A stretch of DNA of 64,000 nucleotides. Origin: a virus (lineage: Duplodnaviria; Caudoviricetes). Shown here one piece after another: positions 1 through 64,000 of this stretch (within the stretch, counting starts at the first letter, position 1; the number at the start of each line of letters is the position of its first letter). Where the stretch lies: positions 64,001-128,000 of the IMG/VR virus record IMGVR_UViG_3300005326_000040, one strand, 5' to 3'. Under the pieces are notes generated by a model that saw nothing but the letters and a program-made list of their open reading frames with translations, had not been told where the DNA came from and made no database searches. The translations under genes were made by a program, and so were the position numbers.

Positions 1-776
1 TAGGACCAAAGACTTCCCCAACCATCCCCAGAACGATAAATCATAATATGTCCGCTGCTTCCATTGTTGTATACTAAAGCGTCGCCCTCTAGCATAGAAC
101 CCCTGGAAACAGTCTTCCATAAAGAACTGGTACCATTGAAACTGCTCGTGCTGTAGGGATGTTCATCGTCCGTCAACTCAGAATTATATGACGGAACTTC
201 CCAAGCCTTCGCTACCATTCCAGAACAGTCCGCTCCATAACTTCCACTATGAGAACAACTAGGGCAGGAGCCGCTACAATAGCCCTTGGTTGAATTGTTT
301 GGACCTTCCCCTCGCCATCGTCCATGTCCCCACCAATAAGAAAAGCCTACGGCCGATTGCGCCCGACTAACAATACGTTTGCGCAATTCGTTACCATCAT
401 TGCTCAATTCGTTCCCGTCGTTGCTCAAATTGTAAACCTTCAAATAACTTCCATGAACCCAACCAACCGTCCCAGCTTGCTTTACTTGATAAAAAGAACT
501 CGTTGGCGAGCCTGATTTCACAGCAACTACTGTCGTCCCTTCCGCTAATACCTTTAGAATCCCATAAGATGTAGAAGGGCCTTTTCGAAAATTAACATTT
601 GCCGTCGTTATCAGCGTCGTACCAGATTCTATGTAGCTCGATAACCCCTCGCCGCTAATGTCAATGTCATCAGGCACACCATAAATTTCTGCCGATTCTA
701 CCGCCGGGGCAGCTAAAGAACAACCAAATGTTATGGAGGAGAAAACAACCAGAAAGAATTGAAAAAGCTTGTACAT
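1..776 (-). CDS. Lipoprotein with SH3b domain and NlpC/P60-type Cys peptidase (peptidoglycan hydrolase); runs off the window edge
   Basis: Not in the ORF track; hand-translated from ATG 776: MYKLFQFFLVVFSSITFGC (lipobox), TTANVNFRKGPSTSYGILKVL...GWVHGSYL (SH3b), GFSYWWGHGRW...GADCSGMVAKAW...GDALVYNNGSSGHIMIY (NlpC/P60 Cys/His). Confidence 0.85.
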   Translation of the reverse strand, partial: MYKLFQFFLVVFSSITFGCSLAAPAVESAEIYGVPDDIDISGEGLSSYIESGTTLITTANVNFRKGPSTSYGILKVLAEGTTVVAVKSGSPTSSFYQVKQAGTVGWVHGSYLKVYNLSNDGNELSNDGNELRKRIVSRAQSAVGFSYWWGHGRWRGEGPNNSTKGYCSGSCPSCSHSGSYGADCSGMVAKAWEVPSYNSELTDDEHPYSTSSFNGTSSLWKTVSRGSMLEGDALVYNNGSSGHIMIYRSGDGWGSLWS

Positions 777-806
777 ACATTAACTGTATGCAACGACTAT
801 GCCATC

Positions 807-1145
807 TTATATTTTGAATAAACATGGATAAATTAATCTATAGATAGCTCGGTCAAGCTTGAAATATACTTTATCAACCCTGGCGTAAACATGAAATCCA
901 AACGCAACTTCTTCGCTTAGCCCCGGCATATATCCGCTGAGAATGACAAAATCACTATCGATTTTACCTCGCAGCTTCATCATGTATTCTTTCAATACAT
1001 CCCCTACAAATATTCGCATTTCAGATTGAGCTTGAGAATCACGAGCCGAACGAAAAACAAATTTTTGTTGGGCTTGATATTTCAAGTCATAACTAATAAC
1101 TCTTACTGTGTCTTCTGGAGATGCCCCCATAATAGATTTTTTCAT
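807..1145 (-). CDS. Hypothetical protein, IYPC paralog 1
   Basis: Start moved to ATG 1145 (ATGA overlap with the upstream gene); MKLRG...RLIYPC motif. Confidence 0.75.
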   Translation of the reverse strand: MKKSIMGASPEDTVRVISYDLKYQAQQKFVFRSARDSQAQSEMRIFVGDVLKEYMMKLRGKIDSDFVILSGYMPGLSEEVAFGFHVYARVDKVYFKLDRAIYRLIYPCLFKI

Positions 1146-1561
1146 GGCTGAAACGTCGCGTATAAGTTTCTGGTGTACAGTTTTGAATATATCTCTTTCC
1201 AAAAACACGGATAAATTGTTTTGGCTATTGCTTCGCAAATATTATACTTGCGTTCATCTATAACAATATACGCAGTTTCAAACCAGTTTTCTTCTAACTT
1301 AATAACAACCTTAAATGAACAATCCACTTGACCGCGAAGCATTACCATAAACTTTTGTAGCTTATGCTCTATAAACCCCTCTATACGAATTGCGCTGCTT
1401 TCGCCTTCTATTCTCTTTCCAACAAAACCTTTTTGTAAATCCATAAAAACATCTACATAAAGAAGCCGAACTACCTCGTCCGGTCGTTTCCCCTCAAGAG
1501 TTTTTAATAGATTTCTGTATTTCGCGCTATACAGAGAATCTTCTATTATTTGTACTGGCAT
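1142..1561 (-). CDS. Hypothetical protein, IYPC paralog 2
   Basis: VMLRG...KTIYPC motif, tandem position. Confidence 0.8.
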   Translation of the reverse strand: MPVQIIEDSLYSAKYRNLLKTLEGKRPDEVVRLLYVDVFMDLQKGFVGKRIEGESSAIRIEGFIEHKLQKFMVMLRGQVDCSFKVVIKLEENWFETAYIVIDERKYNICEAIAKTIYPCFWKEIYSKLYTRNLYATFQP

Positions 1562-1959
1562 GGGTAAATTAACCTTCCAATAGCTTCTTCAAAACTCACG
1601 CATAAATGAGAATCAATAGTCAAATCAATAGTAATGGTTGGTGAATTTATTTGTGAGAAATGTGCTTCTCTTACCTTTACTTCATAAGGTATAGTTGAAC
1701 AACCCCGTAAACCAAGAGCAAATTCCTCAAATGTATGTCTGATTGCATTTGTAACATTGGCAATTATATTACCGGCTTTACAATTTTCCCAACTTTTCCA
1801 ATCCCTTCCACAATTGCGCAAATAATATTGCAAACAGCCAACAATAAATTCCGTAAGCTCTTTGATTACTTGCTTGGGATTATTGTACTTGATTCTTTCA
1901 AGCATTAAATGCAGCGCTTTGTCTTCAATAATATCAGGATCCATAACTAACGTCCTCAA
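1546..1959 (-). CDS. Hypothetical protein, IYPC paralog 3
   Basis: LGLRG...RLIYPC motif. Confidence 0.8.
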   Translation of the reverse strand: MRTLVMDPDIIEDKALHLMLERIKYNNPKQVIKELTEFIVGCLQYYLRNCGRDWKSWENCKAGNIIANVTNAIRHTFEEFALGLRGCSTIPYEVKVREAHFSQINSPTITIDLTIDSHLCVSFEEAIGRLIYPCQYK

Positions 1960-2375
1960 TCATAGCAGTTGGAGTCGTCGTATCCAGTATTCTCCGCCCA
2001 CCACGCTTGATACGCTGCGTCATCTTCAACGTCAGGCATAGTTCCACTAGAAACGCTGGTAGCGCTCGTCGCCTTCTGCAATTCTTCAACAGACGTTTCG
2101 TCCAAATACTTCACGCCATACTCAATAAAATCTCTCGCTTCTTCGGAGGTATCAAAGAAGTCAAAAGAATATGCCTTGCTATGGGTAATGTCCGCTCGAA
2201 ATCTTCCCTTACATTCGCTGCAATTACATTTGAAAACGGTGCCCAAAGGAGATCTCAAACAATCGCCAGACTCAATATATTGCCATACCATAAGCCCTTT
2301 ACGATTGATCATCGTCCATTCATATTCCATAACGGATTCTTTATTCTCTGTATTTTCTGTAGACATCATCAACAC
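1956..2375 (-). CDS. Hypothetical protein
   Basis: Tiles the leftward operon; start uncertain. Confidence 0.7.
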   Translation of the reverse strand: MLMMSTENTENKESVMEYEWTMINRKGLMVWQYIESGDCLRSPLGTVFKCNCSECKGRFRADITHSKAYSFDFFDTSEEARDFIEYGVKYLDETSVEELQKATSATSVSSGTMPDVEDDAAYQAWWAENTGYDDSNCYD

Positions 2376-2691
2376 TTTCTTGCCGGGCTTTGATATATCT
2401 TTCCGTTAGAATAACTCTTTTTATAAACTCATCATTCGAAAGCTCTTCCGTGTCATGATGGTAAAGATAATGGTTGAACACAAATGAAGTCGTTACTTCC
2501 CCATATGTTCCAAATTCTCTAATGCGTAAAGGCTCTCCGCAAACATCACAACGAATATACCTTCTTCGCCATCGCCCATTTCCTCTTACCAAGAACCTTC
2601 GCCATTGCCTCCGTAGCTTTCCCCATAATGTCCTTGGCCTGTACAAAGATTTTTCTTTCTCAGGCGGGCTACGATATGGATGATTTACCAT
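2341..2691 (-). CDS. Basic protein with PYRSPPE motif and CxxC..H, paralog of 2685-3002
   Basis: PYRSPPE...YRPRT..GKLR...RCDVCGE. Confidence 0.8.
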   Translation of the reverse strand: MVNHPYRSPPEKEKSLYRPRTLWGKLRRQWRRFLVRGNGRWRRRYIRCDVCGEPLRIREFGTYGEVTTSFVFNHYLYHHDTEELSNDEFIKRVILTERYIKARQESVDDVYRKYRE

Positions 2692-3002
2692 GGTCCATTA
2701 TCGTTTGTATAACATTTAAACATCTCTTCAACCAACATCTTTGTCGTTGCATGCCCAGGATGCTCTTTTTGATAATGTTTTAAATATCTATCCCATAATA
2801 TGGGGTCAAAACAATAATATGGCATTCGCACATTGGCTTCGCCACAAATTTCACATCGTTCAAATCTCTTCTTCCAAGTCCCACGTTTCCAAACCAGAAA
2901 CTTTCTCCGGATAGAGCGAAGTTTACCTATCCAAGTTCTGGGCCGATAAACTTTTTTCTCTTCTTCCGGCGGGCTGCGATATGGACCAAGAGAATTCATC
3001 AC
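2685..3002 (-). CDS. Basic protein with PYRSPPE motif and CxxC..H
   Basis: PYRSPPE...YRPRT..GKLR...RCEICGE. Confidence 0.8.
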   Translation of the reverse strand: MMNSLGPYRSPPEEEKKVYRPRTWIGKLRSIRRKFLVWKRGTWKKRFERCEICGEANVRMPYYCFDPILWDRYLKHYQKEHPGHATTKMLVEEMFKCYTNDNGPW

Positions 3003-3316
3003 TCTACAAAGTGATAGTTTGATAAACCATTATAAGATCCTACTTGCTTAGCTGTTTCGTTTCTTTCTTCAGAAAACTCCGAAAGCCAAACCGACCGATG
3101 ATTCGTACAATTGTCTATACTCTCAAGAAAGAATATCTTGTCGTTTTTGTAAATTACCTTATATTGCTCAAAAGCATAATACGTAAACTTTCCTTTTGAA
3201 TACCCAATACTATAATCAAACCTCATCCCAACTTCAATATTGTCCCATGGAATGTGCCGTAAACTCTGCCTGCCATACCTGCGAGCTTCGTATTCTTTTT
3301 CAGTAATCTCTTTCAT
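2999..3316 (-). CDS. Hypothetical protein, paralog of 4290-4688
   Basis: WDNIEVGMRF..IGY / VIYKND vs WENFVVGMKF..LGY / VVYKTD. Confidence 0.75.
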   Translation of the reverse strand: MKEITEKEYEARRYGRQSLRHIPWDNIEVGMRFDYSIGYSKGKFTYYAFEQYKVIYKNDKIFFLESIDNCTNHRSVWLSEFSEERNETAKQVGSYNGLSNYHFVE

Positions 3317-3325
3317 TTTTCTTCC

Positions 3326-4093
3326 CTACGGAGCATTCACATCGAAGTAGTTAATATCACAAGACAATTCTTTGAGCCCGGCGGTAGCAAGAGTTGCTAA
3401 AGTTTTTCCTAAATCATCTTCAATTTCAAAAAACTGAGAGCTATCTCCTGTCCTATCCCAAAACTTAATGCTTTGATTCACATGCCCATAATGATCAAAA
3501 CTTTGAGTGAGTGTCGTTTGCTGGTTGAAATTCCTACAGTAATACAAATGCCGGCTCGCTCCAACATTACCAGTCGTTACAATTCCTGCCCACTTCTCCG
3601 TTACTGATGCTAAGTCTGTTCTAGAAAGCGCCATCCATCCAGCATTTCGAATCAAACCTGTGCTGATGTTCCCTATGTTCCAACCGTCTGTCAAAAGATA
3701 AAAACTGGGGCTGACAGAAATTATGGGGCAAATGATGTTCGATAAACCTTTACCGTGTCTATCCGCTGCCCATTCTCGCTTCAAACAATTATATAGACAT
3801 TCAAGTTCTACCCCGCCATTTATCGGAATATTGCTTGCTACACCATTGTTCAAAGCATAACGATGTAAATGAATTAGCTTTCTTCCCACATCAATATATA
3901 CTTCCCCGTCCCCATAACTAGCTCCATCGCTTAACTTTGTTGGGTCTTTCAATATATTCAATGAGCCGCCGCTCTTACTTTGAAATGCTCCAGGCGGCAT
4001 AAAACCCTTAATCTTAGCAGAAGTAAACCCATTCAAAGGCTTTCTAGTAATCCCTTCATGCTCTTCCCCACCATCAAACGCATCAAATTTCAT
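3326..4093 (-). CDS. Hypothetical protein (255 aa)
   Basis: Long ORF in operon, SD-like GGAG upstream. Confidence 0.8.
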   Translation of the reverse strand: MKFDAFDGGEEHEGITRKPLNGFTSAKIKGFMPPGAFQSKSGGSLNILKDPTKLSDGASYGDGEVYIDVGRKLIHLHRYALNNGVASNIPINGGVELECLYNCLKREWAADRHGKGLSNIICPIISVSPSFYLLTDGWNIGNISTGLIRNAGWMALSRTDLASVTEKWAGIVTTGNVGASRHLYYCRNFNQQTTLTQSFDHYGHVNQSIKFWDRTGDSSQFFEIEDDLGKTLATLATAGLKELSCDINYFDVNAP

Positions 4094-4293
4094 CGCCGCG
4101 CTCCAAGAATTATAAGATCCTTCTCGCTAACAGCAAATAATACACAACTCCTGTCCCCTTCTTTTGTCGGCTTCGTCGCACATACTACCACTCCAGCGCT
4201 CTGCCCCTCTCCACAAAATTGAAAATATCCCTTCCTCCCAGCATGATATGGATGATTATCTACCACTTCCACCGCTTGATTCTTCTTCATCAC
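4090..4293 (-). CDS. Hypothetical protein
   Basis: ATGA overlaps on both sides. Confidence 0.7.
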   Translation of the reverse strand: MMKKNQAVEVVDNHPYHAGRKGYFQFCGEGQSAGVVVCATKPTKEGDRSCVLFAVSEKDLIILGARR

Positions 4294-4688
4294 TTTTCCC
4301 CATCGCGGACCAAATACAAATCGCGCATCAAATACGATGAATATAATACGCCGCTCTCAAAATCCCGCCGACCAACTACATAAGGTGACCCATCCTCCCT
4401 CTCCAATACCATATACCTGTCCGTCTTGTATACCACCGCCCTTATGGTCCGACCATATCTCCGCTCCTCTTGCGGTATCTTCTTGTATTCATAATTCTTG
4501 TTATACCCCAAACAAAATGAACAAAACTTCATCCCAACAACAAAATTCTCCCACTTTATCTCCACCGCTCGCTTCAATCCGTAAGTTTCATTCTTAAATT
4601 CTTCCCACGTATATGCCTTCTTTTCCATCCTCTCGCCTCCAACCTGTATCCTACACCCTCCCCCTTCCCTTGTCAACCAAACCCTCAA
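4290..4688 (-). CDS. Hypothetical protein, paralog of 2999-3316
   Basis: Shared motifs; coupled to neighbours. Confidence 0.75.
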   Translation of the reverse strand: MRVWLTREGGGCRIQVGGERMEKKAYTWEEFKNETYGLKRAVEIKWENFVVGMKFCSFCLGYNKNYEYKKIPQEERRYGRTIRAVVYKTDRYMVLEREDGSPYVVGRRDFESGVLYSSYLMRDLYLVRDGEK

Positions 4689-5098
4689 TTCGCAGGCTCT
4701 CGCTCAGGTATCTTCTTCTTTTCCTTCTCCTTAGGCTCCGTCCGTAACGTCCCATATGCTACAAATCCACCACCACATCTATGCCCATTATACTCCACCA
4801 ATGATTCATATCGCGGCACTAATATCAGCCCAAGTGTCCCTATCTTCCTCTTCTTCAATTGCTCCTCTATCTTCCCACGTATATACCCAGATATCGTCTC
4901 CTCTCCCCTTTTCTCATGATCCTTACACTCTACCTCTATCACAAAACTATGCACCGCACCTAATCCATCCCCTCCCGTTACATAACTCTTGTTCCCCAAT
5001 AACGGCCCTACCTTATACCCAACCCCCATCACCGCTAACTTTACCGCATCACTTATCCCAGCCGTCAATGTCACGATATACAACTGCCATTTACACAT
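4685..5098 (-). CDS. Hypothetical protein, first gene of the leftward unit
   Basis: AGGAGG SD and promoter directly upstream. Confidence 0.75.
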   Translation of the reverse strand: MCKWQLYIVTLTAGISDAVKLAVMGVGYKVGPLLGNKSYVTGGDGLGAVHSFVIEVECKDHEKRGEETISGYIRGKIEEQLKKRKIGTLGLILVPRYESLVEYNGHRCGGGFVAYGTLRTEPKEKEKKKIPEREPAN

Positions 5099-5116
5099 CG
5101 CTTCCTCCTACTCCCC

Positions 5117-5145
5117 ACCCTACACTACCAAATCCCCTATGTCAA
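5117..5145 (-). promoter_or_regulatory. Sigma70-type promoter for the leftward operon
   Basis: Minus strand TTGACA-17 nt-TAGGGT, with TG upstream of the -10. Confidence 0.6.
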
Positions 5146-5188
5146 TCTACGGCCAATTTCCCTTTTTTAAACTCCGGAGCAAAGCCAG

Positions 5189-5362
5189 CAAAATAAATCT
5201 TCCCAAAAAAACACTTAATAACTTAACTTAAACTTAAACCTTAACCCCAAATTTTATTTATACCATTTCCTATATACACCCAAACCCCAATAAAATTTAA
5301 ATCCACCCCCTTCCCCTTCTCTTTATACACCCTATACCATATACACTATACACTCTCTCTTA
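5189..5362. other. 174-nt tract with no G on the plus strand
   Basis: Direct reading: last G 5188, next G 5363. Confidence 0.95.
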
Positions 5363-5414
5363 GAGAATACTCTCTTAGATAATATACACACACATACTAT
5401 CGCCGTACCGGCCC

Positions 5415-5640
5415 CTGGTTAATTACTTGGGTTTACCACTGGTGCCCTCTGGTCAATTACTGGAGTTTGAAGATATTTATACCTGGAGTCGTCTGGTTAA
5501 TCACTGGAGTTTACTGCTAGTGCCTTCTGGTCAATTACTGGAGTTTGAAGATATTTATACCTGGAGTTTGGAGTTATTTATACCTGGAGTCGTCTGGTTA
5601 ATTACTGGAGTTTGCTGGTCTGTAATTTCTGGATATTATG
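5415..5640. repeat. Array of CTGG(A/T) units, mostly 10-14 bp apart, including an exact 42-nt direct repeat
   Basis: TCTGGTCAATTACTGGAGTTTGAAGATATTTATACCTGGAGT at 5448-5489 and 5526-5567; recurring CTGGTTAATTA / CTGGAGTTT units. Confidence 0.9.
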
Positions 5641-5813
5641 GATTACAGTGACACTGTTACTTTTCGTAAAAACTTATGCTACAACGTTAAAAATTACCCC
5701 AAATATACATCAATAATAACAATGACTTACGAAGGTGTTAGTTTTTAGATGTTTTGATTTGGTTTAAAGTGGTGGAGAGTGGGGATAAATGGGTTGTGAT
5801 ATCCTTTTGACGT

Positions 5814-5853
5814 GGGCCGGGCGCCGGGGCCGCCAGGGGGCCTAGGGGGTGGG
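5814..5853 (+). other. G-quadruplex-compatible G-run cluster
   Basis: GGGccGGGcgccGGGGccgccaGGGGGcctaGGGGGtGGG: six G3+ tracts, loops 1-6 nt. Confidence 0.55.
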
Positions 5854-5917
5854 CCTAGTGTCACGTCACGCGCTGTGATGCCATCTAGTGTGATGCAACG
5901 TCGTATAGTGTAACGTA

Positions 5918-6017
5918 GCGCAGTGACCATATATTGCACTATATCGTCACTCGGTCTGCGGTGTCGTGTAGCGTAGCGTAGGCCAGCGCAGTGACCATAT
6001 ATTGCACTATATGGTCA
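5918..6017. repeat. Two copies of a 27-nt palindrome-forming element
   Basis: GCGCAGTGACCATATATTGCACTATAT at 5918-5944 and 5986-6012; second copy folds TGACCATATA-ttgcac-TATATGGTCA. Confidence 0.85.
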
Positions 6018-6040
6018 AACCGCCTAACCCTGCCGTTACC

Positions 6041-6068
6041 TTTTGCGCGACGCTTCCCATGGTATCAT
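6041..6068 (+). promoter_or_regulatory. Possible extended -10 promoter for the rightward unit
   Basis: TG-G-TATCAT at 6060-6068; -35 weak. Confidence 0.4.
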
Positions 6069-6074
6069 TAAAGT

Positions 6075-6345
6075 ATAAGGTAATGGTTCGGGGGATAATC
6101 CCCTTCCGAAACCTTATGGTTCCCCGATGTTTCCCCTAACGTTATCCAGGGGTTACTAGTGGGTTCTCCGGGCGTTCTAGAGCGCTGGCAATAAACCAGT
6201 AAGGAACCGATCTGCCCCTAGTTAGGGGTTATTAGGGTTCCGAGAACAACCTAACGGCGCAAAGCCTGGGGAATCTAACGGTAACCTTTGGGCAATCAAA
6301 GGGAAACCAAAAGCCTGACCCAGCAGGATAACTGGGATTCCACGG
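6075..6345 (+). ncRNA. Structured leader / ncRNA candidate, homologous to 10070-10340
   Basis: Four co-linear shared motifs and several hairpins (see findings). Confidence 0.55.
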
Positions 6346-6353
6346 AGTTTACA

Positions 6354-7055
6354 ATGTCGTTCGCCAAGTCGTTCGCCGCTCGCGTTCTCTCCGCTGCTTC
6401 CGCTCAGCAGACCGCTCCGGCTCCGCAGGTTGCTCCGGTTGCCCAGGCCGCTCCGGCAATTCCGGGAACCGCTGCTCCGGTCATCCCTGGAATGGCGCCT
6501 TCGGTTCCGGTGGCGCCCCAGGCCACCGTCACGCTGGAAGCCATCAGGGCGGTCGTTGCGTCGGCTTACCCGACGCTCAACGCCGGACAGCACGACGCCA
6601 TCACCACCAACATCGCTCGGCTGACCGGGTTGCCGGTCACCGGGGCTCCGCCGAAGAACCTCGGCGGCTACGCCGCCGCAGCGGCGTTCGTCCTCAAGTC
6701 CATCCCTGGCGGGCTGGAGTTGCTCCAGGCCCAGGAGAAGAAGGGGTTGGGAAAGCGCGTGACCGACTTCCACACGGGCGTCACCGTCTGGAAGCAGGCT
6801 GATGTGCTTCGCCACGATGCTGAGACTGGGCTGGTCGTGCAGGGAAAGGAAGGGAACGCCTATCGGTCGGTGACCTTCACCGATGGCAGGGACAAGTCTG
6901 GGCAAACGCTGCGCAAGGCTCTCGTGAGTGCCCTGGCTCCCAAGGGAGCCGTCGAGACGTTGTTGGCGGCTCTGTGCCTCGCCCGGTCGTTTGGCATCAC
7001 CGATGAGATGATCCAGGAACTCGTCACCCGCAGCGCCGCCATCATGTCCAAGTAG
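6354..7055 (+). CDS. Ala/Pro-rich N-terminus protein, paralog of 46750-47583
   Basis: ATG 6354 after GGAG; EAIRAVVASAYPTL vs EAIATVVKATYPTL; strongly GC-biased codons. Confidence 0.85.
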   Translation: MSFAKSFAARVLSAASAQQTAPAPQVAPVAQAAPAIPGTAAPVIPGMAPSVPVAPQATVTLEAIRAVVASAYPTLNAGQHDAITTNIARLTGLPVTGAPPKNLGGYAAAAAFVLKSIPGGLELLQAQEKKGLGKRVTDFHTGVTVWKQADVLRHDAETGLVVQGKEGNAYRSVTFTDGRDKSGQTLRKALVSALAPKGAVETLLAALCLARSFGITDEMIQELVTRSAAIMSK

Positions 7056-7074
7056 TTCCCTTCTACGTACCCAC

Positions 7075-7136
7075 CTATTCGCCCCTGGTACTGACCCTCA
7101 AAGGGTTGGTGCCAGGGGCACCCTTTTACCCGTTAA
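7075..7136 (+). repeat. Intergenic hairpin R0 (divergent family member)
   Basis: GCCCCTGGTACTGACCC / GGGTTGGTGCCAGGGGC stem, then GTTAA. Confidence 0.6.
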
Positions 7137-7255
7137 AGCCCCTGTAGTTCAAGGGGTTTTAACCACTACCCCTGCGGGGGATTGGAGGGACGACTCAAGG
7201 TGAGTCATGCTCCCTCATTGGGATTCAATAGGGTGTAAACCCGCAGGAGATTACC

Positions 7256-7903
7256 ATGAATAGTTCGATTACCCGCAAGGCTTTCATCGCGATGCTCAAT
7301 ACGTTCGTTCGTCAGATGGAAGGCGTCATTGACGCCTGGAACGCCATTGAACGGATGAACCATATCTGCGCCGACGTTGAGGCGCAGATCTTCAGCAACA
7401 ATAGTGACCGCTACCACGACGGTAGCGTGACCACAACTGATTACAACATCCTTCTGCGAGGGCAGAAGGTGGGGTACGTTCGGGTGCGGGAAACTCACGA
7501 ATATCGGGAGGAAAGGGAGGTCTTTGTCTCCTTCACCGAGCTTTCCCCTCGCGAATGGCGGGAGCGGAAGGCTTCACAGCGGGCTGCGGCCCGCCGTCAT
7601 CAGGAGGCGTACGACGCCTCCCGTGAAGTCGTCGCTGCCGCCCTGGCGGCGGGGCAGTCCGTCCGTGTCCAAGATGGACAGAAAGGGGGGGTTTTCGTGA
7701 TTGGCGACCACAGGGTCGCCGCTGTGCGGCTTCTCACCTCGGCGTATTTCGGTTTCTCTGAGGAAGAGGCGAATCGTCGCCTCGGGGAGGCTTGGTACAA
7801 GGGTAGTGACAGTTGGGGGGGATTCACATTCACCCTCAACCCCGAGTTGGCACATCGCCAGTTCGGTCGTCCTACCAGCATCGAATGGGAGATGACGGCC
7901 TGA
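7256..7903 (+). CDS. Hypothetical protein (215 aa)
   Basis: GCAGGAG-attacc-ATG start. Confidence 0.85.
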   Translation: MNSSITRKAFIAMLNTFVRQMEGVIDAWNAIERMNHICADVEAQIFSNNSDRYHDGSVTTTDYNILLRGQKVGYVRVRETHEYREEREVFVSFTELSPREWRERKASQRAAARRHQEAYDASREVVAAALAAGQSVRVQDGQKGGVFVIGDHRVAAVRLLTSAYFGFSEEEANRRLGEAWYKGSDSWGGFTFTLNPELAHRQFGRPTSIEWEMTA

Positions 7904-7919
7904 GGGCCTCTTTCCCAGT

Positions 7920-7980
7920 CGCCGATGTTTGCCCCTTTCTCAGCCTTCGGCTGGGGGAGGGGCGTTCTTTCGGCGGTTAA
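7920..7980 (+). repeat. Intergenic hairpin R1
   Basis: CGCCGA-tgttt-GCCCCT...cagccTTCggctg...AGGGGC-gttctt-TCGGCG-GTTAA. Confidence 0.9.
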
Positions 7981-8105
7981 AAGCAACCGCCTCTGAGGGG
8001 CGGTATACAAGTACCCTGACGTGAACGAAGGCTTTCCCTACCTTTGGTGAATACCCTATGGGGTAAAGGGGAGACGGTAACATTATCCCACCGACAAGCG
8101 GATAT

Positions 8106-8173
8106 GTAGCACAATGTGGAACCTAATGAGTTATTGGCATTAGGGATGGGTTCGATTCCCATATGTGCTGCCG
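8106..8173 (+). ncRNA. D-armless tRNA-like RNA
   Basis: GTAGCACA/TGTGCTGC acceptor, CCTAATG/CATTAGG arm with 9-nt loop, ATGGG-TTCGATT-CCCAT T-arm; no CCA. Confidence 0.5.
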
Positions 8174-8256
8174 AGTGAAGATAATTCTTTCATTCGATTG
8201 TGGAGCATTCACAAGTAACAGGGTGTGAGTGGATTGAATCTCCAATCCAACTCTAA

Positions 8257-8363
8257 CTGGGTTTAGCTCAAGGGTAGAGCAACTTATGTTTCAAGGTCCT
8301 TCCTAACCAGCGGGACACCGAAACATAGGGATATATCGAGTTCAAGTCTCGATAGCCCAGCCA
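8257..8363 (+). ncRNA. tRNA-like RNA with a greatly enlarged anticodon arm, ends CCA
   Basis: CTGGGTT/AGCCCAG-CCA acceptor, GCTC-AAGGGTA-GAGC D-arm, ATCGAG-TTCAAGT-CTCGAT T-arm; 10-bp stem CTTATGTTTC/GAAACATAGG enclosing 27 nt. Confidence 0.75.
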
Positions 8364-8479
8364 AGTTAGTTGTCCTTTTCCTCTTCGGGGGATTAGCCCA
8401 TAGGGACGTGGGCACACCAGCCGTTATGTGGACGGTTGGAATGATTGTTGGGGTAATCCCCGTTGAAGGAGAATGAATC

Positions 8480-8755
8480 ATGGCACGTCGTAATGCTGCT
8501 CGTCGGGCTCGCAATTCAAAGAGGTCTGCCCTCGTGACTGCCGCTATTCAGATGGCTTGCAATGCGGGCTCCGGGCTTCAACTCTTCGTCGGAGCCTCCG
8601 TCGAGGAGTGTGAGCATGATTACGCGAAGAGCCTCGGTGCGGAAGCTGCAAGGCTCCGCTCGGGGCTCTTGGGATACGGGCTCAATATGGCGGCATTCCG
8701 CCATGAACCGCCCGTCGTTCAAGACTACGTGAGGAACTACATCCTCCTCGCATAG
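8480..8755 (+). CDS. Hypothetical protein
   Basis: AAGGAG SD; followed by hairpin R2. Confidence 0.8.
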   Translation: MARRNAARRARNSKRSALVTAAIQMACNAGSGLQLFVGASVEECEHDYAKSLGAEAARLRSGLLGYGLNMAAFRHEPPVVQDYVRNYILLA

Positions 8756-8760
8756 TTTTG

Positions 8761-8823
8761 CCGCCGACGTTTGCCCCTGTATCGGCCTTCGGGCCGGTAT
8801 GGGGGCGTTCTTTCGGCGGTTAA
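8761..8823 (+). repeat. Intergenic hairpin R2
   Basis: CCGCCGA...GCCCC...ggccTTCGggcc...GGGGC-gttctt-TCGGCGG-TTAA. Confidence 0.9.
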
Positions 8824-8867
8824 CAAGCTCCAGTGGGGTAACCAGTCCCCCATGAAAGGATATTACC

Positions 8868-9086
8868 ATGTACAAGTCCAATTCATTCGGCTCTCTCGGC
8901 GCGTCCCTTGGCGTGGCGAAGGTGCGGGAGCTTTCCCGCGCACTTCATGTCGCCGACTCCCGCCGTGAGGCGGCGAATGTGCAGAAGCTCATCGAGGCGA
9001 AAGCCTCTGAGATGCGTCGTTCGCTGAAGAATCCCGAGAGCTATGCTCTCGTGATCAATGCCCTCAAGAAGGAGGGCAAGCTGTAG
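8868..9086 (+). CDS. Small basic hypothetical protein
   Basis: AAAGGA-tattacc-ATG. Confidence 0.8.
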   Translation: MYKSNSFGSLGASLGVAKVRELSRALHVADSRREAANVQKLIEAKASEMRRSLKNPESYALVINALKKEGKL

Positions 9087-9095
9087 AGCGGGATT

Positions 9096-9158
9096 CCGCC
9101 GATGTTTGCCCCTGCTTTGGCCTTCGGGCCATTGTGGGGGCGTTCTTTCGGCGGTTAA
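9096..9158 (+). repeat. Intergenic hairpin R3
   Basis: Same consensus. Confidence 0.9.
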
Positions 9159-9170
9159 AGGAGGCGCAAT

Positions 9171-9458
9171 ATGAGTGCGCTCGAACGCAAGAAGGCCGCG
9201 AAGCTGGAAGCGCGGCGAAAGAAGTGTATTCTCTACGAGACAGCCAAGAAGGTTGTCTATAGCGCTGGCACTAAACAGGTGTCAGCAATGGTAAGCCGTC
9301 CGATGGCTTGCCCTCACTCGGACTTCACATACGACTTGTGGGAAGTCGTTGTTTTCAACAGCGACAATTCCACCTGTCGTGCCAGTTGCTATCTTCCAAA
9401 GGAGGAGGCTCTTGCTCTTGCTCGTAATTGGGCAATTGAGTTTGGAGCCATTCTTTGA
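9171..9458 (+). CDS. Hypothetical protein
   Basis: AAGGAGG SD directly after R3. Confidence 0.8.
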   Translation: MSALERKKAAKLEARRKKCILYETAKKVVYSAGTKQVSAMVSRPMACPHSDFTYDLWEVVVFNSDNSTCRASCYLPKEEALALARNWAIEFGAIL

Positions 9459-9461
9459 TAC

Positions 9462-9525
9462 CCGCCGATGTTCGCCCCTTTCTCAGCCATTCTGGCTGGG
9501 GGAGGGGCCTTCTATCGGCGGTTAA
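9462..9525 (+). repeat. Intergenic hairpin R4
   Basis: Same consensus with compensatory changes. Confidence 0.9.
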
Positions 9526-9528
9526 GAA

Positions 9529-9666
9529 TGCCAGATATCGTCCCCACTTCCTTTTCCCGCAAGGATTAGGGGGTCAAGTTGAAGAAGGACAAACCGGGAT
9601 GAACAATCCTGGAGGGACGGAGAGCTTTCGAGTTCTCAGGTGGTTCAATTCCATCATCTGGCACCA
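9529..9666 (+). ncRNA. 138-nt tRNA-like RNA: 8-bp acceptor, T-arm and CCA with a large inserted domain
   Basis: TGCCAGAT/ATCTGGCA-CCA; GGTGG-TTCAATT-CCATC; GAGAGC/GTTCTC hairpin; CGTCCC/GGGACG enclosing about 70 nt with sub-hairpins. Confidence 0.7.
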
Positions 9667-9762
9667 AAGCAAGTGTGTATCTTTAGGAGTTTGGGATTGT
9701 TTTTGCTCCGGAGTTCGGGAGCAAAGCATAATCATTCTCCTAAAGAACACAAAGGAGGAGAG

Positions 9763-9999
9763 ATGCTGACGAAAACGAATGCAAGAAGGTTGGTGGAGAT
9801 TGTTGCGCAGATAAAAGACTTGTCTGCCAAGAACGGCATGATCGATCAACGCCACGAAGATGTGGCGAAGATTCTGGGGACGTATAAGGAGGATGAATAT
9901 CCTTCTGAAGAAGACCCCGAGTGGCGCAAGAACAACGACGAGATTGGCAATCTCTACAACGAGCTTCTGTCCATCATCAACACAAGTCTCCCCCTGTAG
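9763..9999 (+). CDS. Hypothetical protein
   Basis: AAGGAGG SD, ATG 9763. Confidence 0.75.
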   Translation: MLTKTNARRLVEIVAQIKDLSAKNGMIDQRHEDVAKILGTYKEDEYPSEEDPEWRKNNDEIGNLYNELLSIINTSLPL

Positions 10000-10005
10000 A
10001 GACTT

Positions 10006-10067
10006 CCGCCGATTACCCGCCCCTTTTCAGCCTTCGGGCTGAGGAGGGGCGCCCTTTCGGCGGTTAA
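10006..10067 (+). repeat. Intergenic hairpin R5
   Basis: Same consensus. Confidence 0.9.
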
Positions 10068-10069
10068 AA

Positions 10070-10340
10070 GCTACACCCTATCCCAAGTATGTTCTCGTTC
10101 TCTCCATTATGGTATGGTTTTCAGTAGGGGGTAAAACATAAACCCCTTCTGGAAACTCTACCTCAACAATTCCCGATGTTTCTTTGTGTAGGGTTGTTGC
10201 CTACACGAGAGATAAAAGGATAGTTGATAGTATGACCCCCACCAAAGGGTCATTTATTAATGGGTAGAGGGTGAGAACAAACCTGGAGTGGAATTATCGA
10301 ATCGCCTGATAGGCGGCCTGGGGGCGGAACAACAACTCGG
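10070..10340 (+). ncRNA. Structured intergenic RNA, homologous to 6075-6345
   Basis: Shared co-linear motifs; GTGTAGG/CCTACAC and TGACCC/GGGTCA hairpins. Confidence 0.55.
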
Positions 10341-10343
10341 AGA

Positions 10344-10886
10344 ATGATCATGAAGACGACTTCCAAGATGAACGCGCTTCTGAATGCGGCCTGTGACCAT
10401 GCGAAGGCGCGTGGTCGTTTCCCCATGTACTTGGACCCGGTTAGGTTCGAGTTTGACGGGGACAGTGACTGTTACTTCGCCGCAAGAGCGAGGGACTTCA
10501 CGTTCTCCAAAGGGGCCGCAGCGATCATTGGTGCCGACATGATCGTCACCATGTTCGCGGGGGAGGAGCAGTGGGGAATGTTCTTCTCTACTCGTGAGTT
10601 GCTTGACCCCGAAACGCTCAAGTGGCTCAAGGATTCCGACCACTTGTTGGAAGACGAGTGGAAAGCAGCGGAGTCCTTGGCGAAGAAGGCCGAGCAACTC
10701 GCCTCTCAGGCGCGAGTTTCGGCCTTGAAGGCTCGTGAAGCGAGCCTCAGTGCCAACGACTTCCAGGTGGTCATGGTGGAGATTGAGCGAAAGCCCATCT
10801 TCGCCGCGCTGCCTGAGACAGTGGAAGTTCATCCCGTCTTCAGTCAGATCAACCGAGAGGTTGATTTCGATTGCAACTGGGATTGA
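10344..10886 (+). CDS. Hypothetical protein
   Basis: GGAG SD, GC-biased codons. Confidence 0.85.
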   Translation: MIMKTTSKMNALLNAACDHAKARGRFPMYLDPVRFEFDGDSDCYFAARARDFTFSKGAAAIIGADMIVTMFAGEEQWGMFFSTRELLDPETLKWLKDSDHLLEDEWKAAESLAKKAEQLASQARVSALKAREASLSANDFQVVMVEIERKPIFAALPETVEVHPVFSQINREVDFDCNWD

Positions 10887-10896
10887 ACCTGTTTCT

Positions 10897-10961
10897 CCGC
10901 CGATTGTTTGCCCCTGCTTTCGCCTTTCGAGGCGATTGAGGGGCATTCTTTCGGCGGTTAA
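10897..10961 (+). repeat. Intergenic hairpin R6
   Basis: Same consensus. Confidence 0.9.
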
Positions 10962-10983
10962 CAAGCAACCACTGGAGGCTGCT

Positions 10984-11232
10984 ATGAAGAAGCTGTGGTT
11001 TTGGGTGCATAGTGCGCCCACGGGGTTCGTCAAGGATGCTGATCGTCATGTTGTTGTGATGGCGATTGCTACCGAGGACGAGATTTATGGCCCTGGTATC
11101 GGTCTCGACAACTGGCACGAGACTGGTATCGAGGGCACTCTTGATGGTTGCCTCGCGACCCTCAAGAAGAATCATCCATGCGTCAACATGGAGACAATCC
11201 TCGGCGGCTGTTTGGGTTACGCCGTCGAATAA
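10984..11232 (+). CDS. Hypothetical protein
   Basis: GGAGG SD, ATG 10984. Confidence 0.75.
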   Translation: MKKLWFWVHSAPTGFVKDADRHVVVMAIATEDEIYGPGIGLDNWHETGIEGTLDGCLATLKKNHPCVNMETILGGCLGYAVE

Positions 11233-11234
11233 TA

Positions 11235-11545
11235 GTGGCTGATAAGTTGCTATCAAGAAAGGGCAGGAACGTATAGGAGTAACAATCCTAGTTCGAGTCT
11301 CCCCATAGGAAAGATAGGGCAAAGCCCACGTTGGACAATCTTTCCGCAGGTTTAGGCGAGCCAACCTATGGATGACTATAAACGGTTATAAGGCTCAGGG
11401 TCCAATGTTACTAGGTTAGGAAGGAGACCCAATGTAACGATAGCGGGTCTGGAGACAACTGAATAGCCCACCCTTCGGCAAGGTGGGCAATCTTAAGGGT
11501 ATGACTATTATGGTTGTATCCTTAAGATTGCCCAATTAGCCCCAA
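11235..11545 (+). ncRNA. About 310-nt structured intergenic RNA candidate with a pseudoknot
   Basis: CCATAGG/CCTATGG and GTTGG/CCAAC helices; crossing GTTAC/GTAAC and AGACCC/GGGTCT; 14-bp perfect inverted repeat 11485-11498/11520-11533. Confidence 0.55.
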
Positions 11546-11568
11546 CATATACCTGAGAGGAAAGAGTC

Positions 11569-11925
11569 ATGATCAAGGTGTGTTTCAACGAAGTGCCTGC
11601 CAATGTGGCGCAGTTCGTGGCGAAGAACATCCAGTCGGCGCAAATCGTGCGAGCGGCACGACCGGCGCCGATTGCGGCAGGAATGAAGCATTCGCCCAAT
11701 GTCATTGGAGGACGCCGTTACGGCAAGTACTCCAGGGGCGATAAGAACCGTAACCTCCGTAAGTCGGTGACGACCTATGGAGGACACACCTTCAAAGAGT
11801 TGATGGTGTTGATGGGCAACTCCGTGCCGATCAGCCAACTTCTCGCCATGAAGGAGACGAGGGAGTATTACGTCGGTGTTCGTCACGAATCGTGGAAGAA
11901 GTTCCGCGACCATCAGTGGAGGTAG
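11569..11925 (+). CDS. Basic hypothetical protein
   Basis: GAGG SD. Confidence 0.8.
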   Translation: MIKVCFNEVPANVAQFVAKNIQSAQIVRAARPAPIAAGMKHSPNVIGGRRYGKYSRGDKNRNLRKSVTTYGGHTFKELMVLMGNSVPISQLLAMKETREYYVGVRHESWKKFRDHQWR

Positions 11926-11929
11926 TTCG

Positions 11930-12106
11930 ATGGAAAGGTATCAGTGGGAAGCCTTGGCGGAGACGTTGTTGATGCTCTCTCGTGCTCAGACCATGAGCGG
12001 TTTGAATTACGAACGGGTTCGACAGTTCGTCCGTGGAGAGAGGCCGCTGTCGCGGCGAATTCGCCGGTCGATCAACATCCTCTCCAGAACCGTATTCGAT
12101 AAGTAG
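11930..12106 (+). CDS. Small Arg-rich protein
   Basis: GGAGG SD, ATG 11930. Confidence 0.7.
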   Translation: MERYQWEALAETLLMLSRAQTMSGLNYERVRQFVRGERPLSRRIRRSINILSRTVFDK

Positions 12107-12167
12107 TTCTGTTCGCCCCTGCTTTGGCCCTTCGGGGCCATTGTGGGGGCGATTCATTGGCAGTTAA
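12107..12167 (+). repeat. Intergenic hairpin R7
   Basis: TTCGCCCCT...ggcccTTCGgggcc...GGGGGCGA...GTTAA; outer stem decayed. Confidence 0.8.
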
Positions 12168-12178
12168 GGAGAGGTCCA

Positions 12179-12346
12179 ATGGAGAAGCTTCTTCAAGTGA
12201 TGAGGTCGAGGAAGTGCTCCTATACGGAGTACATTGAATTGAGGCTCGCCGTATTGGCCGACATCGGCAAGGGCGGCGACGAACTGGTAGCAAAAATCTT
12301 TCGGGGGTTGGGGATTCCGATTCCTGTGGACCCTCGTTACAACTAG
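12179..12346 (+). CDS. Small hypothetical protein
   Basis: AAGGAG SD after R7. Confidence 0.7.
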   Translation: MEKLLQVMRSRKCSYTEYIELRLAVLADIGKGGDELVAKIFRGLGIPIPVDPRYN

Positions 12347-12378
12347 GGTTCCTTCTCGCCGAAAGAAAGGAACACGTC

Positions 12379-12678
12379 ATGCTCTTTGAAGTGCGACCGC
12401 CGAATTCAATGAAGAACGTCATGGTGACGTTTGAATCGAGTACTCGGCGGGAAACAGCTGCCGCAAATGCTGCTGTTGAATCAGTTCTCAAAGATGAGGA
12501 CTTGCAGCCTTTTCATCAGATGGGCTGTGACCCTTTCTACGGGAACGACGCTCCCGGCATTCATGGTTGGGAAATCTGGGTTGACGGGGAGAACATTGCG
12601 CGGGTGGCGGCGCTTCTTCCAAAGATCCAGACCATCTACGAGAAGGAGTATATCCTTCGGGACTGGATGGAGGATTGA
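12379..12678 (+). CDS. Hypothetical protein
   Basis: AAGGA SD. Confidence 0.8.
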   Translation: MLFEVRPPNSMKNVMVTFESSTRRETAAANAAVESVLKDEDLQPFHQMGCDPFYGNDAPGIHGWEIWVDGENIARVAALLPKIQTIYEKEYILRDWMED

Positions 12679-12710
12679 ATTGGCAGGTTCGATTCCTATC
12701 CGTTCGGCCA
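12663..12710 (+). ncRNA. Possible tRNA minihelix or 3' tRNA remnant
   Basis: GCAGG-TTCGATT-CCTAT (one mismatch) then CCGTTCGG-CCA; weak GU-rich partner CTGGATGG overlaps the upstream gene end. Confidence 0.3.
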
Positions 12711-12726
12711 AGGAAGGAGATGAATC

Positions 12727-13038
12727 ATGAAGGTTCGTATGATGATTCTGGTTGATGGACAGTATCGTTGGGTCGATAGCAAATTCAAAAGCAGCTTGGA
12801 AGCTGCTCAGGAGGTGAGTATTCCCTATATCGCTGGTGCATCTCGTGGTGAGGAGGGGTGCATCGAAGTCACTGGCAACAAGGTGACTTTCGTCGGCTAT
12901 CCCGTCAACGTTCTTATCAGTGAGGATGAGAACCCGATCACCATGGTCATGTCTGTGAGGGAGCAGAACATGGTCAAGGAGTCGTATCCTTGCACGCCCG
13001 AAGAAGTCAACGAGATGAGGGCCGCCAACAAGGAATAA
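12727..13038 (+). CDS. Hypothetical protein, paralog of 22215-22526
   Basis: LVDG..RWVDS.F...GEEGCIEV.G..V.F..(Y/F)P. Confidence 0.85.
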   Translation: MKVRMMILVDGQYRWVDSKFKSSLEAAQEVSIPYIAGASRGEEGCIEVTGNKVTFVGYPVNVLISEDENPITMVMSVREQNMVKESYPCTPEEVNEMRAANKE

Positions 13039-13042
13039 CCGT

Positions 13043-13204
13043 ATGGAGCAATACGTTCACGACTTCGGCATCATCTGGCAAGTGATGTGTAAGACCTACA
13101 TTGCCCACATTCTTTTTGTGTGGGTGATGGTGGTGTTCACAGTTGAGAAGTGGCAGGAGTATCAGGAGGCCAGGGTGATGGTTCTCCGAAAGCTCCATAA
13201 GTAA
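13043..13204 (+). CDS. Small membrane protein (53 aa, not in track)
   Basis: MEQYVHDFGIIWQVMCKTYIAHILFVWVMVVFTVEKW...; AAGGA SD. Confidence 0.65.
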   Translation: MEQYVHDFGIIWQVMCKTYIAHILFVWVMVVFTVEKWQEYQEARVMVLRKLHK

Positions 13205-13217
13205 GGGAGAAGAGAGA

Positions 13218-13520
13218 ATGAAGAAGGTTGTGTTCGCATTCATCCTCGCCGCTATCGTTAGTGGTTGTGCCAAACCGGAGCCGAAGGTTCCTGTTGTTTC
13301 CCAGCAGCCCCAAGTGGCGCGGGTCATCTATACCGAGAAGGATTCTCCTCTCGACTATACAATCCGCGCCGAACAGGCTGTGATCGAAGGGGGTAGGACG
13401 GCGAAGCAGGCTGCCAGTCAGGCATATGATTGGGCAGCAAAGGAAGCGGAGGAGTTGGCCGACAAGGCGCGACGCGCCAAGAAGGCGGCCAAGGAAAAGA
13501 TTCACGAGATGACGGAGTGA
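13218..13520 (+). CDS. Predicted lipoprotein
   Basis: MKKVVFAFILAAIVSGC lipobox. Confidence 0.8.
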   Translation: MKKVVFAFILAAIVSGCAKPEPKVPVVSQQPQVARVIYTEKDSPLDYTIRAEQAVIEGGRTAKQAASQAYDWAAKEAEELADKARRAKKAAKEKIHEMTE

Positions 13521-13534
13521 CGTAGTGACGTAGT

Positions 13535-13597
13535 GGATGGTGTTCGCCCGTTATTCGGCTATAGAGCCGGGTGACGGGCGATGCTGTTTTCTTTTAA
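13535..13597 (+). repeat. Intergenic hairpin R8 (subfamily B), possibly terminator-like
   Basis: TCGCCCGTTA-TTCGGCT-atag-AGCCGGG-TGACGGGCGA-tgctgttttcttTTAA. Confidence 0.85.
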
Positions 13598-13624
13598 CGA
13601 GAGCCTTTCCCAAGGAGAAGTAAG

Positions 13625-13801
13625 ATGAGCAAGAACGAACTGATCGCGTTGGGGCTGGAAGCGCATGAAGTCGATTACATCGCCGAAGCGGTCGCCAAGA
13701 ATGGCGAAGTACTCGGCGACATCGTGCATGTGGACTTCTGCGTCAGCCCCAGGAGCGTTGGCGTGGAAACGGTGAATGAGGCGTACGACCTGGGACTGTG
13801 A
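13625..13801 (+). CDS. Small hypothetical protein (58 aa, not in track)
   Basis: AAGGAG SD; MSKNELIALGLEAHEVDYIAEAV... Confidence 0.7.
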   Translation: MSKNELIALGLEAHEVDYIAEAVAKNGEVLGDIVHVDFCVSPRSVGVETVNEAYDLGL

Positions 13802-13809
13802 GGTTCGTC

Positions 13810-14784
13810 ATGGGGTTAAATGAAGTCATCAATGGGCTGAAGCAGGGCAAGTCCTTCGAAAGGGCAGGGACGAGCACTGGTGGTGGGAAATATGTGGAAA
13901 AACTGATTGCTGTGAGTGCAATCTACTTCAAGCATCAGATCGTTGGCGCCATGAGTGGTCATGGTTGGGGAGGGTCGAGCCAGTTGGAGATCAATATCCT
14001 CAACAACGGTCGCTGGGACGAAGATGGATGGAAGGAGATTGCACCAGCCAGAGGTGAACAGTCATAAGTGGAGCAAACGATGACAACGATTATCGTTAAC
14101 ATATCGGATGACCTTTCCCTTGCAGATCGTGCCTACACGGTGGACGATTTGCAATTCTTGCTGAGTGATGCCTTGCGGTCTCACGGGATTGGCTGTCACC
14201 TTACGGTGCTCCCAACCGAGACAGACGAGCAACGGATCATTCAGATCATCCAAGAAAGCAAAAGTGTTTTGCACGCCATCAAAAGCGTACGAAGCACTTT
14301 TGGGTTTGATCTGCTCACCTCCAAGAGAATCGTGGAAGACCTTATCGCCAAAGGTACAACTGTGGGCGGGAAGTTGTAGAGGGAGGACACCATGCCAGCA
14401 GTGAGTCGTAAAGAAATCGATCATGAGCGTGAAGTTGACGCTCAACTCAAAACGGACCTTTGTAACCTTGCATGGTACGGGTCCGACAATCCTGAGGTTG
14501 TCAAACGAGCGGAGGCCAAGGAACGTGAGTGGAGCGAGAAGCACTATCGCTCTTTCATGGACGACCAGTTGGAGAGTCTTCGTTGTACTCTGCACAAAGA
14601 GATGATGGAAGACTTGTTGGATGACGATTTGGAAGCCTGTCAAGACAGGAGGGCAACTTCCAGGGACATCAGCGATGACCCTTACGACGCTCTGGACTTC
14701 CACGAGCCTTCGCCGTATGTCGAACAGGAGCCGGACTACGAGTCGGCGGCCGAAGAGTTCGCAGATTACGACGAGTACGATTGA
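13810..14784 (+). other. Three hypothetical CDSs
   Basis: 13810-14067, 14068-14379, 14392-14784 (acidic C-terminus). Confidence 0.75.
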
Positions 14785-14795
14785 AGGGAGGAGAT

Positions 14796-15233
14796 ATGAT
14801 TCACATCTATACAAGCACTGTGGTTCCTCTCGCCACGGTGGAGAATCACGTCGGCTATATGGCTGACCTTAATCTGCTTGAAGACTACAGGTTGGTTCAT
14901 CTCGATCACACTGCTCCGCACAACTTTCAGGCGGAAGAAGCGGAGAAGGTGATTGAGAAGCACAAGGCCAAGCCGCGCTTCATCTACGCGGTTGCTTGTG
15001 TGATGGAACCGGCGATTCTCCGGATTCTTCGGAGGGTCAGGGAGGGCAAGCTTTCCCACGAAGATGTCAAGGTTTTCGTTCTCTCATACGACGCCAACGA
15101 AAAGGAGGAAGTTTGCGAGTGTCGAGTGGATGGCGATGGGGACTTCATTGACTCCTGGCCTGATGGGTTTTTCGAGGCATGTTCCAAAGAGTTGTTTGCG
15201 GAAGGGGATACTGATGGCACCACGAACGCCTGA
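14796..15233 (+). CDS. Stand-alone DUF3696-like protein (C-terminal module of ABC/AAA ATPases)
   Basis: AILRILRRVREGKLSHEDVKVF...CRVDGDGDFIDSWPDGFFE matches the recalled DUF3696 pattern; no Walker A. Confidence 0.6.
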   Translation: MIHIYTSTVVPLATVENHVGYMADLNLLEDYRLVHLDHTAPHNFQAEEAEKVIEKHKAKPRFIYAVACVMEPAILRILRRVREGKLSHEDVKVFVLSYDANEKEEVCECRVDGDGDFIDSWPDGFFEACSKELFAEGDTDGTTNA

Positions 15234-15855
15234 GAGCAATCGTAGGCCGCCGACGATTAGTGACAAGCAGTTGGTCAATCGTCGCATCCGAGTGGTCTAT
15301 CGGCGCCGCAGCATTGACTCCTATCACAACATCATCTATCACGATGATATCGAATGTGAGGGGGTTCTTCGGCTCAATCCTTCGGGATATGGGTTGACGG
15401 TGTTGACGGATGACGGTCGGTCGGTTGGGTACTTCCGCGCCGACTGTCCACTCCAACGCGACGAACCGATGCCCAGTGATTTCTCCCACATGAAGGGATA
15501 CGATGGGCACGCTGATTTGAGCTATGAGTTGACGCCGGTATCCGACGAAGTGATTCCGGTGGCGACACCGGAGAACGTCGGGGAACCGGCGAAGTCTCCG
15601 GTGATGTATTACCGAAGTGAGGCTCAAGGCGTTCTCAGGAACGACCTGAACAACACAGTCGTTGGTACGATGGAATCGTATCGAGTATGGGTCGTCACCC
15701 AGAATCAGTGGCTGGAGGTCACTGAAACAATTATGAAGATGTTGTATGGGTCGGAGAGTAATCTTCGGCGCTGGCATCCTCAGGGTGAAAAGGTTTCAAC
15801 GTTCTACGATCACTTCGAAAGGAACTTCCCTGGGGTATCCCTGGGACTTGCGTGA
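15214..15855 (+). CDS. Hypothetical protein
   Basis: ATG 15214 after AAGGGG. Confidence 0.8.
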   Translation: MAPRTPESNRRPPTISDKQLVNRRIRVVYRRRSIDSYHNIIYHDDIECEGVLRLNPSGYGLTVLTDDGRSVGYFRADCPLQRDEPMPSDFSHMKGYDGHADLSYELTPVSDEVIPVATPENVGEPAKSPVMYYRSEAQGVLRNDLNNTVVGTMESYRVWVVTQNQWLEVTETIMKMLYGSESNLRRWHPQGEKVSTFYDHFERNFPGVSLGLA

Positions 15856-15914
15856 GGGGTTGGTCGCCCGGTATCGTTCTTGGAACGGTATCGGGCGATG
15901 CTGTTTTTATTTAA
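15856..15914 (+). repeat. Intergenic hairpin R9 (subfamily B)
   Basis: TCGCCCGGTATCGTTC-ttg-GAACGGTATCGGGCGA-tgctgtttttatTTAA. Confidence 0.85.
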
Positions 15915-15933
15915 CGATACCAGGAGGATTACC

Positions 15934-16200
15934 ATGTGCATGTCGATTGACGACAAGGTTCCCTTCAAGTGGACGCCGCACGAGCAGGCTTCCCACGTTA
16001 TCATTGGATACTGTGCCAAGTGTGGAAGTGGCGGTATCATGATGACGGCGAAGAACGAACTGGAAGCCTACAGGATGAGGAAGTGGTATCGAGCCCACGG
16101 TTATCCGAAGGCTCGAATCGAACTGGACAATGAGGAGACCTCCAAGCAGGTTTCGGATGAGTTGACGGACCTCATCTGTTGGGAAGACTCTCACGTCTGA
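15934..16200 (+). CDS. Hypothetical protein with CxxC
   Basis: CAGGAGG-attacc-ATG. Confidence 0.75.
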   Translation: MCMSIDDKVPFKWTPHEQASHVIIGYCAKCGSGGIMMTAKNELEAYRMRKWYRAHGYPKARIELDNEETSKQVSDELTDLICWEDSHV

Positions 16201-16245
16201 GTCGGGATAACGCCGCAAAGAAATCCTTTTCAAAGGGAGAGAGTT

Positions 16246-16779
16246 ATGAACCAGAGCAACATGATTGCCATGGCTACGAGCCCTTCATCGTTCGACATGT
16301 TCAAGTTGACGGAGATTCTCGTCAACTGCGGAGGGACGATCTTCGGTGGGTTCGTGAGGGACATGGTGGCTGGGCAGTTGGACTTCGTGAGCGACATCGA
16401 CGTGAGTATGCGTCAGGAGTTCAAGCTCCAGTATCTCATGGCAAGGCTTATCAAAGAATACCAGCAAGTGCTGGTGTCGGCCTTGCCTGTGAAGAATTAC
16501 GGGAGAGGGAACCCCGACGGGTTCCGGTTGACTGTGGACGGTATTGATGTTGATATCGTTTGCGAGGCCGATCGAGGAATCCTTGACCTCGACGTGAATG
16601 GGCTCCTGTGGGACAATAATGGGTTGAGGTTGGATATCAGCCGATATCGTGTCAACGGGGACACCTTCGTTCAGTTGGTTCAACGGATTCAGCAGAAGCA
16701 GTTCCGTCGAATCGACGTTCCGCTGTGGCGGGAGAGGAAGGTGGCGAAGCTGAAGTCGATGGGGTGGACGGAAGTGTGA
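16246..16779 (+). CDS. Nucleotidyltransferase, tRNA-nucleotidyltransferase/poly(A) polymerase head domain only
   Basis: GGTIFGGFVRDM...SDIDV...DVDIV...DLDVNGL; 177 aa, lacks body/tail. Confidence 0.75.
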   Translation: MNQSNMIAMATSPSSFDMFKLTEILVNCGGTIFGGFVRDMVAGQLDFVSDIDVSMRQEFKLQYLMARLIKEYQQVLVSALPVKNYGRGNPDGFRLTVDGIDVDIVCEADRGILDLDVNGLLWDNNGLRLDISRYRVNGDTFVQLVQRIQQKQFRRIDVPLWRERKVAKLKSMGWTEV

Positions 16780-16785
16780 GGGTAG

Positions 16786-16848
16786 GGATGGTGTTCGCCC
16801 GTTATTCGGCTATAGAGCCGAGTGACGGGCGATGCTGTTTTCTTTTAA
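16786..16848 (+). repeat. Intergenic hairpin R10, near-identical to R8
   Basis: One substitution relative to 13535-13597. Confidence 0.9.
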
Positions 16849-16876
16849 TGAGGGCGTCATTGAAAGGACAAGAAGA

Positions 16877-17476
16877 ATGATCAAGACAATCAACAGCAAC
16901 ATCGTCAAGTGCTTCGACAGCTTCTGCGTTGGGACCAAGATCAAGAATGTCGAAGCGTTCTTGAGGCTGTTGGAAGCAGCCATCGAGAGTTTCGATTGGT
17001 CGTCCTGTAAGGCACCAGGGCAAGCCAAGATTCCGATGTCCACCGAAGCGTGTCAGCACGTTTACTCGGGGATTGGTTTGAAGACAGAGAACCCCAACGA
17101 TTACGTGATTCGTCAGTGGCGTGGTTCGGTAGCGATGTATCTCAAGAGGGAGCACGCCATTGCTTGTGATTCAGTGAAGGTCATTGTGTATACGAAGCAG
17201 GCGTATCTCGATGACCCGGATTGCAAGGGGAATCCTGAGAAGGGAATTATCGGGGACGAAGAGGAATACAATCGGGTAAGTCAGTCCGATTGTACACACG
17301 TTCTGATAGCGGTTCAGGCGGACGCTGGTCCGGAGAGTCCAGTTGCACCGGGGCGGTTCGTAGCGAACCTAGCCGGTGCGAACAATGAGTACGAGGCCAA
17401 AACCGCCGAGCAGCTTCAACAATTGGCGAGAGAGATTCGCGACTACTATGCGACGTATATGGTGGTTGCGGACTGA
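16877..17476 (+). CDS. Hypothetical protein (weak recalled resemblance to DUF3228)
   Basis: AAAGGA SD; VIVYTKQ...ESPVAPGRFVANLAG; CDS is solid, family call is weak. Confidence 0.7.
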   Translation: MIKTINSNIVKCFDSFCVGTKIKNVEAFLRLLEAAIESFDWSSCKAPGQAKIPMSTEACQHVYSGIGLKTENPNDYVIRQWRGSVAMYLKREHAIACDSVKVIVYTKQAYLDDPDCKGNPEKGIIGDEEEYNRVSQSDCTHVLIAVQADAGPESPVAPGRFVANLAGANNEYEAKTAEQLQQLAREIRDYYATYMVVAD

Positions 17477-17552
17477 CAAGTAACTTCTCGTTGGTTGTTT
17501 GAAGGGTAATTACCGGGAGATAATGTAATGAAGATTGGAATCTGAGCAGTAA

Positions 17553-17640
17553 GGCCCGCTGGTGGAAATGGTGAGACACACAGGATTTAAAATCCTGCGG
17601 CCGAAAGGTCATAAGGGTTCGACTCCCTTGCGGGCTACCA
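17553..17640 (+). tRNA. trnL: tRNA-Leu, anticodon TAA
   Basis: GGCCCGC/GCGGGCT acceptor, CAGGA-TTTAAAA-TCCTG anticodon arm, long variable arm, AAGGG-TTCGACT-CCCTT, ACCA end. Confidence 0.95.
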
Positions 17641-17660
17641 ATGGTTTGAAGGAGGTTTTT

Positions 17661-18017
17661 ATGGGGCGAAAGAAGAAGACGAAGGCTGATTACGAGGAGC
17701 TACCGTTTAGACTGGGTAATTCTAGACGCCTTCAAGTAGATGGAGTAGTAAAGAAGATGGCGCCTGGAAGATTGGACGAATGGAGGTGGGACCAATATGG
17801 TCGGTCGATAAAGGGGTTGGAATATTTTAACTTGCTTCATCAGGTTTGGGGTAGGATTGAAAGAATAACTCCAGTCCTTCACGTAGTCTACATATTCAAA
17901 GATGAAGTTACGTGGGGACGGCGAGAGTGTTGGGTAAAGCTGAAGAATGGTAAGATGGTAGAGTGGTCGAAGAAGGCGATAAGCTGGAAAGAATATCGCG
18001 AGACGCAGTATCGGTAG
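17661..18017 (+). CDS. Basic Trp-rich hypothetical protein
   Basis: AAGGAGG SD, ATG 17661. Confidence 0.8.
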   Translation: MGRKKKTKADYEELPFRLGNSRRLQVDGVVKKMAPGRLDEWRWDQYGRSIKGLEYFNLLHQVWGRIERITPVLHVVYIFKDEVTWGRRECWVKLKNGKMVEWSKKAISWKEYRETQYR

Positions 18018-18026
18018 TGATTGATG

Positions 18027-18105
18027 GGGCGATAAGGTATATGGGGATATCTATTAGAATGTAATAGATATCTTTTAGAAGGTTCAAATCCTTCTAGGCC
18101 CGCCA
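18027..18105 (+). ncRNA. Degenerate tRNA-like RNA, anticodon arm replaced by a perfect 11-bp hairpin, ends GCCA
   Basis: GATATCTATTA-gaatg-TAATAGATATC; AGAAGG-TTCAAAT-CCTTCT; GGGC/GCCC short acceptor. Confidence 0.6.
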
Positions 18106-18134
18106 ACGAATTGGGATTTGAAAGGAACGATGAG

Positions 18135-18476
18135 ATGCCGGTTCACAAGTGGAGTGAAATCAAGAATAAAATGGCGCCAGAACGTCAGGAGAGACTTCGC
18201 GCCGAAACTGACAAGCTGCTCACTGAGATTGAGAACAAGGTAACGGTGTGCAGTTTGCGTGAACTGCGTGAGATGGTTGGCAAGACTCAAGCTGAGGTTG
18301 GCAGCAGTCTTGGAATGACTCAATCTCAAGTCTCCAAGCTCGAACGGCGCAAGGACCATCTTCTTTCAACGATTCGGCGTTATGTTGAAGCGTTGGGAGG
18401 CGAGCTTCAAGTGAGTGTGATTATTGAGGGGAAAAGAATAACGTTGGTTGGAGGACAAAAGCTTCATCGAGAGTGA
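18135..18476 (+). CDS. XRE-family HTH protein, HigA antitoxin-like, no adjacent toxin
   Basis: WSEIKNKMAPERQER...LRELRE..GKTQAEVGSSLGMTQSQVSKLERR.DHLLSTIRRYVEALGGELQV. Confidence 0.85.
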   Translation: MPVHKWSEIKNKMAPERQERLRAETDKLLTEIENKVTVCSLRELREMVGKTQAEVGSSLGMTQSQVSKLERRKDHLLSTIRRYVEALGGELQVSVIIEGKRITLVGGQKLHRE

Positions 18477-18497
18477 AGCTTTGAAAGGAAAGCTGAG

Positions 18498-19758
18498 ATG
18501 CCGGTACAGATTACATACAAGGCGGCGCAGATTCTCGCTGAAGCAGAAAAGGTGAATCTGGAAGACGCGATTCAACTCAACCAATATGGGGCGTTGTTTC
18601 GATGTCAGGAGGGAACGGAGGTAGGCAGGACTCTTGGGGAGGAGGGGCCGAAGTATTACATATGGGGGTCTAAGCCAAGGATTCCTCAGGGGCCGGGAGG
18701 GGTTGAGGGGGACGTTCAGGAGACGCTCAAGCGGCTGAAGGAAACCATCATTGGTTTGGTTCAAGTTGCCGTACCAGCATTGATGAAGCTGGCTGTAGCA
18801 AAGGATAGGGTTACGCTTCTCGACGCAATTGGTTTTGATCAAGATGAAAAAGCCAAGGCTGTGAAGGCTAGATTGGAAAAGGAGATTCAAGACCTTCAGA
18901 CTGAAGTGACGGCTTTGTTGTACAGCATGTAGGAGGAGAGATGAGAAAAATCTTCTTGCTCCTCTTTGATACTGGGGATTACGAAGACCGTGAATCAGTC
19001 CCAGTCAAAGCCTTTGTGGATGAAACAAAGGTTCAGGCTTTGAGGGACAGCCTCAATAATAAGTTGGCTGAAAAGAACCTGTATCTTCAAGGAGATGAGG
19101 ATAACGCCGTCATTTTCAGCGGAACCAACGCAATGGCTCTTGAAAAGGAGCTTAAGGACATTTACAGCATTGATGTAAGAATCTACAGCACAGGAGGATA
19201 CTTCAGCGTAACTCATATACAGTTGGACGAAAGTTAGGATAGCGGCTAGGATAACATTCCGGATCAACAACGATTTCCAGTATTGAAAGGCAGGATTACC
19301 ATGGCATTTACATTCGGAACTCTCGCTTCCAAGTTGGCTCCCTCGGCTGAAACCAAGAAGCTTTCGGCGACGCAGCAGCGGAAGATGATTGCTGCTGAGA
19401 TTGGGGAGAAGGTGAAGGGTGCTGGGAATCCTCAGCTGATGTTGGAGATTGTGGTTCGGCACATCAATAACCTTCATCGTCGAGACCTTGGGTACGTAGA
19501 CATGAAGAACCCGGCCCATATGGAAAGGGTGGCGGACTTCGTGGCGGCGTGTTTGAGGGTGAAGTAATGAAAGTCATTCAGATTTCGGAACAACAACTGG
19601 ACTTGTTGTTCGAGACGGCGCTAGCCACCATCACGAATCACATCCTTCGGGGGAAGGAAAGGACAGCAGACTTTACTGGACAGAACGAACTTGATTCTGC
19701 TCAGCGTAACATTCACTATCACATGACAATGTTGAAGGAAGCTGTGAAGACTGGATAA
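18498..19758 (+). other. Four hypothetical CDSs
   Basis: 18498-18932, 18941-19237, 19301-19567, 19567-19758. Confidence 0.75.
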
Positions 19759-19770
19759 TCTCACCGAGCG

Positions 19771-19847
19771 AGGTAGAGTAAATGGGAACACAAGGCCCGA
19801 CCAATCATTCGATTGGGGTGAAGGTTCGAATCCTTCTCTATCTTCTA
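19771..19847 (+). ncRNA. Anticodon-less tRNA-like RNA 1 (loop ATTC, end T-CTA)
   Basis: AGGTAGA/TCTATCT; CCAATC-ATTC-GATTGG; GAAGG-TTCGAAT-CCTTC; D-arm atypical. Confidence 0.75.
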
Positions 19848-19863
19848 ATGAAAGGGGTTTGAA

Positions 19864-20160
19864 ATGCTAGTTGTAACGACACAATCGGGGCGATACATAG
19901 TGTTTGATGTCACTGAGTATCGACCTGGGATTCCTGTTCCACCAATCTATAACTTCTTCGCGGAGGGAGGAAAGAAACCTTTCTTCTATGAACCGCTTGA
20001 TTGGTTTCTTCGCGGTGAGAGGCCGTATCCGCCGCCATACAGCGCCTATCCGATGATGTTTTCCGAAGGATATGCGACGCAGGACGAGGCGCTGAGAGCG
20101 GCGGAAAAAACGGAAGCAATGAGAGATAGTTTGAGAGCAAAACTCTCTAGAAGGGAGTAA
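19864..20160 (+). CDS. Hypothetical protein, paralog of 21958-22218
   Basis: SGR.(I/V).FD...(F/W)F(Y/F).P.DW...GYA...EAL.AAE. Confidence 0.85.
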   Translation: MLVVTTQSGRYIVFDVTEYRPGIPVPPIYNFFAEGGKKPFFYEPLDWFLRGERPYPPPYSAYPMMFSEGYATQDEALRAAEKTEAMRDSLRAKLSRRE

Positions 20161-20164
20161 GGTT

Positions 20165-21940
20165 ATGGCAAAGTACGAACCATACAGTCATGTTGTTTTC
20201 TTCCAGCGCAACGGCGATTCTGTGGAAACGTTGGCAGCTGGGTCCATCGACCCCGAAACCAACGAAATCAAAGACTTCACGATTACATACTTTGAAGATG
20301 GGAAACCGTTTCCCGCTACGAAGTATGAAGTCATCTTGGCGAAGGAATACTTCGTCGATGGTTTCCACGGAATGATGGCGCAGTTGGAGGAAGAGGATAA
20401 GCTCAGTTACGTATTGAGCTTTGCGACGGGGAGATATGAAGAACGGGAAACGAGCCCGGTTCTTGTAGTTTTTGGAAAGAAGTGCGCGTACAAACTGGTG
20501 ACCGATCTCAACAACAAGTTGGTAGAGGCTCGTCTGCACGAGGAAGAGGGGGACTTTAGGTATAGCGAAAAAGGTGCGGATGACTTCGCTGCGGCGGTCG
20601 AAAAGGAATACGGAATCACCATCACGTTCGCAAGCAATTATGGTGGTGCTTTCGATGTTACCTTGGTCCCGACGACGCTCAACATGCAAGGCCGAATTGA
20701 ACGAGCCAAGGCAGAAGCGCTGAGGGATGCGGCGGCTCTCGTGTTTGTTTGTAAGGATCGTTCTCCTGTTGAGTTGCGAGAGAAGATTATCGAGTTGATT
20801 CCGCCGTCACAATTGGACAAATGTTCCAAGTGTCATGGCAAGAGGGGCGGCGTACCCGGCAACGAAAACGTTGAAGATAGTGGGCTGCTTGTTTGCGACT
20901 ATTGCTCATAGAAAGAGTGAAGCCATGAATTCAAAGAATCAAGTGTCATCACCTTCTCGCACATACGTTGCGGTATGTAACAAGCCGAACTTCGACGGGC
21001 ACTACTTCAGGAAGTTCGATCTTCCAGAGAGCGTGCTCAATGGAATGCAATTGAATGATGGAACCTATATGGAAGGTTCTCATTCGTTCATTCTTCGCAA
21101 CAATACGGAGGATGCGTCTTGGTACTTCTTGAGCTTCCTCAATCGTGTTGCTTGCATTGATTGCGTCATCACTTGGGAGGATTATAACTCCCTGGAGAAC
21201 CAGGACGAACTCAACGCGAAGATAGAGGAAGAGTGGGCGAAGACGGGCAGTTGAAGGGAGAAGTGATGGGCAGACAAGTTCACACCATGCACCTTATCAA
21301 TTCCCTGGAAGAGTTGTTGTCTTGGGCGGGAGTTGATAAGTGGGAAACAGAAGAAGAGCGAGTCAAACATCGGAGGTTCTGGACGATTCGTTGGAACAGA
21401 CACGCTGAGAAACATGGGAATGTTCCCATGAAGATGAAGTGTGACGTATGCTCTGGAAAGGAGCGCAAGAACGATATCAAACACGGGAGGTTCAAGCCTT
21501 CTCAGCCGGATAAGGCATTGAGGAAAGAAAGAAAGGGAGAAGAGTAATGCCGCTAACAATCAACGATATGATTGCTCTGCTTGTGCGGATGAAGTCAGAG
21601 TCTCCGAAGGGAGGGAACACTGAGGTCTGTGTTCTTTTGCCTCACGAAGGGTACAAAGGGGTTACGGATGTGATGGCAGACAGGGACAATAATGGGGTTC
21701 CTGTGGTGCTTTTGATTGTTGGCGGGGAGTTGAGATAGTATGGGAAAGGATTCAAAAGAGTTCACTGTCGTCTATGACGATGTGGTTTTGCGTGACGATG
21801 AGACCATTGAGATTCACGCAAAACCTGGGACGGGATTGGTGTGCGGCGCTGCCAACGATTGCACAAGATTGAAAGGGCACAAAGGAAAACACGCTAATCT
21901 TTACAACGGGAGAAGGTGGGGAGGATATATTAGTTACTAA
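20165..21940 (+). other. Five hypothetical CDSs
   Basis: 20165-20911 (C-terminal CxxC..CxxC), 20925-21254, 21266-21547, 21547-21738, 21740-21940. Confidence 0.75.
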
Positions 21941-21957
21941 GGAGCGTAGGAATTAAA

Positions 21958-22218
21958 ATGAAAACCAAGAGCGGTCGGCATGTCATTTTCGACGCAACTT
22001 CCCCCGAGTTCTTGAAGGGGCAGTTGTTGTCCAAAGACTTTGTGGATGCGGCTCCGAATGGGGAGCCGTGGTTCTTCCAACCTGCTGATTGGAACGAGGA
22101 AAACTTCTGGGGAGGATTGTACAGCAGGAAGTCTCCTTTCGCTTATTCTCCTGGGTATGCTTCTGCGGAAGAAGCATTGGAGGCGGCTGAGGGTTGGGAG
22201 AGCAGGAGAAAATCATGA
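21958..22218 (+). CDS. Hypothetical protein, paralog of 19864-20160
   Basis: Shared motifs. Confidence 0.85.
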   Translation: MKTKSGRHVIFDATSPEFLKGQLLSKDFVDAAPNGEPWFFQPADWNEENFWGGLYSRKSPFAYSPGYASAEEALEAAEGWESRRKS

Positions 22219-22526
22219 GCAACGGTCGAGCGATGGTTTTGATTGATGGAGTTCACAAGTGGGTGGACTCTGACTTCCTGCGCTTGATTGAGGGGCAGGA
22301 CAGTCGCGTAGAGTATCTAGGGGGAACGAAGAGTGGGGAGGAGGGATGCATCGAAGTGATTGGGGAGAATGTGTACTTCAGCGCATTCCCCGACAACGAT
22401 AGCGGACAGACCAACCTTCAGGCTTTCATCAAGCCTCTCTCGGAAAAGGAGAAGGCGTTGGTGGAAGCTGGGGTTGAGTGTTCGCCCAAAGAGGTTCAGG
22501 AACTAAGGAGCTACTGGGTACTATGA
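22215..22526 (+). CDS. Hypothetical protein, paralog of 12727-13038
   Basis: GEEGCIEV motif. Confidence 0.85.
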   Translation: MSNGRAMVLIDGVHKWVDSDFLRLIEGQDSRVEYLGGTKSGEEGCIEVIGENVYFSAFPDNDSGQTNLQAFIKPLSEKEKALVEAGVECSPKEVQELRSYWVL

Positions 22527-23326
22527 GTCCATATGCAGGCTGTCAAGGGCAAAGCATAGGAAGAGTGCTTCACTTTCTCTACCATTACTGTGGACTTCTC
22601 GTTGCTGAATATGCAGAAATCGGAGACCGTGAAGTAAAGTATAATGGCAAGAAGATCGCCTTCTTTTACTTCAGGGGAGACGTTCCGATATTCGAGTTCG
22701 TCAACCCAGATTACAATGAAGTACAGTCGTTCAAGCGAGACGAGGCGATTCGAGATGGGGCGCCTCGGATTCCTGAAGGCACGAGAGAGGCTGTAAAGGA
22801 AGCGATTCTGGCATTCTGTAAGATTGGGGATGCCAACTATCTGGAATATCCAACCAGCCACGTTGCTGCAAGAAGCATCTCCAAGGCAGCAAGTGTTCTT
22901 GAGACGTGGTTCGACGGAAACCTCAGGAACATGCCGAAAGAAGACTATCTCCGCGCAATCGAACTCGGGGTGAAAGCCATGAGGGAGATTGAGTCAATCA
23001 GACCCAAATAGGAGGGTAGCAGAATGAAGTTGAACACAACGAAGAAGTATTGGTTCAAGGATCCCAAGACGAAGGAGGTAGATGTGCCATTGGCAGAATT
23101 GATTGTGCAGTTGACGGACAAGATTCTGCCATTCACGTCGGAGTTGACGATCAACAACTTCTCGGCGGAAACGGCAGAAATCAGGTTGACTCAGGTCAAC
23201 GGGTTCTTCTGCAAGAGAACCTTCACCATCACCGGGACACCCGAGGAAATCAAGCTCCTCGGGGAAACGATTCAGGTGTATACGCGGCGGCATCCCCTTC
23301 TCAAGAAGGAGGGGCGGCGGCGATGA
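22523..23326 (+). other. Two hypothetical CDSs
   Basis: 22523-23011, 23024-23326. Confidence 0.75.
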
Positions 23327-23469
23327 GTCGAAAGATTCTTTCCAGTGACCTTTACTGGCCGCCCAGTAATCTTCACTGGTACGGCGGCTACTACTATCGG
23401 TGAATAAAAACATGAGCCAAAGAATCGAGAACGGTCCAAACATAAGCTAGGTGAACGGGGAATACTGGA

Positions 23470-23823
23470 ATGGTTCTAGCCCCGCTTCACCGCTTATACA
23501 GAGGACCATTGGAAAAGAACAAGAAGCGTGGAAACCGCCGCTCTCAGAGTGAAACCATCGTAGCCCGCCGCCATCACAGTCACAAGAGGGACAATGATAG
23601 AATTGTTCAGAACTGCTGGGGCGGTAGGGAACAGTATCTTGCGAAAATCGTGATTCCTCCCAGAGGAGAATGTTCACCGAACATCTACCGAAAGTGGAAT
23701 GGTACTTGTGATTGTTGTCATTGTAAGTGGAATCAAGTATGGGATCACGAGGAAGTAAAGCGCGAGAGAGCGGCAGGAAAGGAAGAAGTTCTGAAAGGGC
23801 TTCTTGAATACATGGGCAATTAG
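23470..23823 (+). CDS. Basic hypothetical protein with CxCCxC
   Basis: ORF track; start lies in a hairpin loop. Confidence 0.65.
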   Translation: MVLAPLHRLYRGPLEKNKKRGNRRSQSETIVARRHHSHKRDNDRIVQNCWGGREQYLAKIVIPPRGECSPNIYRKWNGTCDCCHCKWNQVWDHEEVKRERAAGKEEVLKGLLEYMGN

Positions 23824-23932
23824 TAAACCGCAGGAGGCGCCATGAGAATTCTGACGAAGATGTAGCGATTAGGCTTAGTTAGTTCCTGCTCTTTAGGCTC
23901 ACCGAATCACTGCTAGAAAAAGTCAATACAAA

Positions 23933-24006
23933 TGGCAAGTAGCTCAATTGGATAGAGCGTCAGCGTTCGCTGAAGGTTATAGGTTCAAATCCTATCTTGC
24001 CTACTA
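23933..24006 (+). ncRNA. Anticodon-less tRNA-like RNA 2 (loop GTTC, end A-CTA)
   Basis: TGGCAAG/CTTGCCT; TA; GCTC-AATTGGATA-GAGC; TCAGC-GTTC-GCTGA; ATAGG-TTCAAAT-CCTAT. Confidence 0.9.
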
Positions 24007-24101
24007 GGAAAGGAGGAAGCAATGTACAGAATTGAATTTATCTAGGTGGATGAATCTTTTGGGTGGTCCTTGGGTTCACTCCACCGGAAGCAGGAAAAAC
24101 C

Positions 24102-24374
24102 ATGCGATACGGACTGCATATCGAGTTGAGCGATACGGTAATCGAGCAGACTGAAACCCACACGAGATGTTCTTCCTGGCACAATATCCACAAGAACTGC
24201 AAGAGTCTGGAGGAAGCAGACGAGATTTGCTACAAGATTCTCTCTACGTTCTCTAAGGGTTTCGGAAGGGATGAGTATGTGTCATTCAACCAAGAAAGGA
24301 GAAGCTTCTATACCTTCCGAGAAGGTGGCTCGATTGTTGGTGTAGCCAACTGCCGTGTTACGACCCTGAATTGA
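24102..24374 (+). CDS. Hypothetical protein
   Basis: GCAGGA SD. Confidence 0.75.
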   Translation: MRYGLHIELSDTVIEQTETHTRCSSWHNIHKNCKSLEEADEICYKILSTFSKGFGRDEYVSFNQERRSFYTFREGGSIVGVANCRVTTLN

Positions 24375-24387
24375 AAACCCGCCCAAA

Positions 24388-24457
24388 AGATAAGTAGCTC
24401 AATGGTAGAGCGCCAGCATTCGCTGGGGTGCAGGTTCGAGCCCTGCCTTATCTTCTA
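24388..24457 (+). ncRNA. Anticodon-less tRNA-like RNA 3 (loop ATTC, end T-CTA)
   Basis: AGATAAG/CTTATCT; TA; GCTC-AATGGTA-GAGC; CCAGC-ATTC-GCTGG; GCAGG-TTCGAGC-CCTGC. Confidence 0.9.
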
Positions 24458-24464
24458 AGGAGGA

Positions 24465-26973
24465 ATGGTCATGAGTATATCTCTCAGGTTTAGTCAGGTG
24501 GTTTTGTTTGCCAATCAGATTGGAATAGACCCAAAGCAACGAATCCAAAGCCTCGCAATTGAAAGCGGGCTGTTGGCGGGTACTCTATTCAAAACGTTGG
24601 ATGGTGCCTATCTTACATACAGGTATTACCCTGAGACCAAGAGTACAGAATGGTTCTTAGTGACGAAAGGTATGAATGTTGATCAGGTGAAGAAGAACCT
24701 GAGAAAGCTGGAAGCAGATCGGCTTGAAATCCTGATGGAGCACGCTCGTCAAGTTGATTCTGATTGGATCAACCTTAACGCCATTCGAGATAACAGGCGC
24801 AAGATGTGTTCCGCTCCATTCAAAATCGAAGTACAAGAACATGAACACGAGGTGTTTTTGGAGAAACGAGCAGGAGAAATTAACGCCGAGATTGCGGAGC
24901 TATTGCACTGTTTGATCGAGGGGTGAGAGCCATGGGAAAGAAAGCCGAATTCGTTTTTGTCAACATCTTCAACACATATCAAGAGTACGGAGGGCCGGAA
25001 GAAGGGGGATGGTATTACACAGTGGGGCACTGTATCAAGAGTGTTCGGTGCATCAAAGGTGGGCCTGGGCATAAGGCCACGCTCGATTGGGCGAAGAAGA
25101 CGTACGACAACAACAAGCGACTGTCGCGTTATGATTCGTCCAATCGCTACATGATCAAGATTCAGAATCATCGCGGGATTGATTTCCCGCAGCGTACTCC
25201 TCACTACGAGTAAAGTATCATGAAGAAAATGTATCGTTTGGTTCAGGTTACCTTCGACATGAAGGAGATTGACACCAAGACGGCAGTTCATCGAAAGGAG
25301 TTGGTGGTATTCGAGACTGACGACCAGAAGACTGGGCCAGAAAAGATGCGGGATTTCATTGCGTTGTTGCCTCCTCCTATCTTGTATCTGGGGCGTGATA
25401 ACAACGTCTACCCGCAGTTCCTAGTCGAATACTTCACAATTTCATCAGCGCACACTGAGAGGTAATCATTCATGATTGACCTTGGGCCAGAAATACCGAG
25501 CGATGAGTTGGTTGATAACTCAGCCGACATTGAAACAATAGTCGAACCAACGCACATGCTGATGGAGATTAGCAATCTGACTACAACCAAGGGAAGAACT
25601 CTTGGGATGTTGTTGGAGATTGATATCTTCACCGGCTTGAAGCGAATGATGCCGTTCAGTGGCTCGCCGTCTAAAAGGGATGGCGTCACTGGATTTGAGT
25701 TACAGCTTCTTGGGAAGATTGCAAGGGAGATGTTTCCCAAGATGAAGATGCTGATGTTTGTTGAATTGATGAAACTTCCGACAGATTAGAGGAAATCATG
25801 AAGAATATGCTTCATTACATCTGGTGCTTGTTGATGTCGGTTGGATATCAATTCTTCGTTTGGTATCAATGGATTGCGAGTTATCCAGCCAGAAGGCGCG
25901 AGCGTCTTTGGTTTGATAGGAAGAAGGTCCTTCCTAAGGAGATTTACAATGTTCATGGTTGACGTGCATTACAAGCCCGTTGGCATTCATGCTCCCAAGA
26001 TTGAGCGAAAGGAGTTTGAGAAGATTGAAGGGGCGATTCGATATCAGGAATCGTTTTGGGATCAACCTGGGGTTGCTCGGGTTGTGATTCTTCTCAAGAC
26101 GGCTGACAGACTGTTTGTGTTGGTTCCTGGGAACCTTTTCGAGAAGGTTCTTCCGATGCTGATGTAGGAGGTATGAAATGAATCCTTGGCGAGACACGGT
26201 GTTGGTTTGTTCTTGTCCGCCAGAAAGAAAGAAGGTGCAAAAGAAGGGCTTGCCTTCTGGCCCGAAAGCGAATCGACTCTGGAAGGGGCGGCGCGGAAGA
26301 TAGGGGAAATTATGGCAACGAGAATGCGGGTTGCAGCGTTCAGGCTAGCCGTGAAGCAAATCAAGGCGATTTTGCCTTTGCTTTCGGAAAAAGAAGTTCA
26401 AGCAATCTCGAAAGAGCTTAGCGATGAAGCTCATGGGGAGAACCAGTTCATCAGGGTTTCCAAGTCGAGGGTTATTCATCGGCTTTCTCCGGTAGAGATG
26501 GCTGACCATTACGTCATTCAGCTGTGTCTGGAGACGGAAAAGAAACTCGAACCTGAGAAGAAGAAGCGCTAGGTCTGGGCAACTGACTCTAAGGTAGGTA
26601 GGAAAACATCATGGCAAACAATACCGAAATCGTCATCATTCGTCGTCGTCCGGTCATCAACGCTGGCGTTCCTACGGAGCGAACGGTAGCGAACAAGACG
26701 ACATTCGTGTCATATACGGAGCGAAACGAAGAAGCTCCGGTTCGTCGCAATCCGCCGGAGAAGAAGCAGGAGTTGCCGATTCTCGATGAGCGAGAGATGT
26801 CTCTCTCGGCGGCAACGTTTCTTCGGCACTTGATTGAGGATGACGGCGGGTACGCGACGATCATCACAGAGTTCAACGCTGGAAAGAAGGAGTATACAAT
26901 CCGGCTTCATCGGGTTGGGAAGACGTACAAGAGCTTGAGTACGGCAGTGCTCAAGGGAATGACCACGCTGTAA
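24465..26973 (+). other. Seven hypothetical CDSs
   Basis: 24465-24926, 24923-25213, 25220-25465, 25472-25789, about 25949-26167, 26186-26572, 26611-26973. Confidence 0.75.
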
Positions 26974-27037
26974 GGTTGAATTGGGAGCACAAGGGAGGTG
27001 ACTACCCTTGTGCTTTACGATAGATTGGAAACATACA

Positions 27038-27808
27038 ATGGAAGCTAACGTTTCAACGCAAGCTGGTATTGAGCAGTTCTTCTCGGGGTACAAAGAAGCA
27101 CAACAGCTACTTGAAGCTTATGAAAGGAAGCTACTTGATCGTGACAGAAAGGAGATGCAATCGGGGCAGCTTCGGGGTGAATGTTTGTTGGAAAGGCTTC
27201 ATTGGTTGAAGGAACCAACACATTACATTCACAAGATTTTCAATGTGCTTCGCAGTAGCGACCCTGAAGTGAACGCAAGAAAGTCCAGCAGTGTATATTT
27301 GTATGAGCCATCGAATGTTTCATGGCTCATTGAGATGGTTCGGCGGCTTCGATTGACGAAGAAGGATGTTTTCTACGATTTGGGGTCGGGCCGTGGCGTA
27401 ACCATCAACCTCATGGGTTTGCTTACCAAAGCTCAATTCAAGGGAGTTGAGTTGATGCCTGAGTATGCTCGTGATTCCGAAAGAATTACGAAGGAGATGA
27501 AAATCAAGAACGTTACTACCATTCAAAGTAACGTTGTTGATGTGGACTTTTCGGATGGAACGGTTTTCTATACGTTCAATCCTTTTGGGAGCGCAACAAT
27601 CCGAAGGGTAGTGAAAAACATTCAGAAAATTGCAGAAAAGAGAGCGGTTCGGGTTGTGGCTGTCTGCAACAGCGAAGAGTTTGAGCCTTATCCATGGCTT
27701 CGGCGTTGGAGTTTGTATGAAGGCTGGACCAACGGAGCAGAATACGACCGATATCGCTCCGATTACAATCGCGTGCATATTTTCGAGAGCACGCTGCACG
27801 GAGAATGA
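27038..27808 (+). CDS. Class I SAM-dependent methyltransferase, DOT1-like; paralog of 59757-60488
   Basis: DVFYDLGSGRG...FKGVEL...DVDFSDGTVFYTFNPF. Confidence 0.85.
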   Translation: MEANVSTQAGIEQFFSGYKEAQQLLEAYERKLLDRDRKEMQSGQLRGECLLERLHWLKEPTHYIHKIFNVLRSSDPEVNARKSSSVYLYEPSNVSWLIEMVRRLRLTKKDVFYDLGSGRGVTINLMGLLTKAQFKGVELMPEYARDSERITKEMKIKNVTTIQSNVVDVDFSDGTVFYTFNPFGSATIRRVVKNIQKIAEKRAVRVVAVCNSEEFEPYPWLRRWSLYEGWTNGAEYDRYRSDYNRVHIFESTLHGE

Positions 27809-27809
27809 C

Positions 27810-28040
27810 ATGGCAAAGAAGCTTTATATCTTTTCGAACGAATGGGACCAGAAAATTGCACTCATTGAATCAGATTTGGAGCTTGATGTAGTGAGGGATA
27901 TGGTTGCTGAATCCAACAAGACGAAAACAGTGCCAGCCGATTTGTTGGGAGTAGCTGACGGTCCGGAATGGATTGAAGGTTCTGCGCCAACTACAACATT
28001 GGAAGAATATCTTGAATATGATTTGAAGTTCAGGAGATAG
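27810..28040 (+). CDS. Hypothetical protein
   Basis: ATG 27810. Confidence 0.7.
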   Translation: MAKKLYIFSNEWDQKIALIESDLELDVVRDMVAESNKTKTVPADLLGVADGPEWIEGSAPTTTLEEYLEYDLKFRR

Positions 28041-28047
28041 GCCCAAC

Positions 28048-28139
28048 GTCCGTTCCCGTGATTATACGGGGCCGGACATAAGCAAACGAGCTAGGAAGCT
28101 AGTAAGACCTGAAAACGGTTTGAATCGTTTGCTTATGTC
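28048..28139. other. Intergenic structured element with a perfect 15-bp inverted repeat
   Basis: GACATAAGCAAACGA 28075-28089 / TCGTTTGCTTATGTC 28125-28139, plus an upstream GTCCG/CGGAC hairpin. Confidence 0.75.
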
Positions 28140-28162
28140 TGTCTATAATCAAGCATCATATT

Positions 28163-28507
28163 ATGGACATCTTAAAATTAGCGCAGGAATTTGAGCGCTT
28201 GGCTTCTTGGGATATCAAAGAGATAAAGTCTATAGAGGACCGGCCGTCAAAAGATGGCAAGCATAGCGTTGAAACTCATTTGATGAAACAGTATGGGTTT
28301 ACTCGCTTTCAGGCAACGGTGCTTCTAAAATCGTTGTTTGACCCTCGCAAGCTGCGTCGGTTTGAAGATAAGGGCGGGTATCAATTGGTTGGGTTTGGTG
28401 AGCTAAAGACGCCCAGTGGTAAGATAGTTTCTTTAGACCTTTTGAAATCCACTGTTACGGCCCACAGTAACGAGGTTACTTCTTCTTCCGTTCAACCCAA
28501 CGAGTAG
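28163..28507 (+). CDS. Hypothetical protein, MDILKLAQEFERLAS N-terminus, no SD
   Basis: TATAAT 13 nt upstream of ATG. Confidence 0.65.
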   Translation: MDILKLAQEFERLASWDIKEIKSIEDRPSKDGKHSVETHLMKQYGFTRFQATVLLKSLFDPRKLRRFEDKGGYQLVGFGELKTPSGKIVSLDLLKSTVTAHSNEVTSSSVQPNE

Positions 28508-28928
28508 TGAAGTTTATAAAGGTGAGGCGTTCGTCTTCATCTTTATACTCATCATTATCTTCGTTGATGCTCCAAATAATACGAATAACGACGGCTGGGG
28601 TTGTGAGATTGTTCCGACCCGTGAAGCTGTTTTCTGATTTGAACTTAGGCAATATATCGACATAGCTTTTTCCGGCGTCAATGTATTGTTTTACTCTAAA
28701 CATCAAGGCATCGTCTTCGACATGCTGATGGAGGTTATTGGAAATAAAGAGTTTGAGCGCGTGAAAGATGTTGTTTGGATGGTCGGGCGGAAGGGAATCA
28801 TCCTCGACATTGAATGTTTCTGGGTTTGTTTTGTAGCGCTCAATGGTCTTGAAGATATAATCGGAGCCTGTTTGTGGTTTATCTTTAGAGGCTCTGACGA
28901 AGAAGGAAGATAGTTTCAACAAGTCCAT
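28476..28928 (-). CDS. Lone reverse-strand gene, MDLLKLSSFFVRAS N-terminus, no SD
   Basis: 150-aa ORF filling a gap in the plus-strand tiling. Confidence 0.7.
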   Translation of the reverse strand: MDLLKLSSFFVRASKDKPQTGSDYIFKTIERYKTNPETFNVEDDSLPPDHPNNIFHALKLFISNNLHQHVEDDALMFRVKQYIDAGKSYVDILPKFKSENSFTGRNNLTTPAVVIRIIWSINEDNDEYKDEDERLTFINFTTRWVERKKK

Positions 28929-28962
28929 ATAGATATGTGGGCTAAATAGTAGGAGGAAACAG

Positions 28963-29271
28963 ATGAACAGATTGAAGGGTTGGGCGGTTACATTGCGTTT
29001 GTTTGCTATCGCTATGTTGCTTATTAGTTGTTCAGAAAGTGAGCTTCAACGGTACAGCAAATCCGACGCACAGTCTGATGGGCTTGAGGTTATCCTTATG
29101 TACAACAGCGCTCGATTCTATGTGCGCGATGAATACAAAAACTGTTTCATTGTGTGGAAACTCCAAGCGGGCGGTTCTGCTGGCGGCAAAACGGTGGCTA
29201 TGGCTACGGTCCCTTGTGATTCAATAAAGGAAAACAATGCCAAAGATTCCGATTCGCGAAGCGTTGATTGA
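28963..29271 (+). CDS. Predicted lipoprotein
   Basis: AIAMLLISC lipobox; AGGAGG SD. Confidence 0.75.
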   Translation: MNRLKGWAVTLRLFAIAMLLISCSESELQRYSKSDAQSDGLEVILMYNSARFYVRDEYKNCFIVWKLQAGGSAGGKTVAMATVPCDSIKENNAKDSDSRSVD

Positions 29272-29476
29272 GCAAGAGGAAGTGGCTGGAATTGACGAAG
29301 ATGTATTCAATCTGATTCGTTACGGAACGGACGATAAGGAAAAAGTAAAAGAATACGTAACAGCAGAAATTGCGTATCTGCATGAACTTGAGAGGGAGGC
29401 GGATGACGAATTTGATCTTGTAGAAGATGACGGATTCCTTTTCCCAAAGTTCAGAGGGCCAAATGAAGGTTCCTAG
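29237..29476 (+). CDS. Acidic hypothetical protein
   Basis: AAGGA SD. Confidence 0.7.
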   Translation: MPKIPIREALIEQEEVAGIDEDVFNLIRYGTDDKEKVKEYVTAEIAYLHELEREADDEFDLVEDDGFLFPKFRGPNEGS

Positions 29477-29906
29477 TTCAGCGATTAAGATATCTCAACT
29501 AAAAAGCGCTGAGTTCGCCATTGAGCTTCCTGGAACAACGACATTGTTGTTCTTGTTTACTGGCTTAGGGGAATCTGAACCAGCAACAAGGGGTTTGAGA
29601 TTCGAGAACTATAAGTGGTTTGGCGCTGGGTTTTTCATTGGTGAACACGCCAATGAAAATGCAGACTTGAGCGGCATGACCGATATGCCGTTTGCTGACA
29701 AGGTTTATTCTAAGAACCTATGGAAAGACAACATGACTCACGCCGATATTGAGATGGTGTATGAGTACATGTTGAAAAGGTCTGAAAAGAAAGTGGTTGC
29801 GCAGACCGGAGGAATATGTTCTGCGCCTAGTTGTGGGGTGTATGATGAGTTTGCTTCACCATCACGTAATCATGGTGGACAGATTCGTTGCTATAAGCAC
29901 TGGTGA
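29463..29906 (+). CDS. Protein with the C-terminal CxxxxC..D..A.P....G.I.CY.H module
   Basis: CSAPSCGVYDEFASPSRNHGGQIRCYKHW, shared with the MORN proteins. Confidence 0.75.
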   Translation: MKVPSSAIKISQLKSAEFAIELPGTTTLLFLFTGLGESEPATRGLRFENYKWFGAGFFIGEHANENADLSGMTDMPFADKVYSKNLWKDNMTHADIEMVYEYMLKRSEKKVVAQTGGICSAPSCGVYDEFASPSRNHGGQIRCYKHW

Positions 29907-32900
29907 AAACAATGATGAGAAAGATTTGTTTTGTTTGCCCGGCATGTAAGAAGGAAGCAGAGATTGAAGAGATTCTTGTTCAAGCGCGAGTAGTTAGCGT
30001 GCTGACAGGACTTGAAAAAGGAAAGTTGTTTCAGTATAAAGTAGACCCATTGGTCGAAGAAGGGGAAGTGCTGAAATATCAATGCTATTCTTGTGGTGAA
30101 TCGTTGAAGAACAAGAAGGGCAAAGATATTACGGATATGGAAGAGCTTTACAAACACCTGAGGAAACATGGATTTTTGGAAGGCGTTCGTATCAAGCAAA
30201 AGCAGCGAAAAACTTCCGGGGAAGGTTAATCCCGAGCTAATTACGAAGGAGTTTTTTCCAGAATACGTTGATAACACCTGGGCAATTAATTGTGGACGAT
30301 GTATGGCTTGGGCGTACATCGCTTATTTGTTGTACGATGACGTGACGCTTTTGAGTACAGATTATCACGCCTTTGTACAGCAGGAAGGGAAGTTTTACGA
30401 TTCAGAAAGCGGTAAAGGAAAAAGAAACTGGGAGCATTTGAACTGCATTATGATGTGGTGGGAGGAAGAAAACAACGAACTATTTGTAGATGACGTTCGA
30501 GACTTCAAGAATCGTTGGGCGGGATGTTTTACTGGATGGGAAGAATGCGAGAAGAAGGTAGAAGAATATCTCAAGAAGCGTAAGGCTACTATCGTCAACG
30601 ACAGTCTACTGGCACAGGAGATGTAACATGAGAGTATTTACTGACAATCAGCGCATCGTGGACCTCAAGCACTTCCAGTACTCTTCGAAGAATTATCGGC
30701 TGCTTCTGGAACTTCAGCAAGCTGCGCCGAATGCTCCGCTGGAGATTGAAAGCACAGGAGTGGCGAAGAAATTCGTTACTGCCTGTGAAATCAATCTGGA
30801 AAATCATCAGACTGTTCTGATGTTGAATGGTCACAACTCCAGCATCAGCAAGTGAGCAAGAATGTTTCGCAATAGAGTTTTCGGATACATCGCTGTTGGT
30901 GTGCATAAGGTTGCTGACGCAGCATACATTGCCGCCATGATTGGAGACGGCGTTTATTCTTGGGCGGAGGAGGCTGTTCGTACGGTTTTTCACAAGAAGG
31001 AAGATAGCTTTCCGATTGATTGCGCTGAGGAGTTTGAGATGGTTCCGATCAAGACTCTTCCTCGGCCTGGGATGCAAAGGCGACGTTAGATGAATGCTCT
31101 GCTGGTTTTTGTTGCCCTTTATTGGGCAGCATTCTTTGTCAAGTGTGTCCGTTCGATTATGAATGGAGGAGAGACATGAAGTCAAAGCTCACGATGGTTG
31201 TCAACGGGCAGGCACATGAAGTAAGTGTTCCTGACGTAGGGATTTCGATTTACAATCCTACGGAAGAGATGACGGCTTTGATGCTCAAGATTTTGGGCGC
31301 CGAAGGAAACGATGTTTCGTTGGGCTGGGAGTATCCTCCTGGCTGTTGTCAAGTGAAGGAAATCAATGAAGAGAAGTACGAAACGGAATCGAAGATTTAC
31401 GTGATTCCGCTTCGCAACAACGAAGATGTTGGAGTTCATGTTCCTGTGAGGTTGATTCAATCTCATGACTACACGAAATAAAAGTCCGAGAGATTGATTT
31501 ATGTGGGACTTTGTCGTTGGTTTTGTAGTAATAGCTTTGTTTATGACGGTTCCGTTTTTGTCGGATTTTGTGTTTCGCCAATGGAAGAATAAAGAGCAGT
31601 CAAATAATTCCATTACTTCTCCAGCGCCACCACCAAAGATTGATCACATTCAGATTCAGAAGCGATTGCCCCCTGCACCAAAACAGTCGCCTTATCGTGA
31701 ACCTGAACCGCAAGACGTAGCGGCTTTGGTGGCGCATTTAGCGGAGCTAACCGAAGAAAATGGTAAGCTGCGTGAACGGTGCAAGAAACTAGAACAGGAG
31801 AAACAAGCTTCTTCAAAGAGTCTTATCAGTATTGATATTGCAGCGGAGGTTGAATATGGCGATTTGCCCGCTTCTTCAGACAGCACCATCAAAAGAGAAC
31901 ATCGCCGCACTTGAAAAGGAGATTGAATTGTTTGCGGCGGACAAACAGATTCGTCCTGAGGTTGTAAAGCAGCTTCGGGAAATGCGCAAGAAGCTCAGTG
32001 AACGGTTTGAAACTGAGCGCAATGAGTACCACTGGTACAGGAGGAATGAAGAACATGGCAGCGAAGATTGAGTTCCAATCACAACCACCGTACACGACTT
32101 GGTTTCTTTCGGTAGTAGTTGAACAGGCAGAAAGTGAATCTGTGATTCCTTTCTTGAAGGAGTTGGATGCCGCTGGATGGAACAAGTTGGATGGAGTTGA
32201 AATTCCGAATGAACCAACGGAGATGAAGGTATTTGCTCCGGGTTCTCGTGAAGATGGCTCCTGGGGAGATGGAGAAGCCCAGAAGTTCATGGGACGAGCG
32301 CGACATATCTTGGCCCAGCATGGGTTCAAGACCGTTCACAAGCGAAAGCTTGCGAAGCCCAGGGTGGAAGCTCCTGAAGGGCATTGAATGAAACCTGGGT
32401 TGTAACATAAAGCGTTAGTTCAAAAGGCTTTTGAGCGCCCTGGTGGCGCTCAAGAGCCGCAGCGCTTGATAAAACTTTTGTAACCCCAATGAAAGTAGGT
32501 GTCCCATGCAGCATTATGATAGCGTGGTGCAGTTTCTGAAAACCCAGGGATTTTCCACAACCAAAGCAACGAGGATAGCAAGAGAAGCGAGACGGCATTT
32601 TCGCATTGAAGAAGCCAATGTTCTTCTTGCTCTTAGGTTGGAATCACAGGACGGGTGGACGATTGTTGATTTGGATTCCAACGGAAGGGTAACGTTTGGG
32701 GCGTTGAAGCAGGCTCTTGTAGACGCTAAGAACTAAATGAAAGAAAAAAGCAACAAGAAGTCTCGGGTGTTTACTCGGCTCGTTACGATTGCTGCTGTTT
32801 ACCCTTTGCCCCGATGGCCAAGAGAAATCGCAGCAATTGAAAAAGAGATAAAGGAGGTATATCCAAAAGAGTATTCCATCTTTGAAAAGGCGATGAAACG

Positions 32901-33666
32901 ATGGGAGGTAAAGGAAAGCGCATACAATGAAAGCTTTCCAGCCTTCGGGTTGATGTTGGATACGGGTGTTGTTGCATTCAGAAAGAACTAGGAGTTTATG
33001 TCATCAAAGAAACTATTGTCTGGCTATGTCAGGCAGCTACTTGTAGTTGAGAAAGGAGAAGAAACAAGGGTTGTTACTTTGTATACGCGAGAGCCTGATA
33101 GGGTAAAGTGGGCAAGGCGTAAGGTCAGGAATCTTGGTTGGAATATCTATCAGGAAGAAGTAGTAAACGTTTCGGTTGAAAAAGCAAGAGCGGGAATTGC
33201 TCGCCTTCGTGATTCGGGCCGAAGCAACATCACCAAGTTTTTGAACGAATCGTATTAACGTTGTAACTAGGAGAATAGAATGATTCGTGTTTGTCATACC
33301 GTCATCGACGCTGAGTTCCCTGTTTCTGACGCGTCTCGCACGACAATCTCCAAGGCGAATACGTTCATCCAGCTTGTGGATGAGCCTTTCTACGATGTGA
33401 CCGTTGAGGCTAGTAGCGAATATGACGAAGACAAATATGCTCAGCTGAAGTTTGTTGGGCGGCGCAAGCAGGCTCAATCGACAGTCAAGGGTGAGTTTTA
33501 TGAGCCGTCAAGGTATCATCGCAGCGCCCGGCATGATTGTTGGAAGAAGGGTCGAAAGGTTCAGTATCGCATTTCTCTGGAAGAGAAGTCCTTTGTTACT
33601 GGAAGGACGCCAGTAATGATGGATGGGTACTGGGAAGACGGGCGATTCTATCCGTACTTTGAGTAG
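29903..33666 (+). other. Twelve hypothetical CDSs
   Basis: 29903-30229 (two CxxC), 30168-30626, 30628-30855, 30862-31089, about 31178-31481, 31501-31914 (TM helix, SPYREP, coiled coil), 31832-32071, 31998-32387, 32506-32736, 32737-32991, 32998-33258, 33280-33666. Confidence 0.7.
32397..32486. other. Intergenic 90-nt nested hairpin
   Basis: GGCTTTTGAGCGCC/GGCGCTCAAGAGCC 14-bp core, flanked by AAGCGTT/AGCGCTT and GGGTTGTAA/TTGTAACCC. Confidence 0.7.
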
Positions 33667-33669
33667 GCT

Positions 33670-33995
33670 TTACTGCGTGTGAGCAGGATAAACCCATCAC
33701 ATTCCGCTAGAGAGTAGGGATATTCTTTAGCGGGCAAGGTTGTAATGACTCCGAACGACGTTCTAGAGCCCTGATAGCCAATAGGCAAATCAAAGAACTT
33801 CTTTGTTGGAAGCATTCCGAATTAGGAATGAGTGATAATAAGGGCGAAGTCGAACGAGTAAGATATAATTCTTGTGGGACATGGTGTCTCATAGGGGTTG
33901 TAACTAGGGTGGTCTTTTGTGCGGACCATTCCGAAAGGTTTGCCTTGATAGGCAAATTGTAGGGCACAACAAGTAAACACATCGAAAGGGATTTT
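33670..33995 (+). ncRNA. About 325-nt structured intergenic/leader RNA candidate
   Basis: No good ORF; hairpins CCGCTA/TAGCGG, CATTCC/GGAATG, GGTC/GACC, TTTGCCT/AGGCAAA. Confidence 0.45.
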
Positions 33996-33998
33996 ATC

Positions 33999-34994
33999 AT
34001 GTCGAAGAACTCCAGCCGTCGCAACGTCTCCGCTGCTCGCGCCGCCGCCATCGTCTCGGGCAAGCCCGAGCGGTTTGATGCAGCCATGATCCAGAAGCGT
34101 TCTGCTGAAGAAGCTGCGCGTCTTGCCACGATCAACATCGGTCGCGACCCGCAGAACAATCGCATCGTGTATTCCATTTGGGATGCAACGCTGCGCGGCT
34201 CGTTGACTGCGGCTCTCACTGGCGCCATCTTGAAGCTCGGACTGGAGCATGAGCTTCTGAAGGTGACGGTGGATGATGGCAAGTTCCAGTTGGTTCCCAA
34301 TGTCGATATGGAGAGTTTCCAGAGCCGTTACACCTACCACCGGGTGTTCGAGGCTGTGGAAATGAAGTGGCGTGCTGCGCTTCATGCCATTGGGCATCGG
34401 GTGGCTTTGATGGACGAGCAGACGGGGCGTCCTGTCATCGAGCAGCAGAAGGATCGCAACGGCAATCTGATGTGGCGTGACAGCGCACAGACGGTTCCGT
34501 TCATGGGAACGTCGTACAAGAAGGATGAAAAGGGCCGCGATGTGTGGGAAGGCACCAAGAAGTTCGAGGGTGCTGTGTTCAATGAGATGACCGGCGATTT
34601 CGAGACGGTGGTTCTCGATGCGCCGACGTGGCGGCATTGCGGCGCGCTTCAGGATGGTGCTCGTCAGACTTGGGAAAAGAGTCTGATTCGGAAGGCGGAG
34701 TTGGAGCAGCAGGCTGCCCATAGGGCAGCGCGTCAGCAGCAGACCACCATGCAGACTCAGAGTCGCGCTCTGGCGGAAGTGGCGAAGCCTTTGAGTCGTG
34801 TGGACGAAGCGAGCCCGGACGAGATTCGCGAGTTCAAGACTGGACAGGAGTTGGGCTTGGGCAATACGCCCTTTGCTACCGCACTTGCGGGAAAGGAAGC
34901 GGCGTTCAAGCTCGACAGGCTCGGCCGCAAGCAGCCGACGCACAAGAAGGTTCGTGCTTCGAAGAAGGCTGCTGAAAAGGCTGCTGAGAAGTAA
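33999..34994 (+). CDS. 331-aa Ala/Lys-rich protein, GC-biased codons, probably highly expressed
   Basis: Long ORF, AAAGGG SD, GC island inside an AT-richer region. Confidence 0.9.
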   Translation: MSKNSSRRNVSAARAAAIVSGKPERFDAAMIQKRSAEEAARLATINIGRDPQNNRIVYSIWDATLRGSLTAALTGAILKLGLEHELLKVTVDDGKFQLVPNVDMESFQSRYTYHRVFEAVEMKWRAALHAIGHRVALMDEQTGRPVIEQQKDRNGNLMWRDSAQTVPFMGTSYKKDEKGRDVWEGTKKFEGAVFNEMTGDFETVVLDAPTWRHCGALQDGARQTWEKSLIRKAELEQQAAHRAARQQQTTMQTQSRALAEVAKPLSRVDEASPDEIREFKTGQELGLGNTPFATALAGKEAAFKLDRLGRKQPTHKKVRASKKAAEKAAEK

Positions 34995-35009
34995 GACATT
35001 TCACACGAG

Positions 35010-35063
35010 CTTCACTAAATGCTTTGGCTTGACCCATGGGTCAAGTTGGGGTATTTAGTGAAG
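35010..35063. other. Long hairpin with a palindromic core
   Basis: CTTCACTAAATGC/GTATTTAGTGAAG enclosing CTTGACCCATGGGTCAAG. Confidence 0.75.
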
Positions 35064-35074
35064 TCCTACCAACA

Positions 35075-35145
35075 AGACGAAAAGCTCCGGTGAGCCTGTG
35101 ACCTTTCGGTCATGGAGGGTGGTTCAACTCCACCTTCGTCTGCCA
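35075..35145 (+). ncRNA. Anticodon-less tRNA-like RNA 4 (loop TTTC, end G-CCA)
   Basis: AGACGAA/TTCGTCT; GCTC-CGGT-GAGC; TGTGACC-TTTC-GGTCATG; GGTGG-TTCAACT-CCACC. Confidence 0.9.
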
Positions 35146-35166
35146 ATGCTTTGCCGGGAGTAATTC

Positions 35167-35820
35167 ATGGGAAAGAACACAAACGATCGAAAACTGACGC
35201 TCGAAGAAGAAAATAGAATTAAAGAACAACTGGAAGTCGCGGGAGCAAAAATAAGAGTTCTTATTTTTGTCGCTTCTAACGGAACTCCGTGTATTCCTTG
35301 GGCGGATAAAGATAAGGAAATAGTTCATAAGCTGCCAAGGACACGACCCAGATATGAGGAGTGGAAATAAAACAAGAAACCAATGACATACAAAACCTGG
35401 CAAGAGATGAAGGACGTAGAAATCATTCAAAAGAACTGGGAAGATATCCCAGAAAAGGAAAGGCAAGAATCTCATTCGTGGCAGATTGCTTGGCAAGTAG
35501 CAACGCCAGAACAGCTTGTTGTTCTTAAGAAAATTCGTGAAGAGTTTATGGCTAGTGTTCCTCCAGGGCATTACTGGCTGGTAGAAGGCGACGACGATTG
35601 TACTGCCTTTGCTGAGGAAACTAAGGTGCTTGTTCTTGCTCAGGAAGCATATCTTGCTCGCGTTTTTGGTTGGACAGGAACGGTAGAAGAAATTCGTCAG
35701 AAAGCAATTGATTTACATATAGCGGATGAAGACGCCGTGGATAATATCGTTCCTGGTTGGATGATGGATTACTCCTGTTACATGGAAGATGTTCGCCGCG
35801 AACATCAATTCAAGCTATAA
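35167..35820 (+). other. Two hypothetical CDSs
   Basis: 35167-35370, 35383-35820. Confidence 0.75.
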
Positions 35821-35840
35821 TTGTTGAAAGGAAAATCAAC

Positions 35841-36560
35841 ATGCCGATTCGCGAAGTATACATTGACAAAGTGTTGAGAGAAATTGAGCATAGGGATAGT
35901 TCCAACATGCTGCATAATAATTCTGGCCCAGCGGTTATACATTATTGGCCAGATGGAACTATTATGCTGATGGAATACTATATTTCTGGTGGGCTGCACA
36001 AGGATGGAGCGCCCGCATCTTTAAGGTATTTTTCAACCGGCGTAAAAGAGCAGGAGGTTTATTTTCAAAACGACAGATGTCATCGTGATGAAAAAGACGG
36101 ACCTGCGTTATTTGCTTATTACCGATCTGGCGTGCTATCATTTGCATCCTACCAAACAAATGGACGGATACATCGTTCTGTTGGTCCGGCAGAAATCGCA
36201 TATTATGAAGACGGCACCATAAAAGAAGAGATTTATTACAAGCGCGGTAACACACACAATCTAAACGGACCAGCTTTTGTTCGATACGATAGCAGCGGAA
36301 AAGTTGAGCGAGAAGTTTTTTATTTGGATGGCTTGCTTTATACTAAATCCAGCTGGCAAACGGAGGTTGCCAGCCGTATTGCTCAAGCGCCAGCCCCAGC
36401 TACACCATCGAACAATCATGGGCAAGTAGCTTTGCCCAATAACGTTCCGGCTGCAACATCTCAAGTTTGTTGTTTATGCGGGCTGTTTGATAAGTTTGCG
36501 GACCCTCAAAAGGACGGGAAGATTTACTGCTATCTTCATGTAGATAGAGCGCCAAAATAA
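35841..36560 (+). CDS. MORN-variant repeat protein (YwqK antitoxin-like) with a C-terminal Cys/His module
   Basis: Repeated H(R/N)xxGPAxxxY; CCLCGLFDKFADPQKDGKIYCYLH. Confidence 0.85.
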   Translation: MPIREVYIDKVLREIEHRDSSNMLHNNSGPAVIHYWPDGTIMLMEYYISGGLHKDGAPASLRYFSTGVKEQEVYFQNDRCHRDEKDGPALFAYYRSGVLSFASYQTNGRIHRSVGPAEIAYYEDGTIKEEIYYKRGNTHNLNGPAFVRYDSSGKVEREVFYLDGLLYTKSSWQTEVASRIAQAPAPATPSNNHGQVALPNNVPAATSQVCCLCGLFDKFADPQKDGKIYCYLHVDRAPK

Positions 36561-36570
36561 GGGCAAAGAA

Positions 36571-37278
36571 ATGGATTTGAAAGAAACTTATCTCAACGGT
36601 GTTCTTATTCAACGAATCATTTACAAGAAAGGAACGCGCAACTATCATTGTACAACCGGGCCTGCTTACGAAGAGTTTTACGATATCGGAGCGCTTAAAA
36701 CGCGCGGATATTGGGTTGACAATAAGCGACATAATGATAATGGTCCGGCATTAACCTCTTATCACGAAAACGGAATCACAAGACAGGAATTATGGTATCA
36801 CGATAACTACCTCGATAGAGATGAAAAAGACGGCCCATCTTTCATGTCGTATTATGAAACTGGAATTAGATCTCAAATTGAGTACCATAAAAGGGGCCTT
36901 TTCCACAGGTCGAATGGCCCGGCAGCAATACTATATTATGAAAATGGGAATGTAAAAAGAGAAGCGTTCTACGAAAATAATTATCTTCACAATGAAAATG
37001 GTCCAGCCATAATTACGTACGACGATACCGGAAAGGTTACTTCGGAGTCATATTACCTACATAATAACCTTCATCCCACCAAAACAGACTGGCAGCATGC
37101 GTTGGCAATTTTGGCGGCAAAAACTGCCGCTGCTGCTTCTTCAACAGCAGTTGGTTCGCAACAACAGAATGGTTGTCAACAGAACTGTTGTATCTGTAAT
37201 TTGTTTGACATGTATGCTGAGCCTCAAAAGGATGGTAAGATTTATTGCTACGTCCATTTGGACAAAGCTCCTAAGTAA
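36571..37278 (+). CDS. MORN-variant repeat protein, tandem paralog
   Basis: HNDNGPA, HRSNGPA, HNENGPA; CCICNLFDMYAEPQKDGKIYCYVH. Confidence 0.85.
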   Translation: MDLKETYLNGVLIQRIIYKKGTRNYHCTTGPAYEEFYDIGALKTRGYWVDNKRHNDNGPALTSYHENGITRQELWYHDNYLDRDEKDGPSFMSYYETGIRSQIEYHKRGLFHRSNGPAAILYYENGNVKREAFYENNYLHNENGPAIITYDDTGKVTSESYYLHNNLHPTKTDWQHALAILAAKTAAAASSTAVGSQQQNGCQQNCCICNLFDMYAEPQKDGKIYCYVHLDKAPK

Positions 37279-37284
37279 AGGGGA

Positions 37285-40200
37285 ATGCTCATGAGCGAAA
37301 AGTTTACTCCTCGGCAAACGATTCGAGATTTTGTTGCGCCAGAAGAAGACCCACACACTGCATATTATTACAATCTAAATGATGATATGCTTTATCCCTA
37401 TTGGGAATATGGGGAAGAGCTTCTTCCATATTTGGATGAGGAAGAAGAATTGATGACGGAACCTGATAACGATTACTTTTCTTTTTCTCCAGAAATCGTA
37501 CACCTGATGACAATTCGGGAAACAAGAACAACGAACGAAGTTTTCGTTTGCTAAGCATATAACAGCGGCAAAGAAGGACAAAAATGACATACCAGGAATT
37601 GCTGGAACAATTGAGTGGTCTTTCAAAGGAACAGCTTCAACAAGATGTAACGATTGTAGCTCTTGGTTTGGCTGAAGCTCTTCCTATTTTGGATTGTGTT
37701 ACGACGTGGCATGTTGAAGAAAAGGATATTGAGCCTTTGGGAATTAATATTGCTGAAAACATTTTGGATAAAGATAGCGTATATTTGACAATTGACATCT
37801 AAAAGGTCTAATATGGCGAGCTTCATCTTTCTGACGACAAAGCCTTTGCGCATTGAGGATGGGGATGAGGAGAAGATGTACACGGTCAAGCGGCTTGGAG
37901 AGGCAAAGAAATCCGAGCTAGGGATGCATGATTCCGTATACTTCAAGTTTGAAATGGACAACATGAAGTTCCAGGATTTGGGAACAGTTCGGACGTACCT
38001 GATGATGAAGTGCGGCCGAAGGGTTGTGAAAACGGAAGAAGAATGAACAAAAACGAATTGATTGCGCTGCTGGATAAGGTTCCTGATGACGCTGAGATTT
38101 ACGTTTGTGTGAACGGGGAAGATTGTTACCCCGCCAAGGTAAACGGATTTTACGAAGCTGCGGTTGATATAACCGTTATTTATTTCCATCCTAAGTCTGG
38201 CACCGGCAACCATTTGAATTTTCCCAAGGAACGATTGGGAAGAGTGGTGAAGGTTCTATAGTAAGTTTTTTCAGGAGAACATGACCATGGAAAACAACTT
38301 CAAAAGCAAGTTCAATTTCGACTTCCCTTTCCAGGCAGAGCTTAAAGTTGTAAAGGCCCGAAGGTTTATGAAGATTGCTTGGAACCCTGACAATACGGTT
38401 CCTTTCAATGTCTATGCAACTTATCCTTCAGCGGTCAATATTATTCAGTGCCTTTGCCCTCGATGCAAGAACGAAACTGGCATCACAAAGTTTGGTCAGG
38501 AAAAAGCCTGCAAGCATTGTGGGCTCTCGATCGGTCTGGGCTATGATCACAACATGGAGAGTTTTGTTTTCACCACCGAGGAGTGTAACGAAAGAGAAAT
38601 GGAGAGGCGCGAAAAGGCAAAGCTTCGAGATCAACGCAAGGCGATGATTGTTAATGAAACCAAGGCGGCAATTATTCAATTGGCGAAGCAAGTTGAGCAA
38701 CGGCAGGAGTTTTTGAGGGTAAGCTGAATGAATGAAGAGGAGCTTCGTAATCTTCTAGCTGACATCTTCGGGCATTTGCCGCCGGTTACAGACAAAACCA
38801 TGGCGGTTCGGATGGATAAGGTCGGCGATCAGAAGTTTCATTGGGAAAATGGCGTTGATGTTCGGGTGAGCATCAAGCAGCTTCGGATGATTCAGGAATT
38901 GATTTCGTCCAAATAGGAGACAGACATGAGCGTACTCAACAGACTTCGATACGACGTTCGGCGGGAAATGAACAATCTTTCCAAGCGCATTGTTGCCGCT
39001 GTGAAGCTGGTTGTTCTTGGTCCTGAGCCTGTGGTTAATACTCAGCTTGGAAAGCTGGACAAGATTGATAGGGGTTGTTGTCCTATTTGTTCGGCGAAAG
39101 CGCAATCGTTTCTCAAGAAGGAACAACATACTTGTGGGGATTGGAATGAGTATGTTCAGTACCGTTGCGGCGCTGAGCTTCATTACAGTCCCAATTACGG
39201 CAGGGTTGAGTTTGAACGTTCCTGTCCAGAATTCAAAACGATTCTTGACAAGACCATCAATCATTTTGGTGGGCAAGAGAAGTTGTTCAAGACGATTGGA
39301 TACAAGCCTTCAAGCCTTGTGACCCGTTACGTACGGTCGTATTATATTTGATTGAAAATCATTTTTGACATTTTGCGAAGGCGAAAATATAATGCCAAGA
39401 ACATTTCAGAAAATGAACAAGGTTCTTGCAGATAGAATCATTGCCAGATTGCGCGCAAAAGAAATACAAAAACAACGAGAAGAATCATTTACATGTCTTG
39501 CGTTGGTTCTTCAGGTTAATGGTTTCCCTGGTGCCGTAGATTATGTTGATATAGACAAAAGAGGCAAGAATCGAATTCTTCCTTCCGCTGTATGTTTTGC
39601 CCAAAATAGTGAACAAGGACTTGAAACGCTAAAGAAAATGCGGGAGTTGGCTTGGGACAATATGGGCGGATACCATTTCCGCATCGCTAAAGTAAAGGTT
39701 GTTGTTCAAGAACAAGAGTCTTTGAAAGAAATGTACGAGGCTGTGGATGCTTTGAATAAACGACGCAGAGCCGAAAAGGATTGAGGAAAAAATCAATGAA
39801 CACACATCCTCCATGGTGGCCCAGTCAATTACAAGGGGAGCCATGGGATTGCATTACGCTCAACTCCATTGAAATGGTAGGCGGGCCTAATGATGCTGAC
39901 CGGTTTGCGTCTGAAATTGCGGAAGAAAACACCAGTGACCATGAAGTATGGGAGTTGATTCCATCAAGCGACGAGCTTTATAAACCGGCAATTGCTGAGA
40001 TGCGTAGACGTTTTGCGTCTGATAACGGTGGTTGCAAAATAGACGACGATGGACGTATACAATTCAGCGACGGCGTAGTAGCATGGTTACGTTTGTTGCG
40101 GTTTAGAAAGGTTTACAAATGAACGTACGAGAAGCCATCGAACTCTTGAGCAAGCAAAGCCCTGAAGCTATTCTCGTGGCATATAACGAGGATGATTCAA

Positions 40201-40658
40201 GGTTTGTTGAGTGCAATAATATTTTTACCGTAGGCTCAGATAGAGATGTTCTTTTGAAAAACCCCAACACATCTGGGTCTACAACTTGCGTATGTTTTGA
40301 TACAATTTATCCTTATTGATTTCGGCAGGTACGAATGTTTACACCACATGAAGAGGAATAAATGCCAGACGATTACAAAGAGGAACTAAACAAACACAAG
40401 GAAGCTCGTCAAGCTCCCGCTGAAAATGAGGAACCCAAACGTCTTGGTAAGAAAGACACCAAGAGATGGTGTAAGGGAAAGGTTGGGCGGGAGCATGAAA
40501 CTGTTTGCATGACATATGGTGAGATGAAAGGAGAAAGCAATTACTTTGGTTTCTTTTCAAACTGGTACTATTTGGTCTGTAAGAAGTGTGGAAAGGAACT
40601 TGAGTCCTGGAGTCCTAGAAGCAAGAAACGAAAAGCAAAGCCTGATTGGGTGAAGTGA
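37285..40658 (+). other. Eleven hypothetical CDSs
   Basis: 37285-37554, 37584-37802, 37792-38046, about 38043-38261, 38281-38727, 38728-38916, 38926-39351, about 39392-39784, 39781-40122, 40119-40319, 40362-40658; several start MxxxELIxLLxxxP. Confidence 0.7.
39365..39393 (+). promoter_or_regulatory. Consensus sigma70 promoter
   Basis: TTGACA-17 nt-TATAAT. Confidence 0.8.
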
Positions 40659-40694
40659 TTTTCAAAGGAGAAGCCATGAACGAAAGAGGATTAG

Positions 40695-41081
40695 ATGATA
40701 GAGTATCCCACTCTTTTTGCATTATCTAAGTTTGCTGATGAACCCCCTGTTCGATGCTTGAGGTTGTCCTTTTCTAATAACGATTGGACTTGCAGAGTGT
40801 ATAGTGCCAAGGGTTCTATAGTGCCTAGAATCCCTATGGATTCAGATAAAAAATTCAACATATATATTAACCGATTTATCCATGGTGGCAAACACAATAT
40901 ATTTGATTCTACACCGGCATATGTTGCGGCTAAACCTATGCTTCAGTTTTTGTTTGATTCCACATATCCTGACTCCGAAGTCAGAAAGATAGCCGCTCAT
41001 CTTATTGTTTCAAAGTGCGTTCTTTATCGTGTATTGATTACAATATTTCCTGAAATCTTTGAAAAGGCAGCGGCGCTATGA
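40695..41081 (+). CDS. DYP-family paralog 1
   Basis: EYPTLFAL...SKCVLYRVLITIFPE. Confidence 0.8.
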   Translation: MIEYPTLFALSKFADEPPVRCLRLSFSNNDWTCRVYSAKGSIVPRIPMDSDKKFNIYINRFIHGGKHNIFDSTPAYVAAKPMLQFLFDSTYPDSEVRKIAAHLIVSKCVLYRVLITIFPEIFEKAAAL

Positions 41082-41746
41082 GTTATCGAGGAGAACTAGA
41101 GAATAAGTATACGGTTATTTGTCGGCGATGCGGTAGAAAAAGTATTGACGCGAACAGACATCCCGCTCAAAAGTATGCAAAGGATTGTCCTTACGGCTGT
41201 ATGAAGCCTGAGGTTTGCCCCAAATGTTTGAAGCGCAATACGCACCAGCATGACCCGAAGAATCCGACGTTGCATGAGTGTTATGATTGTGGAAAAGAGT
41301 ATAGCGTCAAGCAGTAAGTTGTTTTCTAATTATTAAAATGTTAGTTACAAAAGGAAAACATCATGAACTCCAATAAGACCATCATTCTCACGACGGCTTT
41401 TGCTATTCTTCCCTTGGTTGCGGCAATTGCGCTGGTGATTACGAATGGAAGTGTTGTTTCTGAACGGTTGACTACGGTAGCTCAGAGCATCAATCGTCCC
41501 GAAGCAGTTCTTCCTGAGCCTATTGTTTTCGCCGAGGCTCCTGTTTTCTATCTTCCTGAGATGGTAATTGTTGGACAGGCGCCGCAGCAGAAGAAGGTTG
41601 AGCCTCAGCTGGTTGTCACTTCTGTGTATGCCTGCGGTGATTTTCGTAAGGAAAAGCTTGTGCCTGGGATGGTAAAGGAATGTGAATGGGTTGACCTCAC
41701 CTTCCTTGAGCCTATGGAAGGAACGGTTGTTTCTTCAAGAAAGTAA
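41078..41746 (+). other. Zn-finger protein 41078-41317 and membrane-anchored protein 41363-41746
   Basis: Multiple CxxC; N-terminal TM helix. Confidence 0.7.
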
Positions 41747-41747
41747 T

Positions 41748-41948
41748 ATGCTAAGTCCTAGCGAGATTATAAATCAATTGATTGGGTCAACGGAAGGGCA
41801 AGTCGCAAACATTCTTCAAGGAGCAGGTTATTTTTGTATGGTGGTTAATCGAGACGGAATGTTTTATCCTACAGTAAATGATTTCAACATCAGTAGGATA
41901 AAAATTCACGTAGTAAATGGCGTTGTAACTAAAGCAAAGATTGGTTAA
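41748..41948 (+). CDS. Small protein resembling peptidase-inhibitor I78/I13 folds
   Basis: VVNRDG...TVNDFNISRIKIHVVNGVVTKAKIG matches the recalled T.D(Y/F)..R.N..V..G.V.....G pattern. Confidence 0.5.
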   Translation: MLSPSEIINQLIGSTEGQVANILQGAGYFCMVVNRDGMFYPTVNDFNISRIKIHVVNGVVTKAKIG

Positions 41949-41976
41949 AACAAACTCCAACATTCAGTTATCCATA

Positions 41977-42324
41977 ATGGCGGACTACCCTTTTTTGGAT
42001 GATATATTTAGTGGCAGAAACCACCTAAGAAATGCGCAGTGGGAAATAGAGGCTTATCCAGACGTAGCAAAAGGCTTAGACCATAGCCTAAACAAAGCAA
42101 CCGCTGTTATTATTTACATCAGGCTAAACTATAACAGAAGCGACTATGTAAACGTCTTGTTTTGTCCCTCGCAATTCCGGTCTAAAGCCAAAGAAATAGT
42201 TTTTATATTGGAGAAGCAGGTTTCCAATAAAGCTTATCTCGCACTGTCTGTATGCGATTTCTATCGAGTATTAAGAGTAACATTTCCTGAGAAATTCAAA
42301 GACTTTAACAAAGAGGAAAAATAA
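41977..42324 (+). CDS. DYP-family paralog 2
   Basis: MADYPFLDDIF...CDFYRVLRVTFPE. Confidence 0.85.
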   Translation: MADYPFLDDIFSGRNHLRNAQWEIEAYPDVAKGLDHSLNKATAVIIYIRLNYNRSDYVNVLFCPSQFRSKAKEIVFILEKQVSNKAYLALSVCDFYRVLRVTFPEKFKDFNKEEK

Positions 42325-42326
42325 TT

Positions 42327-42689
42327 ATGGCGGACTACCCATTTTTAAACGATATATTTGGTGGTGGAGTCCATATCAGAAATGCGCAGTGGGAAATAGA
42401 GATTGGCGTAAACCCATACGGTTGCAGTAATCTAAACAAAGCAACAACCATTATTGCTTATATCAGACAAAACCACAAAGATAAGCACGAAAGAAACAAT
42501 TATGTAAACATCTTGTTTTGTCCTGAGCGATTTCGTGATTGTGCTAAGGAACTAGCTTTTATATTAGACAAGCAGGTGCCAAACAATCCATTTCTCGCAT
42601 TGTCTGTGTGCGATTTCTACCGAGTATTAAGAGTAACATTTCCTGAGAAATTCAAAGACTTTGACAAAGAGGAAAATAATCATGGCTAA
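42327..42689 (+). CDS. DYP-family paralog 3 (recent duplicate of 2)
   Basis: Near-identical 3' about 60 nt. Confidence 0.85.
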   Translation: MADYPFLNDIFGGGVHIRNAQWEIEIGVNPYGCSNLNKATTIIAYIRQNHKDKHERNNYVNILFCPERFRDCAKELAFILDKQVPNNPFLALSVCDFYRVLRVTFPEKFKDFDKEENNHG

Positions 42690-42894
42690 CTGCAATACCT
42701 GTAACGACACTGGTTTCATCAAGGTTGACAATGGTTCTCACGTAAAATGCACCTGCATTATTGCTCGGCTTCAAACGGTCGAGTATCGTCAAAACATTAT
42801 GCTTCGAGCCTGCGGTGTGTTGCTTAAGAACTTTGGCGCTTTTGTTCCGAAGAATCAGGCGTTTGATGATTTGGTAAAGGAAATCAACAAATAG
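42682..42894 (+). CDS. Small CxxC..CxC zinc-finger protein
   Basis: MANCNTCNDTGF...KCTC. Confidence 0.7.
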   Translation: MANCNTCNDTGFIKVDNGSHVKCTCIIARLQTVEYRQNIMLRACGVLLKNFGAFVPKNQAFDDLVKEINK

Positions 42895-42896
42895 AC

Positions 42897-43244
42897 ATGG
42901 GGTATTATCCATCACTTAGCGAACTTTTCAAACAGAATCAGGCTTTCAAACATAACAATAACTGGAAAGTAACTGTATTTTCTCACAGAGAAAACCCACA
43001 TAAATTATTTCAGCTAGCAACAGACGCCACTGAAAAGTTTGATATATTTATTGAACAACGTCAGTCTTCTTCGAGACTTTATACGAATGTCATTGACAAT
43101 GTGCCGCCAGTATTAAAGTTTCTTCTTGACCCAAATAACGCCACGATAGATTCTTTACATTTTGCTGTAAACAAATGTATGCTCTATCGAGTTCTAAAGG
43201 TTTGTTTCCCCGATGACGTTATAGAAAGAGAAGAAGATGGGTGA
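42897..43244 (+). CDS. DYP-family paralog 4
   Basis: MGYYPSLSELF...KCMLYRVLKVCFPD. Confidence 0.85.
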   Translation: MGYYPSLSELFKQNQAFKHNNNWKVTVFSHRENPHKLFQLATDATEKFDIFIEQRQSSSRLYTNVIDNVPPVLKFLLDPNNATIDSLHFAVNKCMLYRVLKVCFPDDVIEREEDG

Positions 43245-43605
43245 TTATCCTCTATTGAGTTCGTTGTTTGTAGGAACAGGTTGTATTTCCAACGAACTAT
43301 GGCAAGTTCAAGCAATGAACAAGAGTGTGGCGGCCGATTTTCCATCTGATAAGGAAACGATTTTTGCAATATGTATTCGAAGAATGACTAGTGTTGATGG
43401 ACATCGAGCGTTTTACAATATCAAACGTTGCAAGAAAGCTTATATAGAAGTTCTAGAATCTAAGGTATTAGATTTCTTTTTCGAAACTATAGAAAAAGAT
43501 AAGGAGAAGAGTCGCCCTTTAAGTTCGTATTACTTTATTGACAAATGTATGCTGTATAAAGTTTTGAATACCTTATTTCCAGAGCGCGTTTGTATAGAAC
43601 CATAG
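43237..43605 (+). CDS. DYP-family paralog 5
   Basis: MGDYPLLSSLF...DKCMLYKVLNTLFPE. Confidence 0.85.
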   Translation: MGDYPLLSSLFVGTGCISNELWQVQAMNKSVAADFPSDKETIFAICIRRMTSVDGHRAFYNIKRCKKAYIEVLESKVLDFFFETIEKDKEKSRPLSSYYFIDKCMLYKVLNTLFPERVCIEP

Positions 43606-43612
43606 GAAAAAC

Positions 43613-43966
43613 ATGGGTGATTATCCCTTATTGAAAGTGTTGTTTAATGAAAGAACTTATATTGGAAATGATTTCTGGCAAATTCAAGTAATGAATAGAA
43701 ATTTGAGCGCAGATTTTCCGGCTGATGAAGAAAAGGAATTTGTAGTATATATTAGAAGGCGAGTTTTTATTGATGGACATTTTGAAACCCACAATATTAA
43801 ACGTAACGACAAAGCTTATGAAGAAGCTCAAAAGGAAAAAGCATTGGAGTTTCTTTTTGGCCTTGACTTGATGAAAACCTTTTCGTCATTTATCGTTGTT
43901 GACAAATGTATGTTGTACAAAATCTTGAACGCCGTATTCCCGGATATTGTTTACGTAAAGGATTAG
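43613..43966 (+). CDS. DYP-family paralog 6
   Basis: MGDYPLLKVLF...DKCMLYKILNAVFPD. Confidence 0.85.
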   Translation: MGDYPLLKVLFNERTYIGNDFWQIQVMNRNLSADFPADEEKEFVVYIRRRVFIDGHFETHNIKRNDKAYEEAQKEKALEFLFGLDLMKTFSSFIVVDKCMLYKILNAVFPDIVYVKD

Positions 43967-43970
43967 TGCA

Positions 43971-45344
43971 ATGAGCAGACATGTTTATAAAGCAAAAGAC
44001 TTCAAAATCGGAAAGTTTGCTTATGATTTTGAGCATGTGCCTGACATCAAGACCGACAAAGTAATATCTATTACGCCCGGCATTTATCTAAACAAAAAGG
44101 TGATTCACGTCAATGGCGCTGTTACCTTTTTGAAATTTGTGCTTAGTTTTGATTTAGCAGTTGGACCGGGTTACAAGGAATAGTCCGTCATGAAACCTAG
44201 TTCATTGGTTTATGGGGTGGGATTTATGGTTGGAGCCATTGGACTTACTATTACCTACGTTGGAGCATACTGTTTGACTACAGGAATTATGATAACATAC
44301 AAGGCACTAAAGCCATGAACGTTGAAAGATGTTCTTCTCAATCATTGACCGACCGAGCGCGCTTCTGTTGTTTGTTTTTTATAATGGCTCGGTGGGGAAA
44401 TAATCCTATTGGTAAAACTCCGCTACGAGTTACTGTAATCTCTTCTGATCAGCAATTTGAATCAAGATATCTTTATACGGATTTGTATTCGCAAGCTCTT
44501 GAATGCCATCCTCTTTTTTCTTGTTATCCTCCTATGAATTGGATTGCCCAGGAAAGGAATGAACATGAACGCTTTCAATAGTTTTTTCAATTGGTTGGTT
44601 TGTTTGTTTTTCCCCCGGAGTATTTGGGGAGACTTGTTGACGCCGAAGGTGAACGTAGAGCCTGTGTTGGAGCCGGTAAAGATCAACAAGCTAAGGTGTC
44701 GTTCTGAATACATGAACAGTCGCTCGACCCATAGGCTGTTTCGTGATAACTATAGCGCCAAGATGAAGTATTATCACTGAGGAATACCATGAAACTTCCC
44801 TTTGGATTTCAACTCAATAAAACCGTTTTCAATAATTCACGATATCTTGATGTTGTTTTGCGCCAAGGCACCAAAGCATTTGCTTTTTTCTCTGTGGGGA
44901 GGGAGCCGAAGATGAAGGTTCATTCGGCTTTGATTGATATTACCGTTGGTTCTTTTACATTGTACTTGGAAGTTCCAAGAAAGACATATCGTTGCGATTA
45001 TAAATTGCCAATCAAACCCTTGAAGTAATTTAGGAACAATGAAAGAGTTTTGTTTTTGCGGCAAAATAGCCCACTGGAGATATCTTCCGGCAGATAGCGA
45101 GATGTGCGAAGAGGTTCGTTGTGAAGACCATGTTCCTCGGGGTTGTTCTTGTAACATAATTGACCCTGATGACCCCAACAGCGAAGAAGAAACTGACCAG
45201 AACGGTCGTCTTCTGCCGTGTTGTGAGTGGGATTACAACGAATATGGAATTGATGAATACGATGATTATCTGACAGAAGAAAGAATTTTTGAATTGGAAG
45301 AAGCGGAAGCGGCTTTCCAAAAGCCGCAAAAGAGTGGTAAATGA
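43971..45344 (+). other. Six small hypothetical CDSs
   Basis: 43971-44183, 44190-44318 (TM, not in track), 44315-44581, 44544-44780, 44789-45028, 45039-45344 (Cys-rich). Confidence 0.65.
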
Positions 45345-45745
45345 ATACATACAAACCTCCTGTCGTAAAGGCTGTTTTCCTTGCCAATAAGGACAGCCAA
45401 CCTACAGTTGTTCAAATTCCATGGGAAGGCTGTAATGTTTCTAGGTTTATTCCTGACCGGGTAACAGTGTATCGTAAAAGACATTTTGGAAAAAATCTGT
45501 TTTTGTTTGTTAATTTTTCAGACAATCCATGTGAGACATACGCCCATCTGGAAAGACCCAAGGAAACAACAAATCTGTTTGGTTTGAACGGTCCTATTTT
45601 GTTTGTTAAACATGTTCCTCCATATGGAGATGTTGGATCTTTTGTTTGCGATGAGATTGCAGAGATTTTCGATGTTATTGAACGGCAACAAATCAGACTT
45701 GCTATTAGAAAGGATAAGAAGAAGAGTGAAACTGTGGCTGGATGA
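45341..45745 (+). CDS. DUF3846-like protein, related to 59081 and 59417
   Basis: KAVFL....QPTVV...FGLNGPILFVK. Confidence 0.5.
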   Translation: MNTYKPPVVKAVFLANKDSQPTVVQIPWEGCNVSRFIPDRVTVYRKRHFGKNLFLFVNFSDNPCETYAHLERPKETTNLFGLNGPILFVKHVPPYGDVGSFVCDEIAEIFDVIERQQIRLAIRKDKKKSETVAG

Positions 45746-46052
45746 TCAGATTGATGACCCGAACACTCCTATGAGGCATCCTCCTGCTGGGTGGTTTGGT
45801 GTAAAGACCCCCAAGCAGGCTATCAAGCTCCTCAAGGCTGGAGGAGTTTCGGAGATTGAGCTTGACCATGACCTTGGGAATAATGTTTTGGGGGACGGAG
45901 CGACGGTCCTGAAGTATATTCAGAAGAGGGTTGTTTGGGACAAGAGTTTTATTCCGCCCAAGATGTTTGTTCATTCCGCAAATCCTGGTGAGGCGGACAT
46001 GATGAGAAAGATGATTAAAAGTATCGAGAGAATTATTGCTGAAAGGTGTTGA
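45726..46052 (+). CDS. Cyclic-phosphate-processing receiver-domain (cREC-type) protein
   Basis: KLWLDD...R.PP.GW..VKT...AI..L....V.EI.LDHDLG....DG..V...I...FVHSANP.E...M. Confidence 0.8.
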   Translation: MKLWLDDQIDDPNTPMRHPPAGWFGVKTPKQAIKLLKAGGVSEIELDHDLGNNVLGDGATVLKYIQKRVVWDKSFIPPKMFVHSANPGEADMMRKMIKSIERIIAERC

Positions 46053-46055
46053 GAG

Positions 46056-46409
46056 ATGAGCGTTTATCGAGACAAGGCGGAGAACAATGGTTTTCCTGAT
46101 GCCCCTAAACCTCCTCCGCCGCAACCTCAGCCTGACCCACTTGCTAATCTGAGATGGCAACTAGCAACACTTGCACTTAGTCTTAAACCTTATTCTCATT
46201 TTTCGTATGATGAAGCCTTTGACGTAGCTATTTCTATTACAGACCCCCGATGCTGCGTTCTATATAAGTTCGACCATTTGCGCGATAAAATGTTTGAGCG
46301 CCTAGATGAAATTATGGAACAAGAAGAAACTCGAAAGCTTGCCAATGCTCCTGAGCCACGAAATATAGCTTACAGTAAATATAGAAAGGGATTGAGATTC
46401 AAGTGGTAG
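46056..46409 (+). CDS. Hypothetical protein, YRD and poly-Pro N-terminus
   Basis: ORF track. Confidence 0.75.
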   Translation: MSVYRDKAENNGFPDAPKPPPPQPQPDPLANLRWQLATLALSLKPYSHFSYDEAFDVAISITDPRCCVLYKFDHLRDKMFERLDEIMEQEETRKLANAPEPRNIAYSKYRKGLRFKW

Positions 46410-46582
46410 AAGTCGAGGACATTAACGATTGTATAAATTGCCACACCAAACGTGAAATTGTTTTATGGCACGAGACAATTAGAAAGTATTTCTTTCGATG
46501 TCTAATGTGTGGAAAGATTGGTCGTCGCGGCAAAACGATTGAAGAAGCTGTGGAGTGTTGGAATAAGGAAAATAGAGGTTGA
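46403..46582 (+). CDS. Lar-like (restriction alleviation family) zinc-ribbon protein, 59 aa, not in track
   Basis: CINCH...FRCLMCG...KTIEEAVECWNKE fits the CxxC..CxxCG..EEA...WN pattern. Confidence 0.55.
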   Translation: MVEVEDINDCINCHTKREIVLWHETIRKYFFRCLMCGKIGRRGKTIEEAVECWNKENRG

Positions 46583-46651
46583 GCAGATAGCTTAAAGGAA
46601 GAGCGTCAACAAGGTTGATGGTTGTAGGTTCAAATCCTGCTCTGCTCACTA
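46581..46651 (+). ncRNA. Anticodon-less tRNA-like RNA 5 (loop AAG, end A-CTA)
   Basis: GAGCAGA/TCTGCTC; TA; GCTT-AAAGGAA-GAGC; TCAAC-AAG-GTTGA; GTAGG-TTCAAAT-CCTGC. Confidence 0.9.
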
Positions 46652-46749
46652 GCATAGTTGTTGCTCGTCATAATAGTTTGGCGCACAGCAATTGTGTGAA
46701 TGCCCGTCCCCAGCGGATTAAATCTGGGTTTGGAAGGAAGAAAAGAAAC

Positions 46750-47583
46750 ATGACTACTTCTCCTGCGTCTTCTCCTGCATCCTCGATCTCTACTGAAGTT
46801 TTTGCCTCTATTTTTGCTGCGGCTGCCGCTGTTCCTGTTGCTACGACTGTTGCTGCGTCTCCTGTTGTCAAGCCTTTGCGAGTTCGTTCTTCTGGAAAGA
46901 AGGGTCAGAAGAAGGGACAGCAGCAGGCTCCTCAGCAGACCGCTCCTGTTGCGCCTTCTATCCCTGGGATTACGGCGCCGCAGGCTCAGTCGTGTTTGGT
47001 TGAGGCAATTGCCACCGTCGTGAAGGCTACATATCCTACCTTGTCGCCTGAAAAGCATCAGGAAGCGGTCGGCGCTGTATGCCACCTTCTGAGTGTATGT
47101 AAGCTGGACCCTGTTCCTGCATACATTAACTCTTATGCTCCTGTGGCTGATTTTGTCAAGGGGAAGTTGGTTTCGGTAACGCAGGCTGCTACACCTGTGG
47201 TACAGCAGCAGGTTTCATCTCAGGTTGTTGTTGCTCCGGTGTTGGGGTACTATCACCAGTTCAATAGCAACGGAGAAAATACGAAGTATCTTCCTGCTCA
47301 GTATCACATTCTTGCTTCAAATGAAACCCCGGTGAAGTCGGCGTCTGTGGTTATCGTTGTTGAGCATTGGGCGGCGACTGACAAGTATCCTTCGCCCTCG
47401 ATCAAGGTAAAGGCTCTTCCGGTTGTTGTCAGGCAGCTTCCTGATAACCGTATTGGTGGCTTGATGATGTCTGGACAGTATAAAACGCTGCATGAAGTTT
47501 CGATCAAGTCCATTGATGATGGACCGAAGGCTGTGGCAGCGATGAAGGTTCTGCTGGAGATTTCCGGCAAGTGGGCGCAGTAA
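46750..47583 (+). CDS. Ala/Pro/Gln-rich protein, paralog of 6354-7055
   Basis: APQ....EAI..VV...YPTL; Y...A.FV. Confidence 0.85.
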   Translation: MTTSPASSPASSISTEVFASIFAAAAAVPVATTVAASPVVKPLRVRSSGKKGQKKGQQQAPQQTAPVAPSIPGITAPQAQSCLVEAIATVVKATYPTLSPEKHQEAVGAVCHLLSVCKLDPVPAYINSYAPVADFVKGKLVSVTQAATPVVQQQVSSQVVVAPVLGYYHQFNSNGENTKYLPAQYHILASNETPVKSASVVIVVEHWAATDKYPSPSIKVKALPVVVRQLPDNRIGGLMMSGQYKTLHEVSIKSIDDGPKAVAAMKVLLEISGKWAQ

Positions 47584-47666
47584 ACCTATAAACCAGCATA
47601 AAGATATATAATAGGAGGTAATGTTGCCATACCCTAATTGGTTTCATTAGTTTCTCTAACAAGGAG

Positions 47667-64000: not shown

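Follow-up and report, generated by a model that had tools for sequence, protein, structure and literature searches.

RNA signals that control phage transcription can act on the polymerase in different ways, since put RNA binds it directly while lambda nut RNA recruits a protein. Bacteriophage HK022 carries two put RNAs of ~70 nt, each with two stems, downstream of its early promoters, and these RNAs counteract termination and pausing through contact with the zinc-binding domain of the polymerase β' subunit (PMC9378689). The PeSLs of T4-type phages are near-identical repeats in which a stem-loop lies just upstream of sigma-70 -35/-10 elements, a Shine-Dalgarno (SD) sequence and a start codon (PMC2839356, PMC4122927).

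The two untranslated leaders described here, A and B, sit in the early-gene array of an uncultured jumbo phage with a genome of 338,055 bp (338 kb), inside a 64,000-nt stretch that was analysed as a whole (the window). Each leader is ~280 nt long and lies upstream of its gene on the sense strand (gene starts at 6354 for A and 10350 for B); both genes are ORFans, unrelated to each other, and the proteins neighboring the leaders have no family assignment. The array is made of small ORFan genes with repeated hairpins in between. RNA elements are unusually abundant in this early region, which has eleven hairpins between genes as well as long leaders and several tRNA-like RNAs. A Pfam search detected one sigma-70-family gene and neither a phage RNA polymerase nor an RNase III, making host polymerase and host RNases plausible partners.

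A previous sequence-only reading had proposed that A and B are homologous structured RNAs of 270 nt sharing four co-linear motifs. All four motifs are indeed present where they had been placed, but homology is demonstrable only over the 5' 60-110 nt, which form a reciprocally matching module, while the 3' parts are at local background level. From 5' to 3', this module comprises a hairpin (H1), a variable linker of 7-13 nt and an invariant string that opens a second hairpin (H2). The conserved blocks measure 5, 13-14 and 13-14 nt: the first long block, CCCCTTC.G(G)AAAC, differs between A and B by one C/T and a 1-nt indel, and the second, T(Y)CCC(C)GATGTTTC (6120-6133 in A and 10170-10182 in B), by a 1-nt indel. 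Each of these two strings occurs exactly twice in the 338,055-bp genome, in A and B only; both copies are on the + strand and keep the same order. The H1 loop (5 vs 9-11 nt) and the inter-block linker have nothing in common between the copies, the blocks are spaced 5-6 nt further apart in one copy than in the other, and the loop length of the hairpin varies by 4-6 nt. Near-identical blocks beside an unalignable loop and linker point to selection on the blocks rather than to neutral decay of a duplication.

Using windowed semi-global alignment, the 5' modules (6075-6136 vs 10108-10185) were reciprocal best matches within 15 kb, with a score of 45.5 against a null of 11.9 ± 5.0. Genome-wide (112,660 windows), A was the best non-self match of B, and B the first or second of A. 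Unrelated windows also reach a score of 42 (e.g. 230817 and 44781), so that the alignment score alone is at the edge of the null, but these two windows each resemble one copy only and lack the conserved blocks. Blastn-short and nhmmer --max, run on A versus B, gave nothing past the 11-mer CCCGATGTTTC (E about 25). The apparent relatedness of the two sequences is therefore argued from reciprocity, strand and position, and not from score alone. We read A and B as paralogous copies of a 60-110-nt module heading two early leaders. What the analysis establishes is the duplication, its blocky conservation and non-coding status, its strand and positions, and its hairpin potential. Between the 3' parts (6137-6353 vs 10186-10349), the score was 37, and 127/1371 and 180/1366 local control windows did as well; similarity across these 160-220 nt is thus at local background, including GAGAACAA..CCT, whose surrounding block falls in the 4% tail (114/2863), and GCCTGGGG, an 8-mer with 6 copies in the genome.

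The leaders are non-coding, as previously supposed: the block indels shift the frame, and the ORFs that do occur are short and unconserved, those of 10 and 26 codons that start from the shared ATGGTA diverging after 2 residues. The 1-nt indels within both blocks rule out a conserved peptide, and a protein-coding element or leader peptide was rejected, there being no conserved open frame across the shared blocks.

In both copies, H1 is predicted as a three-tier hairpin with a G5/C4 top and with the invariant CCCCUUC-Y-G(G)AAAC as its 3' strand, and the second invariant string, UYCCC(C)GAUGUUUC, provides the lower 5' strand of H2. H1-A (6075-6117, + strand, as are all features below) consists of the outer pairing AUAAGGU/ACCUUAU, a middle UGG/CCG and the top GGGGGA-UAA-UCCCCU, and carries conserved block 2, CCCCUUCCGAAAC; its minimum free energy (MFE) is -17.9 kcal/mol (z -2.1), with 9/200 shuffles equally good. 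Conserved block 3 of A (m2, TTCCCCGATGTTTC, 6120-6133), found in A and B only in the 338 kb, contains the 9-mer CCGATGTTT. H2-A (6123-6163; CCCG/UGGG, GU/AC and CCCCU-10 nt-AGGGG) is a weak hairpin, no better than shuffles at -13.7 kcal/mol (z -0.4), and longer contexts give alternative folds. The remainder of leader A (6134-6353; fold z -3.75) holds the motifs GAGAACAACCT (6242-6252) and GCCTGGGG (6264-6271), is predicted to form a long imperfect rod (6145-6291) and ends at the SD GGAG (6344-6347) and the ATG at 6354.

In B, H1 (10111-10162) is built from GGUA/UACC, GGUUUUCAG/CUGGAAACU and AGGGGGU-9 nt-ACCCCUU, and carries block 2 as CCCCUUCUGGAAAC; it folds at -26.7 kcal/mol (z -5.3, 0/200 shuffles as good), against -19.7 kcal/mol on the - strand. 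Conserved block 3 (m2) of B (TTCCCGATGTTTC, 10170-10182) is the A/B-only string whose 11-mer is the only A-B blastn match, and H2-B (10171-10220; UCC/GGA, a 3x3 internal loop, UGUUUCUU/GAGAGAUA and GUGUAGG-7 nt-CCUACAC) reaches -20.4 kcal/mol (z -3.95). A predicted four-way junction domain (10087-10282) encloses H1, H2 and H3 (10232-10253) through a closing helix of roughly 20 bp that pairs 10087-10110 with 10254-10282, the latter including GAGAACAAACCT. For this domain (10086-10284) the MFE structure is also the centroid (-83.7 kcal/mol, z -7.7), and no equivalent of the closing helix was found in A.

The copy-specific flanks of H1 pair with themselves, AUAAGGU with ACCUUAU in A, GGUA with UACC and GGUUUUCAG with CUGGAAACU in B, and the conserved 3' string of H1 pairs in different registers in the two copies; forcing H1-A into a B-like register is 6.6 kcal/mol worse. 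As there are only two sequences, at most one compensatory pair is available, and one is seen, in the CYG triplet (C-G in A, U-A in B). The B module folds at -47.1 kcal/mol on the + strand vs -33.1 kcal/mol on the - strand, with 6 G.U pairs, and the whole A leader at -109.5 vs -93.5 kcal/mol; the A module alone displays no strand asymmetry. As for the description of the leaders as structured RNAs, their folding z-scores are low (-3.6 and -4.5) but do not set them apart, since coding controls from the same block are equally low (-1.4 to -6.9).

Searches of IMG/VR, JGI metagenomes and GTDB genomes gave no homologue of A or B, an absence that the sequence-only reading had named as speaking against its own proposal, and the undescribed ncRNA or cis-regulatory leader family that it claimed is unproven. 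The adjective "undescribed" is appropriate, as the Rfam 15 scan matched no described family: at the gathering threshold, the whole window gave tRNAs only, and permissive scans, at E<=5 on 5000-12000 and at E<=10 on 6050-6180 and 10080-10290, gave only far-sub-threshold generic hairpins, among them miRNA precursors and drum (20 of 43 bits). A ribozyme, a T-box, a CRISPR-DR or a phage RNA family was rejected, with no Rfam 15 model near threshold.

A link had also been suggested between the module and the repeated hairpins of the array (R). A covariance model built from 7 R copies (outer CCGCCGA/UCGGCGG, internal loop, GCCCC/GGGGC, apical stem), a family that shows compensatory changes, finds 11 + strand hairpins after array genes, these being the 7 R copies and hairpins at 7070, 13535, 15858 and 16780. 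R1, R2, R3 and R6 are terminator-like by scan, and U-rich tracts terminate three of the others (13535, 15858 and 16780). A, B, R1 and R3 all have exact + strand copies of the 9-mer CCGATGTTT, which recurs at two unrelated sites in 338 kb; the left arms of R2, R4 and R6 are one change away from it. Sharing with R1 and R3 would arise by chance with a probability of roughly 0.003-0.01, from a rough count of R 9-mers. In A, m2 has 17/19 positions the same as the R left arm, and in the R hairpins the 9-mer CCGAUGUUU is in a position equivalent to m2, on the lower 5' strand adjoining the internal loop. The link is limited to this shared string: the R model gave no match on 6118-6165 and 10163-10222 (E<=10, filters off), and A and B were rejected as members of the R-hairpin family.

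We tentatively favor a model in which the module is a paralogous sense-strand RNA recognition site heading two early leaders. H1 and H2, lying next to each other, would present the two invariant strings to one trans-acting factor, either the host RNA polymerase itself or a protein of phage or host origin. Its binding would flag where two early units of transcription or processing begin, leading to read-through, processing or stabilization of early transcripts. We infer the action as RNA, the binding of a factor and the outcome of that binding. The variable spacing (5-6 nt) and loop (4-6 nt) would be tolerated by RNA but not by a fixed bipartite DNA site, and the equivalent place of CCGAUGUUU in the R hairpins suggests that the same factor may touch these hairpins too. 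No candidate binding protein for the module was identified. Points against an RNA module are that there are two copies only, with no homologue anywhere, that H2-A is weak and that the pairing registers differ.

Both copies have TGGTAT, which resembles an extended -10, at their 5' edge, and this makes a role at the DNA level possible, although we regard it as unlikely: TGGTATCAT (6060-6068, 7 nt upstream of H1-A, a candidate promoter by consensus match only) and TGGTATGGT (10110-10118, overlapping the 5' strand of H1-B) would serve host sigma-70 polymerase as extended -10 promoters, with a repressor or activator of two early units binding at the blocks just downstream. Consistent with this, A and B share ATGGTAT at that edge, host polymerase seems to serve the phage, and the blocks keep sequence and not pairing alone. 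The pattern TGnTAnnnT, found also at the head of the third long non-coding stretch (11240), has about 5 times the density in intergenic DNA that it has in CDS (7 in 3981 nt vs 3 in 8519 nt), a weak statistic since it has only 5 fixed bases. However, the -10-like string is 22 nt from the G-run in A and 10 nt in B, a shift of 12 nt, the block-to-block spacing is off by about half a helical turn, and no -35 element was found. Moreover, the string of B lies within H1 and the very stable four-way junction, whose formation needs transcribed upstream sequence; a transcription start ~7 nt past TGGTATGGT would leave the lower H1-B stems and the closing helix untranscribed.

It is doubtful that A and B are instead the relic of a cassette duplication or shuffling, their ancestor being a single leader or else a degenerate R-type hairpin with its flank, and partly kept without a function of their own. 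The array of small ORFan genes with repeated hairpins is the setting of the described PeSL-mediated shuffling (PMC4122927), m2 shares its 9-mer (in A, the 17/19 positions) with the R left arm, and the leader 3' parts are unrelated. Conservation is, however, blocky rather than evenly decayed, with perfect 11-13-mers beside unalignable loops and linkers, and the R model matches neither copy; nor do a sigma-70 promoter and an SD come right after the stem-loop, m2 being 157-211 nt from the SD. A PeSL cassette as such was rejected, with no promoter-like site after H1 and only two diverged copies.

Within the RNA recognition site that we favor, a sub-case would be a processive antitermination module like HK022 put or lambda nut, which seems improbable. 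Each copy would load host polymerase at the head of its unit, enabling it to pass the hairpin found after nearly every early gene, and the R hairpins would share CCGAUGUUU because they are read by the same machinery. Two copies per genome, two adjacent stem-loops, a length of about 70-110 nt and a location at the 5' end of early leaders or close to it all fit, as does the lack of a detected phage polymerase. Eleven + strand hairpins follow array genes, several of them terminator-like, and the 25-45 nt from an R hairpin to the next start codon leave no room for a promoter, so that polymerase must pass through. Nevertheless, closing the outer stem of R would place the U-rich stretch inside the hairpin and leave UUAA as the 3' flank; in that form R would terminate poorly and have more the look of a hairpin for processing or stability. 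There is also no boxA-like string, and A and B are both in one co-directional array, not in two operons. Against putL and putR, located in AF069308 via their mutual similarity, the A/B modules scored 7-10 vs a shuffle mean of 12-17, and put by sequence was rejected. The put-like layout consists of two stem-loops predicted in A and B, with H2-A weak, and of a promoter proximity read from the extended -10-like string alone; as neighboring proteins have no family, an N-like protein would not be recognizable. A new put/nut-like antitermination signal of a jumbo phage, with two copies loading host RNA polymerase directly or via a phage protein, would be the most novel of these readings and is a long shot.

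Chance likeness between two leaders rich in G/C runs is highly improbable: blastn and nhmmer find nothing significant, unrelated windows score 42 and the 3' motifs are at background level, but two different 13-14-nt strings are unique to the pair in 676 kb (both strands), in the same order, strand and G5/C4 hairpin context, and the modules are reciprocal best matches while the unrelated high scorers lack the blocks and resemble one copy each. A CRISPR-repeat mimic (an RNA anti-CRISPR-like solitary repeat) is barely credible: H1-A resembles a 28-nt repeat in shape only (G(G)UU start, central G/C hairpin and 9-10-nt tail ending in GAAAC, the conserved 3' strand and tail being the part read by Cas6- or Cas5d-type enzymes), whereas short-window scans at E<=10 gave no Rfam CRISPR-DR match, H1 is 28 nt long in A and 41 nt in B, and viral contigs showed no array-like multiple matches.

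Should the module prove to be a genuine RNA signal, it would provide a handle on how early transcription is organized in a very large uncultured phage. Its two invariant strings are defined places to mutate when probing antitermination, processing or protein binding. For a two-copy motif of one genome with no relatives, general importance is unproven.

Compared with described systems, the locus recalls the T7 RNase III sites (R0.3, R0.5 and others), internal-loop hairpins between nearly all early genes with one in the leader before the first gene, but the covariance model places A and B outside the R family, H1 has no counterpart and no phage RNase III was found. With PeSLs, it shares repeated G-run/loop/C-run stem-loops between small early ORFan genes, possibly with an adjoining promoter, whereas here the copies are only two and have diverged, the stem-loop is not followed by -35/-10 elements, and the SD lies 157-211 nt further on. 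Like lambda nut (boxA and boxB hairpin), which is read by a protein, it would be a bipartite RNA signal of a short linear motif and a hairpin, found twice per genome near early unit starts, but the order is reversed (hairpin first) and no boxA-like sequence is present. HK022 put differs in that a single nucleotide separates its two stems, where a conserved string of 14-20 nt lies between H1 and H2, in that the putL-putR similarity has a z of about 12 vs about 5 for A-B, and in that A and B lie in one co-directional array. What the phage shares with HK022 is two copies of a roughly 70-nt module that resemble each other in sense-strand early leaders, with two adjacent stem-loops (predicted here), together with the apparent use of host RNA polymerase and hairpins downstream for that polymerase to pass.

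The leader regions A (6075-6353) and B (about 10073-10349), both on the + strand, had been read from the sequence alone as two homologous 270-nt structured RNAs sharing four motifs. We found all four motifs where that reading had placed them, and two of them carry weight. For both CCCCTTC.G(G)AAAC and T(Y)CCC(C)GATGTTTC, the genome contains exactly two copies, one in A and the other in B. These two conserved blocks lie on the + strand in identical order, 20 and 27 nt apart, and genome pattern scans tolerating two errors detected no third copy. As for the other two motifs, the GAGAACAA..CCT block falls within the 4% tail of controls and GCCTGGGG is an ordinary 8-mer. Using windowed semi-global alignment, the 5' modules of the two leaders (6075-6136 and 10108-10185) were mutual best matches in the 15-kb array (45.5 versus 11.9 +/- 5.0) and, among 112,660 windows of both strands genome-wide, reciprocal best matches, A ranking first for B and B first or second for A. 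Two unrelated windows scored 42, each fitting one copy only and lacking the blocks, and the alignment score by itself is at the edge of the null; the only A-B similarity returned by blastn-short and nhmmer was the 11-mer CCCGATGTTTC (E about 25). It is therefore reciprocity, together with the uniqueness, strand and position of the blocks, that makes the case for a shared module. Homology did not extend over 270 nt: the remaining 160-220 nt scored 37, a level that 9-13% of control windows attain, and the object is a shared 5' module rather than two homologous 270-nt RNAs. Separately, a 16-nt string at 6087-6102 matches 8384-8399 at 14 of 16 positions (TTCGGGGGATAATCCC / TTCGGGGGATTAGCCC); since the copy at 8384 forms a different hairpin, with a UUCG tetraloop, this match is probably due to chance.

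The virus is represented by a single record of 338,055 bp (41.5% G+C, completeness estimated at 97%), of which the window covers bases 64001-128000. In the window, genes run leftward until about 5100 and rightward starting at 6354, with a GC skew that flips at that switch. Between 6 and 18 kb of the window, G+C rises up to 52-60% and small + strand genes form an array, spaced by hairpins and long non-coding stretches. The first rightward gene (ATG 6354, Shine-Dalgarno GGAG at 6344, 233 aa) has region A as its leader, and region B lies between R5, one of seven repeated intergenic hairpins (R1-R7), and the seventh gene (ATG 10350, Shine-Dalgarno at 10339, 178 aa). The two downstream proteins show no relationship to each other, belong to no Pfam or PHROG family, and match only themselves among 5.8 billion proteins, and the ESM Atlas offered no usable look-alike for them; a synteny search likewise found no relatives of a neighbouring nucleotidyltransferase. 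At the strand switch, 60-170 nt upstream of module A, two 44-nt direct repeats (5906-6017), each with a 28-nt near-perfect palindrome, GTGACCATATA-TTGCAC-TATATGGTCAC (5924-5951 and 5990-6017), resemble a paired operator or initiator-binding site.

Folding predictions gave a three-tier first hairpin, H1, in both copies: AUAAGGU/ACCUUAU, UGG/CCG and GGGGGA-UAA-UCCCCU in A (-17.9 kcal/mol, z -2.1), and GGUA/UACC, GGUUUUCAG/CUGGAAACU and AGGGGGU-9 nt-ACCCCUU in B (-26.7 kcal/mol, z -5.3). The 3' strand of H1, which carries the first block, is conserved in sequence and differs in pairing register between A and B, and a common register was rejected, as imposing that of B on A raises the energy 6.6 kcal/mol above the minimum free energy fold; the CYG triplet of H1 contains one compensatory pair (C-G in A versus U-A in B). 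The second block, m2 (6120-6133 and 10170-10182), starts a second hairpin, H2, which is long and well supported in B (z -3.95) and weak in A (z -0.4). In B, H1, H2 and a third hairpin are the arms of a four-way junction whose closing helix spans ~20 bp (10087-10110 with 10254-10282); minimum free energy and centroid structures of this fold coincide (-83.7 kcal/mol, z -7.7). A has no closing helix and forms a long rod (6145-6291) in its place. In both copies, GAGAACAA(A)CC is paired with a GUUCUC that lies upstream; since this partner precedes H1 in B but follows H2 in A, we did not count the pairing as conserved structure. A switch of the riboswitch or attenuator type, with m2 (UUCCCCGA, GUUUC) invading H1 (UCGGGGGA, GAAAC), was rejected: the complementarity is present in both copies, but forcing the alternative fold changes the energy by +10.2 kcal/mol in A and +24.9 kcal/mol in B.

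Hairpins are predicted in A and B, but folding z-scores do not distinguish the two leaders from coding DNA: the leaders gave z -3.6 to -5.1, and eight coding controls from the same high-G+C block (6400-16600) gave z -1.4 to -6.9 against dinucleotide shuffles. Since z-scores are low throughout the block, they cannot single out RNAs within it and were set aside as evidence. Strand asymmetry tells more: the B module folds at -47.1 kcal/mol on the + strand versus -33.1 on the - strand, with six G.U pairs, and the full-length A leader at -109.5 versus -93.5, although the A module alone shows no difference between strands.

The leaders had also been linked to the R hairpins through a common left-arm string. 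The seven R copies align to a common hairpin with five pairs showing compensatory changes, and a covariance model built from them picks up eleven hairpins on the + strand of the window, namely R1-R7 and those at 7070, 13535, 15858 and 16780. With filters off and a cut-off of E<=10, this model matched neither A nor B, and by this measure H2 is not an R-family member. The left-arm string itself was recovered, as the 9-mer CCGATGTTT that is common to A and B and exact in R1 and R3; in each case it sits low on a hairpin's 5' strand, adjoining an internal loop, and the chance of sharing it with R is about 0.003-0.01 from a rough count of R 9-mers. On sequence comparison, the link is real but narrow. 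Each R hairpin lies 25-45 nt from the next start codon, which is too short for promoters, so polymerase must pass through these hairpins. The hairpins at 13535-13602, 15858-15919 and 16780-16853 are weaker family members without the outer CCGCCGA/UCGGCGG stem; because they end in U-rich tracts (UGUUUUCUUUU, UGUUUUUAUUU), they have, in contrast to R1-R7, the look of true intrinsic terminators. Elsewhere in the array, GAAACATAGGGAT (8320-8332, +), within a tRNA-like RNA at 8258-8363, is one mismatch from full complementarity to the conserved UCCCGAUGUUUC; pairing in trans of m2 with GAAACAUAGGGA in this RNA was discarded, as about 0.3 such matches are expected by chance in the block.

The idea that the RNA is undescribed was borne out, since an Rfam scan including ribozymes, T-boxes and CRISPR repeats returned no family even at weak score, and the module belongs to no described family. 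A hammerhead-like reading of CCGAUG/GAAAC fails, by eye, at invariant positions, and a coding or leader-peptide function was rejected because 1-nt indels in both blocks shift the frame, leaving no conserved one. Further homologues were sought with exact patterns in IMG/VR, JGI metagenomes and GTDB genomes, and none came to light: with the strict two-block pattern, IMG/VR yielded 0 matches, and the 10 from JGI metagenomes and 14 from GTDB genomes were all chance, lacking the G-run hairpin; an H1 pattern gave 33 single matches in IMG/VR, none followed by m2; and an R pattern gave 0 matches, its right-arm 15-mer chance matches only. Judged from these searches, the module is real but small, a motif present in two copies in one genome.

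We tentatively propose that the two copies are paralogous recognition modules acting as sense-strand RNA, each heading an early unit. A single trans-acting factor would recognise both and thereby mark the head of each unit, and CCGAUGUUU of the R hairpins may be a target of that factor too. Pfam searches of the genome found one sigma-70-family gene and neither a single-subunit or multisubunit RNA polymerase nor RNase III; since no phage polymerase was found, the early genes are probably read by the host polymerase.

A somewhat unlikely alternative is that the blocks act in DNA, as promoter or operator elements. Extended -10-like strings do lie at the 5' edges of A (6060, TGGTATCAT) and B (10110, TGGTATGGT), and intergenic DNA of the array has TGnTAnnnT at about five times the density of coding DNA. 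Others stand at 11240 (+, TGATAAGTT), directly after the stop codon at 11232 and heading a 336-nt non-coding stretch, the third long one, and at 5266 and 5340 (-, TGGTATAAA and TGGTATAGG), in a G-less tract facing the leftward genes. A start ~7 nt past the string in A would set H1 at the extreme 5' end of the RNA. The corresponding start in B would remove the lower H1 stems and the closing helix, which conflicts with the strong four-way junction unless upstream read-through transcripts also exist. An RNA element, rather than a fixed DNA site, is favoured by the variable spacing, by complementary flanks that are specific to each copy, and by the strand bias in B.

We also regard as unlikely that the two modules are relics of shuffling in the manner of T4 PeSL cassettes (PMC4122927). 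Conservation is blocky, perfect 11-13-mers adjoining a loop and a linker after H1 that are unalignable between A and B, which argues for selection on two strings rather than for a decaying duplication. Processive antitermination, directed by the module as by put in HK022, would be the most specific form of the recognition-module reading and is quite unlikely; chance resemblance, given the reciprocal matches and unique blocks, is highly improbable, and a CRISPR-repeat mimic barely credible.

The sense-strand recognition module proposed here does recall HK022, in which two ~70-nt two-stem RNAs downstream of early promoters act on the host polymerase (PMC9378689). We located the putL and putR sequences in AF069308 for comparison, and neither shows similarity to A or B. 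The likeness between HK022 put and these leaders is one of layout and not of membership.

Follow-up and report, generated by a model that had tools for sequence, protein, structure and literature searches.

Results

A family of stem-loops at cistron ends

The window, a 64,000-nt stretch of the 338,055-bp (338 kb) genome of a groundwater phage, contains eleven related hairpins of ~60 nt (R0-R10) between positions 7076 and 16848, all on the + strand. Taking the first conserved base and the A of the TTAA as bounds, the units are 55-65 nt long. All eleven were found where an earlier note, written from the sequence alone, had placed them. Its observation that they lie just after stop codons could be quantified using our own gene calls, with every copy starting 2-20 nt past a stop. 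The next start codon, in contrast, lies at a variable distance (11 to 499 nt) from the element. Among intergenic gaps of at least 72 nt, only the one between g8 and g9 lacks a copy. A covariance model was trained on the eight type-A copies (R0-R7) and used to search the whole 338,055-bp genome, a copy count that the note had suggested; it returned no members beyond the eleven. The same model also recovered the type-B copies, R8 and R10 at E ~1e-4 and R9 at E 0.04. The eleven elements are thus one RNA stem-loop family that marks cistron 3' ends.

Table 1. Hairpin elements of the window, with their distances to flanking genes and folding statistics.
Element	Position	Strand	Description	Start past stop (nt)	Next start past TTAA (nt)	Fold (kcal/mol)	z	Covariance model (bits)
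R0	7076..7136	+	Decayed type A; 18-bp hairpin 7081-7119; no lower stem; TTAA 7133-7136	20 (g1)		-36.1	-6.7	45.3
R1	7919..7980	+	Type A: lower stem, internal loop, 16-bp upper stem, then TTAA	15 (g2)		-41.5	-6.1	81.4
R2	8760..8823	+	Type A	4 (g3)	44 (g4)	-46.3	-7.0	81.5
R3	9096..9158	+	Type A	9 (g4)	12 (g5)	-42.0	-6.8	84.2
R4	9461..9525	+	Type A	2 (g5)		-46.3	-6.6	83.8
R5	10006..10067	+	Type A; weak U tract	6 (g6)		-45.1	-6.6	66.9
R6	10897..10961	+	Type A	10 (g7)	22 (g8)	-42.0	-8.2	79.2
R7	12109..12167	+	Decayed type A	2 (g10)	11 (g11)	-35.8	-4.9	55.8
R8	13540..13597	+	Type B: 20-bp stem, then at once U-rich tail ending TTAA	19 (g15)		-32.2	-6.3	29.7 (type-A model)
R9	15860..15914	+	Type B terminator-like hairpin	2-4 (g21)	19 (g22)	-29.2	-5.8	17.8
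R10	16791..16848	+	Type B; found in terminator scan	11 (g23)		-33.2	-7.8	

R1-R6 follow the layout described in the note, in which a 7-bp lower stem (strands CCGCCGA/UCGGCGG) leads through a pyrimidine-rich internal loop to a GCCCC/GGGGC clamp topped by a variable apex, with TTAA after the structure. Total pairing amounts to 23-25 bp, or approximately two helical turns, with folding energies of about -42 to -46 kcal/mol. R0 and R7 were correctly described as decayed, and both are devoid of the lower stem; in R7, the end of g10 stands in place of the 5' arm. R8-R10 form a separate subfamily, within which R8 and R10 differ by one base in the unit (96% identity over 70 nt), also in agreement with the note. 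Types A and B have in common a 5' box (TGTTYGCCC), a GGGC clamp and a TTAA located 13-14 nt after the stem; both the UUAA and its spacing are invariant in 11/11 copies.

A number of elements directly adjoin other features. The TTAA of R0 runs into a second, 12-bp hairpin (7132-7163), and structured RNAs, tRNA-like or other, directly follow R1, R4 and R5. In the case of R1 this is a conserved non-coding RNA starting 4 nt past the TTAA, while R5 is followed by a 280-nt non-coding leader. The tRNA-like RNA noted earlier as starting 4 nt after R4 corresponds to a folded RNA at 9530-9666, at that same distance from the TTAA. No ribozymes or known RNA families were found in the region. The g5 Shine-Dalgarno sequence adjoins the TTAA of R3, and that of g11 follows the TTAA of R7. 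The gene preceding R10, g23, is nucleotidyltransferase-like.

Selection acts on the RNA

Each copy folds with a z-score of -4.9 to -8.2 relative to dinucleotide shuffles, an equal fold occurring in 0/200 shuffles. At upper-stem positions 6-14, standard pairs occupy 86/90 cells, and both sides of the stem have changed at 10/14 stem positions. Shuffling the 3' partners yielded a mean of 56.9 paired cells (sd 3.3) and reached 86 in 0/5000 trials, substantiating the compensatory changes that the note had read in the upper stems. In R1-R6, the base is conserved in sequence, whereas the apex is conserved in pairing only. G.U pairs number 2-5 in most copies, and stability favours the RNA of the + strand over its complement by 5-11 kcal/mol. 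Covariance-model scores for type A are similarly asymmetric (45-84 bits on the + strand versus 18-27 on the - strand). The covarying stem and the G.U pairs stabilising the mRNA-sense strand demonstrate that selection acts on RNA. What holds of the note's proposal of processing or stabilisation signals is that the elements are mRNA-sense RNA structures at cistron 3' ends, a position that fits such a role.

It is difficult to reconcile these data with action at the DNA level, as an operator, cruciform, replication or packaging signal or hairpin promoter. The elements are indeed near-palindromic with a base conserved in sequence, but they occur in a single orientation and always just past a stop codon, their G.U pairs (2-5 per copy) would turn into C.A mismatches in the opposite strand, the sequence of the apex is free to vary, and a promoter-like hexamer pair is absent. 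We regard a DNA-level function as very improbable.

Termination and read-through

R8-R10 rank top in a terminator scan, with R8 as the highest-scoring terminator-like site, and by sequence are canonical intrinsic terminators. The note had held termination plausible for these three copies only. However, the scan also called the upper stems of R1 and R2, and a U-rich tract (5 U in 8) follows the upper stem of R1-R4 and R6; it is poor in R0, R5 and R7 (3-4 U in 8). The tail score (after the d'Aubenton-Carafa formula) is 2.9 for R1-R3 and R6, compared with 2.7-3.3 for type B. Together with the core common to types A and B, these tracts bring termination or attenuation into play across the entire family. 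In R1-R6 the weaker U-rich tail sits inside the internal loop and the 7-bp lower stem. The rest of the genome has ordinary terminators, consisting of a hairpin plus a U run.

The start codons of g5, g11 and g22 are located 11-19 nt past an element, which leaves no space for a promoter; these elements must therefore be read through by transcription. The phage genome has one sigma-70-family gene, and the beta subunit of a multisubunit RNA polymerase was not detected in it. This indicates that the phage is transcribed by the host polymerase, which is responsive to such signals.

Comparison with intercistronic hairpins that protect or process messages

Between the cistrons of bacterial operons, as at malE-malF, REP-type and other 3' stabiliser hairpins are likewise very stable, G+C-rich and read through, and guard the message upstream against 3' exonucleases. 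REPs are repeats of the host genome and have a transposase family of their own. The phage elements differ from these in that they are confined to 10 kb of one phage, possess an internal loop that is conserved and a UUAA that never varies, and grade into true terminators.

In the lambda sib/tI retroregulator, a terminator is nested in a longer RNase III hairpin, at one site and for one gene. As in R1-R6, a terminator hairpin with its U tract lies inside a longer stem, the 3' arm of which is transcribed only on read-through, and hence terminated and read-through RNAs differ in structure in both systems. In contrast to sib/tI, six to eight copies are present here, between unrelated genes.

The early RNase III signals of T7 (R0.3, R0.5, R1, R1.1 and R1.3) offer a further parallel. 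They too are intergenic, ~60 nt long and present in several copies per genome, within an early region that the host RNA polymerase transcribes into polycistronic RNA, and consist of an upper stem, internal loop and lower stem; the expected outcome is an upstream message with a protective 3' hairpin (PMC1540722). By analogy, the host enzyme might recognise the coaxially stacked stems of R1-R6, with the internal loop restricting cutting to one strand so that the upstream message keeps its 3' hairpin. In a possible sib-like variant, only read-through transcripts would be substrates, as only these contain the 3' arm of the lower stem. The lower stem, asymmetric internal loop and upper stem, at 23-25 bp, follow the length and loop logic of E. 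coli substrates, and single-strand cleavage at loops is known to leave protective 3' hairpins (PMC1540722; PMC3867540). A base conserved in sequence below an apex conserved only in pairing also counts in favour, as do the hairpins of the relative contig L262 (see below), which are 25-30-bp A+U-rich duplexes, mostly without U tails, and look like good dsRNA substrates. However, G-C or C-G pairs border the internal loop on either side in 6/6 intact copies, unlike in T7. For the E. coli enzyme these are antideterminants, as GC/CG blocks binding at proximal-box position 2 and catalysis at position 4 (PMC1540722). In addition, the upper stem is 16 bp, compared with ~10 in T7, and is followed by a U-rich tract, while three of the copies are plain terminators. 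The bipartite shape is absent from R0, R7 and R8-R10, yet these have clearly been kept, and the phage lacks an RNase III of its own, no such gene being found in its genome. We therefore consider RNase III processing of R1-R6 a tentative and rather unlikely alternative.

The conserved base could instead represent a docking site. The lower stem, internal loop, G+C clamp and UUAA would then be bound by a dedicated product of one of the ORFans, an RNA-binding protein or an endonuclease, which cuts or regulates the early polycistronic RNA. The sequence conservation of the base in R1-R6, below an apex in which pairing suffices, is compatible with this, as is the UUAA at fixed spacing from the stem in all eleven copies. 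The base sequence of the L262 hairpins is genome-specific, as expected from co-evolution with a trans factor, and further RNA elements abound in the vicinity, which also contains the nucleotidyltransferase-like gene. Nevertheless, a Pfam RNA-binding or nuclease domain was detected in 0/20 neighbouring proteins scanned, a ribozyme or known RNA family is absent from the region, and conservation of the base could stem from recent spread or gene conversion. On balance, a dedicated phage factor appears improbable.

Gene content between the repeats

The genes between copies are unrelated ORFans without paralogy, and the elements could be recombination joints of gene cassettes (PeSL- or attC-like) that are kept mainly because exchange moves ORFans in and out. 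T4-type PeSLs consist of a strong sigma-70 promoter joined to a stem-loop, conserved over ~100 bp (PMC2839356, PMC4122927). They resemble the phage elements in that a repeated stem-loop rich in G/C runs lies between ORFans of a hyperplastic early region, that the stem-loops act as terminators or attenuators, and that inter-repeat gene content differs among relatives (PMC2839356, PMC4122927). The likeness to PeSLs drawn in the note fails on the promoter: no sigma-70-like promoter, a defining part of a PeSL (PMC2839356), occurs in or beside the elements, and the unit is only 55-65 nt. PeSL identity was rejected on this basis. Identity with attC was likewise rejected, as no recombinase is present: neither a tyrosine or serine recombinase nor a Y1 HUH transposase was found in the genome. 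A GTTRRRY match of the 3' box is seen in 0/7 type-A copies, and both an inverse core at the 5' end and a target-site duplication are absent.

The comparison of gene content proposed in the note was possible with two sets of distant relatives, which support recombination at the repeats only indirectly. Upstream of its g24 homologue, L262 has 12 genes without homologue in the window together with its own hairpin family. Homologues of g13, g19, g21 and g23 occur in a different order in L267-L272. Homology to L267/L268 begins at 7985; in L268, this edge lies 4 nt past the TTAA of R1, with unrelated genes upstream and no hairpin at that position. On the other hand, the sole indel between the near-identical L267 and L268 lies inside a gene and not at a hairpin. 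Similarly, no recombinant joint was seen in the one public DNA run that holds the region, and GC3 is uniformly high in 24/24 genes, indicating the block is not a compositional mosaic. The same-design family in L262 and the homology edge next to R1 make cassette exchange between repeats plausible at the level of sequence comparison. However, exchange may well be a by-product of the repeats as opposed to their function, and the G.U pairs and covariation indicate RNA over DNA. That the elements are maintained mainly for exchange thus seems quite unlikely.

A family of similar design in a related contig

L262/L263 are contigs of public Logan assemblies. L262 contains ~13 copies of its own hairpin family, which apparently is undescribed so far. 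As in the window, these hairpins are located upstream of the g24 homologue (65% identity), in gaps between small ORFans, and have a GC-rich outer stem followed by UGUUU on the 5' side, the base being conserved and the apex variable. Both families include some members that carry a U tail and some that do not; in L262, a run of 6-8 U is present in three copies and absent from the others. The L262/L263 stem differs in being A+U-rich and continuous, without an internal loop, and copies often form tandem pairs. The type-A covariance model did not detect the L262/L263 hairpins, although common descent with those of the window is possible. A base sequence is thus common within a genome but different between genomes.

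Discussion

We propose that R0-R10 act as leaky terminators and, in addition, shield the 3' ends of messages between cistrons, a reading of the sequence to which we assign a probability of about one half. The same-design family of L262 counts in its favour. The small genes form a long rightward array, presumably transcribed by the RNA polymerase of the host, and the elements would mark cistron 3' ends in its GC-rich portion nearest the promoter. Ancestrally, the unit may have been a hairpin resembling an intrinsic terminator, with a G+C clamp at the foot of the stem, an apex that was always paired but free to vary in sequence, and a U-rich tail with UUAA at its end. This form would be retained by R8-R10, which would act as leaky terminators dividing the array into transcription units. 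In R1-R6, where the U tract is weaker and the lower stem would pair sequence preceding the hairpin with sequence following the tract, polymerase would mostly read through, allowing the full 23-25-bp structure to form in the polycistronic RNA.

The hairpin would then shield the upstream cistron from 3'-to-5' exonucleases, whatever makes the 3' end. Such an end could arise by partial termination in the U tract or by cleavage, either by RNase P or RNase Z at the neighbouring tRNA-like RNAs or by another endonuclease whose site lies within the hairpin or the UUAA/A-rich linker. Excision of the RNAs that follow R1, R4 and R5 would leave a hairpin at the new 3' end. Our inferences on how efficiently the elements terminate, on protection against decay and on which nuclease may act rely on termination and decay rules taken from model bacteria, which may not be those of the host.

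The lower stem and internal loop are needless for a plain terminator or exonuclease barrier. Their sequence conservation in R1-R6 suggests sequence-specific recognition and points to a feature that lies outside the leaky-terminator model. The model likewise gives no function to the invariant TTAA, and the poor U tracts of R0, R5 and R7 also count against it. The hairpin family represents this lineage's own variant of a device that is common among phages, and the elements most likely serve to end, insulate and stabilise the individual messages of the first small genes.

Structure and covariation of the hairpin family

The eleven related hairpins (R0-R10) described in the earlier note are present, all on the + strand, and fold with energies of -29 to -46 kcal/mol (z -4.9 to -8.2), with no shuffled sequence folding as well. 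R1-R6, the intact copies of type A (R0-R7), have the described layout of a 7-bp lower stem (CCGCCGA/UCGGCGG), a pyrimidine-rich internal loop, a GCCCC/GGGGC clamp and, after a variable apex capped mostly by UUCG, the sequence TTAA. R0 and R7 are indeed decayed, the lower stem being lost in both, while R8-R10 form a subfamily (type B) in which one base within the unit differs between R8 and R10. A 5' box TGTTYGCCC, a GGGC clamp and TTAA placed 13-14 nt past the stem are common to both types, which points to one lineage of terminator-like hairpins.

When the upper stems were lined up from the stem base, positions 1-4 were invariant, and both sides were altered at 10 of 14 positions, bearing out the compensatory changes noticed previously. 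At positions 6-14, standard pairs occur in 86 of 90 cells, compared with 56.9 +/- 3.3 when the 3' partners were shuffled (86 was reached in none of 5000 shuffles), and about eight distinct versions of the upper stem exist. G.U pairs are found in ten of the eleven copies (2-5 each), the + strand RNA of the elements exceeds its complement in stability by 5-11 kcal/mol, and covariance model scores are 45-84 bits on the + strand as against 18-27 bits on the - strand. With all copies in one orientation and the stems covarying, this indicates that selection acts on the mRNA-sense transcript.

As the earlier note had proposed, a covariance model was made from the eight type-A copies and run over the whole genome. 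It picked up the type-B copies as well, R8 and R10 with E about 1e-4 and R9 with E 0.04, and the genome-wide count ended at these eleven elements. Neither a regular expression nor a sliding-window fold census of both strands detected further family members elsewhere in the genome, the rest of which holds ordinary terminators and scattered hairpins. An Rfam scan of 5500-18500 (gathering and E-value thresholds) returned no family for the hairpins and no ribozyme. The hairpin structure family is real, well supported and specific to this genome. Farther downstream, a long-range CCGCCGCC/GGCGGCGG stem closes a structure (-43 kcal/mol) that obtained a weak hairpin-model score (19.7 bits, - strand) and may be either unrelated to the hairpins or very distantly akin to them.

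Hairpins and neighbouring features (window coordinates unless a relative contig is named)
Feature	Coordinates	Counterpart in relatives
R0 (type A, decayed)	7076-7136	
R1 (type A, intact)	7919-7980	
R2, R3 (type A, intact)		
R4 (type A, intact)	9461-9525	
R5, R6 (type A, intact)		
R7 (type A, decayed)		
R8 (type B)	13540-13597	
R9 (type B)	15860-15914	
R10 (type B)	16791-16848	
Noncoding RNA after R1	7985-8171	L267 138-325; L268:1257-1444
50-nt leader with ribosome-binding site	8426-8476	L268:514-567
tRNA-like RNA after R4	9530-9666	
Long 5' leaders	6040-6345; 10070-10340	
Hairpin 5' halves in long leaders	about 6124; about 10165	
Nucleotidyltransferase-like gene g23	16246-16779	
Distal long-range structure	20028-20100	
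Iteron copies	5500-5620	
G+C-rich patch	5805-5860	
22-nt motif, two copies	about 5925-5950; 5992-6017	
Possible regulatory or origin region	5500-6050	
Array with repeated leaders		L264:447-4392

The gene array and the position of the elements

The source virus record comprises 338,055 bp at an estimated completeness of 97%. GC skew and open reading frames place a switch of the coding strand at about 5.8-6.3 kb, from where genes run rightward through the rest of the window. The initial 11 kb of this rightward array stands out in composition (GC 0.53 and GC3 0.67, versus a genome GC of 0.416). Throughout the early block (6000-18000) GC3 is 0.55-0.79 in every gene and GC falls gradually downstream, the composition being uniform with no cassette-by-cassette difference. 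Just before the array, a TACTGGAGTTTG-like iteron occurs four or five times, accompanied by a very G+C-rich patch and two copies of a 22-nt motif, the second of which forms a 10-bp inverted repeat around TTGCAC and has an operator-like look; this stretch may be a regulatory or origin region of divergent early units.

Twenty-four small genes (g1-g24) were called as open frames with ATG starts preceded by a Shine-Dalgarno sequence. No Pfam domain relevant to the hairpins was found among their products. An all-against-all BLASTP revealed no paralogues among the 24 proteins, and duplication of genes together with hairpins was rejected. The product of g23 is nucleotidyltransferase-like (PHROG 1614, E 6e-5), with 177 residues and a GG-x-VRD ... 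DxD head motif, and has homologues at 42% identity in the JGI contigs L267-L272. This protein might represent a minimal enzyme of the CCA-adding or poly(A)-polymerase-like kind in an RNA-rich early block.

Every element was said to lie just after a stop codon, and this holds for 11 of 11, with a gap of 2-20 nt. The next start codon lies anywhere from 11 to 499 nt away. With the stop distance tight and the next-start distance wide-ranging, each element is part of the 3' end of the cistron before it; a translational operator for the downstream gene was rejected on the same range of distances. Type A occupies 8 of the first 10 gene junctions, and type B three of those in the distal part, where the genes are tightly packed. 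All intergenic gaps of at least 72 nt carry a copy, the sole exception being the g8-g9 gap, where another structured stretch lies. In R3 and R7 a Shine-Dalgarno sequence directly follows TTAA. A role as readthrough or fail-safe stop was also rejected, as the TAA within TTAA shares the reading frame of the preceding gene in no more than 2 of 7 type-A copies.

Further structured RNAs were seen beside the hairpins. The noncoding RNA after R1 opens with a small hairpin, the 5' arm of which could pair with the 3' arm of the R1 lower stem. The 137-nt tRNA-like RNA begins 4 nt after R4 and combines a 7-bp acceptor-like stem, a T arm and an encoded CCA with an expanded core (-57.6 kcal/mol, z -4.4). 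Two long 5' leaders share patches of mutual similarity, and each contains a same-sense hairpin 5' half (CCCGATGTTTC-like) with the 3' half absent.

Termination and read-through

No multisubunit polymerase beta subunit was found in the phage genome, which has one sigma-70-family gene, so the host polymerase is the relevant enzyme. The T7-type RNA polymerase profile PF00940 matched neither this genome nor the control genomes, and its blank result carries no weight.

The layout of an intrinsic terminator, with a U-rich tract starting 0-2 nt past a G+C-rich hairpin, is clearly seen in R8-R10, where a 20-bp stem leads at once into a U-rich tail with 6 U in the first 8 nt. These three are the highest terminator-like sites of our terminator scan, and their anatomy matches that of evident terminators elsewhere in the genome. 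R1-R4 and R6 display a weaker form, with 4-5 U in 8 after the upper stem, and R0, R5 and R7 lack such a tract. The scan also calls R1 and R2. The suggestion that only R8-R10 are plausible terminators was therefore too narrow, as a U-rich tract also follows the type-A upper stem (5 U in 8 for R1-R3 and R6). By a score after the d'Aubenton-Carafa formula, the tail reaches about 2.9 for R1-R3 and R6, versus 2.7-3.3 for type B. The genes g5, g11 and g22 begin 11-19 nt past an element, which leaves no room for a promoter; termination must hence be incomplete.

Message-end formation and protection, with leaky termination, is the most likely function of R0-R10. Specifically, we put at roughly one half the probability that the elements are leaky terminators (type B, and type A weakly) doubling as intercistronic 3'-end protectors. 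The ancestral form would have been a terminator-like hairpin, with the U tract subsequently weakened in R1-R6 and enclosed by the lower stem, whose 3' arm would be transcribed only if the polymerase reads through. In the read-through RNA the full 23-25-bp structure would form. A 3' end could then arise through partial termination, through excision of the tRNA-like or other structured RNAs directly after R1, R4 and R5, or through some other endonuclease, and by any of these routes the upstream cistron would finish in a very stable hairpin.

Comparison with RNase III substrates

Lambda sib is a terminator nested in a longer RNase III hairpin, and the nested terminator of R1-R6 recalls this arrangement. 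The earlier note had proposed T7-type RNase III processing signals, in which case the host enzyme would cut the read-through RNA at R1-R6. E. coli RNase III substrates span about two helical turns, with internal loops that confine cutting to one strand, and such one-strand cutting leaves protective 3' hairpins (PMC1540722, PMC3867540). R1-R6 have this shape, including an internal loop at the target site: a lower stem of 7-8 bp and an upper stem of 16 bp enclose a loop of 4-6 x 5-6 nt, and both outline and length fit the E. coli substrate rules. The two-stem form is missing from R0 and R7-R10. In the E. coli enzyme, a GC/CG pair blocks binding at proximal-box position 2 and catalysis at position 4 (PMC1540722). 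Such excluded pairs are present here, under a rule that is E. coli's and may not be the host's: each of the six intact copies has C-G at position 2, the loop-adjacent pairs are G-C or C-G on both sides in all of them, and the four pairs on each side of the loop are G-C or C-G save one A-U and one U.G. The phage also has no RNase III gene. Since the rule derives from E. coli and need not apply in the host, the objection weakens the claim that the elements belong to this class more than the claim that they work in a similar way. Taking these points together, we consider RNase III processing at R1-R6 rather unlikely.

Relatives of the array

No close relatives were found in the collections searched. 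A megablast of 7000-17000 against 50,697 phage records returned no match, the g2 and g7 proteins have no relative in viral contigs, and the g2 protein matched only itself among 5.8 billion proteins. Three sets of relative contigs were reached via homologues of g23 and g24.

In the first set (L262/L263, public Logan assemblies), a g24 homologue at 65% identity is preceded by 12 small genes, none homologous to g1-g23. This stretch contains about 13 copies of a different hairpin family, ordered as a GC-rich outer stem, UGUUU, an A+U-rich conserved stem and a variable apex. A run of 6-8 U directly follows three copies and is absent after the others; the L262 family thus repeats the design principle, including its mixture of terminator and non-terminator members. 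The type-A covariance model found no match in the relatives' loci, and the L262 motif gave single chance matches only in viral contigs. In another relative, L264 (GC 0.66), the g24 homologue is 45% identical, and five or six copies of a 50-nt leader, built as GGTAAC, a short variable hairpin, GCGTGA and AGGAGGACCGAGAACATG, lie directly before start codons. This is a different sort of repeated intergenic unit in a similar array.

A further set (L267-L272) carries homologues of g13, g19, g21 and g23 (38-49% identity) in changed order, with an unrelated 21-bp hairpin following the g23 homologue. The noncoding RNA after R1 is 82% identical to its L267 counterpart although the relative's proteins reach only 38-49%, and it is hence strongly constrained. 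Homology of the window to L267 and L268 begins 4 nt past the TTAA of R1, the genes upstream being unrelated, and the L268 junction matching the R1 site is without a hairpin. A 50-nt leader with a ribosome-binding site is 81% identical between the window and L268, with unrelated genes behind it (g3 with 91 aa in the window, a 225-aa gene in L268), a sign of gene replacement behind a conserved noncoding joint. Together, these comparisons show a mosaic array with noncoding elements at its joints.

Recombination and mobile-element readings

The earlier note also raised gene shuffling, with the hairpins as cassette or recombination joints. The one deep breakpoint 4 nt after R1 is in line with this, though not proof. 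What defines PeSLs is the coupling of a stem-loop terminator to a strong sigma-70 promoter (PMC2839356, PMC4122927). The hairpins resemble them as stem-loop terminators between ORFans of a variable region, but lack the promoter in the unit. A promoter scan of 5000-18500, with a consensus that may not be the host's, yielded 10 sites versus 9.4 expected, none in or beside an element, and family conservation stops at TTAA. The proposed likeness to PeSLs does not hold on these two counts, and the missing promoter also argues against a cassette role.

Two stems, an unpaired spacer and a variable tip give the hairpins the look of a folded attC site. However, the 3' heptamers from the G before TTAA fit GTTRRRY in none of the 7 type-A copies, an AAC box (expected inverse core RYYYAAC) is absent on the 5' side, and TTAA lies outside the stem. 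The tyrosine recombinase profile PF00589 had no match in the 97%-complete genome and matched in 14 of 14 control genomes. An integron attC was consequently rejected, with core boxes, inverse-core boxes and tyrosine recombinase all absent. Nor does the genome contain a serine recombinase or a match to the Y1 HUH transposase PF01797, and the lack of all three enzymes speaks against cassette exchange. An IS200/IS605-type end or REP/PATE was rejected because PF01797 is missing and no repeat copies were found among the matches listed from the viral, metagenome and genome collections. A MITE with TTAA target duplication was rejected as the 5' side of every copy is without TTAA; the absence of a target-site duplication likewise disfavours cassettes.

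Pattern scans of the viral collection with the 3' half and with the whole two-stem form gave G+C-rich chance matches only, none followed by TTAA, and the same was true among the matches listed from metagenome and genome collections. The runs listed for the hairpin region comprise one DNA run and no RNA run. In the DNA run, contigs break at R8 and R10, as expected of a 70-nt repeat, and show no variants and no joints. The only indel between the near-identical L267 and L268 is an internal deletion in a small gene and not a repeat-bounded cassette, which counts against cassettes. A primary function as recombination joints is accordingly improbable.

Possible recognition of the hairpin base, and implications

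Leaky termination with 3'-end protection leaves over the conservation of the lower stem and internal loop in R1-R6 and the invariant TTAA, which suggest that the sequence itself is recognised. The hairpin base (lower stem, pyrimidine loop, clamp and fixed-distance UUAA) might be recognised by a genome-specific RNA endonuclease or RNA-binding protein of the phage, and would form with the adjacent tRNA-like RNAs and the nucleotidyltransferase-like gene a self-contained system for cutting and finishing early RNA; we view this as a long shot. The base sequence is uniform within a genome and differs between the window and L262, which is compatible both with exchange between the copies and with a co-evolving trans factor. 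Were such a factor to exist, the differing L262 base would reflect co-evolution of site and factor.

The family is a further example of a device known from T7, lambda and T4-type phages. Within one genome, a single lineage of hairpins has given rise to true terminators and to two-stem elements that are read through, and a relative has built the same system with a different sequence and entirely different genes. The covariation-backed RNA structure is a candidate entry for RNA family libraries. If the repeats also served as exchange points, they would help to explain the turnover of ORFan arrays. Large uncultured phages have their tiny early genes in long arrays, and the present case is a clean example in which the expression of such an array can be tested. 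Should the elements prove to set message ends and stability, they would define the expression units of the array and aid the annotation of such genomes.

Follow-up and report, generated by a model that had tools for sequence, protein, structure and literature searches.

tRNA-like RNAs with a constant top half and differing lower halves between the early genes of a groundwater jumbo phage

The t-elements of plant mitochondria are defined by the T-arm motif GGTTCRANYCC, are substrates of RNase P and RNase Z and have CCA added (Forner et al. 2007, PMC1920247). The YrlA RNAs of bacteria and phages also contain a tRNA-like domain, and one of them is RNase P-cut and CCA-tailed (Chen et al. 2014, PMC4201824); in jumbo phages with a TROVE protein, a tRNA-like partner is expected (PMC7824862). 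'Enigmatic' tRNA introns have been reported in the Lak megaphages (Devoto et al. 2019, PMC6784885), and phage T4 encodes a stable RNA C (species 1 RNA, rnaC, 139 nt) that adjoins its tRNA cluster (AF158101). We describe four tRNA-like elements (A–D) from a groundwater jumbo phage with a 338-kb genome, where they sit amid early genes; positions refer to the window, which is the whole 64000-nt stretch of DNA analysed. Like the t-elements, A–D have tRNA-like folds that are non-canonical yet keep a conserved T arm (the GGTTCRANYCC motif is present in A, C and D), would lie inside longer transcripts at gene boundaries, as in the mitochondrial tRNA punctuation model, and would direct RNase P/RNase Z cuts, after which the excised element can receive CCA. 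They differ in belonging to a bacteriophage rather than an organelle, in encoding CCA (B, C and D) and in having lower halves that are enlarged or replaced and not merely degenerate. A single public sequencing run contains this stretch, and it is a run of DNA. The tRNA-like domain of tmRNA offers a further likeness, namely an acceptor stem, T arm and CCA joined to a large non-tRNA domain in a molecule that has no anticodon arm, but A–D have no G3.U70, tag reading frame or pseudoknot array, and neither ARAGORN nor Rfam gave a tmRNA call.

The first-pass annotation had listed five tRNA-like elements, one of them as a possibility. RNAfold alone, unconstrained, reproduced the folds of four of them, A–D, which outscored shuffled sequences (z −2.6 to −4.8). 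All four are intergenic, on the coding (+) strand and each flanked by + strand ORFs. As had been proposed, their constant part is an intact tRNA top half, with the T-loop T54 T55 C56 R57 A58 and an acceptor/T stack of ~12–14 layers, and the lower half is seen in the folds to be enlarged, replaced or missing. All of the T-loops read TTCRANN, and the top half is the sole part common to the four elements. The stack of C is the standard 7+5 and that of A is longer (8+5 pairs plus an A.A mismatch), whereas B is readable as 6+6 pairs and D as four pairs, one mismatch and seven pairs, indicating that a 12-layer stack is kept in both B and D despite the shifted acceptor/T partition. NCCA is encoded in B, C and D, so that 'mostly ending CCA' was correct as a description, but not as a distinguishing mark, because CCA is also encoded in approximately one-third of the ordinary tRNA genes of the phage. 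The tRNA-like closure signal exceeds chance: in the whole genome, closures of a T arm with a 7-bp acceptor numbered 34 on the + strand against two on the − strand and a mean of 1.4 in 20 shuffles, and the strict T-arm motif showed the same strand bias (27 compared with 1). A–D scored below the Rfam thresholds for tRNA, tRNA-Sec, tmRNA and Y RNA/YrlA, in line with the earlier statement that they match neither tmRNA nor Y RNA. The notion of a single class had to be given up, since A–D share no sequence similarity and each has a different layout; the set is heterogeneous and not one family by descent.

The fifth candidate, E (12663..12710, + strand), proposed as a minihelix, was not counted and is likelier an ordinary hairpin at a gene junction. 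Its tRNA-like fold reached −6.3 kcal/mol compared with −18.6 kcal/mol for the minimum free energy structure, a plain hairpin that consumes the T-loop sequence. Furthermore, its z score was only −1.8, its T stem has three Watson–Crick pairs, it overlaps the last codons of the ORF at 12379–12678, and no counterpart was present in the related phage lineage L018, the one relative found and the source of the comparative support for the elements.

Element A (8106..8171, + strand) is a D-armless tRNA-like RNA with a 9-nt loop and without CCA, exactly as first described (RNAfold, z = −2.6 for the span 8106–8173). Its 8-bp acceptor, with the terminal pair G8106–C8171, is followed by an 8-nt connector, a 7-bp stem with the 9-nt loop (8122–8144), a 1-nt variable region and the T arm (8146–8162), and it scored 15.7 bits against the Rfam tRNA model (cut-off 29). 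The tRNA-His of the phage, with its G-1:C73, parallels the G:C closure of this acceptor. The homologue of A in the related phage, L018:259–325, differs by an acceptor double change (A–U to U–A) and a hairpin double change (G–C to A–U), both of which keep the pairing, and the core GU-W-AUUG of the hairpin loop is conserved. Directly upstream of A, and intergenic in both phages, lies a conserved structured leader of 120 nt (7985..8105, + strand; blastn and RNAalifold) comprising a 7–8-bp hairpin, a branched domain and a 6-bp hairpin (ATATCC/GGATAT) that stops one base short of A. Leader and A together gave a 192-nt blastn match to L018:138–325 (82% identity, E 1e-42), stronger than any other between the two phages at the nucleotide level, and the fold common to both contained double changes at alignment columns 51/58 and 70/83.

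Element D (18027..18105, + strand; RNAfold, z = −3.9) is a tRNA top half with a short acceptor. The 11-bp hairpin with a 5-nt loop, the T arm and the CCA noted in the first-pass annotation were all recovered, but the acceptor is just 4 bp (GGGC/GCCC, 18027–18030/18098–18101) beside a 7-bp T stem. A 14-nt connector containing AAGG leads to the perfect hairpin (18046–18072), which is followed by the T arm with the loop TTCAAAT (18076–18096) and a G73-CCA end. The homologue of D, L018:4898–4973 (79% over 109 nt, E 4e-16, blastn), comes, like D itself, after the orthologous gene; 10 of the 11 hairpin pairs are identical, the hairpin carries one double change (U–A to A–U), and one single change in the T stem keeps its pair. 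A class II tRNA-Leu(UAA) with encoded ACCA (17553..17640, + strand; ARAGORN; Rfam tRNA, 50.6 bits) lies one gene upstream of D in the same array and is 81% identical with L018:8144–8229; both D and this tRNA are situated ~10–30 nt upstream of the ribosome-binding site of the next gene. Few stretches of the two genomes match at the nucleotide level; leader plus A and D are among them, with identities of 82% and 79% that compare with 33–52% for the neighbouring proteins. Thus A and D are structurally conserved in a relative, with compensatory changes.

Element C (9529..9666, + strand; RNAfold, z = −4.2) is a 138-nt tRNA-like RNA with a perfect 7-bp acceptor (9530–9536/9656–9662) plus T9529–A9663, a multibranch insert of three hairpins closed by a 6-bp stem (9539–9619), a T arm (9639–9655) and A73-CCA (9663–9666). 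The 8-bp acceptor, insert, T arm and CCA were described correctly, with the omission of an 18-nt, UUCG-capped hairpin resembling a variable arm (9620–9637). The only Rfam match of C was a weak one to tRNA-Sec (18.1 bits, cut-off 47). T4 stable RNA C, a phage RNA without a known function and missing from the analogues first named, has the same layout as C and a matching size: in both, the 5′ and 3′ ends pair with each other around a long structured domain, a second hairpin and a canonical T arm. However, T4 rnaC lies in a tRNA cluster and C among early protein genes, the acceptor of C is a perfect 7 bp with ACCA encoded after it, and the likeness seen is one of layout. No tRNA-like fold was obtained for T4 rnaD. 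A blastn comparison with L018 found no homologue of C; a possible counterpart, in a similar slot, is a 52-nt minimal tRNA-like element (L018:1680–1731; acceptor, 4-bp hairpin and T arm) that begins 6 nt after a stop codon.

The most likely role of A–D, which we advance tentatively, is transcript punctuation via tRNA-processing enzymes. A–D would be tRNA-derived structured RNAs within the long early transcripts of the jumbo phage, in which selection would keep the tRNA top half, i.e. a canonical T-loop, a coaxial acceptor/T-arm stack of about tRNA length and usually NCCA, as the unit that RNase P (for its 5′ cut), RNase Z or 3′ exonucleases, and CCA-adding enzymes recognize. Host tRNA-processing enzymes would cut each element out, severing the polycistronic early message at fixed intergenic points and releasing a small stable RNA. 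This role is suggested by the + strand bias of the closures and by the intergenic placement without an excess of sigma-70-like promoters (11 found, 10.1 expected), and also by the top half being the only common part, with the 12-layer stack kept despite its shifted partition. It is further suggested by the better conservation of A, its leader and D than of the neighbouring proteins, with pairs kept by double changes, and by the minimal 52-nt version just after a stop codon in L018. That the related phage retains A and D makes it probable that such elements mark cleavage points for tRNA-trimming enzymes. A and C start 1–4 nt downstream of a stable hairpin (C 3–4 nt past the 60-nt intergenic hairpin 9462–9525), and after an RNase P cut at their start the mRNA upstream would end in a protective 3′ hairpin. 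However, a hairpin right beside the cleavage site is a less than ideal arrangement for RNase P, and a pure cutting signal explains neither the conserved lower halves of A and D nor the 120-nt leader before A, which is conserved better than any other piece. The ~60-nt intergenic hairpins, a dense family separating the same genes as A–D, could also process alone. The comparison is moreover limited to one related lineage, in which C has no homologue.

Element B (8257..8363, + strand; RNAfold, z = −4.8) may have a different history. As first described, it is a full cloverleaf body with an acceptor, D arm (8266–8280), a 10-bp stem around 27 nt, T arm (8336–8352) and CCA; the enclosed part contains a 4-bp stem with a 13-nt loop, and the acceptor can be read as 7 bp without a discriminator or as 6+6 bp with G73-CCA. 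B resembles the cargo carrier first envisaged less than it does a tRNA-Glu(UUC) gene with a 30-nt insert (~8294–8323) in the anticodon loop. It is possible, although doubtful, that B is a present or recent decoding tRNA-Glu(UUC) whose insert is cut and rejoined post-transcriptionally by a protein-based route, or else tolerated. All of the cloverleaf marks outside the arm are present (U8, A14, G18 G19 and the GCCA end), and every 30-nt deletion made in silico within the arm led to an ARAGORN tRNA call. Deletions starting at 8293–8296 gave Glu(ttc), and removal of 8294–8323 gave a default-threshold tRNA-Glu(ttc) with U33, A37, a 5-bp anticodon stem, G73 and CCA. However, the anticodon shifts with the chosen cut site, so that Glu, Leu, Phe and stop suppressor are all possible; ARAGORN in intron mode made no call, there is no bulge–helix–bulge motif, the two 3-nt strands being opposite each other, and the D arm presumably departs from the type that bacterial tRNA-Glu usually has. 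The phage uses GAA more than any other codon (49.9 per 1000) and has no second tRNA-Glu gene. Two PF09414 RNA ligases were found in the phage genome, but neither RtcB nor a splicing-endonuclease domain. The counterpart L018:347–437, also downstream of the A homologue, has a long hairpin with a different stem, a shorter insert, an ACCA end and the same UUUCA at the equivalent place just past the stem, but trimming it yielded no good cloverleaf. The tRNA-Asn gene of the same phage carries a 57-nt insert in its anticodon loop, and B shares with it and with the Lak megaphage tRNAs a good tRNA body with a short, non-group-I anticodon-loop insert; the insert of B differs in escaping gene finders, and its excision points and splicing are putative. 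This interpretation of B is compatible with punctuation by A, C and D.

Conservation of the lower halves in A and D, and of A's leader, exceeds the needs of a cutting signal and might instead mean that the released RNAs are themselves functional, the top half docking on a tRNA-binding protein and the lower half giving specificity. This is the chassis-plus-cargo idea of the first-pass annotation, and we consider it unlikely. Candidate partners are a host tRNA-targeting defence nuclease or toxin, an aminoacyl-tRNA synthetase, EF-Tu, the phage's small CCA-type transferase or its Ro60-like protein, but none is singled out, and decoys for anticodon nucleases would need an anticodon loop, which A–D do not have. 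The phage does invest in RNA repair and tRNA handling, encoding a TROVE protein, two PolyA_pol-type transferases, the two RNA ligases and 19–20 tRNAs, and the G:C end of A's acceptor, as in tRNA-His, would suit a mimic. One transferase, a stand-alone nucleotidyltransferase of 177 amino acids of the CCA-adding/poly(A) polymerase head-domain type (16246..16779, + strand), was recognized by motifs, Pfam and a PDB profile: GG-x-VRD ... DID and LDLDVNGLL are invariant in its family, 14 of the 32 members match PF01743, and the family profile found CCA-adding enzymes in the PDB (E 5e-4). It adjoins tRNA-Leu(UAA) or a tRNA-like element in three lineages (the window, L018 and L025), but more distant homologues mostly have no tRNA-like neighbours. 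The large insert of C is missing from its possible L018 counterpart.

Phage tRNA clusters accumulate degenerate tRNA copies, and A–D could be decaying pseudogenes, or DNA-level elements without RNA function, such as host tRNA 3′-half copies serving as attachment sites or an operator in D, where the hairpin forms a perfect DNA palindrome and a helix-turn-helix gene follows. We regard this as very improbable. Conservation of A and D far exceeds that of the flanking genes, and double changes preserve their stems; A, B and C each have a 5′ strand paired with the 3′ strand of the acceptor, which attachment-site fragments would not need; the T-arm/acceptor 3′ half of C had no exact match among 185579 bacterial and archaeal species (one genome each); and in L018 the helix-turn-helix gene does not come after D.

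Least probable of all, and hardly to be expected, is that A–D are Y RNAs partnering the phage's Ro60/TROVE protein: although the phage encodes a TROVE-domain protein and A–D, like YrlA, are tRNA-like with a T arm, they gave no YrlA or Y_RNA match in Rfam even at E ≤ 10, their 5′ and 3′ ends are free at the acceptor (YrlA uses its ends to build the Ro-binding stem and has a closed stem-loop for an 'acceptor'), the GNCGAAN0-1G motif that YrlA carries was not seen when their sequences were read by eye, and they lie 184 kb from the TROVE gene, whereas the YrlA gene adjoins that of Ro60. The spacer upstream of the TROVE gene contains a T arm, three repeats and GGCGAAGG, contents that make it a better candidate for the Ro60 partner than A–D.

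The contig from which the window comes is a single sequence of 338,055 bp, classed by IMG/VR as a virus record that is 97% complete. It encodes a terminase large subunit and, according to ARAGORN, 19 tRNAs, including a suppressor with the anticodon UUA, and a twentieth tRNA, tRNA-Asn with a 57-nt insert, was found when introns were allowed; together, these features indicate a jumbo phage. From approximately 6.3 kb the window carries an early-looking array of small + strand ORFs, with a G+C content of 51-60% (6000-18000) compared with 41.6% for the genome, and this array houses four tRNA-like RNAs, hereafter named A (8106-8171), B (8257-8363), C (9529-9666) and D (18027-18105).

Unconstrained folding recovered the folds described for all four RNAs in the first-pass annotation, each of them better than dinucleotide shuffles of the same sequence. 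A consists of an 8-bp acceptor, a 7-bp stem carrying a 9-nt loop, a variable region of one base and a T arm; both the D arm and CCA are missing. The body of B is that of a tRNA that ends in GCCA, with U8, A14, a T arm and a D arm containing GGG. In its anticodon arm, a 10-bp stem leads through a 3x3 internal loop to a 4-bp stem capped by a 13-nt loop. C has tRNA-like ends (a perfect 7-bp acceptor, a T arm and A73-CCA) enclosing a three-hairpin domain with a 6-bp closing stem in place of the D and anticodon arms, and an 18-nt UUCG-capped hairpin in place of a long variable arm. D has a 4-bp acceptor, from which a 14-nt connector leads to a perfect 11-bp hairpin, followed by a 7-bp T stem and, at the 3' end, G73-CCA. 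Since the acceptor/T stack can be read as 6+6 pairs in B and as four pairs, one mismatch and seven pairs in D, both retain the 12-layer stack of tRNA despite the shifted partition; C has the standard 7+5, and A has a longer stack in which an A.A mismatch is added to 8+5 pairs. In all four, the T-loop is TTCRANN closed by G-C, in agreement with the T54 T55 C56 R57 A58 loop and G53-C61 pair of canonical tRNA, with the acceptor 3' strand following 0-1 nt on. The pseudouridine-arm motif GGTTCRANYCC is present in A (GGTTCGATTCC), C (GGTTCAATTCC) and D (GGTTCAAATCC), whereas B departs from it (AGTTCAAGTCT).

T arms closed by an acceptor numbered 34 on the + strand, compared with two on the − strand and 1.4 in shuffles, and the strict T-arm motif gave 27 compared with one. 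T-arm-like matches at 19604, 21486, 39281, 30397, 36177 and 55118 were taken as chance on account of weak stems or unconvincing acceptor closure. The minihelix proposed as a fifth element (12663-12710) was rejected, as a plain hairpin that uses up the T-loop sequence was favoured over the tRNA-like fold by 12 kcal/mol. No paralogues of these five sequences were found by blastn, either among themselves or elsewhere in the genome.

We took as a canonical tRNA a match to Rfam RF00005 of at least 29 bits together with a cloverleaf having a 5-bp anticodon stem and a 7-nt loop. In Rfam searches at E ≤ 10, run on both a 24.5-kb and a 1.7-kb region, A scored 15.7 bits to tRNA (cut-off 29) and the 3' part of C 18.1 bits to tRNA-Sec (cut-off 47), and no tRNA match was obtained for B, C or D. 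At the gathering thresholds the matches were confined to other parts of the window and were all ordinary or near-ordinary tRNAs, and ARAGORN called none of A-D at default settings. The significant Rfam match that the first-pass annotation had named as speaking against its proposal is thus absent, A and C giving the best scores. Its further statement that the RNAs match neither tmRNA nor Y RNA was also borne out, with no tmRNA, Y_RNA or YrlA match at E ≤ 10. The tRNA-like domain of tmRNA has G3.U70 and A73-CCA, with an internal tag reading frame, whereas C has C3-G70, and the tmRNA mode of ARAGORN found no tmRNA in the window or the genome. A call of A as tRNA-Ile(aat), obtained in this phage and a relative with lowered ARAGORN thresholds, was discarded, as the registers differ and are non-homologous.

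Relatives proved scarce. No close DNA relatives were found in the phage collection, and neither the flanking protein 7256-7903 nor a profile of the 177-aa ORF at 16246-16779, a stand-alone CCA-adding/poly(A) polymerase head-domain protein (hereafter the transferase), gave a match in IMG/VR. A terminase search returned four IMG/VR contigs, of which three are short and do not include the early region and the fourth is 244 kb long; homologue searches with the proteins 15064-15855 and 22194-22526 recovered nothing beyond the sequences of the window itself. Pattern scans for D and the leader of A (the block at 7985-8105) in IMG/VR and metagenome contigs, and for the leader and the top half of C in genome contigs, gave no match. 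Homologues of the transferase, however, were found on seven JGI metagenome contigs (L018-L024; 42% identity) and on L025 (30% identity). The seven are identical in the RNA regions and were counted as one lineage and one independent comparison; several of its early genes have counterparts in the window, which are differently ordered and 33-52% identical in amino acids.

Nucleotide alignment of the window with L018 gave only approximately eight segments, most of them RNA elements. A with the preceding 120 nt (7985-8171) is 82% identical over 192 nt (E 1e-42), D is 79% identical over 109 nt and preceded by an orthologous gene in both phages, the tRNA-Leu is 81% identical and one anticodon-less cloverleaf 78%. 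A, its leader and D are clearly conserved far above the surrounding genes. Pair-keeping changes were seen in the acceptor of A (A-U to U-A), in its hairpin (G-C to A-U, plus one pair lost on both strands), in the hairpin of D (U-A to A-U) and at two pairs of the leader, and the relative's A has lost one T-stem pair and has the T-loop TGCAATT. As the seven contigs are identical, these changes amount to a handful of events in a single comparison, for which formal covariation statistics are not possible. The non-coding 120-nt leader is itself the best conserved nucleotide stretch between the two phages; two compensatory changes lie in the hairpins that it forms on folding, and no Rfam family matches it.

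The relative also has an RNA that is like B in design and position, although the two align poorly: L018:347-437, located downstream of the A homologue, carries the D-loop motif GGGTAGAG, a 9-bp hairpin whose loop has 12 nt, a T arm and ACCA. No homologue of C was found. The slot of C, three genes after the A/B pair, is occupied in the relative by an element of 52 nt (L018:1680-1731), which starts 6 nt past a stop codon and in which a 7-bp acceptor with A73 is combined with a 4-bp hairpin and a T arm; if this is the counterpart of C, the large insert of C is dispensable. On L025, a 48-nt sequence just before the transferase gene (2274-2321) has an acceptor-like stem and T-arm-like sequence, and its minimum-free-energy fold retains the stem without forming the T arm.

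A-D have little in common beyond the part of a tRNA on which RNase P, RNase Z and CCA-adding enzymes would act. All four are intergenic and on the coding strand, in a setting with no promoter-like excess; A and C start directly after stable hairpins, and D lies approximately 10 nt past a stop codon, with the next start codon approximately 30 nt downstream. Among public sequencing runs, the stretch was found in a single one, of DNA. We therefore favour, tentatively and by analogy, a reading in which host tRNA-processing enzymes would excise A-D from an early message that presumably also carries the neighbouring genes, thereby cutting it and freeing stable small RNAs, as the arrangement matches that of mitochondrial tRNA punctuation and of plant t-elements. 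Plant t-elements have a non-canonical tRNA-like fold and the GGTTCRANYCC motif found in A, C and D, and end mapping has shown that RNase P and RNase Z cut them and that CCA is added (PMC1920247).

Among phages, T4 RNA C is annotated as a small stable RNA of 139 nt. In T4 RNA C and in C, both of approximately 140 nt, the elements come in one and the same order: paired ends enclose a large internal domain, then a second hairpin and, near the 3' end, a T arm. The likeness is one of layout only. Thus tRNA-like stable phage RNAs have long been known, and what is new here is the enlarged, replaced and short-acceptor architectures that keep a tRNA-like acceptor/T stack, their co-occurrence in one early operon, and an element, B, that may be an interrupted tRNA-Glu. 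If RNase P and RNase Z do excise A-D, giant phages would arrange early expression as mitochondria do, with tRNA-shaped punctuation, and such elements would also mark operon structure in uncultured phages. One phage with tRNA-derived RNAs at many stages of remodelling also offers a natural series, with which the requirements of each processing enzyme for particular parts of a tRNA could be examined.

For B a separate origin deserves weight, although we regard it as rather doubtful, namely that it is a tRNA-Glu(UUC) gene with a 30-nt insert in the anticodon loop. Any 30-nt deletion in the long arm gave a tRNA call by ARAGORN at the default threshold, and removal of 8294-8323 gave tRNA-Glu(ttc); when the 5' side of the loop is kept, the result is G32 U33 UUC A37 with G73-CCA, a tRNA-Glu(UUC). 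GAA is the commonest codon of the phage (49.9 per 1000) and no other tRNA-Glu is encoded; the phage also has a second insert-bearing tRNA gene, the tRNA-Asn, and two PF09414 RNA ligases. In the relative's counterpart of B the stem differs and the insert is shorter, with UUUCA retained just after the stem, but the body is not a good cloverleaf. Also against this origin, B was not called in the intron mode of ARAGORN, its insert is not long enough to be a group I intron, its 3x3 internal loop lacks the staggered bulges of a bulge-helix-bulge, and no RtcB or EndA (splicing-endonuclease) domains were found in the genome. Were B an interrupted tRNA-Glu, it would be, with the tRNA-Asn, the second candidate for short, protein-dependent tRNA splicing in bacterial viruses, which to our knowledge has not yet been demonstrated. 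Such an origin of B is compatible with excision of A, C and D by tRNA-processing enzymes.

Cutting alone does not account for the conservation of the lower halves of A and D, or for that of the leader of A, which is very strong, and for this reason a trans-acting role of A-D stays in play, unlikely as we consider it. Less probable still is a combined proposal in which A-D form a trans-acting toolkit on a tRNA top-half scaffold and B is a tRNA-Glu needing a hitherto undescribed, non-group-I splicing route in a bacterial virus. The scaffold would then get the RNAs processed, CCA-tailed and stabilized by tRNA enzymes, and phage or host proteins, for example the minimal CCA-type transferase, the phage RNA-repair set or host tRNA-targeting defences, would be engaged by the conserved lower parts: in A the 120-nt leader and the 9-nt loop, in C the three-hairpin domain, and in D the 11-bp hairpin. 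RNAs acting in trans through their lower halves would represent a type of phage RNA not described before, with a role in regulation or counter-defence.

The case for A-D as Y RNAs is weak, and the missing Rfam matches are only part of the evidence against it. In YrlA (PMC4201824), the Ro-binding stem, with the motif GNCGAAN0-1G, is built from the two ends of the RNA and the equivalent of the acceptor is a closed stem-loop, whereas the ends of A-D lie at the acceptor, and no such motif was seen on reading their sequences. Y RNAs are encoded beside a Ro60 (rsr/TROVE) gene, but the TROVE gene of this phage (genome positions 248257-249858) is approximately 166-176 kb from A-D. A better candidate is the spacer directly upstream of that gene (G000:C1:247850-248256; L026:4851-5257), with three GGG-AGTGA...GGYTACTTC repeats and the T arm GTGG TTCGAAT CCAC. 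The spacer also contains GGCGAAGG, a fit to the Ro-binding motif of YrlA; judged by these features, it may be a divergent Y RNA below Rfam detection. That A-D are pseudogenes or DNA-level elements is unlikely given their conservation and the lack of a host tRNA match for C in the genome contigs scanned.

The transferase and its relatives form a widespread family, made up of small stand-alone nucleotidyltransferases (150-190 aa; 176 library proteins at E ≤ 0.001) with the invariant motifs GG-x-x-RD, D-x-D and D-x-x-x-N. The poly(A) polymerase/CCA-adding head domain was matched by 14 of 32 family members, and the family profile matches CCA-adding enzymes in the PDB; an AlphaFold model from three sequences (mean pLDDT 59.9) was too poor for searching. 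The gene adjoins tRNA-Leu(UAA) or a tRNA-like element in three lineages, but three of the four lineages with distant homologues have no tRNA-like neighbour, and thus a general linkage to tRNAs is not established. The phage also encodes another PolyA_pol-domain protein, of a more standard type, in an open frame of 257 aa. The two PF09414 ligases and this protein are located at G000:C1:198734-199303 (L036), 151730-152269 (L037) and 296282-296665 (L029), and with the TROVE protein, and without RtcB, they make up a predicted RNA-repair set.

In at least eight tRNA or tRNA-like genes of the phage, positions 74-76 are CTA instead of CCA, and thus CCA addition must matter during infection. CCA is encoded in about a third of these genes, and in the CCA-bearing tRNA-like elements the next base is always A. 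The UUA suppressor, which reads UAA, was placed by ARAGORN at G000:C1:28046-28121 (L028), in a tRNA cluster that also contains the tRNA-Asn gene, outside the window.

Codon use in the early array (6000-18000) is unlike that of the genome, with GAG preferred over GAA and AAG strongly over AAA, preferences that are the reverse of, or stronger than, those in the rest of the phage. Direct-repeat arrays at 5400-5640 and 5860-6020 (CTGGAGTTTGAAGATATTTATACCTGGAGT-like and GTGACCATATATTGCACTATAT-like) occupy the divergent region between the − and + strand gene blocks and could be iterons or early promoter/operator sites. The intergenic spacers of the early array also contain a family of nested hairpins of approximately 60 nt, with six full copies within 7920-10960 (outer stem CCGCCGA/TCGGCGG, inner stem GCCCCT/AGGGGC) and variants near 12105-12170, 13540-13600, 15860-15920 and 16790-16850. 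The apical stem varies between copies yet stays paired, and the later variants end in terminator-like T runs.

Follow-up and report, generated by a model that had tools for sequence, protein, structure and literature searches.

The locus studied is a gap of 336 nt (11233-11568) between two plus-strand orphan genes of the GC-rich early gene array of an uncultured jumbo phage belonging to the Caudoviricetes. The phage is represented by a single 338,055-bp IMG/VR virus record, IMGVR_UViG_3300005326_000040, with a CheckV completeness of 97%. The window, i.e. the whole 64,000-nt stretch analysed, comprises bases 64001-128000 of this record, and positions are those of the window unless given as genome positions. 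A run of small plus-strand genes, which contains the gap, begins near position 6000, at which point the G+C content rises in a sharp step from about 0.43 to 0.61, accompanied by a change of sign in the GC skew. The resulting array (window 6000-28000, genome 70-92 kb) is compositionally distinct from the genome at about 0.40 G+C, its own G+C content being 0.51-0.61 at 6000-17000 and declining slowly to about 0.45 by 28000. All of its genes are on the plus strand and closely spaced, and almost every junction carries an RNA module (hairpins of a repeated family, tRNA look-alikes or long leaders). The G+C content of the gap is 0.46-0.50, compared to 0.52-0.58 in the flanking genes. The features of the locus are as follows.

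10984-11232, plus strand: upstream gene, 82 aa, orphan, with the double stop TAA TAG at its end (open reading frame and codon log-odds)
11232-11253, plus strand: stop-codon hairpin of 9 bp (three G·U pairs, GAUA loop; pair probability 0.97, -7.2 kcal/mol)
11254-11465, plus strand: spacer with short, individually unremarkable helices and no coding signal, tRNA shape or paralog
11420-11437, plus strand: start-stop mini-ORF, consisting of the Shine-Dalgarno sequence AAGGAG, 5 nt and ATG TAA (sequence scan)
11425-11450, plus strand: hairpin AGACCC/GGGUCU with AUG-UAA in its loop, one stem of a claimed pseudoknot (pair probability 0.97, -9.0 kcal/mol)
11466-11488, plus strand: G+C-rich 7-bp hairpin GCCCACC/GGUGGGC with a CUUCGG-containing loop (-12.2 kcal/mol), overlapping the long hairpin by 5 nt
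11484-11534, plus strand: long hairpin of 24 uninterrupted bp, 15 perfect pairs followed by 9 (four of them G·U), with a UAU loop (pair probability 0.98)
11555-11568, plus strand: ribosome-binding region GAGAGGAAAGAG of the downstream gene, beginning about 20 nt past the long hairpin (sequence and start-codon scan)
11569-11925, plus strand: downstream gene, 118 aa, basic orphan protein (codon-usage gene call)

Coding capacity and family searches

Genes were called with a codon-usage model trained on the array itself. For the upstream gene the model chose a TTG at 10936 as the start; the ATG at 10984 was preferred because a ribosome-binding site is present there. No Pfam or PHROG family was found for any of the three neighbouring proteins, the two flanking ones having been tested to E ≤ 10. 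When the flanking proteins and the product of the next gene upstream were compared with 5.8 billion and 1.84 billion proteins, each retrieved only its own sequence; the single exception, obtained with the 118-aa protein, was a short weak stretch in a 1767-aa protein. Three other contigs, the longest of 13,184 bp, encode proteins identical to the flanking proteins. The structure model of the 118-aa protein is poor (pLDDT 41; Atlas 0.36), residues 75-92 appearing in this unreliable model as two short helices.

The initial annotation had seen no credible open reading frame in the gap, and the coding test agrees with it. The three plus-strand frames are stop-rich, and the codon log-odds are negative in all of them over 11233-11500, compared to +0.2 to +0.45 in the flanking genes. 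The sole stretch that stays open, in frame with the upstream gene, is 39 codons long, comes after the double stop and lacks a start codon. The possibility that an ORF has decayed and left a coding signal behind was considered and rejected, no signal being present in any frame. The gap at 11233-11568 is real and non-coding.

In covariance-model searches with Rfam 15 no family reached its gathering threshold in the gap. With the cut-off relaxed to E ≤ 10, the only Rfam matches were hairpin-shaped look-alikes (mir-549, HIV pol-1 stem loop, C4) at 16-22 bits, compared to thresholds of 45-93, and no aptamer family matched. Nothing supports the ribozyme or the riboswitch that had been suggested for this stretch; the initial annotation was right in regarding it as non-coding and as carrying plus-strand structure at the RNA level, of no described family. 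A tRNA or tmRNA, which should present an acceptor stem and a T arm with a GTTCRANYC loop, usually then CCA, was detected in the gap neither by ARAGORN nor by the Rfam tRNA model. A tRNA remnant around the T-loop-like GTTCGAGTC at 11291 was rejected, since this motif has no flanking stem and ARAGORN at 70-80% thresholds produced forced models only, e.g. one with a 110-nt intron. Also rejected were a paralog elsewhere in the genome, the single 21/22 match being situated within an SbcC-like ORF, and a tandem duplication inside the gap, where internal repeats such as TGGACAATCTT / TGGGCAATCTT lack significance: repeats as good occur in 56-96 of 300 shuffles.

Nothing was retrieved by blastn of 10700-12000 against phage records, by peptide-pattern scans of viral and metagenome contigs with both flanking proteins, or by exact hairpin patterns in viral, prokaryotic genome and metagenome contigs. 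The relatives identified through terminase reach 51-60% identity only; one of them is a long record of 244 kb (IMGVR_UViG_3300028735_000004), and the short ones do not contain the locus.

Sites resembling sigma-70 promoters occur within 6000-18000 at a total count equal to the chance level. The best of them (TTGATA, 16 nt, TATTAT; 10/12) is on the minus strand at 11256-11229 and faces leftwards, antisense to the 3' end of the 82-aa gene.

The 24-bp hairpin

The long hairpin spans 51 nt with a 3-nt loop, starts 252 nt past the upstream stop codon and ends 34 nt before the downstream AUG. The initial annotation had described it as a perfect 14-bp inverted repeat extending through GU pairs into a hairpin of about 49 nt. 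Both the repeat and the extension, with four G·U pairs, are present, but the dimensions require correction: the arms (11484-11498 / 11520-11534) are perfect over 15 bp, and the hairpin measures 51 nt. The repeat is among the two longest inverted repeats of the genome, and about 0.012 perfect repeats of this kind would be expected in 338 kb, as calculated from the genome length and the loop range. Folded alone (11481-11537), the hairpin has a z-score of -9.6.

The strand on which the hairpin acts was deduced from its imperfect pairs. On the plus strand the four non-Watson-Crick pairs, which are located within the upper 9 bp, are without exception G·U; on the minus strand they would be A·C mismatches. 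The chance that all four fall as G·U is 1 in 16 if they arose as transitions from a perfect palindrome, and about 0.0008 if they are random mismatches. The energy is -35.5 kcal/mol on the plus strand compared to -24.6 kcal/mol on the minus strand. The four G·U pairs and this energy difference therefore indicate that the long hairpin acts at the RNA level, on the plus strand. Over the whole genome, the plus strand carries 34 and the minus strand 6 uninterrupted hairpins with stems of at least 14 bp.

The long hairpin at 11484-11534 is the sole feature of the gap that is clearly beyond chance, and it constitutes its one robust element. What the analysis establishes is a real gap without coding sequence and, in it, one robust hairpin at the RNA level, which belongs to a known functional kind and to no known family.

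Some other elements were noted during the survey of the genome. The other 15-bp perfect inverted repeat lies at window 28075-28139, has a 35-nt loop and is unrelated in sequence to 11484-11534. Three further uninterrupted plus-strand hairpins of 21-26 bp occur at window 35009-35064 and at genome 139405-139456 and 147042-147087; they contain 4-7 G·U pairs, and each begins 14-18 nt past a stop codon. Right after the hairpin at 35009, at about 35075-35145, there is a tRNA-shaped element with a 7-bp acceptor stem (AGACGAA/TTCGTCT), a T arm of the composition GGTGG-TTCAACT-CCACC and the end G-CCA, which was called neither by Rfam nor by ARAGORN.

Folding of the spacer

The initial annotation had proposed that the whole stretch is a folded RNA of 310 nt, containing a pseudoknot and competing hairpins. 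Every helix that it listed is present where it had been placed: CCATAGG 11303 / CCTATGG 11365, GTTGG 11330 / CCAAC 11361, GTTAC 11407 / GTAAC 11434, AGACCC 11425 / GGGTCT 11445, and GCCCACC 11466 / GGTGGGC 11482. The proposed stacking of GTTGG/CCAAC on CCATAGG/CCTATGG holds in part: both helices exist, but C11365 is common to them, and the stack consists of either 7+4 or 6+5 pairs. In the Boltzmann ensemble the only listed helices that are favoured are AGACCC/GGGUCU (P 0.97) and the long hairpin (P 0.98); CCAUAGG/CCUAUGG, GUUGG/CCAAC and GCCCACC/GGUGGGC are outcompeted. Other helices predicted in the spacer are UAGGA/UCCUA at 11274-11290 (P 0.95), GGAAAGAU/AUCUUUCC at 11308-11345 and a composite hairpin at 11358-11396 (P about 0.9).

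The whole gap folds on the plus strand with -114.5 kcal/mol and a z-score of -4.0 to -4.4 in two shuffle sets, a value which is due to the long hairpin. When the latter was omitted (11233-11476), the z-score was -1.3 to -1.4, and 23 of 200 shuffles were equally good. The cloverleaf-like segment at 11296-11376 gave -1.2 and the pseudoknot zone at 11376-11462 gave +0.3. The first 68 nt of the gap, in which the stop-codon hairpin is located, gave -3.2, with 1 of 200 shuffles equally good.

For the evaluation of these values a local background was established from fourteen 244-nt coding pieces of the array (window 6400-17143), compared with dinucleotide shuffles. The mean z-score of these pieces was -3.27 (sd 1.27) in the sense and -2.69 in the antisense direction, and that of core genes elsewhere was -0.56. 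The gap minus its hairpin thus folds less well than its coding neighbours, and the whole gap lies within one sd of them. The symmetry between the two strands suggests that the folding background of the array is compositional. We suspect its cause to be the period-3 G+C pattern, which is lost on shuffling, and not RNA structure under selection. In the array, where coding sequence itself reaches about -3, a z-score of -4 is accordingly unremarkable, and this sets a high bar for every claim of structured RNA there. A single 310-nt folded structure is unsupported, the rest of the gap folding below the coding background, and the 250-nt spacer ahead of the long hairpin is without demonstrable structure or function.

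The H-type pseudoknot proposed for the spacer is at the chance level. When perfect helices of 5 bp and 6 bp with a span of up to 80 nt were counted, a crossing pair was found in 94% of the dinucleotide shuffles. Its stem GUUAC/GUAAC contributes a mere -2.5 kcal/mol as a duplex.

As to the competing hairpins, the overlap is real, but it does not form a binary switch: five pairs are disputed (5.8 kcal/mol), and at least 19 bp of the long helix are present in both states. When GCCCACC/GGUGGGC was forced, a 19-bp version of the long hairpin remained stacked on top of it, with -35.0 kcal/mol compared to -40.8 kcal/mol for the unconstrained fold. Stepwise folding of the growing transcript showed that the short hairpin forms first and is displaced only by the last 5 nt of the 3' arm of the long hairpin.

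The mini-ORF in the loop of AGACCC/GGGUCU, with its Shine-Dalgarno sequence, ATG and TAA at 11420-11437, is the sole site of this type on both strands of the 338-kb genome; it was spotted post hoc.

Proposed function of the junction

The array possesses a family of junction hairpins of its own, with seven copies of type A at about 7917-12170 and hairpins of type B at 13544, 15863 and 16795. Family hairpins occupy the junctions at 7904, 8756, 9087, 9459, 10000, 10887 and 12107. Each is made up of two stems with 23 pairs in total and begins 1-15 nt past a stop codon; at the four junctions without an intervening RNA module, about 10-45 nt separate the end of the match to the family model from the following start codon, compared to 34 nt between the long hairpin and its AUG. 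The covariance model (R1) was built from the seven A copies and comprises an outer clamp, an inner G+C stem and a GGTTAA end. It recovers these copies at 54-88 bits, and weaker plus-strand matches were obtained at 13538-13600, 16783-16851 and 7073-7139. The upper stems vary among the copies with the pairing apparently kept, as judged from the alignment and the RNAalifold consensus structure. A 16-mer of the family gave 17 matches in viral sequences, all of them attributable to chance and without a hairpin.

Membership of the long hairpin in this family was rejected, since the model had no match in 11233-11568, even at E ≤ 10. The two types share the array and the strand, have helices of nearly equal length (23 compared to 24 bp) and form the last element before a ribosome-binding site. 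They differ in that the gap has neither the CCGCCGA/TCGGCGG clamp nor the GGTTAA end, is A+U-richer, and carries a hairpin which does not abut the stop codon. A helix unrelated in sequence and of the same length can thus fill the same junction slot, which points to recognition by helix length and not by sequence, as by a double-strand-specific nuclease.

It is therefore tempting to regard the element as a junction hairpin that serves as a substrate of a host dsRNA-specific nuclease or engages it in some other way, whereby messages would be split and their new ends stabilised; we give this reading preference with a little less than even confidence. The gap would represent an untranslated junction within a long plus-strand polycistronic early transcript, and its functional core would be the 24-bp hairpin at 11484-11534, corresponding to two helical turns. 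Host RNase III or an equivalent enzyme might cut this hairpin and so separate the upstream message, with a tail of 250 nt, from the downstream cistron. The stem stubs left behind would protect the new ends, and the short leader would keep the ribosome-binding site free. The long hairpin at the 11233-11568 junction may in this way do the job that the repeated hairpins do at neighbouring junctions.

RNase III of Escherichia coli needs about two turns of double helix. The hairpin, located between two same-strand genes of the dense plus-strand array, offers 24 uninterrupted pairs (P 0.98), compared to the helix of at least about 20 bp, or two turns, that defines such a substrate. No RNase III is encoded in the phage genome, and the host enzyme would therefore serve. 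The two-turn helix, the precedent of phage T7 (see below) and the lack of a phage RNase III are the reasons for which the nuclease reading is favoured. Several observations speak against it. The distance from the stop codon to the hairpin is 252 nt, compared to 1-15 nt for the family hairpins, and the spacer is left unexplained; the three other hairpins of 21-26 bp in the genome lie 14-18 nt past stop codons, as hairpins of 3' ends do; no homolog of the gap was found in which the hairpin might be conserved or covary; and cleavage of a fully paired stem would affect both strands, in contrast to the T7 sites, which have internal loops and are cut once.

The main rival reading, which has a real although minor chance of being correct, takes the long hairpin for a 3'-end element, which would either terminate transcription by an unknown polymerase or block 3' exonucleases. 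The stretch 11233-11534 would then either form the 3' UTR of the upstream gene or constitute an independent RNA, about 300 nt long, with the hairpin at its end. The three hairpins of 21-26 bp just past stop codons argue for this possibility, as does the fact that the spacer precedes the hairpin rather than trailing it. As in Rho-independent terminators, a strong stem-loop closes a non-coding stretch. The hairpin differs from them in having a stem far longer than usual and no U tract, the bases next to it being AAUUAGCCCC, and in being absent from the terminator scan. The sequence after the long stem (AAUUAGCC) and that after the short one (AAUCUUAAGG) are not those of an intrinsic terminator, and neither stem has an entry in the scan. 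Moreover, the next ribosome-binding site follows about 20 nt past the stem, and the downstream gene would need a promoter of its own, of which none was seen.

It appears rather unlikely that a gene or RNA module was lost here and has decayed completely into the spacer, the hairpin alone being under selection, if anything is. The size of the gap, close to that of one gene plus a junction in the array, would fit such an origin, as would its G+C content of 0.46-0.50, below the 0.52-0.58 of the flanking genes, and weak internal repeats such as TGGACAATCTT / TGGGCAATCTT. Against it stand the lack of leftover coding signal in any frame, the frequency of equally good repeats in shuffles (56-96 of 300) and the lack of a paralog in the genome.

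The discrete structured RNA of the initial annotation, in which the whole gap would be a switch, a ribozyme or a new ncRNA built from the pseudoknot at 11407-11450 and the alternative 3' hairpins, is considered improbable. The gap is non-coding and the array is rich in odd RNA modules; helices of 7-8 bp are modestly enriched, with 7 seeds outside the hairpin compared to 3.5 expected; GGAAAGAU (11308) and the ribosome site GGAAAGA (11559) are alternative pairing partners of UCUUUCC (11339); and the only SD-AUG-UAA site of the genome is placed in a hairpin loop. The gap shares with H-type pseudoknots and riboswitch platforms the strand order at 11407-11450, the alternative partners of UCUUUCC and the overlapping 3' hairpins. 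Unlike in those systems, its versions are at the chance level or energetically trivial, and they match no aptamer family. The z-score of -1.3 to -1.4 for 11233-11476 compares with a flanking coding mean of -3.3, the pseudoknot zone is at +0.3 with crossing helices in 94% of the shuffles, Rfam gave no match, the competing hairpins dispute 5 bp only, and no homologs were found in which covariation could be examined.

A related and distinctly improbable proposal is that the gap is a new cis-acting leader RNA of the RNA-punctuated early array. A ribosome parked on SD-AUG-UAA (11420-11437), together with the pairing of UCUUUCC (11339) with 11308 or 11559, would set the translation of the downstream gene, and the 24-bp hairpin would insulate or time the choice.

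That the palindrome acts as DNA, as an operator, another protein-binding site or a recombination site, possibly for the downstream product, is highly improbable: the gene for a small basic protein does follow directly after the perfect 15-bp arms, and residues 75-92 of this protein, modelled as two short helices, had suggested a possible helix-turn-helix, but the arms are 21 bp apart, the inner nine positions pair only by virtue of G·U on the plus strand, which is meaningless for duplex DNA, and the protein, with no helix-turn-helix family match at E ≤ 10 and a model pLDDT of 41, was rejected as a helix-turn-helix protein having the palindrome as its operator.

To return to the favoured nuclease reading, taken alone the long hairpin adds a further example to a type of intercistronic hairpin that has been known since T7. 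The sites of T7 contain an internal loop and are cut once, and the fully paired stem found here predicts a double cut, as at lambda sib. The likeness to the T7 sites R0.3 to R1.3 lies in the occurrence of stable hairpins of about two turns between cistrons, a short distance ahead of the following ribosome-binding site, in a long early transcript, which in the present phage is a presumed one; the differences are that there is no sequence similarity and that 252 nt separate the long hairpin from the stop codon before it. In T7, host RNase III cleaves the early precursor at five hairpins between cistrons while transcription is in progress (PMC4858673). A reliance on the host enzyme (PMC4858673) would be a further point of similarity, the phage described here being likewise without an RNase III of its own.
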